A stretch of DNA of 35,703 bases. It comes from Rozella allomycis CSF55. Its lineage: Eukaryota. The number at the start of each line of letters is the position of its first letter. Positions within the stretch are counted from its first letter, which is position 1. The notes under the pieces were generated by a model. That model saw only the letters and a program-made list of their open reading frames with translations, was not told the DNA's origin and searched no databases. Shown piece by piece: positions 1-35,703 of this stretch. The translations under genes were made by a program, and so were the position numbers. The stretch covers positions 62,001 to 97,703 of the forward strand of contig KE560937.1 of assembly GCA_000442015.1 (NCBI GenBank), written 5' to 3'.

Positions 1-21
1 AGCGAAACAAAAGAATATGTA

Positions 22-1098
22 ATGTTTTTAAAAAATAACGAACTTTCTCCAAGGATGTCGAAGATAAAATCTCTAGCGTTGGCAAATGTAAAAGAAAATT
101 TCACGGTGGACAATCTGAATGATTTATTACGCCTTGGACTTGAGGAATTAATTTTATTGGAAAATTATTCAAATATATCAACACTTTTAAATTGTCAAGA
201 AATTCATCGCCTTAAATCTCTATTTGCTGATGCGGACTCTGTTCTCCACTTAATGCGTCGAGGTCCAACATTGCCAGCAAATTTGAGACGCTTAGGAATT
301 AAAATAGATACAAACGATACAATTGGTTCAATTAACAATGATACAATTTTTGATTTTTGCCTTTTTCCAAACTTGACATATTTAGATTTCTTTTGTGGCC
401 ATGCAAGTGTCCTATTTAGTGCGCACAAATTCCCAAATCTTAAAACTTTGATTGTACATAATTCTATAGTGTGTAAACAAATTTTGCAAGATCATTACAA
501 CATCGAATGTATCAAGCTTTACGATGTTCTTGCAACATTTATATCAGAATTCGTTTTTCCAGATACTCTCTTGGAGCTATCGCTTGTTGACTTTCAGTGT
601 GCCAAACCAAAAATATTCGTGGACGCTATAATAAAATCAAACATTATATCACTTACAATGAATAATGTTGATGAATATATTCTGAATTATCTTAGTGAAA
701 AGATAATGCTGAAAAGACTATCAAAACTGCGGCTTCATTTGAATTCTGAACAAGGATCGTTCTTAGTTGAATTTATATTAGATCCAATAATGCTGGAAAA
801 TTTGGAAGAGTTGGTATTAGATTGTGAATCGATTAACCATTCAGATTTGAGAATCTTGACAGAAAAATTCGAGGGTGCGAAAAAATTAAAGTGCTTGAAA
901 CTTTTAAGCATCCAATCTGGAATTGGGCGTCGAGGTGTAAATTACTGGAAGAAATGGCCTGTTATCCTTACTGAAACAACAAAAATTGTTTTGGAGGTTC
1001 GAGAAAAGGAAACAAGAAACCTAGCTTTGAGAGTCTTGTGCCCCCAGTATCAATTCAGGAGGGCACCTGGTTCCTATATTTTTGAATATCGTCGTTAA
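22..1098 (+). CDS. Intronless leucine-rich-repeat-like hypothetical protein (possibly 5'-partial)
   Basis: 358-aa ORF with repeated LxxLxL units (FPNLTYLDF, FPNLKTLIV, PDTLLELSL, LKRLSKLRL, LENLEELVL, KKLKCLKL). The frame is open from base 1, so the true start may lie upstream of the window. An AATAAA follows at about 1150. Confidence 0.6.
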   Translation: MFLKNNELSPRMSKIKSLALANVKENFTVDNLNDLLRLGLEELILLENYSNISTLLNCQEIHRLKSLFADADSVLHLMRRGPTLPANLRRLGIKIDTNDTIGSINNDTIFDFCLFPNLTYLDFFCGHASVLFSAHKFPNLKTLIVHNSIVCKQILQDHYNIECIKLYDVLATFISEFVFPDTLLELSLVDFQCAKPKIFVDAIIKSNIISLTMNNVDEYILNYLSEKIMLKRLSKLRLHLNSEQGSFLVEFILDPIMLENLEELVLDCESINHSDLRILTEKFEGAKKLKCLKLLSIQSGIGRRGVNYWKKWPVILTETTKIVLEVREKETRNLALRVLCPQYQFRRAPGSYIFEYRR

Positions 1099-1191
1099 TC
1101 TGACAGAAAACTTAAAAATGAAAATTGAATGTCCCAATTACTTTGAATTAATAAATCAAAGGAATTTTATATTTTATATTTCAAAAACTTT

Positions 1192-4100
1192 TTATTCATT
1201 GAGTTGACAGAGCAATGCAACGCCCCTGGAGATCCAATATTCCGAAGGCTTGTCAGAATTGAGAAATGCCGCTAGAACATAATTTGTAGATTGACCTGAA
1301 ATAAACATGAAATAATTTCAATACCAGTAGTTGACAAGGTGCCCGCTCTAGCAGATGTCTTGTACAGAGGACATTCATATAATTTTGAGTTTGGCGTGTA
1401 CTGGGGTGTTGGAATAAACTTTATGACGGGCATTGGACAGTACATTTGCATTGGCAGTGAATCTTGCAACAATTTCTTTTCGTTATCCCAACGAGCACCT
1501 TCGAGGTAGAGCCCATGCACAAGAGTTCCATCGTCATCGATATCCAAATCTGAAATTTCGTTTGCATCTTTTGATAGAACGGAAAATGAGAATGATAATT
1601 CGTCAATAGCAATTTTGTTTTTTCTTGCATAATTTTGAAGAATTCCCGTAAGAAAGCCTTTTATTAAGAAATCATGTTATTACCTTGAGGATAAAAGAAG
1701 CCAGAAAGCCAAAATGATTTGGGCTGCCCCTTTTCAATCCAATCAGCCATGAATTGAACTCTTTTCTGTAAATCTTTGAACCAAGATGCCAAAGGCTTTA
1801 ATGACGGGTAAGCAGCGTTTGACCAGATGAGCGGCACTTGATTGTTTAATAGACTGTAAAAGACCAAATCAAGTTCAGACGACATGACCACGAGCCCTTT
1901 GACTGCTTTTATTAAATTCTCCAAAGACGCGACGATAATTTGAAGTAGTTTATTAAAACGATGTGATTCATGAATAAGAACGGTCAATAAACAATTTTCT
2001 AGTCTTCCGTCTGAATCCACTTTCATTCTTTCGGGTGGTATTAATTCTGGATTTAGCAGTAGAGGCATATCACTGAGCATTGAAGAAGCGAGATCCAAGA
2101 CAATTTCATCTGGAGATTTACCAGCTGAGCCAGACAACAATCTTGGTTGCACGTCAACAACAGTTTGAATTAATCGTTTGGTTTCTTGCAATTGAAAACT
2201 AATGTTTGCGTTTTGATGCATTCCAAATATTTCAGGCTCTTCAGTTAATGGAAGTTTGTCAATGAAGGATCTTACTAGACTCAGATCACCTTCTGGGGCG
2301 TAATAAAATGGCAGTGAACAAAACTTGTAATTCTTTTCCAATATTTTTGGAGTGTAGAATCGCTGCAGAATACTTTTCAGTGTTCTTCTGTCCCAGTCGT
2401 CAGTTACTCTTCCACCAAAGATGATTTCATCAGTCATGTAGCGTAGAGAGTCCCATTGAATAGAATCATTTTCAGCAAGGGTATTTGAGAGAACAGCCAC
2501 AGCTACTTCCAAATCAGAGTTTGACCAATCATAAGGTATGTTCCAACCCAATGGACCAAACTTTTTTCTTTCGTGAATGATTGCATTAAAAAAACTGATA
2601 CCAAATAGCAAAGTTCTAAAAGTGGAGAGTTTAGGATGTTTATCAAAAACATCGTTAGAAATATCAAGAAAGAATCGTTGTAGATTAGCGCGTAAGCCTC
2701 TTGGCGGTTCATTTGTAACTTTGACTCCATCTTGTAGAATAGAAATAGGGAATACTTTTGAAGGCATTGAAGAAACAATTAATCTGAAATTTGGATGAAT
2801 TTGAGCATCAGCACTAGAAAATTCTTTAACGATGTTTTCAAATCTGGGCATCCACGAGGCAGCCAAGTGACAATTTTGTAGAAAGACCCATTCGCCAGTG
2901 TTTGTAGCTTTTTTGATTAGTTCTTCAGCAATAGTGCCTTGGCCTTGGCCAAGTGATATCATTGTAAGTTTATCTGAATAGCCAACATCTTTAGCGTATT
3001 TCAATAGAGCACTAATAGGATCAGAGCCTGGAGATAGAACAAATATTAAAGGAGAAGTAATGCTAGTGTCTTCAAATGTTTTTGCTAGATCAAAAGGTAC
3101 AGGGTCAACAAAACAAGATCCCAAATTTTCTTTAATGAATTCAAATGTAGATCCAATCACAGATTCTTCTCTTAGAATTTTTATTAAAATTAGAATATTG
3201 AAGCTTGTTAATCTATCAGAAACATCAACAGGCAGTCCACTCTTAAATGGTGTTTGAGAATCCATGAAATCATTAAACATTGAGGGATTGTTTGAAATCA
3301 AATCAAAAGATTGCTTGAATTGTGGCAGTGTTTGAGATAGATCAAAAATAGATTTCCAAATAGATTCAGTCAACCAAGATATTTCAGGTTTAGGGGGTGG
3401 CTTGGTTTGAATAGAAACGTTTCCTCTTAGAAAGAAATTCCATTCAGCATCAGTAATCAATCCCTTTTCTTTTAATATTTCAATACAGATTAGAAAAGAA
3501 AAGATTAGTTTGTGTTGTTCAAATAAACCTCTGGAAACATTGTTAAAGATTGAAATTGTAATATTCTCACATAGATCAAGAATGTGTTGGTCTAGAATAT
3601 CAGATTTAGGTGTGTTTATAATGCACGAATTGAATAAATTTTTGAAATATTTTAAAGAGAATTGATACATTGGATCTATTTCAGATAAATCAGAAATAAT
3701 GAAATAGAGAATGGAGCCTCTAATGGAAACAGGAAGATACGCTTCACGAGCTAAATTGATTTCAGCTTCAGTTTTCTCAGCTTGTTGAACTCTTTCTTGA
3801 ATAGCAGCACTAGTCACTTTGGACTGATTCAAAGCATCTATCAATTCTTCATCATCTAGAATATTCCCCTGTGAATTATAAAGCAATTTCAAAATCTTTT
3901 CTTCAATTTCTTTTAATTGTTTTTTATCTTCAGCCATTGACAGAATCAAATTGTTTCTTTGCTCTTCTAAATCTGGTCGTTCTAGTTTAACAACGTCACC
4001 CAACAATTGACCAGTTAAACCAACTTTGGTGACAGTAAAATTTATTATTGTAACTTTAATACAAACTTCAGGCAGATAATGAGGATTTGATAGTTTAGTT

Positions 4101-7100
4101 GTCATGTAAAATCTAAAATTCTTGTCATAATCAACATCAGCATCACCCAATCTAATTAACACTCTACCCCCTTGCTTAAAGGTTTGTTTCAACAACAGGG
4201 GCTCCAATGCAGGGTCTAATGTTTCACCCACATCTTCCAATAAAACAGGATTTCCCAATCTAATCGCATTTTCCAAATTTCTTAAAAATTTTGGATCGTT
4301 TAATTTTATTATTTTCAATCCATTGTTCATCTCCATATTTCTAATCCATCTATTAGCTTGTCCAGATGGATCTATCATCAATGGCCATCTTCTACCCCTG
4401 GAAACTAGAATACCATTCTCTATAGACAAATCATCATTAGGCAATCCTTTTAAATTCCATTCTCTAATCAACACTTGATCTCCCAATTGTTTGGTTAAAT
4501 TAAAACTAGATGAAACTGGAATACCCAATTCTTGGCACTTTGTTACCCACTTTTGTCCCAATGTCAATCTATAACTAGATGTAAACGCTCCAAAGTATGC
4601 AACCCCAGCTGCTGCTAGAAATATATTCCCTACAACATCATTAATCTCTTGATCCAAAATTTTAACTGACTCTGTCCATCTAACTTGCTCTTCAGCTAAT
4701 GCAGATGTCAACTTGCTAGCTCTTGTTAATCTATTAGAAGTCTCTGCCATTTTATCTTGCAGATTCTTTTTTGATGCCAAACTGGTTTCATATTTCTGCT
4801 TCAAATTCTTCAATTGACTTTCAACTTGTGCCAACGCATTTGCCTTTTCTTGCAGCTTTGATTTCATTTCTTCTAACGCTAATTGTGCATCTTCTAACTT
4901 TTTCTTTTTAGGCACAACTTCTTTAAAAACCCTTGCATAAATATCCATCGCTCTAACCCACATGCACATTGATTTACACGCCTTTGATACCTTTTCTACA
5001 TTCTCTGGAGTAAACACTGGATTGTCAATATATTTCTTAATCTTCTTAATCACTGCCTCTGGAATGTTATCTTTATCATAGCTCATCATATTCTTTAAAA
5101 ATTGTGAATCTGAAAGCAACTTTTTACTAGACTCCCAATCTGGCTTCACTTTAAACAAAATACAAACAGCTTCCATCACAGTCATTACAAGTTCTGGGGG
5201 TTTAGTAAACGCCTTCATTTCAGCTACATCCTTTTTATCCAAATTATCCAACGCTGAATACGCGGCTTCTAACGCTGGCAACGCTTCATCCAAATCTTTT
5301 TGTGCATCAGCTGCTATTTGTTCTGTTAAAACTGCCTTTTCTTTCACAATTGCTTCTTCTTCTCTCACAGTCTTTTTCACACCATCAGCCACTTGTTGAT
5401 CTTTGGAAATTTGTGAAATCAAAACTTCAACATCTTCCGCCTTTTGTTTTAATTCTGGTTTCAGATTCTCCAACTCTATTTGCATCTTTGCAACAATTTC
5501 ATTTGTTTCCTGCAACTTGTTCAATCCATTCTTCAATCTATCTCTATTAGAAACTAATTCTCTCTTCTTTTCTGATAACATTAAAGTATACAAATTAATC
5601 AACTCTAAATAACTAGTTGGTGTTGTGTAATATCTTCTTCTCAACTCTTGATAAAACTGTTCAGCAATCGTTTGCACACTTGTATGAATTTCGACGCACA
5701 TTTCAGCTATTTTATTTTTCAATTCAGGTTGACCTAGATCCACAAACTCTAGAAATCTAGATGAAACAGACAGCAAAGCTTCTTTGGGCCAAACATCAAA
5801 CCAATCTATCGTGCAACAATTAACAAGCGATGGGAACATTCTACACCTATTTCTAAATGATTCTCCAACTGGTGACATGGCCAACACGATATGCAAATTA
5901 TCTCTCACTCTATTAATAAAGAACTGCTGCACACTATCTCTATCCTCTCCATAGCCCTTATCTTTAGCCTTTTGCCTCAACTCTCCCAAAATTCTTTCCC
6001 TCTCTTCAAAATCAAATAGATTTGGTATCTCTCCTGTATTCAAAATACTATTAATATCTTCCAGAAATGACTCTGATTTGAATTGCGTATCTGATATCAA
6101 AAATACTGTATTCTTTCCTTCCAGCCCAGCAAACCTATACAGCCTCTTTATATCTTCTCTCCATTCATTAGTCCCATAAGTTCTAGTCAATTCTATTTGA
6201 ATGCATCGATACTCACAAATATGACACGCTAATCTAGTCAATGATTGCTTTCCCGTTCCTCCAACTCCAACCAACAATGCATTGCCTCGTGGCTGATTAA
6301 TCACTCTGCTAATCCTTGACAAGTGTTGTTTAGCATCCATGAAAAATATCAGTCTCATTTGTTTAGATGACAAAGTATTATATTCTTCCAAATAATCTTC
6401 CAAAACATTCTCCATCACTTTCTTATCTTTTATTTCTTCATAATTCTTATCATCTTGTGATGCTCCTCTCTTCATGAAATCTCCAAATATTATGGGATCT
6501 TCTACCATGCTCTCTTTACTAATCCCCTGTCCAAAATTCTTTTCTGTTAGCTCAGACAATATTGAATAGAAATAACTCTTGTCATTAAAATCAATCAATC
6601 TGTCATGAAACACCCTCGAACATTCATGACAAAACAACCTCGTCATATCCACCCTTGTCTTTATTATATTCGGCTTTGCTTGTGTTATGCCTTGAATCAC
6701 TTTGGATAAATCTCTCATATTAAACGTATAATGCGATTTATCTAATCAATGTGTTTAACCTATTTTACTTGGTGTTGGTAACAATTCTGAACACATTCTC
6801 TTGTAGATTTCAACACTGCTAGAAACAATCGCATCAATACCTTTTCTACATTAACAAATACACTTACATGTTTGAACATCACTCTCAAACTTTTCTAAAA
6901 ATCCCTCAACTATAGACTTGAATATGCGGACTTGACTAACTTCTGATGGAGTGGCAATGGAAAAAACATTGAAATGTCTAATCAGCCGCTGCGTAATAGT
7001 ATTCCTTCCACCGCCTATTCAATGTCACAATATATTCATTACCCGGTGGCGCACATGCTCCAATTATTACTACATCTTGAATCTTCTTCCAAAATAGCTT

Positions 7101-10100
7101 ATCTCTATCATAAACACCGCCAAAATCTAAATATTGTCGAACAAGTTCCAACGGTGGCTGAGATCCGTAAGTATCCTTTTTAGGCATATTCAAATCATCA
7201 ATAAACATGACAATCTTTGAATTATTTGGAGCACCGAGAATATTTTTTCTCTTCTTTTCAAGCTTCAGTTCTAAAATCTGCTGTGTCATGGCTGAAGTAG
7301 TTTGTGCAGAAAAGTTCAAATTGGCTTGCAAATATCCCCTGTTCTTTGTCAATTTATTCAAACAATCCATTATCATGAATGACTTTCCAACTCCAGTAGT
7401 TCCAGATATTAATGTGGGGTGATCATGATTTATTAGATACTCTAAAAAGAAGCTATAACGAACAGTGTCAACAGTTGGGACCATGATTTGAAAAAATGGG
7501 ACTGATTGGTCAAAACTAAAGGAGGGAACAAGCTCATCCCAAGGTTGGAATCTCTTCTTCTTAAAGTCCACATAGTATGAATAAACAGATTGTTGCGATG
7601 GAATGCTGAAATCACTGACAATGTTATTATCAAGGGTCTCACGGGCAAAAGTATCAAATGAATCATGACATCCATCAGCCAAGTTGCCTCCAATAGACCA
7701 AATATAAGCAAATGAAAAAATATAACCAAACAAGGACTTCAAATCTGCTGTAGATTGGTTATATTCAATTTCATCTTTTCTTTCCAATTGCGTTTCAAGA
7801 ATTTTACACAATGAAGCAACCAAATTCACATTCACAGTTGAAATGTATTCTTTGCAATTCTTTCTAACAAACTTCAATCCAACATCAACAAACTGATCAA
7901 AAAAGGACATTAAAACTTCTTTGTGTTCATCATTAATATAATCAGGTAAACCTTTCATCCATTTCTTTACATATGGCTGCCAACCAAGAATCATTGGATC
8001 TAAATAGACCATCCCACAGCGACTAACAGTGGCAGGTGATGCAACAGCCAAATCTGAAACTTCAAAGACCATGTGGATAGTATTATTCAGTTTAATTCGT
8101 TCTCCATTAGTTAAACAAAGCAATTTATTATCATCTAAAACAGTATTCATATTTTCAATCCACAATGCATCTACTGGACCATCACACACGATCCATTTCT
8201 CATCGCTTGTTGTATCAGAAACTTGCGCTCTCACTATATTCCCCATCAAACCATCTTTCCATTCCATTGTAGCTAAATTAAACTCTCCATACAATTCTGC
8301 CATTGTTATACACTTTGGATTCAATACAAACGTTCTAACTTTTTGATAATCTGGATTATTCGGATCTCTTTCCTTTAATTTAGTCAATGCAGATGCTAAT
8401 ATTTCATAATTAGTTGTCTTTCCACTTCCAGTAGGCCCAACAAGCATAACACCATGACGAACTTTCATTGTTTCATACAACTGAATAACTCTCTCAACAA
8501 ACGCTGGAACAATATCCAACTTTCTTTCTGTCATTGAATCTTGAATAGCATTCAACAAAACACCGTAATCCAAAGGTGGAACTGTAACTGCTGGAAACAA
8601 ATCATTCAAAATTCCTTTAAACAGTGGAATATCATCAGCTAAGAATTTTGGCAGATTGGAATCTCTTAATGATCTAATCAATGCAACATCTTCATTCAGA
8701 TTTGGACTTGCTCTCTTCAATGCGCCAGCCATATTAACTGTAGATTTCACAGCTCTCATTCCAAAATCATAGTGATCCTGTTGAGACAATTGTTCACTAC
8801 ACAGTTTATACAAATTGACCAATTTTCTTGACAAAATCTTTGCGTTTTCAAAGCCTTCTGAAAACAAAATAATTTCAGCAATCAAAGCATAATCAGGAAC
8901 TTTATAAAATTAACAAACAAAAGTTACTCATCATAGCAATCGGTCTAAACAATGCCTTCAAATTATCAGGCAATTCAGTTCTTCCAGCATATCCACTATT
9001 TTCAAATCAACAAGAGAAATTACGGATTCATTGTAATATAAGAGTTACAAGTTTGTATTAATCGAATGTCTTTTCCTTCAAAAATAAATCTATGCACTTT
9101 GGCATCCTTTGCTCTCTTGATTGTTAACAGTTGTTGCGCGACAACAGACAAAACTTCTACATTGATTCTATTAAACTCATCAAAACAGGCCCACGCTCCT
9201 GATTGCGCTAATCCTGCAAAAAACTTGCCCATCATTTTATAATCCAATGCATCACTACAATTAAACACAACACATTGTCTAGCAACAGCCTTTGCTAAAT
9301 CTTTAACAGTCTCAGTCTTTCCTGTTCCCGCAGGCCCTAGCGGTGATCCTCCCAAGTTCAATTGAATAGCACTTGTAAGCGTCATGTAACAGCGATCAGT
9401 CAATGGTGTAATAACAAGTCTTGGTGAGCATCCAAGATATTCATATCCATATTCAAATGTTGAATTAGTCATCTTCACAACACACGAATCATTCTCAGCA
9501 TCCCAATAATATCTCAACTGCTTGTTCCATTCAAAATCATTTTGATCATTCACTCGGCTATTAATTAAGCCTATCAATATATCTCTTGCATGAACTTCTA
9601 TTGTTATTAAAGCACCAAGTTTTCCTCTATTCAATCTAGATAAGTTTCCACGGACCATAGTTGCAAGTTTAATCAGATTCTTTTAAGTTAACAATAATTA
9701 AATTACCTGTACGCATTTATCTTTATACTTTTGAAGACTTGATAACACTTTGTTAGATTTTAAACACTCCGTAACGTCTCTACACCAAATTATTTGTGAA
9801 ACTGCTAATACAATCTGTCCAGGCTGACTTAATATCCACTCATCTCTAGGCATTCTCTCATACTCGGTCAATCCAGTTTTAATAGCCTTCCTAACTGTAT
9901 TGTACATGCCATCTTCAACAGACGATAACCATGATTCAACATTTCCTCTAGCCTTCACAGTCTTAATAAACGCGAGTCTTTCACCCTCAGGTGACATCAT
10001 GGCTAAAATATCAATGCTCTTGGGTTCACTTGAAAATTCCAGTGATTTAATTGCATCAAAACATTTGCTCAAATGTGGCTGAACAGCAAGCGGATTTCTT

Positions 10101-13100
10101 GTTTGAGACAAAATTTCAATCAACTCATCATTACCTAAATTGTTACTTGTTTTAAAACGTACTGAGAAAATAAGCACGGGGAAATAGCAATCTTTTAGAT
10201 TCAAGGTACTCTTCCAAACATTTTTGAATCTTTTCTAATAATTGATTATTCTGTTGCATAGTCTCCAATAGTCCTGACACCGTTCCTGCTTTGATTGCAA
10301 GTGGGTTTCGGCTTGTTTTTCTCATTATATCTTTCCATGACTTATCAACTTGTGAAAACATCTTGGATTCTTCAGGTAGCTGTCTTTGAATATCAGGAGC
10401 ACTAAAAATGGTTTCCAAGTACAACCAACTACGTTGACATGCTATCCATTCTTCCAAAGTTTCTGAAAATAGAGCAAGCTGTTTATCCCATCTTTCAACT
10501 TCATTCTTGATCGGGCCATTATGTCTAGATCCTCTAATTGTCGCTACAATCACTTGACTATCTTCCAACTGGGCACCAATTTCATCAACACCGCCCAAAA
10601 TAAAAACATCCTGTTTAAGTTATTCTTTGATAATTTACTTTGTAGTCTCGATATGGCAAGACAGTAAATTCAAGCTCTCCCCACGTTTTCTGGACTTTGG
10701 ACAACATTTCTTCCAACGCTGCTTCTGATGAAGCTTGAGCAGATATAGCAGAAATATCCTCTTTGAACAAGAACACATTCATATCATTAAGATTTCCAAG
10801 TGTAAATGTTTCATCTTTGGCAATAACTTTTCCAATAACTTCTTGAATCTTTTCCCAGTGTCTAGGTTTCAAGGCCTGGTTTCTCAAATCCACAATCGTT
10901 GGGTATATCTGACGAAACTCTTCCACCTTTGATCGCAATTTCGGGACAACTTCATTAGGAGGAAGTCCTTTTTCCACTTGAACAACCGTCTTCAAATAAG
11001 ACAAAATCTTGTTATTCATATCTTCAATATCCAATTTTTCAAATGGCATCTCACGCCAATTTCTAAAGTTGATAGAAAAGTTTATCTTTACTTTACTAGA
11101 GAATCAAACTCTTCAAAGGAAGTCCACAATGTCTTTTTTATAGTTAAATCATGAAGTGTTTCATCCACTTCAGTAAATTTGGAAGCAGTCATCTTAAAGT
11201 CTTTTTGATATGAAATGTAAGAATCGGAAAGTTTTTGTTGCTTATTTAAGGAGCTCAAAAGGTCATCAATATAGTTTATCACAGTTGAAGAGGCAGACGT
11301 TGGATTGAGAATCAAGGAATCTTGAGCCTTGTTTTTAATGTCATTGACTTCTGCCAACATTTCATTAACATTCTTCTCAAGCTCAAATGAAAACTTTTGT
11401 ATATTTTCTTCTTTGGCATCTTCAAATATTTCAATACAATCCTTTAATTGCCTAGATGTTGGGACCAGAGTTTGATATAAAGCAAGCTCTGTGGGTGAAA
11501 TATTGACATTGTATTCTTCCACTAAACTATAAAACTTCACGGTTTCTTCAATTCTGTCTTCCAATGAAGCCATTATTGATTTCACTTTTTAAAAAGAAAC
11601 ATAGAACAATTACCATAATCAAGGTGATGTAAATTATCAACAAATGATTCTACCGACATCGGATTAGATTTTAGAATTCTGATAGATTCATTCAATTCAA
11701 CCAAAAGCTTTTCATTTTTAGAATGCGCAAGTTTTGGTAAAAGAACTTCCAAGTAGTTAAAGCACCTGATCGGTGATGGCAAGAGAAGTTTCTGTAAATT
11801 AACACTATCAATTAACATATTGCCAACTTGGCATGAAGTTTGAATTGATTCCATTTCTTTCCTTTGAGCTGTATACTTTTTCAATGCCCCTTCAAAAAAC
11901 TCCAAACTCAAATCCTGGCTTTCAATACTCTCCATTGTGATTGTAAGATTTTCATTAAACATTTTTACGTATTGATCAAAAGTATGAGCAAAATGGTTAG
12001 CCAAATTGAAGTTGCCCGATAAGACACCTTTCATACGATTAAATAGCACCTGAAAATAAACGTCATCTAATACAATTTCAAAAACATTGGGTCCATCAGA
12101 GAAACTAGCCTCGTCCAAAAGTTCCTTTTTGTCAATATATGTTACACTAGAACAAAGGGGTGTGAAATTTTCTAATATGTTAACAAAACTTTTCGATATT
12201 TTTTCCAATCCATTTAAGAATTCGTTGTATGAAGGTAAGAATTCTAATGTGGACTCATTCATGGTAATCTCGGTCCTGAACATTGGAGAATCATGATTCA
12301 TTTTCTTCTGCATATCCGTCTTATTAGTTTTTAACAAAAATGATTCTTGCTTAATTATATCAATAAGGGTTGAAGTCTTCAGGGTCCACAGAAAATGTTG
12401 ATTGCTTTCAGTAGAATCATTGACCACGTTTTCATCCGTAAAATGACGGAACAAGAGAACAACTAAATCATTCATAGATGATATTGAGACAGCCTGCAAT
12501 GCATTAACCACAAGGTAATCTGACATTTTTACGAATCTTTGTAATCTAAAGGACATTTTTCTTTTTGCCGCTCTTTCTGTATAAACCATCTTAACGGGCT
12601 CCATGGCTTCTTTAGAGCTTCCCTTCCTAGCCTTTTTCTCTCTTGAAGAGGAACTAGAAGATCTCTTGGAATATGAACTTTCAAACTGCTCCTTGGTCTT
12701 CAACGTAAAAGATTTTATGCACTCTTCACAGCAATCACTAATTAATTTTTCAACCTGGCTCCTAAAATCATTAAGATTGCTAACTGAATGCTTCACGGAG
12801 TCCTCATGTTGTTTAATGAATACTGGAAGATCATAAGTAATTTCCTTTTGAATCGCATGAAATCTCAAAAACTTGAAATTTTGGCATACTTTCCTAACTT
12901 CTAGCAAAGGTTTGCAAAGCCTTGAATCAACAATAAAGAGATTTTCTGTTAAGTACTTTTTAGCTTCATCTATCTTCTTTCCTCGCACATGCTTCCTCCA
13001 AGATGTAAAACATTTCCAAGATCTATACTTTGAAAAGAACGGGATTTTAATTATTTTGTTAAAAAGATGGTATTCACGAATCCACTGATGCAAAGCAGTG

Positions 13101-13684
13101 AATTCTGCCTTTCCTTGGACAAAATGTGTTACTCCCTATGGTTCATATATATTTTTCGTTACCTTTGCTGATAAAGTATAAAAATTTTGCTTGTCGATTT
13201 CTAAGAAATCTACAATAGTCAAATCATACGGATTAAACCTTCCATTTTCTTGAACATTTGGAACCATGTAAACAAACTCCGTGGATTGCTTTTCTTTATT
13301 AATCTTTTCTATGAAATCAAGAGGATTTCTGAGTTTTTGCTGATAAACCTTCCTCTCGACTTTTGACTTAAGGGTCTCAACTTTGTATTCGGTCGTCACT
13401 TTGTTTTCAAATTGGTCAATCGGTGGTAACTGAGACTTTCTTAAAGACACTGACATTTCCCCGTAGTTATCATAACTGATTGGTTTGTATGTGCGTCTCA
13501 TCTTCAGTATTTTGTCGTCAACCCGACTTCCAGTCCTCTTTCCAGCTGCTCTGTTAACAAAATCAGGTATTGCATATAGCCTTGATTCCAGGATTTTGGA
13601 TATATCACTGCTACTTTGAGGTTTTACTAAATTTGTTGGAATAGATGGAAGAAAGCTTTTTGGTTGGTATTCTTTGTTATCCAT
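1192..13684 (-). CDS. DNAH6: Axonemal dynein heavy chain, single-headed inner-arm type (DNAH6-like), about 4040 aa, 14 exons
   Basis: The ORF pieces join through 13 GT-AG introns of 26-29 nt (e.g. 13162-13136, 11613-11585). P-loops: [10 protein letters not shown] (AAA1), [25 protein letters not shown]. Also [24 protein letters not shown], stalk/[14 protein letters not shown] and C-terminal [13 protein letters not shown]...[11 protein letters not shown]. Start assigned to MDNKEY (ATG at 13684). The subfamily call comes from recalled motifs only. Confidence 0.93.
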
Positions 13685-13831
13685 ATAGTAAACAAACAAA
13701 AAAGTCCGGCAATCAACATTAAAGAAATTCATATTTAAGAAATAAAATAGGATTATAATAAGGATTAAAGGATATTGAATTTCATCTCAAAACAAAATAA
13801 CAACTTAAAATAATTGGGGGTTATTCACCAT

Positions 13832-13879
13832 GTCACTTTACATAAAAATACATAAGTCACATTACATAAAAATACATAA
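13832..13879. repeat. 24-bp tandem duplication (2 copies, 1 mismatch) upstream of the dynein start
   Basis: gtcactttacataaaaatacataa (13832-13855) is followed directly by gtcacattacataaaaatacataa (13856-13879). Confidence 0.85.
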
Positions 13880-14208
13880 ATGGTAAAAATATTAAAAGAC
13901 TTTACCAAGGTTAAATGTTTGCTGCATGGTTGTTTCTCATAATTAAGAGCCAAACTAGTGACTATTACAAGACGATAGAATATGCTGCTTTTCTCAGCCG
14001 CAGGGCGAGATCTTTGTCCATCCTGACGCGGAAGTGTACAGTATGAAATCCCCGGAGGGAACTGCTTCGTTTGTCCAGATGTTAATCTATGAAAAGTCTA
14101 AATTTCTCAAATAATTTTTAATCCAAAATTTTCATAGGTTATGGCTATTAATGCAAACAGACCTGTCGTCATCTTCGATTTTTATTTTTCGTTAGTTTTA
14201 AGACAAAA

Positions 14209-16119
14209 TCATACAATTCTTACATCTAGTTCTCCATTAAAAGGATGTCGCCAACCACATTGGAATTGTTCTTGGCCGTATAATCTGGAATTCATCGTGC
14301 TAGTATTATAGCCAACATGATACATGAGTAATGTTTTCGTTGCCACCATTTTACAAGATGAGCATTCTTGAAAATGTCCTCGCAAGCATTTCTGAAGGAT
14401 TACATCGGTGGGGTAATTTGATTCGTTTACCTTACTCTTTTTACTTTTAAAAGATTACTAAAAGATTTGAAAGAGTATTCGCTATTGTCTGCCTGAAAAT
14501 AAGGCCACTATATTTTTAAATTTGCATAGTTACCTTCCACCAGTCCCTATAAATAAAGAACAATGATCAGGGGACTCCAGTTGTAATTGATATAATGCAC
14601 GCATAAAGGTTGACCATTTTCCTTCACACAAAGGAAAATCGTCTTCGATAAGAGCAATATATCTGGAGTCGAAAGAATTTGATGCCAATGCAATCGCCTT
14701 CGAAAAGTGCAATCTTTGGTTGTAGGTATCACCGTCCAGCTGGACCCATTTCAGGAATTCATTTGCCTTTTTATTGTCTTTCAGAAGGTTTTTTGCCTTG
14801 AAGTATGTTTCGTGAAATGAAAAATGAGTAAACACGATCATTTTCATTCTTTTGAATAAAGGATGGTTTGAATCATCGGGAAATTCTTTTAAGTATGACT
14901 GTATTGTGTCTATCAAGTGACTAGGATTTCCGGGTCTTGGTGCAGTCATAATTAGGAAAGTTAATATAGGTTGATCATTTTCACCCAATTGTGCAATTTC
15001 AAATGGAGAAGGCGTAATTTGTGGTTTCGTATGAATAGTATTGCTAAAACAAAGAACAAAAAGCAAAATAAACGAAAACAAGTATAGTTGCCTCAGCCAA
15101 CCCTTCCTTGTCCAGTGTGATCTGCATTTTTCAATTACTTCCCATCCTTCCCGGCTTTTCGAAAAAACAATGAATGTTATAACTTGCAGAGTACCTAGTA
15201 AAAATGACGATATATGCCACCACCACTTGCACTGAATTGTCAATGGTAATGACATAAAGCATAACATTAAGTAACTTTTTCTGACAACTACCGCAAAACT
15301 TTTTTGAGCTGATTTCAGGTCTTCAAAAATGACCATGTACCTATCGCCTGATCGTAACGATTGTAACATCAATATAGCCCATAATAACGGATATAAGCCT
15401 ATTAAATATTTTTTGATCATAATACCTTCAGACGTTTGATGCATGGCTTCGTTAAAAAATAGTGAGGGAAAAGTCCATCCAATTGCCCGGGAAAATAGAA
15501 ACCCGATACCATACTGTATAATAGAAACCATGATTATGCTTAAGAATAACAGATATTTGAAGCTTATAATAGGACCTACAATCCCTGATAGCGAAGATTC
15601 TAAAAGCCATAATGATACAAACGAAATAAGTGCTTCAAACGGGTTCTTGATCAAGAATGGGGCCATGTAATATCCCGTAAAGTCTTTTCCAAAATATACA
15701 TATTTTGTTGCCGCACCTGAATATTCTAAAATTCCGCTACCTTCCATCAACGTGATGCAAAAGGACAGTAAAATGACGAAAGTAGTAGCTGGCAAAAATT
15801 CTAATTTCAATGACGTAAATATATTCTGTCTGAGCACAATTGTATCGCAAGAATTATCGTTTTTGAACAAATTGCTATTCCTGACCACCTCAAAGGTTGA
15901 ATAAGGCAATGATGGAAACCATCTTGAACTACTTCGCTCTGTGTTTGTTAAATCAGAGATCCCCTCCTGTGTAAAACGTACCTTCCATAAACCTGGCAAC
16001 AACTTAAATAATTTTTGGGCAATACTTTGCTTGCCATTAATGTTATTTTCATTTCTGTGACTATATTGTTTTTCTCTATCCTTTAATTTGACAAGTTCGA
16101 GAACTTCAACGGCTGTCAT
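14209..16119 (-). CDS. Multi-pass membrane protein with a C-terminal GT-A glycosyltransferase domain (GT54/MGAT4-like)
   Basis: N-terminal region has about 6-8 hydrophobic segments. Then LTFLIMTAPRPGNPSHLIDTIQS and YIALIEDDFPLC (EDD metal-binding motif as in MGAT4). Two short introns (26 and 28 nt) extend the ORF via GTGGSGLIF to ...YHVGYNTST...CGWRHPFNGELDVRIV* (stop at 14209). A 27-nt in-frame intron is likely at 15425-15399. Confidence 0.65.
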
Positions 16120-16292
16120 TAAATTAATTGGTAAACCCTGCTCCGAAACTCCGTTACCAAGACAATACTTATATTACTCAAGTCTCCATATCCTTTAAAA
16201 TATTTTCCCATACAAATGACATAATTTTTTTGAAAACTCGTTAGACTTTATAGAAATTATAGAAATGTAATATTTCCAATCTCAAATCGGCA

Positions 16293-17009
16293 ATGTTCTC
16301 ATTGTATAATATTTACATAGTTGATTTATACTACATATCTGGAATTGTTTTCATAGCCATGGCTTACTTTTCACCATTCAATAGGCTCAAAAGTCTTCTT
16401 CTCCATGGAAACACCTTAATTAAGTCAGGACAATGTAATTTAGGCGTTTTCTACATCAAAAAGAAAAATTTTAGCCATTTTTATTTACTTGCTGTAATTT
16501 TAGGTTGCTATAAGATGTACTATAATGAAACCGCATCCATTGAATTACCTTTCGTATTCCTGTTACACTTAATTCGAAGGTTATACGAAACAGTATTCAT
16601 ATTTAAATACCGTAGTTATTCAAAAATGCATATAATGCATTATTTGGCCGGGCATTTCTATTACTTCTCGGTATGGGAAATAGTGAGTAGAATATCACTC
16701 TTGTCAACAGTTACATGCATAGTCTTAGTAATATTACAATGCTTTCAATTTTATTTACACGTTATATTGGCTTCAAATACCAACCACGAAACATTGCCTC
16801 ACCAGTTCCCGTATGATATCCTTATTTGCCCTCATTACTTTGTGGAAGTTGTGATGTATATTGTAATTTGCTATTGCGCCAGCTCGAAATCTGCAATTTT
16901 AATGGTCATATTCACTACATTAAACCTAACCATATCTGCATCTTATTTGAAGACATCCTACGAGAAAGTCGGGATTAAGAAATATGCCATCTTTTATGGT
17001 GTCTATTAG
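16293..17009 (+). CDS. DFG10: Polyprenol reductase (steroid 5-alpha-reductase family, DFG10/SRD5A3)
   Basis: Hydrophobic 238-aa single-exon ORF with family motifs FSHFY, HLIRRLYE, SKMHIMHYLAGHFYY, HVILA, CPHYFVEVVMY and NL...A. Confidence 0.85.
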   Translation: MFSLYNIYIVDLYYISGIVFIAMAYFSPFNRLKSLLLHGNTLIKSGQCNLGVFYIKKKNFSHFYLLAVILGCYKMYYNETASIELPFVFLLHLIRRLYETVFIFKYRSYSKMHIMHYLAGHFYYFSVWEIVSRISLLSTVTCIVLVILQCFQFYLHVILASNTNHETLPHQFPYDILICPHYFVEVVMYIVICYCASSKSAILMVIFTTLNLTISASYLKTSYEKVGIKKYAIFYGVY

Positions 17010-17121
17010 GAATTTCGATAAATTATTGACAGTTTTTCATATTTTACTGCTGTATTATGAGATGAAAGGTTAAATAAGAGTCAGTTTTTTAGACATCGGC
17101 CAATTCCGAATCAGCCACAAA

Positions 17122-18025
17122 ATGGAGATCCCAATAGTTACTAAGTATTACCTCGGTGGGATACTATTTACTGCTCTACTTTGCGTAATATCATTAGAAG
17201 TTTGTTATACCAGCATTTAGATTTGGTTACTCCTTACAAACTCTACTTTAATCCAGATCTTGTGGTCAGAAAACTACAGGTATCGTTTCATTTACAGTAT
17301 AGTACAGTTTTGGAGATTGATCACACCATTTTTATATTACGGATCATTTAATTTGGAGCTTTTGATTTCGGTCTATGTTTTACTGAATCAATTTCGGCAT
17401 CTTGAACTAATGTCATTCAGGAATAGAAATGCAGATTTTCTTTATATGCTGATATTCTTTTGTTCTTCTTTATTGGTAAATTATAATATTCTGCGCTATT
17501 GTTTAGGTTATCGACTATTTTGTCCGTACAGCGTTTTTATCATCGGCATTGGAATTTGCTGTTTTATATGTGTGGTCTAGGCTCAACCCAAATATGCATT
17601 TGATGCTTATTTTATTTCCTGTTCGAGCTCCCTATGCACCTTATGGATTGATGGCTATTCATTATTTGCTCATGGGTCGATCATTAAACTACGAATTAAT
17701 GGGAATTTTTGTCGGGCATTTGTATTACTACTTGACAGAAATCTACCCACGTCTAGGAGGCAAAAACTATCTTGAAGCACCGATTATTTTAAAAAGACTA
17801 TTTGGTGAGATATCGGAAACATTAGAAGATATTACTGTAATAGACCACAGCAGAGTTGAAAATTTAAGCAGGAGAAATTTAGCGGCATCAAATACGGATT
17901 ATCGAAATGAAGAACGCAATGAAGGCGATATTGATTCTGTCATTGGCAACTCAAATGGCACGACTGCGAATGATAACAATTTAAATAGTGGAAATGAAGA
18001 AGAAGAAATAAGACTAAGGGAATAG
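17122..18025 (+). CDS. DER1: Derlin (ERAD rhomboid pseudoprotease)
   Basis: Spliced via introns 17185-17213, 17280-17307 and 17476-17506: MEIPIVTKYY...PYKLYFNP...QFWRLITPFLY...ADFLYML...YVWSRLNP...RAPYAPY...GIFVGHLYYYL..YP (WR motif and GHLYYY). The start could extend slightly upstream. Confidence 0.88.
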
Positions 18026-18099
18026 CGTTTATTTTGATAATAAATAATGCATCTTTACTTTTCAACCATTTTGTAAATTTACAAATTCACGCATAACTT

Positions 18100-19313
18100 A
18101 TGCACGGTTACTATTGTCAAGCAGCAACAGTCTATAACCCCGAGTACCAACATTTCTCGCCTGGAAAGGCTTTTGAGCTCCTGTCAAAAGCTAGTTCCTC
18201 CTTTCAGCACATTCAGTTCAGATGGACAGTTTGGAACAAGCCTAAACCAGGAGACATTTACCTCATTTTTATGAAAAATGATGAAGTTTCGGATGATGGT
18301 TACTTTTGGGCAAGTAAAGGTGAAAAAGCCCGGTTCCAATTAGAAGACTCCCAAGTAAACATGTCATGCTGTGTAAATAGATACTTGAAGTGACGACTAA
18401 TGAAGATGGATATTCATTGGGAGACAATTATGTTACTATTACGAAAAAGCTTTATAGGCTTCTCAAAAGTGAGCATCCAATCGCTATAGTTCATTACGTA
18501 GGCGTTGACACAAGTATTAATAGTCATGTAAAAATAATAGATAATATACGAATTCCTGTGAAGCCCTGCATTCCGTTTCCTAAAGCCGCGACTTTGGCTA
18601 ATAATCCCTTGATGACACCTAGACAAAGTTCGTCATTTAGACCTCCCTTCGCTGGCTCACCCGCTGCGTCACCTGCTCTTCGTTATGCGTCTCCCATGAA
18701 TATTCAGAAGTCGCAAATACAATCACTATATGCTCCGAAAAGGCCAGGCCCTACTACGCCTCAATTTAACATGCCCAGACAGCCTGTACTGAACTCACAA
18801 CTGTCTATTCAAGCCGCTAAGAAGAAGAAGAAAGGTGGGCCTGATTTTGACGATGGGGAAGATCTTTCAGGCGGTATTTATTAAACGTGAATTGTATTTA
18901 TAGACGACTTTGATAATTTTGCTGTCTATGAAGTCTCGCAGGCACGATTTATAAGAAACCATGATTTTATGTCAGAAATATTTTCAGACAACCAGCAATA
19001 TTTTAAAGAAGAAACCGTGAGGGATATGGAAAAAGTTAATGAAATGAGACGAATTTTGGAACGACAAATTGTATGCCCATAGATTTACGATAAAAAGGAA
19101 CTTATTAATTTAGATATTCATGCTATGAATGAAAATCATTCGAAGAGAATACAAAGCATGACAGAAGAAGCAAAGCAATTCACAAAGTTGTATTCTGAAG
19201 TGTCAAATGCATCTTCAATAGAAGAATTAGAAAAATACGAAAAAGAAATGAAAGAGAAACGCTTCTTCAATATCTGTACTTTTGGCTCTAATTGCATTAA
19301 AACAAGTATATAA
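18100..19313 (+). CDS. SSR4: SWI/SNF and RSC complex subunit Ssr4-like protein
   Basis: Three introns (26, 30, 27 nt). N-terminal FRWTVWNKPKPGDIYLIF...DDGYFW, Pro/Gln-rich linker, then the Ssr4-type motif EDLSGDDFDNFAVYEVSQARFIRNHDFMSEIF and a C-terminal coiled coil. Confidence 0.75.
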
Positions 19314-19416
19314 ATTTACATTCACATCACACATGTATCTTTATGTGACAGTTCGCAAATCATTGCGTTTCTATTTTTTCTATTTTTATCTTTCGATCGA
19401 CCCAGCCACTTCGAAA

Positions 19417-20760
19417 ATGTTGAAGACTTACGTTATCACAGCATCGATATTTGTAATAACCTATATAACATTTGTTCTGGGCTGGTACTTTATTATTAGG
19501 ACACCACCATCTCCAAGGACTGGCGCCCAAATCAAAGCCAAGTCAAATGGTATTGAACCAAAAAAATATTCCCAGCGTGAAGTGCTGGAGATAAAGATTA
19601 ACGACAAAGCCTTGGAGCCTTTAAATATTGAAATAGATAGAGTAAGTTACCTTGTGAAGTATATGTACGACTTTCCAGTAAGTATACAATCAACTAACGG
19701 GAACATCCTTTTACCATATCTTAGTCTCACAAATTTAAAAATATTGAATAATCTACCTGTTCAATTTAAAAGAATATTTCTAAACTTTAAAAAGCAAGAT
19801 AGTCTGTTTCAACATGGAGTGATAGCCAAATTCCATGACAGAGAAGCAATTAGGAACTTTAGACCCGGATTAAAGTTCGACTTTTCTTTGCAATTTGAAC
19901 TTCAAAGTTTGCCGGATATGGAATTTGAAATATTACAGTTGCCATTGATATTAAAGGCGATTATTGTATCTCGTGTCAATAATAATGACGCGACAAAGTC
20001 TATTATTGAAGAATTGCACAATAAAAAATTCAAAGACGATAAAATGAAAAATATTCTTAGTGGAAAGACCGATGTAGCCGAATTAAAGAAAGATAGCAAT
20101 GAGTTATTTCAACGTATAAATGAATGTGTGGAATCACTAAAGTCCGAATATAAGTGTGATGGAATCCTTGAAAAAGATGAGATAGTCAAAAAAGCCAACT
20201 CAAATACTCAAGTCAAGGCTGCGCTTGAACGAATTTTTAAGGATCAAGCGGATAAAGATTACAAAAGCATGGAAGCCTTTCAAAATATAAAGGTAGAATT
20301 TGGAGATATTGAACTAATCAGACTTCATCTTGAAGACTTTTCTGTTATAATGTTGTATTTATCTTCTCTCCACAGAGATGATATTATGAAAGTACTTTAT
20401 CCTAAATATGAAAAGGCCTTTAAAGATATATTTAAAACATTTATCGAAGAACTTGATGATTTATGTACTATTTTGAAGAATGAATACAATAATGAAAACC
20501 CTGAATATGGGTATTTGACTTCTCTGGATAATAAAATACTGTCCATGGATATTCCGATGACAATGTTAGGAAATGTTGACGAAAATAAAGTGATTGATAT
20601 AGCCAAGGAGGATAGAGTGTTTCTTGTAGAAGACGATAACTTTAATATTGTTAATGATTGGATAAAAGAAAAGTCTCTCGATACTGTAAAGGTGGTGAAG
20701 AGGACGGAATTTGAAAAGGCGCGTGATAGTGTAGAAAGTCTCACTAAAATATTGGAATAA
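19417..20760 (+). CDS. Intronless orphan protein with an N-terminal signal anchor/TM helix
   Basis: ATG at 19417 (in frame with the 19282 ORF) is followed by TYVITASIFVITYITFVLGWYFII, then a long Lys/Glu/Asp-rich helical region. No recognisable motif. AATAAA at about 20773. Confidence 0.65.
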   Translation: MLKTYVITASIFVITYITFVLGWYFIIRTPPSPRTGAQIKAKSNGIEPKKYSQREVLEIKINDKALEPLNIEIDRVSYLVKYMYDFPVSIQSTNGNILLPYLSLTNLKILNNLPVQFKRIFLNFKKQDSLFQHGVIAKFHDREAIRNFRPGLKFDFSLQFELQSLPDMEFEILQLPLILKAIIVSRVNNNDATKSIIEELHNKKFKDDKMKNILSGKTDVAELKKDSNELFQRINECVESLKSEYKCDGILEKDEIVKKANSNTQVKAALERIFKDQADKDYKSMEAFQNIKVEFGDIELIRLHLEDFSVIMLYLSSLHRDDIMKVLYPKYEKAFKDIFKTFIEELDDLCTILKNEYNNENPEYGYLTSLDNKILSMDIPMTMLGNVDENKVIDIAKEDRVFLVEDDNFNIVNDWIKEKSLDTVKVVKRTEFEKARDSVESLTKILE

Positions 20761-20801
20761 CAAGTAGTCTTAAATAAAGGATAATTAATTTTGTTGGGAC
20801 T

Positions 20802-23066
20802 TTATAGTTTAAGTTTTTTAGCGACAATAGCGTCTTTTCTAGTAGCTTCTCTTTTAATTGAGTTTTCAATATTCTTGTTTACAAGCTTTTTAATTTTAGT
20901 CAAGTGATTATTCATTTCATTATGAAAATCAGTGAAAGAATTGGAGTCATTAACGAAAGAACATTCTATTGGAATATTAGCAAATGAAGGGAACGAAAAT
21001 TCTGCACAAGGGTATGGATTTGTTAATTGACTTAAAAATTTGGAGATTATTTCTTGTGAACTTTCAATGCTATGTGAATATTAATGTTAATAGAGTACCA
21101 TAGAGAATGTGATTCCAAGAAGAACTTGTCAATTGAAGCGTTAACCTCTTTTGAGACTGTTGAAATATCATGCTTTAGTTCTTCTTCACTTTTTATAATG
21201 ATTCTATAAATAGCATCTTTGAAATTTCTTTAACAAATTCTTACTTGAAATTTGAGTTAATAGATTCATCAATTCTGGATCTTTCTTTTTAGATTCTTTT
21301 TGGTTTAAATTTGTTTCAAATAATTTTCTCTTTAATCGTGACACTGACAAAGCTGAATCAGTTGTTGATGATTCTTTTGTTGTATGAAAGTTAATTTTAC
21401 CTGAAATTGAACTTGCACTTAATGCAGGGGGAGAAGAGTATTTCTTTCTTCCAATTTCAATTGGTTCTAAAGATGAATTTGATTCTATGGGAAATAGAGA
21501 TTCTCTTCTTTAAATTGGTTTTCTAACCACTGAATTTTCAATTTCATTTTTTGGTTTGAGTTCTATTGGAGTCTTTTTTCGCGTTGATTGAATTGAATTT
21601 CTTTTTATTTTCACAGCAGAATCCTTTATCTTTGGTCTTTCGTTTTGTTCAGTGTATTCTGATTCTTCTGATGATTTTTCTGAAGATATTTCTTTTAATT
21701 TTATTGATTTTCTATTCTGCTTTTTATTAATGCTTTCACTTGTCTTGCTCTTAATGTTCAAACTTTCATCATCCTTCGGCTTCTTCAGATCTACAACATC
21801 TAATTGTTTGACTATATTCTCCTCATTCTTCACATTCGATTCAGATTCACTTTCAATTAACAATTTTTTAAATTTTCTAGCACTTCTTTTAATTGAAAAA
21901 CTTGTTCTATTCTCTTTCTCTGGAATTTCCAAATTGTTGGTGGCTGGGGTCTCTAATTTATTTTTAGATTCAGTATTTTCATTTGTAACTTCCATTAAAT
22001 TTGAAATTCTTTCTTCAACAATTTCTGAATCAAACTTTTTAATTGATAAAAGAGGCTCTATAGGCAATGAATGTTTCTCTTTTCTCACCAATTTTTTTTC
22101 TATAAATTCAATTTCACTTTCCTTTATATCCATCGGTTGGAATTCTATTTTAGATCCATCTTTAGAAATAAATTTTAAATATTTCTTGTTTATTTCAAAA
22201 TCTTTTACATCTTCATATCTTATGTCATTCCAGTCATTATCATCCAAACACAACGTTATAAAATGTTCATTAAAATGAAGAAACGCAGTATCATCAGAAT
22301 CTATTAAAGTTATTCCATTATTTGTAGAATTAATAAACATAAAAGCCTTTTCTATAAAGTTCAACGGATCAAGCTCATAGAATGCCTTTTTCATTCTCAC
22401 ATCACATCCCCTGAAAAGACTATCAATAAAATCATCCTTCTTTTTAGGCGTAATTTTATATAAAAACATTGTCAATTTATACTGAATAACTCTGTCATTA
22501 TCTCCAATCAATACCTTCAACAAGGTTGAAAAATGTTTATTCTCAAACTTAGTTACATATATCTTGTTTTCTTTGCAATCTTGGATCAACAAATTAATTA
22601 CATGACACGCCTTGAAATCAAAAAGACTAATGGATTACTTTTCGTCTGCTATTCAAATCAAATGATTTTGGATTTTCAATTATATTAAAGCATACGGAAA
22701 ATATAGACTTTTGTTCTTGAATTTTTACATGTGCGTCATGATCTATCATTTTCTACCTTGAATTCTAACAATCACTGTTACTTGAATATAGGTCAAAGAT
22801 CTTAGGATTCCATCTTGAAAATGAGATGCCTTGATTAGGTTTTGCAAACATTCAATCATGTCCTGAATATTCTCCTTGCAGAATATGGCCACATTAAACA
22901 AACACTCTGAAATATTCTTTACTAATTCCTTTTGGTTTTCATCTGAAAATTTGATAGAATTCAACAGTGATGCGAATCTCTTTAAACTATTCCCAGCAAG
23001 TTTTATATCATACTTGTTTTGAGCTAAAGTTTTTCTATGTTTTAAAGATGCCAGAAAACTATTCAT
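20802..23066 (-). CDS. SYCP2/Rec10/Red1-like meiotic chromosome-axis core protein, with an in-frame TAA at 21512-21510
   Basis: Five 27-29 nt introns. The N-terminal segment GDNDRVIQYKLTMFLYKITPKK...KAFYELDPLNFIEKAFMFINSTN...AFLHFN...W parallels my recollection of the SYCP2 ARM-like/PH region (GDYDLQV...LCRMT...AFKRIKDSEFETDCRIFLNLVN...FWIDFN). It is followed by a K/E/S-rich disordered region and a C-terminal helical tail ending KKLKL*. Confidence 0.6.
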
Positions 23067-23082
23067 TACAGGGGTACATCAT

Positions 23083-23108
23083 TTGGCGGTTCCCTGAATT
23101 GGCGGTTC
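23083..23108. promoter_or_regulatory. Duplicated TTGGCGGTTC motif (URS1-like or E2F-like GGCGG core) just upstream of the meiotic-axis gene
   Basis: Exact 10-mer at 23083-23092 and 23099-23108, within the 107-bp AT-rich gap, 17-42 bp upstream of the ATG at 23066. Confidence 0.5.
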
Positions 23109-23173
23109 ATCCAAATTAAGAAAATTATGAAATAAACAGTCTAAAATAAATAAGTTTTTATTAATCTACAGTT

Positions 23174-24861
<1,688 letters not shown>

Positions 24862-25261
24862 ATTTCTTTTAATAAATCTAAAGATATTAGCTATGTTCCA
24901 CTTCATGATTAATAAACAAGAACGGGACTTTCAAAGACAAAGAGTTAATTAATCTTTGCTTTGAAAATATCTAAATCCCCGCACAAATTAAAGTTTTAAA
25001 GTCAGATCACTTACTTTCAAAGTTTGACGGAAGATTAATTCCAGCAGTTCTAATATGGACCCGTATTCTCCAATCCTATAAATAGATTCCAAGCCCTTCG
25101 CGTGGCGGCCATGAGCCATAACTGGGTCGTTTCGGTTAGAATAGACAAGAATATGTTATCTTTGATTGAGTAATCAATAAAACAAAGATTATTAATAAAT
25201 TTCTTTCTCTGTGAGCTTAGTTTTGAAATGAATTTTGAATCAGTGAAAATTTAATTTACTA

Positions 25262-25691
25262 GTGGCAGATAATTTGGCTGGGCTTCAGCATCGCGTCGAC
25301 GTATCACTCACATCTGGCTCTGTGTTTACAATGCTTGTTTGTGAAATTGAAAATTTCCTGCCTGAAAACCAGCTTCAGACTAATAGCAATATCAAGATGC
25401 TAGGAGAGCTGAGAGATAGTTAAACTATGTGAATGCGATATTCCGTTGACTAAAGATGCTGCGGTGATGCTTTCGCACACTGGTGAACAATTTTCCCATG
25501 TTCAGAGGATCCTTTTACGCCTTTGGTCGATTTCCATGCATGAAGTATGGAAGATATTTCAAGAGGAAGGACTAATGGGGGCGGTCAAAAACAATTATAC
25601 TAATCCGGGATCTTCCTCTATTTTATCGGCACCGGAGAGAGAGGCTGTAGTCCGTCCTAGTGCAATGGAGTTGTCGGCGGATGATTTTTAA
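25262..25691 (+). pseudogene. Possible degenerate or orphan coding remnant (two open frames offset near 25410-25420)
   Basis: GC-richer island. Frame A (VADNLAGLQH...KMLGELRDS*) overlaps frame B (EIVKLCECDIPLTKDAAVML...SADDF*) at a GAGAG run. No clear start codon and no recognisable homology. Confidence 0.2.
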
Positions 25692-25945
25692 ATCGACCCG
25701 GAGTTGGGAATGTTTGTCCAACCATGATCAATTTTTTATCAGTAAATTATAAATATAAAATATCGATAAACGAAACTCGATTAAAATTCATCATGATCAA
25801 TATAAATGATTAAGAGATAAATGTAAAAATTTCAAACTCTTGCCAGTCTCACATTAACAATGCCTTTCCATGAAGCGTGTATTGTTTCTTAAATATTCAA
25901 TATTTAAGCGTTAAAACTCTTCATCCAGACAATCTTGAAATTTCC

Positions 25946-27031
25946 ATGAGTGAGTGTGAGAAATCTCCAGCCGATTCCATAATTTCATTTACAGAGATAC
26001 CAAATCCCAGTGATTTCGATAGTTTTGGTAAGAAATAATTAAATATATGTTTCAGGTTACGTTTATGGTGGTTCTGTTCTCTGTTGGATGGATGTGGCAG
26101 GAGGAATGGCAGCCAAAAGGCATTCAAACACCATTGTAGTAACAGCAAGCGTTGTAAGATATATATAAATCTGGTAAAAGGACGCTGTTCATTTTCTTAA
26201 TCCAATCAAAAAGGGCTGTGTAGCAAAAATTTACGCGCGAGTGAACCGATCATGGAATTCGAGCATGGAAGTTGAAGTTTTGGTCCAATCCGAAATATTA
26301 TTAACTGGAGAATGTCTTCTTTGTTGCCACGGTAAGTTTTGCCTCTAAAGATTAAATTAGCGTATTTTACCTTTGTCGCGATAAAGGATGAAAAGCCGAT
26401 ATTGGTACCGAAAATTGTCCCCAAACTGAAAGAAGAAATTTTACGATGGGAATCAGCTGATACGAGACGTACAATTCGATTTCAAAGAAAGAAGAACATG
26501 AAACCAGAGTTGATTAAACCAACTGATGTTGTGTATGCGAATGGAAGTTGCCAGATTATAAAAATGATAATGCCTGAACATACTAATCCGATGAATATAA
26601 CATTTGGTGGAATGATAATGTCGTGGATGGAGCATGCTGCGTATATTGCGGCAACGAGGGCTACGAGGACGCATTTATTGACTGCTTCAATGGACCAGCT
26701 GCAGTTCCATAGACCTTCTATGGTTGGCCATTTGGTTACTATTGTAGCCAGAGTTACGAAAGTGTTTAAGCAAAGTGTGGAGGTGTATATTGTTGTGAGA
26801 AGTGAAGATCCGATTACCAATCAAGTACAGTTGACGAATGATGCGTGGATCTCGTTTGTCTCTGTTGATCAAAATGGGAAACCATTTCCACTAAGTGATG
26901 TAGAAGAAATAGGAGAGGTGAAAACTGTTGAAGCAGAAAAGAGAAAGAATCACAGATTGGAAGAAAAGAGGCAAATTTTATCAGAGAACTCTGAAGATTG
27001 GGATATCACTCATCAAACTAGCGCATTTTGA
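25946..27031 (+). CDS. Acyl-CoA thioesterase with two hotdog domains (ACOT7/11/12-like)
   Basis: Introns 26028-26055, 26154-26180 and 26332-26360. Domain 1: GYVYGGSVLCWMDVAGGMAAKRH...VTASVDAVHFLNPI...SSMEVEV. Domain 2: PEHTNPMNITFGGMIMSWME...TASMDQLQF...SVEVYI. Confidence 0.88.
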
Positions 27032-27086
27032 TGTTTCATTAATGAATAAAGAGAAAATTTATTAAGTTGCAATTATGGACTTACTA

Positions 27087-30000
27087 TTAGTTAGCTTTGA
27101 TAATTCGACTGCCATCTAGAACGTATCCATTTGCTTTTAATTCATCCAAAGACTTTTCTACTAATTGTTCTAAAAACAATTTCTTTGCACTGTCCAAGTT
27201 TGAATCACTTTTCAATTTTAGTCCATAAAATGATGGATTTTTTAGCACTCTGTTTGCCAGAAAACTATTTTCAAGTAACGCAAGAGCGTCTTTAAAGGAT
27301 TTGATGTTACCAATTTTGACTTGGGAAAGTAAAAGTTTAGGGAAATGCAAATGAAGGTTTGATTCTAATGGAAAAGGTTCATAAAGGAATTTTTTGTAGT
27401 AAGATTTTTTGATATCTTGAACAAGAACGACGACTGTTGACATTTCGTCTATTTGGGGTCTGCCAGCTAGACCCATCATTTGATGAATATCGGCTAATGG
27501 ATAATCAACAAAACATTTTGATTCAGAGTCAAAGTATTCCGTGCCTATTAAGATTGAAATATTAATTATTACCTAAATAAATGAAGAATGTAAGTGTTAC
27601 CTTTGATGATGACTAGATGAGCAGGAAACCGTGATTCCCAAGCGAACCCTTTAACCAACACCAACACCAATATTTTATTCATAGAAAATAGCATTCTAAC
27701 AATCCTCTTGTCATTATCCTTCAATCCATAGTGCATGAACCCAATTCCGAATCTTAAAACATGTTTCAATTGTTGATCTTGGACGTTATCTAGAACATTT
27801 TCAATTTCAGTGTCGACTTTGAGATAGTTGTTATTGATTGTGCAGTGAGCAATTAATTCATGGGCAGTGGCTACAGTTTGATTTTGGGACGAAACAAAAA
27901 CAACTGTTGGCTTTGATGAGGAGTATGTTTCTATTGCTTGATATATTGGTTTGTTCATTAGATTCATTCTTGTGGAATAATTCTTGTCGTCAAAGCCTTG
28001 AATGTAGACTTGAAGTGGGAGAGGACGAACATTTGGTTTGAAATTGAACAGATTAGATGAAGGTATTTTCAACCAATCAGCAACATCTTTAACGTTTGAT
28101 AAAGATGTAGACAAAACAATCATTCTAATTTTATTGTTAAAGTTCTGTAATTGATGAATATGAGAAATCAATATTTCTACACTTGGATTTAAATCCAACA
28201 AATGTATTTCATCAATAATTATAAGAGATATTTGAGATGAAAAGAATTCCAAATTAAAGTTTTGATTTTCTTGAATTGATTCCATCCACTTTTCAGGTGT
28301 TGACAAGACTAGTTGAGAAACATCAAAGTCGCTGAAACTTCTTAATTCATTCATGGGGATGTTTAATCTTTTCCAATCTCTACTTTTGTCTTTCACAATT
28401 TGTTTCAGTGGAGAGAAATAAATAATTTTGCCATTTGGATTATTTCTTAGTGAATTCCAAATAGTAAATTCAGCAATCAATGTTTTACCAGAGCCTAATT
28501 TATTATGTATGAATAGAATTTACCGCTGGGTGCTCCAATGAATAGATTTGACGTAGTGTGATAAGCTTGATGGAAAACAAGAGATTGAATTGGATTGAAA
28601 TAGTTGATGTCTTTGTAGATTTGTATTAACTTTTCGTCCATGAGACTTGATTTATTTAAAAGATTCAAAGGTAATAAATCTGTATGAAAATTTTCTACTT
28701 TTGGCATTATTAAATCATCAAGTGAGATTGGCAAATGAAATTCACAATGTAGCCATTTGTCACTAACAACAGAAATTAAAATTTCATTTGGTTTTGGATT
28801 AGCAATTGGAATGAAAAAGTTTACGAAATTTACAGAATGAAAGTTTTGTTTCGTTAAATAAAATGGTTCAGAATGATACAAAAACAAGCCATCAGAATCT
28901 TTTGCAAAGATCCAAAATAATTCAGAATTGGAATGCACAGAATCATTCCATGTAAATTTTGTCTTTATTTTTAAATTAACTTTGACAACATTGTTAGAAA
29001 TTGGTGAAATTTCAGATTCTAAAAATAGATTTGGAAATTCATGAATTGCGTTGAAAACAATTTTGCCTTGATTTGGATTTAATAAGTTTGACAAATCAGA
29101 CAGAGAAAGAGATAAAAGTTCATCAAAGGAATATTTTTGGATTTTGAATAAATAGTCATTTTTAATTGATCTGAATTGAAATAGAAAATGATCATCCAAC
29201 CAAAGTCTTTTTTCAATCATTTTAGCTAAATTTAACGACATTTCAGCAGTTGAAGCCCAATTTCTTTTTAATGAAATTTCTAAAATAGATCTGATTAATC
29301 TAGAAGCATTTTGAATTATGTAATTTGTGTCAGATATTAATGAAAACGAATTTAAATGGAAATTAGAAATATAAGATTGAAGTAGAATGTTAACTTTACC
29401 ATTTACAGAACAAGATCCACCGAGAACCGGGATTAAACAATGGTTTTGTTCAATTGAATCTAATTCTAAAACTTCTTCTTGTCTAACTTTAATATTTTGG
29501 AATTCAAAAGATGAACAAAGACAATTTAAAACATTTTTAATGTCCATATCCATTTTTAAACTATTTTGAAATATTTCAACTGTTTGATGTTTCAAATAAT
29601 AAAGAGAAGCAATTCTACCCAAACTCTTTACATTAAATGATAAATTTTCATTTGAATTTGACAAGGGTTCTTTAACAATTCCAATCATATCAAGTTTATT
29701 CAAATATTCCAAAGAACTTTTAATAATCTCAATCAATTTATTTTCAATATTCTGACTCAAATTCTGATTAATTCTAATTCCATATTTCAATGGATTCTTT
29801 CTCATTCTAACGTACAAATAACTATATTTCAACCAATTTATTGCTTCGTTTAAATTAGAAACAGTCCCAAGCGTTATTTCTGCATTTAAATTATCAACCA
29901 GATTGTTATTAAATTTCGATTCAATTGGAATTTGATGTGTTATACTTGAAACATAAAAATTTAATTTTTCATGTCTTGTTATTATTATCCCTTCTCCATG

Positions 30001-31983
30001 ACTTTCATATTGCGGCCTCCCTGCTCTGCCAAATATCTGCAAAACATCTAAAATTCCTAAATCTACAAATCCTCCCTTTTCTGGATTGTAAATTTCCGTT
30101 CCTTTGATTATTACTGCGTGGGCTGGTAAATTAACACCCCAAGCCAAAGTAGCAGTACAAAACAAGACCTTTCATAATGAATGAATCTAAAATGTTACCT
30201 ATACTAATGATTGTAAGTTTTGCTTACCTAAGATAATGAATGCACTATAGACTTTACCTTTATCTTGCTGGTTTCAAATAACTTTTCCACCAATAATCTG
30301 TCACCTCTAATCATCCCCGCATGATGAATCCCAAGTCCATTCGGTACCAATTCTTCTAATTGTCTGTTTCTACTATTCTTTCCATTCCAATTATTCTCAA
30401 CCTCAAATAAATCAATACAATCATATTCTCTCATTAACTGAATAAACTTTTTAGCACCCTTAAATGTTGCATTCCTTGAATGCACAAAAATCATCACTTG
30501 ATGTCCCTGTCTCAAATACTCACACGTTCTTTCAAACGCAATCACATCCATCTCTTCCAAAACCATATTTTTATTATTTCCTTTAATCCCTACAAACTTT
30601 TGCGTCAACGGGACTGGTCTAAATCTTCCATCAAAATAAAACATTCCATTCACATTCACATTCAGAAATTCAGCTACATCCACAAAATTTGGCAACGTTG
30701 CTGATAACCCAACAATTCTTATCATCTTTTGCGTCATTTCAATTTGTCGCTGTGTTCTCGCTACAATACTCTCCAAAACTGATCCTCGCTCGTCTTCAAG
30801 TAAATGAACTTCATCTATAATCAACAGTCTCACCTTTTCAACTAGATCAACATCATTCTTTCTCGTTGTAACATCCCACTTCTCAGGCGTTGTTACTATG
30901 ATCTGGGTCTCTGCTATTTCAGATCTACTCAGTTGCATATCTCCTGTATATTCCCTAGTCTTAACCCCCAGCTTTTTCAATTGTTTCTCAAACTTTCCCA
31001 CAATCTCAGTTGCCAATGCCTTCATCGGCGCAACATACACAATCTTAAATGCATCCTTGTCCAAATTTCCTTTATCATTCACATTTGTATATTGTTCAAC
31101 ACAATGCATAATCGCTAAAAGAGCAACATTTGTCTTTCCTGCACCAGTTGGCGCACACACCAAAACATTCTCATTACGCTCGTAAATAACTGGAAACACC
31201 AATGATTGCATCATATTAAACGTTTCTATATTAGAAAACGCAACTCTGGAAAATTCATTCACTCTATAAGTCGGTACCAATTCCACTTGTACATCTCCTC
31301 CACTCCTCTCACTCGGAATAACAAACTCTTCATACAGCTTATTATCATATCTTTCAGTGCCGGCAGGTAACGCTATTTTAGTGCCGAAAGCTGACAGCAC
31401 CGACGTAGAGCTGGGCTCCCCATACACATGTGGGTACTTTTTCGTTTCTCCAGTCTACATTACCCTCTTGCCAACAATCTTACCACTCTCTTTGAAAATA
31501 TAGATTCATTAATTGACTCATTTTCCTTTTTCTTTTTCAAATCTCGAATCCTTTGAGCATTTTTCCTACGATCCTGTATTAACTTGAAAATCACGTCTAT
31601 CGAATCGTAACCAACAAGTTCCAAGATTTCTTCCTGTATCTCATCATCTATAAACAAAATAATATATCATTTGTACCGCTCATGTTGCATTCAAGCATCT
31701 CTACCATCTTGTCTTGCACATAATCGACTCCCAATTCCCAATTTCGCGTTTCAAAAAATCTTTTAATCCAGTCTTCACTAGAATTTCCTGTTTCTTTGAA
31801 TCTTTGGGTTTTCATTTGTTCCTCTGTTGCCCAGTATCTTTCTACTAACTGGCGAAATTCGAATACTTTGGCTCGCTCGCCCGGAAGATTCCAGTTGACT
31901 GGTTCTTTGCTTATATCCACGGGACGGAACTTTCCTTTTGATATTCTTGATTTTATCAAATTTATTCGGTCAGTGAAATCCAT
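27087..31983 (-). CDS. ASCC3: ASCC3/Slh1 (Rqt2) Ski2-like dual-cassette helicase with a degenerate C-terminal cassette and no final Sec63 domain
   Basis: YPHVY and ALPAGT N-terminal motifs. Cassette 1: APTGAGKT, DEVH, SAT, TATLAWGVNLPA, DLGILDVLQIFGRAGRPQ, then Sec63. Cassette 2: APSGSGKT, DEIH, QMMGLAGRPQ. Five intervening sequences, two of which are stacked mini-introns. Confidence 0.92.
27545..27600 (-). other. Composite 56-nt intron made of two abutting 28-nt introns (zero-length exon)
   Basis: AAAG|gtaacacttacattcttcatttatttag|gtaataattaatatttcaatcttaatag|GCACG. The flanking exons give the contiguous motif IIKG-TEYF. Confidence 0.85.
30169..30257 (-). other. Composite 89-nt intron made of three abutting introns (30+29+30 nt; two zero-length exons)
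   Basis: AAG|gtaaagtctatagtgcattcattatcttag|gtaagcaaaacttacaatcattagtatag|gtaacattttagattcattcattatgaaag|GTC. The flanking exons give contiguous KIK-VLFCTATLAWG. Confidence 0.88.
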
Positions 31984-32254
31984 TTCTGGAAATTTGCAGA
32001 TAGCGATGGGTCATTTTGAGAACCGCTACTGAATATGCGTGTGCATTAATTATTCTAAAAAGTTATATTTGAATTATTTATAATAAATTAGCTATTCTGC
32101 CATTATTTAAGCAAAAATTTTGCAATCGTTCATTTTGATTTTTCAAACAAGGGATGCTTGCATTAATTATAAATTATGATGTATTTGTGGCAATTACGGG
32201 CCTACGGCAAATCTATGCAATTAATATCATTGAGAAATTTCTCCAACCAAACTA

Positions 32255-35200
32255 ATGACCTTGAAGGAATATTATATTCGAGTTAATGTTCCACTATTAG
32301 GTCACACAATTCTTCTATGCGATCCAAGTACTACACCAATCGATGTTCTGACGAAACTACGGGAATATAAATTTGTAATAATGTTCCTTTTCAACCATCA
32401 GGAAAGCCGACCAACTAATGACGTATTTGGCGAATCCAACTTGGTATTTAATGGTGTATAATCATGTAAATTTTAAAATAGCATTTATTGCCACTTCATG
32501 AACCAATAGCGTCCAATGAGTCCATTGTTAAGATGATTTTACGATCTTCTTATCCTGAAATTACAGTGTCTACAAAGAACAACATAGAGGTTGCAAAAGA
32601 TTATGATCAAATTTTACATAATGAATTGGCCGAGGTTTATCAAAAATTACAGACAATGACTGTTTCATTTCTGAACAGAGCTGATTCAGAAAGCAAAAGT
32701 CAGATAAAGGAAGTAAAGGATATTAATAATTTTAATAGATTCAATTAATGAAGAAAAGAATAGGGAATATAATTGGGTTCGGGCTTTACCGGTTTCGAGA
32801 TTCAAGGAGGGAGAAGGGTGAAATTATGTCGTTTAGAAACAATATTTATCAGTAAAATTAACTTAATGCTGTAAAATCGATTCGTTAAGAAGGTAGCGGA
32901 ACGTAGAGACTACGATGAATACATGAATCCTAGCGATGGATTTAAGCGTCCATTAAAAATTGAAAAAGTGATAGCAAGAATAAAATTCAAGGACTCTGAA
33001 AAAACAATTTTAATTGATCGTAATATTTTATTGTAATTTATATAGAATCCGATACTGTAGAGATGGTGTTGCAAAAATCACTTCAGAAACATAAACTTCA
33101 AAATTATGATGATTGGCAGCATTATATACTACGATGGAAGACAAAGGCAATATATTTTACTGAAATGAACAAAAATTTTCTTCAATTATGGAGCCTATCA
33201 GAATGCATGGATGATAGGGAGATTGTGAATTTAACAATTGAGAATTGGAAGGATGTAATTCCGGGAAAATACAAGGAAATCTTCCAGACAATAGATTATG
33301 AAATTCCAGTGGATGAAACAAACTCTCTCCCTGATCCTGTCCACTCATGCGAAGTTGAAAGGAATGTTGAAATCAAGATTGTCAACTGTGAAGATCTACC
33401 GAGTTTAGATTATAATTACATTTATTTAGAGGCTCATTTGTAAGTTATTAATGCCATAGTAGATAGAATGCATGGTGAACAAGTCCTAACAGGTAGCAAG
33501 TTAACCTCGTACCATATTTTTCAACCTAAAGTTGAATTTAAAGAAAGACTTCTTTTTGATTTTCCAATATCGAAGCTTCCCAGATACTCGGAGTTTGTAA
33601 TTAAACTTTACGGATTGAACACTAAAAAATATGATAATGGAAGCATCTGTCTTTTTAAAGGCTCAACTCCGACATTTGAATATAACGGAATATTTAAATA
33701 TGGAAACTTTCAAATGACTCTGTTTAACGTCAATGACCCAAATGCAGCGAACATAAAACTCAACTTTGAAATTCCTTGTGAAGAGATGATAATAATATTT
33801 TCACAGAATGAAAAGTATTATAAACCCGATATAATAACCCGCGTGGACCCTTTGCATCGTGATCTTTTAGAGAGAGCTTTAAGCACAGACCCATTAGATG
33901 AATTAGATCAAAACATGAAGAATATCATTTTCAGATATCGTTACTGTTTAACGCATGATCCTTTATTTTTATCTAAATACGTTAACTCGATTGATTACTC
34001 AAATCAAGCACAAATTGAAGAAAGTCACATGTATATGTTTTTACAATATGTTATTTAGTTTATTGCAACAGTGGTCTGTGAACGAAGAAGTTGATAATCA
34101 TATTTTAGCAATGGAGCTACTAGGATATTCTTTTAGGGATGCGACTGTTAGAGATCATGCAGTGAAATTGTTGAGCGGTATCAGCAATCACGCATTGAAA
34201 GGATTTCTTTCACAATTTATACAGGTTATACTTTGTAATTTGATTTACTAGTGTTTAAAGAATGAACTATATTTCGATAATAGTTTAATAAGATTCTTGT
34301 TGGAGAAATCATTAAATAGTAGAACTATTGGTCATACATTATTTTGGTATCTCAAAGTAAAGTAGATAAATTATTGTCACAGGCTGAAATCGAAGAGCCA
34401 GAAATGAGCATACCGTGTGCTCTGTATTTAGAAGCGTATCTTCGTGCTTGTTCTTCAACAGTTTTGGTAATGTCTTTTGGTTGAAGATAACTAGAATCTT
34501 CTCGAGAGAGAAAATAAATTAAATTGTTTTCTGATAAATCTATCAAAAGAAATTAAACTAATAAATGATTCCAAGAACAAATTGATTCATCTCAGAAGAG
34601 AACTAGGAAAACACTCACTTCATTTACCAGTGTCCATGCCATACGACCAAAATATATTTTGCGGCGACTTTATTGTTGAAAAATGCAAAATCATGGACTC
34701 GAAAAAGGTAGATATCTAGATTGGTTAATAAAAGCAACCATTGTGGTGCGCCATGAATAATCACTTATGCGCTGATGACCCCATTTACTATATATTCAAA
34801 GAAGGTGATGATCTAAGGCAAGACATGTTAACCCTCCAAATGTTAAATTTGATGAACAATGTAAAACGAATATACTCTTTAAATTAGATCTGGAAAGATG
34901 AAGGATTCAATTTCCATATGAAAATTTATAATGTTATTTGTACTGGAAAAGAAACAGGCTTTATACAAGTTGTAAGAGATTCACAAACTGTCAGTTGTAT
35001 TCAAAAGGAATACGGCGGATCAACTGCGGCTTTTAAGGATCAACCGATTTCAGACTTCATTAAACAATATAATCCATCGGAATCTGAATATTTGGATGCT
35101 GTTGATATATTCACTCGATCATGTGCAGCTTATTGCGTCGCTACGTATATTCTTGGGATCGGTGATCGTCACAACGATAACATTATGGTCACAAAACAAG

Positions 35201-35601
35201 GTCATTTGTTTCACATTGATTTTGGACACTTTCTGGGAAACATAAAAAGGAAATTTGGAATCAAACGTGAAAGGGCACCATTTGTGTTGACGCCGGATTT
35301 TGTATACGTCATGAAAACAAAGTCTTCAGATCAATTTGACTTTTTTATAGGATTATGTGTAAAAGCATACAATATAATCAGAAAACACGGTAGAATGTTT
35401 CTTGTACTATTCAAATTAATGTTGTCCACCGGTATCCCTGAATTAACATGCAATGAAGATATTTTCTATTTAAGGGATGCCCTGAAATTAGACCTTGATG
35501 ATGTACAGGCGGAAAAACATTTCAAAGGCTTGATCTCTGAAAGCTTGAGACTTGGTTGGAGTACACAATTGAACTGGTTAATTCACAATCTAGCTCATTG
35601 A
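32255..35601 (+). CDS. Class I-type phosphoinositide 3-kinase catalytic subunit (p110-like)
   Basis: Twelve 26-28 nt introns. IGNIIGFGLYRF...EIMSFRNN (p110 linker), RBD-like region, C2 (LPRYSEFVIKLYG), helical domain (VRDHAV, QFIQCLKNE, FWYLKAE) and kinase (MDSKKQPLW, FKEGDDLRQDML, LGIGDRHNDN, HIDFGHFLGNIKRKFGIKRERAPF, WSTQLNWLIH). Confidence 0.9.
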
Positions 35602-35703
35602 ATTCAATAAATTAAAGTTAATGTATAAAGTTATCGAATTTAATTTAATGGTACGTAATAAGTTATTATCGGACGGGGAGTTTACGACCCGGACTTCAGA
35701 AAC

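Follow-up and report, generated by a model that had tools for sequence, protein, structure and literature searches.

An intron composed of two abutting 28-nt units in a helicase gene of Rozella allomycis and its possible removal by recursive splicing

Analysis of gene structures in the window (the whole stretch of 35,703 nt of Rozella allomycis CSF55 DNA that was analysed) revealed a 56-nt GT..AG gap in a helicase gene, at positions 27600-27545 of the minus strand, that divides exactly into two segments with the length and the signals of ordinary introns of this genome. The stacked build of this intron, and of an 89-nt intron in the same gene, is confirmed. With moderate confidence, we propose that the 56 nt correspond to two complete minimal U2-type introns placed end to end, which would be removed stepwise by recursive splicing.

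Anatomy of the 56-nt gap

The gap belongs to a gene for an ASCC3/Brr2-like two-cassette Ski2 helicase (27087..32010, minus strand), assigned from its spliced frame, from Pfam matches to DEAD, Sec63 and SNRNP200_wHTH, and from a protein search that matched its product to a Rozella allomycis CSF55 protein at 100% identity. Once the curated introns are removed, the gene forms a single open frame of 1563 codons. Alignment with homologues, which are ~600 aa longer, shows that the product is without the second Sec63 domain present in them. The window is read with the standard code, ciliate code 6 having been rejected, and it has no Rfam matches and no tRNA genes.

The exon located 5' of the gap (27601..28494, minus strand), defined by its Pfam DEAD match and its frame, carries motifs I to V of cassette 2 and ends in ...AHLVIIK followed by the first base of a G codon. 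The last exon (27087..27544, minus strand; Pfam wHTH match, stop codon 27089-27087) starts with the final two bases of this codon and continues as TEYFDSESK.... On the minus strand, the layout is ...atcatcaaag, 28 nt, 28 nt, gcacggaatacttt, with the g of the split codon at 27601 and gc at 27544-27543. Removing the 56 nt restores the frame as VIIK + G + TEYF, within the invariant motif VIIKG/TEYF (here and below, the slash marks a junction); K1327, G1328, T1329 and E1330 are invariant in 10/10 aligned homologues. Read-through of the gap meets a stop in frame 0, and retention of either unit causes a frameshift and an early stop. The exon join IIKG/TEYF that the sequence-only reading had proposed is confirmed by the frames, by the 10-homologue alignment, and by the NCBI protein model, which joins ...VIIKGTEYFD... 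at the gap and is itself a prediction with a wrong long intron elsewhere in the gene.

That reading had also divided the gap into 27600-27573 and 27572-27545, both of 28 nt, both GTAA...TAG, and abutting at TTAG/GTAA, exactly as found in the minus-strand sequence. Unit 1 (27573..27600, minus strand) is a GTAACA...TTTAG mini-intron and unit 2 (27545..27572, minus strand) a GTAATA...AATAG mini-intron, both delimited by sequence and PWM. At the inner junction (27572..27573, minus strand), the acceptor is followed at once by a donor, which amounts to a zero-length exon. Both units, as well as the whole 56 nt, conform to the U2-type GT-AG consensus (GTA[A]... [T/A]AG). Unit 1 scores 11.6 bits with the PWM, higher than 27/44 ordinary introns of the window, and unit 2 scores 13.0 bits, higher than 36/44; they are matched by 10 and 2, respectively, of 1037 decoys, which are GT..AG segments of 26-31 nt. 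Motifs of the yTnAy type are CTTAC, TTCAT and TTTAT in unit 1, and TTAAT in unit 2. Folding of the 56-mer (z = -0.19) gave no hairpin able to bring its ends closer or to mask its inner junction.

Intron lengths in the window and a second composite intron

Ordinary introns were curated by eye from frame-joining scans of this one 35.7-kb window, giving a sample of 46 intron positions (44 ordinary and 2 composite). All 44 ordinary introns have lengths of 26-31 nt (7 introns of 26 nt, 11 of 27, 13 of 28, 9 of 29, one of 30 and 3 of 31), with none in the window at 32-55 nt. The unit length of 28 nt is thus the mode of the range, while the whole 56 nt exceeds every one of the 44 ordinary introns of this single window. 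For comparison, the helicase gene has three ordinary introns, all of 29 nt (28495..28523, minus strand; 31648-31676; 31455-31483). When ordinary and composite introns are removed, open frames of 4077 (dynein), 1563 (helicase), 849, 836 and 547 codons are obtained. Longer than 31 nt in the window are only the 56-mer (28+28) and an 89-mer (30+29+30), and from the 46 positions of this one window we infer an upper intron length limit of 31 nt. One possible exception lies in another gene, at the junction 32852-32906, which might call for an intron of 36 or 55 nt; the candidates for it score only 7.7-7.8 bits. A crude count of GTA...TAG spacings gave a weak peak at 29 (17 vs 8.6 expected), and the frame-joining census was used instead.

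The consensus of the 44 introns has A at position 3 in 95% and A at position 4 in 71%. With a leave-one-out PWM, the ordinary introns score 11.0 bits on average (sd 2.4, minimum 6.5), compared with 10.5-13.0 bits for all five units of the two composite introns, each matched by 2 to 22 of the 1037 decoys. A branch-like yTnAy motif is present in 5/5 composite units vs only 23/44 ordinary introns; the motif is degenerate in Rozella and, at this frequency, of little diagnostic value, so that the motifs of unit 1 are candidate branch points only. Next to the 44 ordinary introns, no additional stacked segment was found that combined a length of 26-31 nt with an intron-like score.

The second composite intron (30169..30257, minus strand) joins SKIK/VLFCTATLAWG, and K556, V557 and L558 at this join are invariant in the homologue alignment. 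Its three units follow one another directly on the minus strand, with 30 nt and 12.4 bits at 30257-30228, 29 nt and 11.7 bits at 30227-30199, and 30 nt and 10.5 bits at 30198-30169. Its fold (z = -0.77) includes no structure that hides the junctions or pulls the outer ends together. All three inner junctions of the 56-mer and the 89-mer read AG/GTA, and a core CATTC..TTCATT is common to 3/5 units of the two composite introns. Under random placement, the probability that both lie in one gene is 0.0097, and the two may share an origin. The sequence-only reading had stated that the window's only two over-length introns share one architecture, which holds for the stacked build, although the 89-mer has three units and not two. 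It had also taken the 56-mer as a second, independent case in one gene and hence as an argument against coincidence. The build is indeed non-random, but "independent" is too strong a word: with both introns in one gene (P = 0.0097), the motif in 3/5 units, and possibly a single event behind them, they do not represent two independent trials.

Removal of the units and competing explanations

In the mechanism that we favour, introns in Rozella would be recognized across the intron, with a near-fixed donor-to-acceptor span of 26-31 nt. Given this span, the expected partner of the donor at 27600 is the acceptor that ends at 27573, and that of the donor at 27572 is the acceptor that ends at 27545. 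Since two spliceosomes would hardly fit on 56 nt, the units would be removed in successive rounds, which corresponds to recursive splicing across a zero-length exon. We infer the use of the inner sites and the order of removal from sequence only: if unit 1 left first, the exon end would meet GTAATA and the donor AAAG/GTAATA would be re-created, with the normal AAAG/GTAAT context, and if unit 2 left first, the normal acceptor context TTTAG/GC would remain. The K-G-T-E frame would be back only after both rounds.

The stack could, at first sight, be an ordinary long intron with an AGGT mid-way by accident. AGGT does turn up within ordinary introns, at 2/919 inner positions, and 6/44 ordinary introns precede an exon starting with GT. 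Against this, analytic estimates give a chance of 0.008-0.011 for an AG/GT splitting a 56-nt intron into two 26-31-nt parts (0.0025 if AGGTA is needed), and of 4e-5 to 7e-5 for the architecture of the 89-mer. Both halves of the 56-mer are intron-like in score and length, and the totals of 56 and 89 nt lie within the ranges spanned by two and three units, respectively (P = 0.012 for lengths uniform over 32-150). As the split chance is ~1% for the 56-mer and below 1e-4 for the 89-mer, the stacked build is non-random, and we regard accident as very improbable. Even less credible is a non-spliceosomal nature of the gap, be it an assembly artefact, a DNA-level insertion cut from the genome, or an unusually read coding sequence. 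Nothing was found in its favour; it was considered since 28 nt is also typical of the short DNA segments that ciliates eliminate. This organism, however, is a relative of fungi and not a ciliate, it uses the standard code, and there are in-frame stops inside the gap. The contigs of sequencing runs X4, X5, X6 and X9 were compared with positions 15704-35703. The stack is covered by contigs of three other runs and bridged by two of them (X5 record 15, 22880-28142; X6 record 22, 27501-27764), and no joint, that is a DNA form without the 56-nt segment, is listed among the contigs of X4, X5, X6 and X9. Two haplotypes occur in X4, both with the stack. The second haplotype, with 113.6 of 357.9 depth in X4 and no other form beside it in X5 and X6, carries one inserted and one deleted nucleotide within unit 1, whose length stays 28. 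Among the 12 of its 28 indels that were listed, these two cancelling changes are the only ones in the gap, and none affects the inner junction. Because compensating indels preserve 56 nt as well as 28 nt, they do not tell stepwise from one-step removal. None of the 15 sequencing runs found is recorded as an RNA run containing the locus; 7/15 match the stretch wholly or partly, and the metatranscriptome X9 matches it only in short conserved pieces of 31-48 nt with 85-95% likeness, which are uninformative on Rozella.

The main competitor, which we consider possible though less probable than stepwise removal, is that the outer donor at 27600 is joined straight to the outer acceptor at 27545. The units would then once have been separate introns, or an intron and an inserted copy, and the inner AG/GT would be a little-used relic. 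In favour of this, the outer sites are of good quality, with 14.3 bits for the whole 56 nt, and the NCBI gene model (a prediction, in error elsewhere in the gene) has one intron here. Furthermore, a 76-nt intron of the microsporidian E. cuniculi, treated as a single intron, is spliced better than the ~25-nt ones (PMC6349667), which indicates that a reduced spliceosome is able to process a longer intron in a single step. In the window, however, 0/44 ordinary introns are above 31 nt. The inner acceptor and donor are as strong as real sites and no fold conceals them; one-step removal would require the machinery to pass over a perfect acceptor and donor placed at its preferred distance. An unused relic should also decay, yet all three inner junctions are intact.

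As to how such stacks arise, we favour, over a recent tandem duplication, a scenario in which a whole intron was gained at a splice junction already present, itself a perfect AG/GT proto-splice site. Such a duplication was rejected for the two 28-nt units, whose likeness is equalled or exceeded in 203/1176 intron pairs. Nor can exon loss explain why two or three introns share a codon position, because the motif is contiguous in 10/10 homologues. Combining removal and origin, we advance more tentatively a joint proposal in which the Rozella spliceosome would act as a length gauge of ~26-31 nt, all over-length introns would be chains of units, and these chains would be gained by insertion at splice junctions. 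An excised or copied mini-intron would insert at an existing splice junction to form a chain, intervening sequence could grow only by whole introns, and recursive splicing across zero-length exons would be obligatory for removing the chains. The clustering in one gene and the shared core in 3/5 units might then be traces of the route of gain.

Relation to known splicing systems and search for relatives

Drosophila and vertebrates are known to splice recursively at zero-nucleotide exons, or ratchet points (bioRxiv 10.1101/006163). As at these ratchet points, an acceptor in Rozella is followed at once by a donor, and the first round would re-create a donor. However, the Drosophila and vertebrate introns span kilobases, are cut into large pieces, and use the stepwise route optionally, whereas the Rozella pieces are ~28-nt minimal introns adding up to 56 or 89 nt, and their stepwise removal may be forced by the length limit. 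In the fungal lineage, a 375-nt intron of C. neoformans BOT1 (210+165 nt) and the 336-nt intron of S. pombe SPNCRNA.445 are removed recursively around a zero-nucleotide exon (bioRxiv 10.1101/224170, 10.1101/226894). The Rozella 56-mer resembles them in lineage and in that an annotated single intron would correspond to two around a zero-nucleotide exon. Those cases are isolated long introns with ordinary, unequal pieces, shown by spliceosome profiling; in Rozella, the putative pieces are of unit length and concern 2/2 over-length introns of the window.

Abutting U2 introns excised by recursive splicing have been set apart as a class separate from stwintrons (PMC6616335). In the stwintrons of filamentous fungi, one intron lies nested within a splicing signal of another (its donor, branch site or acceptor), which fixes the order of removal. 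In contrast, the Rozella units abut un-nested at a clean AG/GT, and either order would leave a canonical second intron. A stwintron (nested twin intron) identity was rejected for the 56-mer, neither unit lying inside a signal of the other.

Ultra-short introns are described in Paramecium and Nyctotherus (~25 nt; PMC5014332) and in microsporidia (~23-30 nt; PMC6349667), and the latter source also mentions putative introns of ~30 nt in the S23 gene of R. allomycis. The window shares with these genomes a very narrow spread of minimal intron lengths. The available text of the sources on Paramecium, Nyctotherus and microsporidia makes no mention of whole-unit stacking, and no description of stacked whole minimal introns was found in a literature search outside which the Rozella genome paper fell (doi 10.1016/j.cub.2013.06.057). 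The stacks would represent a new variant of recursive splicing, in which whole minimal introns are stacked in an ultra-short-intron genome.

If the inner sites are used, recursive splicing in Rozella would be a necessity imposed by a spliceosome of fixed reach and not an aid for very long introns, and the stacks would offer a simple natural test system for the measurement of intron length. Stacking also bears on intron gain; under the joint proposal of gauge and insertion, it would record a route of gain not described before. In gene finding and annotation, lengths of ~56 and 85-90 nt would have to be read as intron chains. As Rozella represents the sister lineage to microsporidia (PMC8476143), the stacks bear on the change in splicing toward the extreme reduction of that group.

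Relatives of the helicase were searched for in protein and metagenome collections. The protein search returned nothing between 100% and 47% identity. A first metagenome scan took the 548-aa exon as query; 127 stretches fitted a pattern, and 0 encoded a relative. A second scan, with the 10-sequence alignment as query, gave 544 relatives, of which 80 loci were kept; these have 38-57% identity and are mostly intron-poor, and the collections searched contained no relative above 57% identity. The site of the 89-mer (SKIK/VLF) is uninterrupted in 76/80 of these distant loci and not covered in 4, and that of the 56-mer (IIKG/TEY) is uninterrupted in 48/80 and not covered or unclear in 32. One apparent intron at the latter site, in locus L044, proved to be a cross-match, this locus having a ~90-nt intron at the equivalent IIKG/T position of cassette 1.

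Composite introns of the helicase gene

On the minus strand, the frame ...FPAHLVIIK, followed by the first base of a split glycine codon, runs into a 56-nt gap at 27600-27545 (...atcatcaaag, 56 nt, gcacggaatacttt...), behind which the second and third bases of that codon lead into TEYFDSESKCFVDYPLADIH. This 56-mer splits exactly into unit 1 (27600-27573) and unit 2 (27572-27545), both of 28 nt, with GTAA at the start and TAG at the end, meeting at TTAG|GTAA. When the 56 nt are retained, the read-through frame reaches a stop after ten codons. Rechecking of the sequence and of both flanking frames showed the coordinates and description in the sequence-only reading to be correct; its term 'stacked intron' holds as anatomy, while as a mechanism the stepwise removal of the units is putative. 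The observation of a stacked 56-mer is confirmed and is not due to chance.

Frames of several hundred to 1693 codons are open in the window with TAA, TAG, and TGA as stops, as in the standard genetic code; the ciliate code, tried first, was dropped because of these long frames. The exons flanking the 56-mer have Pfam matches to DEAD helicase, Sec63, and SNRNP200-type winged-helix domains. Elsewhere in the window, Pfam identifies an axonemal dynein heavy chain, a KA1-domain kinase, a 4HBT thioesterase, and a PI3/PI4-kinase. Between the 56-mer and the gene's other composite intron, an 89-mer, lies a 548-residue exon that is 100% identical to 'Sec63-domain-containing protein [Rozella allomycis CSF55]', and the next best among the 120 matches listed are fungal and animal ASCC3 proteins with 42-47% identity. 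By these matches, the host gene encodes the ASCC3/Brr2-like helicase of Rozella allomycis itself or of a strain nearly identical to it.

This gene's public protein model joins ...VIIKGTEYFD... and ...SKIKVLFCTATLAWG..., thus treating each of the two gaps as one intron. Across an alignment that includes nine homologues, K1327 G1328 T1329 E1330 and K556 V557 L558 are invariant and contiguous, so that no coding sequence is missing at either gap and stacking via the loss of a small exon is ruled out.

The same model skips ~70 residues, from ...SDKWL to SGKTLIAEF (~28495-28740, minus strand), among them the beginning of helicase cassette 2 with its conserved FNPIQ...GAPSG. As a plain 29-nt intron at 28523-28495 (minus strand) keeps these residues, the model appears to rely on an incorrect long intron there. 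The helicase terminates behind its cassette 2 winged-helix domain without a second Sec63 domain, which accounts for ~600 extra residues in all nine aligned homologues. Only 55 nt separate its stop codon from that of the convergent thioesterase gene (27087-27031).

Intron lengths and the probability of a chance stack

Both strands of the 35.7-kb window were scanned for GT..AG segments joining open frames, and doubtful places were checked by eye. The 44 ordinary introns measure 26 nt (7), 27 nt (11), 28 nt (13), 29 nt (9), 30 nt (1), and 31 nt (3), with none longer than 31 nt. Removing them together with both composites leaves the dynein gene with one open frame of 4077 codons, the helicase with one of 1563, and three other genes with one each, of 849, 836, and 547 codons, which shows that the curated set is in essence correct. 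Narrow length distributions of ultra-short introns are described for Paramecium and Nyctotherus in PMC5014332; putative Rozella introns of ~30 nt receive a passing mention in PMC6349667, and PMC8476143 gives a Rozella intron density of ~2.5 per kb of coding sequence.

In this census, the only introns beyond the ordinary range are the 56-mer and the 89-mer (30257-30169, minus strand), both in the helicase gene. The sequence-only reading had proposed that the only two over-length introns are both stacked pairs; both are indeed stacks, but the 89-mer reads in our analysis as a set of three units (30, 29, and 30 nt) that meet at AG|GTA in both places.

The 44 introns served to build a simple intron model that takes in eight positions at the 5' end, ten at the 3' end, and the base composition of the interior. 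True introns scored in leave-one-out mode average 11.0 bits (sd 2.4, minimum 6.5), against 1.6 bits for the decoys, the window's remaining 1037 GT..AG segments in the range of 26-31 nt. The 56-mer units score 11.6 and 13.0 bits, matched by 10 and 2 of the 1037 decoys, and the 89-mer units score 12.4, 11.7, and 10.5 bits, matched by 4, 9, and 22. Within ordinary introns, AGGT occurs at 2 of 919 positions and AGGTA at none. The probability that a 56-nt ordinary intron would carry AG|GT at any of the five places leaving two parts of 26-31 nt is 0.008 (Markov) to 0.011 (empirical rate), and that of three such parts in the 89-mer is 4e-5 to 7e-5. No further intron-like unit was found adjoining any of the 44 ordinary introns. 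Given the high unit scores, the rarity of AG|GT by chance, and the lack of units abutting ordinary introns, the stacked architecture is a real property of both over-length introns.

The census, based on 35.7 kb of sequence, is qualified by two places: the intron at 9706-9680 may have a length of 33 nt instead, with a start 6 nt upstream, and the junction at 32852-32906, before the PI-kinase gene, is either a gene boundary or an intron of 36 nt (7.8 bits; A+T share 0.58, below every curated intron) or 55 nt (7.7 bits). Within the PI-kinase gene, the 27-nt intron at 34225-34251 (plus strand) has the unusual donor GTTATA, a length that is a multiple of three, and an in-frame TAG at its end.

Proposed removal of the units

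So narrow a range of intron lengths suggests pairing of donor and acceptor across the intron, with a spacing that hardly varies. The two inner sites of the 56-mer each have the quality of a real site and lie at exactly unit distance from their partners, so the machinery should pair within each unit: the spliceosome would pair 27600 with 27573, and 27572 with 27545, presumably in two rounds since 56 nt hardly fits two spliceosomes at once. On paper, either order would work: with unit 1 lost first, the exon end AAAG would meet GTAATA, a normal donor, and with unit 2 lost first, TTTAG would meet GC, a normal acceptor context. Retention of one unit, whichever it is, would shift the frame and lead to an early stop. 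From these features of the sequence, we lean towards a stepwise removal of the two units. Its main rival, in which splicing connects the outer sites in a single step and the inner AG|GT survives as a relic, appears possible rather than probable; it draws on a microsporidian 76-nt intron that, according to PMC6349667, is spliced better than ~25-nt ones. No fold hiding the inner junction or bringing the outer ends to unit distance is predicted (folding z of -0.19 for the 56-mer, -0.77 for the 89-mer, and -1.44 with exon flanks). A yTnAy-like motif is present in all five stack units, versus 23 of the 44 ordinary introns; the latter share indicates a degenerate branch signal, and the motif proves little.

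At the DNA level, contigs from sequencing runs of other studies cover the stack (record 15 of run X5, 22880-28142; record 22 of run X6, 27501-27764), and no joint, which would mark a DNA form without the segment, is listed for the contigs of the runs compared. A second haplotype or strain, ~2% different from the window (a contig of 5211 letters has 107 other letters), accounts for 113.6 of 357.9 depth in run X4 and is the sole form in X5 and X6. Among the differences listed inside the 56-mer, it has one base inserted behind 27581 and one deleted at 27590, both in unit 1, which still measures 28 nt, the total still being 56 nt. These compensating indels are consistent with a length constraint, but they fit the stepwise and one-step readings alike. 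Introns of 27 and 29 nt, too, are tolerated at other places in the window. Over 20 kb (15704-35703; X4, X5, and X6), 28 indels of this haplotype are listed; among the 12 shown, three have a length divisible by three (3, 6, and 3 nt).

Spliceosome profiling in fungi has yielded single cases of recursive splicing around a zero-nucleotide exon: an intron of 375 nt in C. neoformans BOT1 (210+165) and one of 336 nt in S. pombe SPNCRNA.445 (bioRxiv 10.1101/224170, 10.1101/226894). 'Abutting U2 introns excised by recursive splicing' appear in PMC6616335 as a named class of complex intervening sequence, apart from nested stwintrons. The 56-mer is not a stwintron, as each unit leaves the signals of the other intact. 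A literature search whose scope did not extend to the Rozella genome paper and its supplements found no account, for Rozella or any other organism, of introns of unit length placed end to end. If the inner sites are used, the stacks would be a novel form of recursive splicing, with minimal introns added and removed as whole units, of interest for research on intron recognition and intron gain.

Origin of the stacks and further observations

The likeness of the two 28-nt units is matched or exceeded by 203 of 1176 intron pairs; being no more alike than random pairs, they do not support a recent tandem duplication. Units 1 and 3 of the 89-mer have a common 10-letter core, CATTCATTAT, equally far from the acceptor in both, and unit 3 also resembles unit 1 of the 56-mer, both beginning with GTAACA, a start seen in none of the ordinary introns. 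Two of the 10 stack-unit pairs rank in the top 14 of 1176 (P = 0.0045 versus the background rate), the two pairs sharing one member. Both composites lie in one gene, which has 5 of the 46 intron positions of the window (P = 0.0097). In the comparison of orthologous loci suggested by the sequence-only reading, neither a stack nor any intron was found at either site in 80 distant metagenome loci (38-57% identity), a sample biased toward intron-poor contigs: the 89-mer site is uninterrupted in 76 and the 56-mer site in 48, the remainder being not covered or unclear. Taken together, the shared cores, the clustering in one gene, and the uninterrupted distant homologues weakly hint at intron gain within the Rozella lineage, and at copies of one mini-intron having been added at existing splice junctions of the helicase gene.

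A distant ASCC3 homologue in a metagenome (locus L044, 2920-3010; 55% identity) has a ~90-nt intron at the IIKG|T-equivalent of cassette 1, the paralogous site of the 56-mer.

Read depth rises ~30-fold over 35047-35703, especially at 35665-35703 (9339 versus ~300 in X4; similar in X5 and X6), and many contigs part ways at 35665-35668, which indicates that the last ~38 nt of the window are part of a high-copy repeat. A single in-frame TAA at 21510-21512 (minus strand) breaks a ~620-codon frame (22752 to 20802, three introns removed), with no GT..AG segment of suitable length found around it; it may be due to an error or to read-through, or point to a pseudogene or two separate genes. The 744 nt at 13787-14529, which separate the dynein gene from the gene upstream, hold no long minus-strand frame and no Rfam match, a stretch unusually long for so compact a genome.

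What the first reader, a model, noticed from the sequence alone, without database searches (positions are those of the whole stretch)
30169..30257. Three back-to-back mini-introns with zero-length exons: probable recursive splicing
Seen: every simple intron I mapped in this window is 26-31 nt. This 89-nt gap resolves exactly into three units, 30257-30228 (30 nt), 30227-30199 (29 nt) and 30198-30169 (30 nt). Each starts GTAA and ends AG, and they join at TAG|GTAA with no exon between. The flanking codons rebuild the contiguous helicase motif KIK|VLFCTATLAWG, so no micro-exon is needed. Retaining any single unit gives a stop or frameshift. Established: AG|GT ratchet points are known from recursive splicing of very long animal introns. 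Inference: a spliceosome with a roughly 28-nt ruler can remove a longer intron only piecewise, so long introns here exist as quantised stacks.
Basis: partly seen in the sequence, partly recalled or inferred. Interest (0 to 1): 0.92.

Follow-up and report, generated by a model that had tools for sequence, protein, structure and literature searches.

The report
Stacked mini-introns in a Rozella gene
An 89-base gap in a helicase gene of the parasitic fungus Rozella allomycis is built from three complete, end-to-end copies of the organism's usual ~28-base intron, and a second two-unit stack sits in the same gene, which suggests but does not prove that longer introns here are removed piece by piece.

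Summary
On the minus strand, 30257-30228 (30 nt), 30227-30199 (29 nt) and 30198-30169 (30 nt) each run GTAA...AG. They abut at TAG|GTAA, and their joint removal gives ...SKIK|VLFCTATLAWG... of an ASCC3/Slh1-type helicase. A second stack of 28+28 nt lies in the same gene at 27600-27545.

The window matches Rozella allomycis CSF55: its exons are 100% identical to NCBI-named proteins.

My census gives 43 single introns, all 26-31 nt, plus these two stacks. No intron of intermediate length is needed.

A random 89-nt intron parses into three such units in 36 of 2,000,000 simulations, and a random 56-nt intron into two units in 11,550 of 2,000,000. All five units score mid-range among the single introns at both splice sites.

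Stepwise (recursive-type) splicing is the most likely mechanism, but it is untested. No RNA run held the locus, no whole genome is held, and no close relative was found. The idea of a length ruler rests on two cases in one gene.

I found no description of stacked mini-introns in ten literature searches. Verdict: a new variant of a known kind.

The parts
30228..30257 (-). Stack unit 1: 30-nt mini-intron, GTAAAG...UCAUUAUCUUAG
   Evidence: PWM scores are 5' 7.3 (30 of 42 single introns score lower) and 3' 4.9 (23 of 42 lower).
30199..30227 (-). Stack unit 2: 29-nt mini-intron, GTAAGC...UCAUUAGUAUAG. It abuts unit 1 at TAG|GTAAG.
   Evidence: PWM scores are 5' 6.6 (23 of 42 lower) and 3' 6.2 (35 of 42 lower).
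30169..30198 (-). Stack unit 3: 30-nt mini-intron, GTAACA...UCAUUAUGAAAG. It abuts unit 2 at TAG|GTAAC.
   Evidence: PWM scores are 5' 6.9 (27 of 42 lower) and 3' 4.3 (18 of 42 lower). It shares the 10-nt string CATTCATTAT with unit 1.
30258..31454 (-). Upstream exon of the ASCC3/Slh1-type helicase (first RecA cassette), ending ...LFETSKIK
   Evidence: best hits are named antiviral helicase SLH1 / ASCC3, at 50-54% identity. P0241 is identical here.
28524..30168 (-). Downstream exon, starting VLFCTATLAWGVNLPAH
27573..27600 (-). Second stack, unit D1: 28-nt mini-intron, GTAACA...UUUAUUUAG
   Evidence: PWM scores are 5' 5.8 and 3' 3.9.
27545..27572 (-). Second stack, unit D2: 28-nt mini-intron, GTAAUA...CUUAAUAG. 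Removing D1 and D2 together gives HLVIIKG|TEYFD.
   Evidence: P0241 reads AHLVIIKGTEYFDSE.
27090..31983 (-). Whole helicase gene (Rozella allomycis 'Sec63-domain-containing protein'), with three single 29-nt introns at 31676-31648, 31483-31455 and 28523-28495, plus the two stacks

Best explanation
The 89-nt gap is a head-to-tail array of three autonomous U2-type GT-AG mini-introns with zero-length exons between them. It lies in the ASCC3/Slh1 helicase gene of Rozella allomycis. A two-unit array sits 2.6 kb downstream in the same gene.

Shown:
- Each unit has the length (28-30 nt), the GTAA 5' end and the (T/A)AG 3' end of the organism's ordinary introns.
- Each unit of the 89-nt array has a UCAUUA(U/G) block 5-6 nt before its 3' end.

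Inferred:
- A spliceosome that pairs the nearest 5' and 3' sites across ~28 nt (intron definition) will treat each unit as a normal substrate.
- The array is therefore cleared in two or three successive reactions, probably 5' to 3' as the RNA is made.
- Removing unit 1 joins exon ...AAG to GUAAGC of unit 2, which rebuilds an ordinary exon|5' splice-site junction. The same happens for unit 3.
- Any order, or any pairing of an upstream 5' site with a downstream 3' site, ends in the same mRNA. The arrangement is therefore harmless and can persist.

The arrays most likely arose by tandem duplication of a mini-intron, or by gain of internal sites in a longer ancestral intron at an old intron position.
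For: - Anatomy and reading frame.
- Only full removal gives an open frame, and it matches homologues: 129 of 132 cassette junctions in 80 loci are uninterrupted at this motif.
- The public protein model P0241 also lacks all 89 and all 56 nt.
- Census: 43 of 43 single introns are 26-31 nt, and 2 of 2 longer gaps parse exactly into such units.
- Chance of such a parse: 36 of 2,000,000 for 89 nt and 11,550 of 2,000,000 for 56 nt. With GTA required: 5 and 3,861.
- All five units fall mid-range among the 42 single introns for the 5' matrix (16-30 of 42 lower) and the 3' matrix (15-35 of 42 lower). Their summed scores are reached by only 5-27 of 987 decoy GT..AG stretches.
- The whole window, both strands, holds only 3 abutting GTA..AG|GTA..AG pairs, and all three are in these stacks.
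- Unit 2 and the pair D1/D2 are no more alike than unrelated introns, yet they keep complete signals. This is expected if the internal sites are used.
- No RNA fold would bring the outer sites together: z = -0.77 for the 89 nt and -0.19 for the 56 nt.
- Zero-nucleotide-exon resplicing at AG|GTAAG is an established reaction in Drosophila (abstract of 10.1101/006163, seen in the listing).
Against: - No RNA evidence of any kind was available. No listed run holds the stretch, and the one run laid gave only short unlike matches.
- The sample is two stacks in one gene of one 35.7-kb window.
- If the units are recent duplicates, their internal sites are there by descent and need not be used. Units 1 and 3 share a 10-nt string (rank 1 of 1081 pairs) and 63% identity.
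- Nothing here shows that this spliceosome cannot remove 56 or 89 nt in one step.
- The window-wide count of abutting pairs is only modestly unusual: at least 3 in 5 of 200 simulated windows.
- 28 of the 43 single introns rest on my own path search alone.
- A U1 snRNP bound at a 5' site that touches the preceding 3' site might hinder use of that 3' site (my inference).
Confidence: 0.55

Rival explanations
1. The gap is a single long intron with relic internal sites. A mini-intron was duplicated in tandem not long ago. The spliceosome pairs the first 5' site with the last branch point and 3' site and removes 89 nt (or 56 nt) in one step. The internal AG|GTAA joints are leftovers that are used rarely or never.
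For: - The public gene model is compatible with one 89-nt and one 56-nt intron.
- Units 1 and 3 share CATTCATTAT, the longest common interior string of 1081 pairs, and 63% identity (top 6-7 of 1081). This points to duplication.
- An unrelated eukaryote (L034) removes a conventional 67-nt intron at exactly this position. Long single introns at this site are therefore normal elsewhere.
Against: - Internal sites as good as those of ordinary introns, at the organism's normal spacing, would be expected to compete successfully under nearest-site pairing.
- Unit 2 and D1/D2 show only background similarity, yet all their signals are intact.
- No single intron longer than 31 nt was needed anywhere else in the window.
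Confidence: 0.3
2. The stack is a regulated delay or surveillance device. Extra rounds of splicing slow maturation, and any unit left in gives a premature stop. Output of this ribosome-quality-control helicase is thereby tuned through nonsense-mediated decay.
For: - Both stacks lie in one gene: 2 of its 5 intron positions, against 0 of 40 positions in the other genes.
- Every partial form carries a premature stop.
Against: - There is no expression data.
- Two events in one gene can be coincidence or shared mutational history.
- Ordinary retained mini-introns would give the same premature stops.
Confidence: 0.1
3. The stack is an assembly or sequencing artefact, that is, a spurious tandem repeat of one intron.
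For: Tandem repeats of ~29 nt can be miscounted in short-read assemblies.
Against: - The units are far from identical: 31-63% ungapped identity between units of the 89-nt stack and 57% between D1 and D2.
- There are two separate stacks with unrelated sequences.
- The protein from a differently sized contig (16,102 nt) has the same exon joints.
Confidence: 0.03

Closest known systems
Zero-nucleotide-exon recursive splicing at ratchet points in Drosophila long introns (abstract of bioRxiv 10.1101/006163, seen in the listing; Ubx work recalled)
   Same: A 3' splice site is directly fused to a 5' splice site (AG|GTAAG). After the first ligation, a functional 5' site is regenerated with no exon in between.
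   Different: - In Drosophila the segments are kilobases long, lie in very large introns, and stepwise removal has been shown with RNA.
- Here the segments are 28-30 nt, each the size of the organism's whole normal intron, and nothing has been shown at RNA level.
- Each unit here is complete before any splicing, so no fixed order is required.
Fungal spliceosomal twin introns (stwintrons) and 'complex intervening sequences' removed by consecutive splicing (PMC7138796, abstract and passages read; other titles and abstracts seen only in the listing)
   Same: - Fungal lineage and U2-type units.
- One intervening sequence is made of more than one intron and cleared by successive standard reactions.
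- That paper proposes origin by new internal sites or small duplications ('stwintronisation').
   Different: - In stwintrons an internal intron is nested in, and usually interrupts, a splice signal of the external intron, so the order is inside-out.
- Here the units are side by side, none interrupts another, and there are up to three.
Ultra-short intron systems: Paramecium and Nyctotherus ~25 bp (PMC5014332, abstract and passages); myxozoans under 30 bp (PMC13644364, abstract and one passage); ~30-nt putative introns noted in R. allomycis S23 (PMC6349667, passage)
   Same: A very narrow intron length distribution near the lower limit for splicing, with AT-rich introns and weak internal signals.
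   Different: Term searches inside PMC5014332 (tandem, twice, double, recursive, adjacent introns) and PMC13644364 (tandem, recursive, consecutive, multiples) found no abutting introns or length multiples. I did not read either paper in full.
Intron gain by tandem duplication of an AGGT-containing segment (Rogers model; recalled, no paper read here)
   Same: Tandem duplication creates a new GT...AG pair that is spliceable at once. This is a plausible origin of the stacks.
   Different: That model duplicates exon sequence to create a first intron. Here a whole intron would be the duplicated unit, which leaves no exon between the copies.

Membership tests
Ordinary GT-AG mini-introns of Rozella allomycis | Length within the organism's normal range | tested here: met
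   The units are 30, 29, 30, 28 and 28 nt. The 43 single introns span 26-31 nt.
Ordinary GT-AG mini-introns of Rozella allomycis | 5' GTA(A) and 3' (T/A)AG ends that score like known introns | tested here: met
   All five units rank mid-range among the 42 single introns for both matrices.
Ordinary GT-AG mini-introns of Rozella allomycis | Removal is needed to restore a conserved reading frame | tested here: met
   Only full removal gives an open frame, and it matches homologues and P0241.
Zero-nucleotide-exon recursive splicing | Juxtaposed 3'/5' splice sites (AG|GTAAG) inside an intervening sequence | tested here: met
   The joints are TAG|GTAAG, TAG|GTAAC and TAG|GTAAT.
Zero-nucleotide-exon recursive splicing | Stepwise removal shown by RNA intermediates or lariats | not testable with these tools
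   No RNA run holds the locus. The one run laid was uninformative.
Zero-nucleotide-exon recursive splicing | Serves to subdivide very long introns (kilobases) | tested here: not met
   The whole arrays are 89 and 56 nt.
Zero-nucleotide-exon recursive splicing | Ratchet sites conserved between species | not testable with these tools
   No close relative was found. The best metagenome loci are 57% identical or less, and none has mini-introns at this spot.
Stwintron (strict sense) | An internal intron interrupts the donor, branch or acceptor element of the external intron | tested here: not met
   The units abut, and each has its own intact GTAA and AG before any splicing.
Complex intervening sequence cleared by consecutive splicing (stwintron sensu lato) | More than one U2 intron unit within one intervening sequence | tested here: met
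Complex intervening sequence cleared by consecutive splicing (stwintron sensu lato) | Consecutive reactions shown by RT-PCR of intermediates | not testable with these tools
   No RNA data.

The most novel reading that the evidence does not exclude
The R. allomycis spliceosome has an upper as well as a lower length limit, roughly 26-31 nt. Any longer intervening sequence in this genome can then exist only as a stack of autonomous mini-introns removed one at a time. If so, genome-wide intron lengths would be quantised at about 28, 56 and 85 nt, and old long introns would have been converted into stacks as the splicing machinery narrowed. An example is the one at this position, which is 67 nt in another eukaryote.
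Probability: 0.3. Interest if true: 0.85.

Novelty: new variant of a known kind. Interest (0 to 1): 0.66.

Why it matters
Why some eukaryotes have extremely narrow intron length distributions is an open question. It could be mutational bias, selection for economy, or a true mechanical window of the spliceosome.

Stacks of complete mini-introns would be direct evidence for a mechanical or recognition window. They would also extend zero-length-exon resplicing from giant animal introns to the smallest introns known in fungi.

The idea is cheaply testable. The public R. allomycis genome and annotation allow a length histogram and a parse test. One RNA-seq or RT-PCR experiment on infected Allomyces would show whether intermediates exist.

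It also matters for annotation. Gene finders tuned to ~28-nt introns will miss stacks, and generic ones will mis-model neighbouring exons. The public model of this very gene seems to do the latter.

Tried and rejected
- Whole genome: none is held for this window, so the genome-wide length and parse test could not be run.
- RNA evidence: no RNA holder was listed for 27000-32100. The one metatranscriptome run offered under the same species label was laid on 16000-35703 at 80% likeness. It gave 28 pieces, the 8 listed being 37-48-nt matches with 4-8 mismatches each, and no joints. This is uninformative and is not evidence either way.
- Relatives: a single-protein scan of metagenome contigs found none.
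- Relatives, second scan: an alignment-based scan returned 80 loci at 43-57% identity, none with mini-introns at this junction. Conservation of the internal sites therefore could not be tested.
- Earlier scan notes: nothing for this genome, its look-alikes or the topic. The hits for 'recursive splicing' concerned viruses and protein domains.
- Micro-exon reading: rejected. Homologues are contiguous across the joint.
- Ciliate code reading (TAA/TAG = Q): rejected. Exons of 558 to 1693 codons are open under the standard stops, and translating the gap under table 6 still meets a TGA stop.
- Structured long intron (a hairpin that shortens the effective distance): rejected as unsupported (z = -0.77 and -0.19).
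- Apparent long introns of 200-400 nt from my path search turned out to be gene boundaries or a GTT donor.
- Literature: ten searches found no description of abutting mini-introns or of recursive splicing in organisms with tiny introns. Either could contain an intron-length histogram that bears on the quantisation claim.

Full report
**What is there.** Read on the minus strand, the 89 bases 30257-30169 are three consecutive stretches:
- GTAAAGTCTATAGTGCATTCATTATCTTAG (30 nt, 30257-30228)
- GTAAGCAAAACTTACAATCATTAGTATAG (29 nt, 30227-30199)
- GTAACATTTTAGATTCATTCATTATGAAAG (30 nt, 30198-30169)

They meet at TAG|GTAAG and TAG|GTAAC. The flanking exons read ...EKLFETSKIK and VLFCTATLAWGVNLPAH....

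**The gene and the organism.**
- The gene is an ASCC3/Slh1-type Ski2-like helicase. The best hits of the upstream exon are named 'antiviral helicase SLH1' or 'activating signal cointegrator complex subunit 3', at 50-54% identity.
- A 1693-codon exon of the neighbouring axonemal dynein gene is 100% identical to an NCBI protein named for Rozella allomycis CSF55 (P0121).
- The helicase's downstream exon is 100% identical, over the 85% of it that is covered, to 'Sec63-domain-containing protein [Rozella allomycis CSF55]' (P0241).
- The window is therefore R. allomycis, a cryptomycotan parasite of Allomyces and a relative of microsporidia.
- The standard stop codons apply, because exons of 558 to 1693 codons are open under them.

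**A second stack.** The same gene carries GTAACACTTACATTCTTCATTTATTTAG (28 nt, 27600-27573) directly followed by GTAATAATTAATATTTCAATCTTAATAG (28 nt, 27572-27545). Removing both gives AHLVIIKG|TEYFDSE. P0241 reads straight across both places (...SKIKVLFCTATLAWG... and ...AHLVIIKGTEYFDSE...). The public model therefore also removes all 89 and all 56 nt.

**Census of introns in the window.** I wrote a shortest-path search that walks each gene codon by codon and may jump over GT...AG stretches. I also mapped the two public proteins exactly onto the DNA.
- Together they give 43 single introns: 26 nt x7, 27 x10, 28 x13, 29 x9, 30 x1, 31 x3.
- 42 of the 43 start GTA. The exception is a GTT donor at 34225.
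- 15 of the 43 are implied by the public proteins. 28 rest on my search alone.
- A doubtful 37-nt candidate at 25419-25455 was left out.
- Places where the search first needed 200-400-nt jumps proved to be gene boundaries, for example a small gene ending before the PI3K gene's start near 32905, or the GTT donor.
- So every intervening sequence in the window is either one unit of 26-31 nt or one of these two exact stacks.

**Is it chance?**
- I drew intron interiors from a first-order Markov model trained on the single introns' interiors and kept the outer ends. An 89-nt intron can be cut into three GT..AG units of 26-31 nt in 36 of 2,000,000 trials (5 if GTA is required). A 56-nt intron can be cut into two units in 11,550 of 2,000,000 trials (3,861 with GTA).
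- With looser units of 22-36 nt, the figures are 446 and 30,293.
- Position matrices built from 42 single introns put all five stack units mid-range: at the 5' end 16-30 of 42 singles score lower, and at the 3' end 15-35 of 42. Their summed scores are reached by only 5-27 of 987 decoy GT..AG stretches from the window.
- A scan of the whole window on both strands finds just three abutting GTA..AG|GTA..AG pairs, and these are the stacks. This global count is only modestly unusual: simulated windows average 0.60, and 5 of 200 reach 3.

**Consequences of partial removal.** Every form that keeps one or two units of the triple, or one or both units of the double, runs into a premature stop. Those that leave 28, 29, 56 or 59 nt also shift the frame. 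No micro-exon is needed. In 80 metagenome loci with ASCC3/Brr2-type genes, 129 of 132 cassette junctions read through ...K-VL-CTATLAWG... without a break.

**Origin.**
- Units 1 and 3 share CATTCATTAT, the longest common interior string among all 1081 pairs of the 47 units (42 single introns plus the five stack units). They are 63% identical, which puts them in the top 6-7 pairs. This suggests tandem duplication.
- Unit 2 and the pair D1/D2 are not outliers. D1/D2 identity of 0.57 ranks 44-60 of 1081.
- The position of the triple stack is an intron position elsewhere too. Locus L034 (an unrelated eukaryote, GC 0.52) has one conventional 67-nt GT..AG intron exactly between K and VLCCTATLAWG. 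L042 and L043 have a 250-nt intron at the homologous spot of the second cassette.
- Two routes remain open: duplication of a mini-intron, or conversion of an older long intron by gain of internal sites. The second is the 'stwintronisation' idea proposed for Lipomyces (PMC7138796, abstract and passages).

**How it most likely works.**
- Shown: each unit carries the full set of recognisable signals at the organism's normal spacing.
- Inferred: under nearest-site pairing across the intron, which is the accepted mode for small introns and long exons (PMC5014332, discussion passage), each unit is a normal substrate. Removal of unit 1 places exon ...AAG before GUAAGC, which is an ordinary 5' junction, and so on for the next unit.
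- All possible pairings lead to the same mRNA, so the arrangement is robust.
- Formally this is the zero-nucleotide-exon resplicing known from Drosophila ratchet points (abstract in the listing), but at 1/1000 of the scale and without an obligatory order.
- A fold that would shorten the distance between the outer sites is not supported.
- I put 0.55 on stepwise removal, 0.3 on one-step removal with relic sites, and small weights on a regulatory role or an artefact.

**What could not be done.**
- No RNA run holds the locus.
- No genome is held.
- No close relative exists in the collections searched.
- The genome paper is not held, and supplements are closed.
- Whether splicing is recursive, and whether a length ruler exists, are therefore still open.

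**Literature.** Ten searches found stwintrons, Drosophila and human recursive splicing, and several ultra-short-intron systems. They found no report of abutting mini-introns or of intron lengths in multiples. One paper notes two putative ~30-nt introns in R. allomycis S23 (PMC6349667, passage). Another gives 2.5 introns per kb for the species (PMC8476143, passages).

**Verdict.**
- It is best filed as a new variant of known multi-step splicing architectures.
- Interest is 0.66. If the quantisation holds genome-wide it would deserve about 0.85.

Noticed in passing
window 28492-28750, minus strand: The public protein model P0241 jumps from ...SVVSDKWL to RSGKTLIAEF... It drops about 75 residues that are open in frame here, including the second cassette's GAPSGSGKT P-loop. 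My path keeps them with a 29-nt intron at 28523-28495. The public model is probably wrong at this spot.
   Followed up: partly
window 27090-31983 compared with the rest of the window: Both stacks lie in the one helicase gene: 2 of its 5 intron positions, against 0 of 40 positions in the other genes. This could be coincidence, shared mutational history, or something specific to this gene.
   Followed up: no
L034 2973-3039; L042 9233-9482: An unrelated eukaryote has a conventional 67-nt intron at exactly the triple-stack position (K|VLCCTATLAWG). Another has a 250-nt intron at the homologous position of the second helicase cassette. The position may be old.
   Followed up: partly
window about 9866, minus strand (dynein): There is one amino-acid difference between the window and the public dynein protein P0121: GLTEYER in the window, GLAEYER in P0121. 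This is an allelic or assembly difference within R. allomycis CSF55.
   Followed up: no
window 34225-34251, plus strand: This is the only intron in the census with a GTT rather than a GTA start. It lies in the PI3K gene, and its removal restores the conserved ...IGHTLFWYLK... region.
   Followed up: partly
window 25419-25455, plus strand: A 37-nt GTT...AG stretch would join two small ORFs (25247-25420 and 25413-25688). It is longer and more GC-rich than all the other introns. It may not be an intron at all.
   Followed up: no
window 32234-32905, plus strand: A small gene with one or two 26-nt introns ends about 100 nt before the likely ATG of the PI3K gene. Intergenic spacers across the window are only tens to a few hundred bases long.
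   Followed up: partly

Follow-up and report, generated by a model that had tools for sequence, protein, structure and literature searches.

The helicase gene on the minus strand of the analysed DNA of Rozella allomycis, a fungal parasite, is interrupted at two places by sequence that consists entirely of predicted complete, tiny U2-type introns, one directly following the other. Three such units make up the 89 nt at 30169-30257 and two the 56 nt at 27545-27600, and in both arrays the units adjoin without any exon between them. This anatomy of abutting arrays is confirmed as real and non-random. The account that we give of it, at somewhat better than an even chance, is that the stacks are tandem arrays of complete tiny U2-type introns in which the units are diverged copies of one intron that already resided at the site. 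Duplication is the best-supported reading, which is not to say a proven one.

The host gene and the composition of the two arrays

The window, by which we mean the whole 35.7-kb stretch of DNA that was analysed, has a GC content of about 33% and carries the genes of a dynein heavy chain and, at about 27087-32010 on the minus strand, of the helicase; the standard genetic code is in use, and stop-free open frames reach 1693 codons. According to Pfam, the helicase comprises two cassettes of DEAD/DEAH, winged-helix and Sec63 domains, and its closest relatives bear the name ASCC3/Slh1. A protein registered as 'Sec63-domain-containing protein [Rozella allomycis CSF55]' (P0121) is 100% identical to the helicase over the covered part.

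Removal of the 89 nt joins the reading frame to ..SKIK/VLFC.. (here and below a slash marks a junction) and removal of the 56 nt to ..VIIK/GTEY.., both of which are contiguous in a consensus of 12 homologues as well as in P0121, while a stop codon follows 4-15 codons on if any single unit is retained. The predicted removal of the whole arrays is thereby supported by protein conservation. The idea of the earlier note that duplicated introns might give rise to micro-exons finds no footing here: unit 2 is 29 nt long, leads to a stop if retained, and the homologues are without extra residues at this place. The public model of the helicase gene errs at a tiny intron near the arrays, and such arrays matter in practice for gene models.

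All five units have a GT donor and an AG acceptor, as U2-type GT-AG introns do (Table 1). The internal joints read AG/GTAA, and once unit 1 is out, GTAAGC would follow directly on the AAG that ends the exon, by which, judged by sequence, a donor is regenerated. When both strands of the window were scanned for chains in which GTA...AG units of 22-34 nt abut and the frame is kept open, these two arrays were recovered together with one false match. The latter, a chain at 6816/6819-6867, was rejected, its second 'unit' being dynein coding sequence that reads into ..SSVEIYKRM..

Table 1. Features of the two arrays and of the surrounding helicase gene, in the order of transcription; positions are those of the window
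Feature	Position	Strand	Remarks
Upstream helicase exon	30258..31454	-	First DEAD/DEAH cassette; 3' end ..SKIK
5' junction of three-unit array	30256..30261	-	AAAG/GT, upstream copy of 6-nt microhomology
Unit 1, three-unit stack	30228..30257	-	30 nt, GTAA...AG
10-mer of unit 1	30233..30242	-	CATTCATTAT, ends 5 nt before unit 3' end
Unit 2, three-unit stack	30199..30227	-	29 nt, GTAA...AG
10-mer of unit 2	30204..30213	-	CAATCATTAG, same offset, 2 mismatches versus CATTCATTAT
Unit 3, three-unit stack	30169..30198	-	30 nt, GTAA...AG
10-mer of unit 3	30174..30183	-	CATTCATTAT, same offset
3' junction of three-unit array	30167..30172	-	AAAG/GT, downstream copy of 6-nt microhomology
Downstream helicase exon	28524..30168	-	Winged helix and Sec63 domains; begins VLFC..
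Single intron of the same gene	28495..28523	-	29 nt; second-highest mean gapped score to the five units among 32, driven by units 1 and 3
Unit A, two-unit stack	27573..27600	-	28 nt, GTAA...AG; 5 of 6 second-haplotype differences; 28 nt there too
Unit B, two-unit stack	27545..27572	-	28 nt, GTAA...AG

As background served the 32 single introns of this one 35.7-kb window that were confirmed by frame continuity, a set drawn from outside the 5' region of the dynein gene with its small exons (about 13787-14530). Single introns have a length of 26-31 nt with a mean of 27.7 (n = 32), reach at least 30 nt in 2 of 32 cases, carry the donor GTAA in 27 and, near the 3' end, the motif TNAAY in 20 of 32, which constitutes the local branch-site consensus. 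Since all 32 single introns measure 26-31 nt, the units with their 28-30 nt are of standard size. TNAAY is missing from units 1, 2, 3 and A, where TCAT, present in 4 of the 32 single introns, is found instead.

Resemblance of the units and of their junctions

As the earlier note had observed, units 1, 2 and 3 carry a related 10-mer which ends exactly 5 nt before the 3' end of the unit (CATTCATTAT, CAATCATTAG and CATTCATTAT, respectively). The exact 10-mer CATTCATTAT has two occurrences on the two strands of the window, both inside the three-unit stack. The reservation attached to that observation, namely that the motif could be the mere branch-point consensus and the identity within the stacks that of the background, is answered by the comparison with single introns: the 10-mer differs from the local branch-site consensus TNAAY, every one of the 32 background introns departs from the 10-mer by more than 3 mismatches at the corresponding offset, and identity within the stacks lies above the background formed by the 32 introns of the window (mean 0.51 versus 0.35, resampling P = 0.0046).

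Likeness within the three-unit stack is concentrated towards the acceptor. Units 1 and 3 share an identical 10-nt run at equal 3' offset, reached by 0 of 496 background pairs; the background maximum is 9, and long background runs, as read from the listed introns, stem from a common TTAATAAAAG-type 3' end. Shuffling the interiors of the two units with the composition kept gives P of about 0.001. In the 13 nt that immediately precede the AG, units 1-3 match at 28 of 39 comparisons, which is reached by 3 of 4960 background triples (P about 6e-4 for the similarity of the 3' halves), and a repeat search delimited a 17-nt block in three copies with a spacing of 30 and 29 nt and 76-82% identity to the reference copy. 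The unit lengths themselves are conspicuous, with P = 0.006 for two units of 30 nt given the frequency of lengths of at least 30 nt among the single introns.

Positions 5-15 of units 1-3 match at 4 of 33 comparisons; the background mean is 10.5, and 4954 of 4960 triples match at least equally. Units 1-3 are thus unalike in their 5' halves, and the similarity is therefore a mosaic and not one of whole units. Units 1 and 3, between which the likeness is greatest, do not lie next to each other. If the units are duplicates, the mosaic implies that either the 3' motif is constrained or short conversion tracts keep the motif alike. Tandem Repeats Finder reported no repeat in the three-unit or the two-unit stack; its single row is a 6-nt repeat at 27654-27670, outside the two-unit stack.

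Units A and B of the second array are, as claimed before, of equal length and match ungapped at 16 of 28 positions, and the caution with which this match had been presented as weak was appropriate, the 3'-anchored identity of A and B being reached by 56 of 496 background pairs. A stronger case arises from a second haplotype that was recovered from public contigs, as the sole form in X5 and X6 and, with a depth of 113.6 of 357.9, as the minor form in X4. Over the 56 nt it departs from the window by 6 differences, of which four are substitutions and the other two an insertion and a deletion of 1 nt each; the flank on the same contig has 14 differences in 1087 nt. Both units are still 28 nt long, with GTAA and AG intact at the outer as well as at the internal positions.

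The second-haplotype allele of unit A was rebuilt by script for comparison with unit B and matches it at 20 of 28 positions, with an interior identity of 0.64, a value that 6 of the 496 background pairs attain, and a gapped score of 7 (reached by 3 of 496). At the 8 ungapped sites at which the two alleles of unit A differ, the base of unit B is present in one allele in all 8 cases, in the second haplotype at 6 and in the window at 2. Either the second haplotype would preserve an ancestral state of A close to B, or its A would have been partly converted by B, and both readings imply that A and B are homologous repeats. The differences in the unit A of the second haplotype are clustered and mostly match unit B, which would fit tandem exchange.

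No allele with another number of units, as had been proposed as a check on duplication, was seen, the two haplotypes agreeing at 27545-27600 and one form (X4) being available at 30169-30257; X5 and X6 do not reach 30169-30257, and the comparison of haplotypes is restricted to the two-unit stack.

The junctions of the arrays are also distinctive. Both stacks indeed occupy the AG/G contexts ascribed to them in the earlier note, with the exon flanks AAG/GTC at the three-unit and AAG/GCA at the two-unit stack, a context found in 2 of 2 stacks versus 2 of 32 single introns. Microhomology, counted as the identical bases that run to the left and right of the two junctions, amounts to 6 nt at the three-unit array (AAAG/GT) and to 3 nt at the two-unit array. 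For single introns the mean is 1.1 nt and the maximum 5 (n = 32), with 0 nt in 12 introns, 1 nt in 11, 2 nt in five, 3 nt in two, and 4 nt and 5 nt in one each. On these small numbers, the microhomology tends in the direction expected of slippage, or of unequal exchange, at junction repeats as the putative source of the arrays.

Proposed origin and removal of the arrays

The inference that a whole intron was duplicated is thus partly supported, by the likeness of the units, the microhomology of the junctions and the apparent homology of A and B; no allele with a different unit number was seen, and the likeness of units 1-3 on which it draws is confined to their 3' halves. The duplication would have started from a single intron whose two junctions read alike, AAAG/GT at the three-unit and AG/G at the two-unit array, so that slippage or unequal exchange between them could copy exactly one intron in full. 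With two units adjoining, the AG/GTAA joints would form longer repeats, by which further gain, loss and exchange should become easier, and after duplication the units would have diverged, perhaps with exchange between them. Because each unit possesses its own donor and acceptor and standard intron length, the units should be removable in any order; splicing could proceed unit by unit or across units, and the mRNA would always be identical.

Relatives of the gene were compared at the positions of the two stacks. Metagenome contigs searched with the single helicase protein yielded no relative; searched with an alignment, they yielded 80 helicase loci with 31-51% identity, the upper value belonging to the best segment, all distant. 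Both flanking exons could be aligned in 79 loci, 1 of which has an intron at the exact K/V site and phase of the three-unit stack. This locus (L004) is the most similar one, with about 50% protein identity, and its intron is single, 67 nt long, reads GTACGT...TTTTTAG and has a pyrimidine tract. In at least one other lineage the place of the three-unit stack is consequently taken by an ordinary intron, and the position may be either old or hit twice at an AAG/GT site. Two further candidates were rejected: the intron of L076 sits several codons downstream of the three-unit site, after TATL, and the gap of L065 at the two-unit site, the sole one there among 78 scored loci, is surrounded by unlike sequence.

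A single 67-nt intron at the exact site of the three-unit stack is also what might be expected if each stack were the product of subdivision. In that case an older intron of about 60-90 nt would have been present when the introns of the lineage shrank to about 28 nt, internal splice sites would have arisen in it by mutation, and the likeness of the units would reflect shared signal needs. The unalike 5' halves of units 1-3 are in line with such a course, and for a precedent, the relevant passages of PMC7138796 describe new functional splice sites inside an existing fungal intron of Lipomyces under the term 'stwintronisation'. We still consider subdivision unlikely. Shared signals would hardly account for a 10-mer that is unlike the usual branch-like motif of the window and yet recurs at the same offset in units 1-3, for two units of the rare length of 30 nt, or for the second haplotype's unit A being identical to B at 20 of 28 positions; the junction microhomology of the stacks is not predicted by subdivision, and one deletion would shorten a long intron far more easily than two well-spaced AG/GTAA joints could be acquired.

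A further alternative concerns the present working of the arrays and is compatible with an origin by duplication. Each gap could now be one long intron, spliced out at once between its outer donor and its outer acceptor, with the internal AG/GTAA joints as relics or coincidence. The outer sites alone yield the correct mRNA, with which P0121 is consistent, and the haplotype is non-discriminating in this respect, as 6 scattered changes in 56 nt would, by estimate, miss a 6-nt joint about half the time. One-step removal is nonetheless rather improbable in view of the sizes involved: single introns longer than 31 nt account for 0 of the 32 confirmed in the window, the two longer gaps are exact sums of standard-length units, and the chance that AGGTAA would occur twice so as to cut 89 nt into pieces of 26-31 nt was estimated from composition at about 1e-5 to 1e-6.

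Likeness is not restricted to units of the same stack. In gapped global alignments, the ten pairs among the five units have a mean score of 1.8, compared with -2.8 for background introns of at least 28 nt, and five resampled background introns of this length reach the observed mean with P = 5e-5. Against composition-preserving shuffles, the six pairs that span the two stacks have P = 0.0004 and the four pairs inside a stack P = 0.006; the mean gapped score is 2.0 across stacks versus 1.5 within them. Unit 3 aligns well with the unit A of the window. Cross-stack likeness equal to that within stacks points to a shared motif or a possible intron family rather than to purely local copying. The resemblance is based on a low-complexity CATT/TTCA theme and is gone for the unit A of the second haplotype, and it may be taken as no more than a hint, be it of an intron family local to the gene or of a functional motif in common.

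That such a small intron family was produced by RNA-mediated copying, with an excised tiny intron reverse-spliced into an AG/G in RNA transcribed from its own gene and then returned to DNA as a copy, would agree with the mutual likeness of the five units beyond random expectation and with the similarity of the same-gene intron at 28495-28523 to units 1 and 3, but is very improbable, given that the cross-stack likeness is that of a low-complexity motif and vanishes with the other allele of unit A, that the 10-mer is without a further copy in the window, and that the junction microhomology fits a DNA-level event better.

The duplication of introns on site can be extended to a broader proposal, which we put forward tentatively and regard as possible rather than probable. 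The tiny introns of Rozella might behave as 'intron minisatellites': wherever the two junctions of an intron are alike, slippage or gene conversion would copy, remove or exchange whole introns in tandem, and a spliceosome adjusted to some 28 nt would dispose of the arrays in successive rounds of ordinary splicing. If true, this would represent a DNA-level route which alters the number of introns, not their position, where intron length is capped. The origin of new spliceosomal introns is a long-standing open question for which clear recent cases are few, and duplication, if it holds, would provide a very simple route of intron gain, in which a whole intron is copied between its own look-alike junctions. 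The arrays would at the same time constitute a natural test of whether a spliceosome for tiny introns has an upper length limit and turns to repeated splicing.

Comparison with known systems

The intron density of Rozella is treated in parts of two earlier publications (PMC8476143; PMC6349667), and the relevant passages of two works on ultra-short introns contain nothing on tandem or recursive arrangements (PMC13644364; PMC12862383). A limited search of the literature brought up no account of tiny introns that abut, be it in Rozella or in another organism.

In the Rogers model, introns are reportedly gained via tandem genomic duplication of an AGGT-containing segment. Cases of intron gain by AGGT tandem duplication are covered in the relevant passages of two publications (PMC3265369; PMC4974935), according to which an exonic segment, or a segment of exon plus intron, is duplicated and an intron arises at a new place. 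The Rozella arrays would have in common with these cases an endogenous, DNA-level event, a local tandem duplication bounded by AG/GT that results in an extra spliceable unit and leaves the mRNA unchanged. They differ in that what is repeated is an entire tiny intron, exon sequence having no part in the putative duplication. With a whole intron as the repeated segment, the number of introns would rise at an already occupied site.

Recursive splicing takes place at zero-nucleotide exons, or ratchet points, in Drosophila and in vertebrates. Recursive splicing is treated in the relevant parts of PMC6110456 and PMC10156609; in the known cases the sites are isolated, lie in very long introns and have been demonstrated by RNA data. 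Common to both is the juxtaposed AG/GT inside an intervening sequence, at which, with the upstream part out, a donor is regenerated. The Rozella gaps are 56-89 nt long and consist of complete introns of 28-30 nt, far from the very long introns by which recursive sites are characterised.

Stwintrons are complex intervening sequences of fungi that are removed by consecutive standard splicing reactions, with an origin proposed from small duplications of splice elements; in the passages concerned, the internal intron is nested and interrupts a splice element of the external one, by which the order of removal is fixed (PMC7138796). The Rozella units are complete and abutting and impose no order, and the arrays are not stwintrons because their units abut and are not nested. 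Introner-like elements form families of near-identical, numerous, dispersed and longer introns. The feature that the Rozella units would share with them is that introns are recognisable as mutual copies; these units, however, are about 29 nt long, local and strongly diverged outside a block of 10-17 nt, and the 10-mer has no further copy in the 35.7-kb window. By analogy, the Rozella arrays would work like AGGT duplication and recursive splicing at once, and are a member of neither as these are defined.

Intron background and the three-unit stack

The 32 single introns confirmed by frame continuity across the whole window range from 26 to 31 nt in length, with GTAA as the start in 27 of them, GTAT, GTAC or GTAG in the remaining five, and TNAAY close to the 3' end in 20. 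A 3' end of the type TTAATAAAAG is common to several unlinked introns of the window. Against this background, the 5' halves of the three abutting mini-introns at 30169-30257 (minus strand) are poorly matched, as only 4 of 33 matches were found among the three units at positions 5-15, a level reached or surpassed by 4954 of all 4960 triples of the single introns. In their 5' halves the units of the stack are thus less alike than nearly all triples, which may be due either to chance or to a pressure that keeps adjacent units distinct.

Haplotypes and the protein model of the helicase gene

Over positions 27000-29700 of the window, a second haplotype diverges from it by approximately 1.3-1.9%; among the sequencing runs with contigs covering parts of the helicase region, it is the minor form in X4 and the sole form in X5 and X6. 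Within the 56-nt two-unit stack, the second haplotype differs from the window at 6 positions, about 11%.

The public protein model of the gene, P0121, passes directly from ..VSDKWL to RSGKT.. and is devoid of 75 residues (HCEF...FIGAPS) encoded in frame by the window at 28495-28749 (minus strand), which a 29-nt intron at 28495-28523 (minus strand) brings back. The missing stretch includes the FNPIQ motif, whose residues F, N, P and Q do not vary across the alignment of 12 helicase homologues, and the start of the GxxxxGKT loop of the second helicase cassette.

Stretches of 23-42 nt in the same gene (27171-27203, 28998-29038 and 29863-29904) recur on further contigs from these sequencing runs, where either side of the stretch is a loose end, and are therefore small dispersed repeats within the helicase gene.

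Introns of the dynein gene

An apparent stack within 6742-6867 (minus strand) was rejected, since the start of a dynein exon, flanked by two short introns, resembles an intron of 22-25 nt adjoining the intron on its 5' side and so mimics an abutting unit. Towards its 5' end (~13787-14530, minus strand), the dynein heavy chain gene holds several small exons together with candidate introns, sizes of 56-126 nt among them, and this part could be a place of more arrays or of longer introns.

Introns flanking the dynein exon
Feature	Coordinates	Strand	Location
27-nt intron	6841-6867	-	5' of 72-nt dynein exon
27-nt intron	6742-6768	-	3' of 72-nt dynein exon

Comparison with a metagenome relative

The most similar helicase among the metagenome contigs, at about 50% identity, is encoded by L004, which has no intron at the sites matching 28495-28523 or 27545-27600. 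L004 does carry one 67-nt intron with a pyrimidine tract (2973-3039), whose site and phase are exactly those of the three-unit stack.
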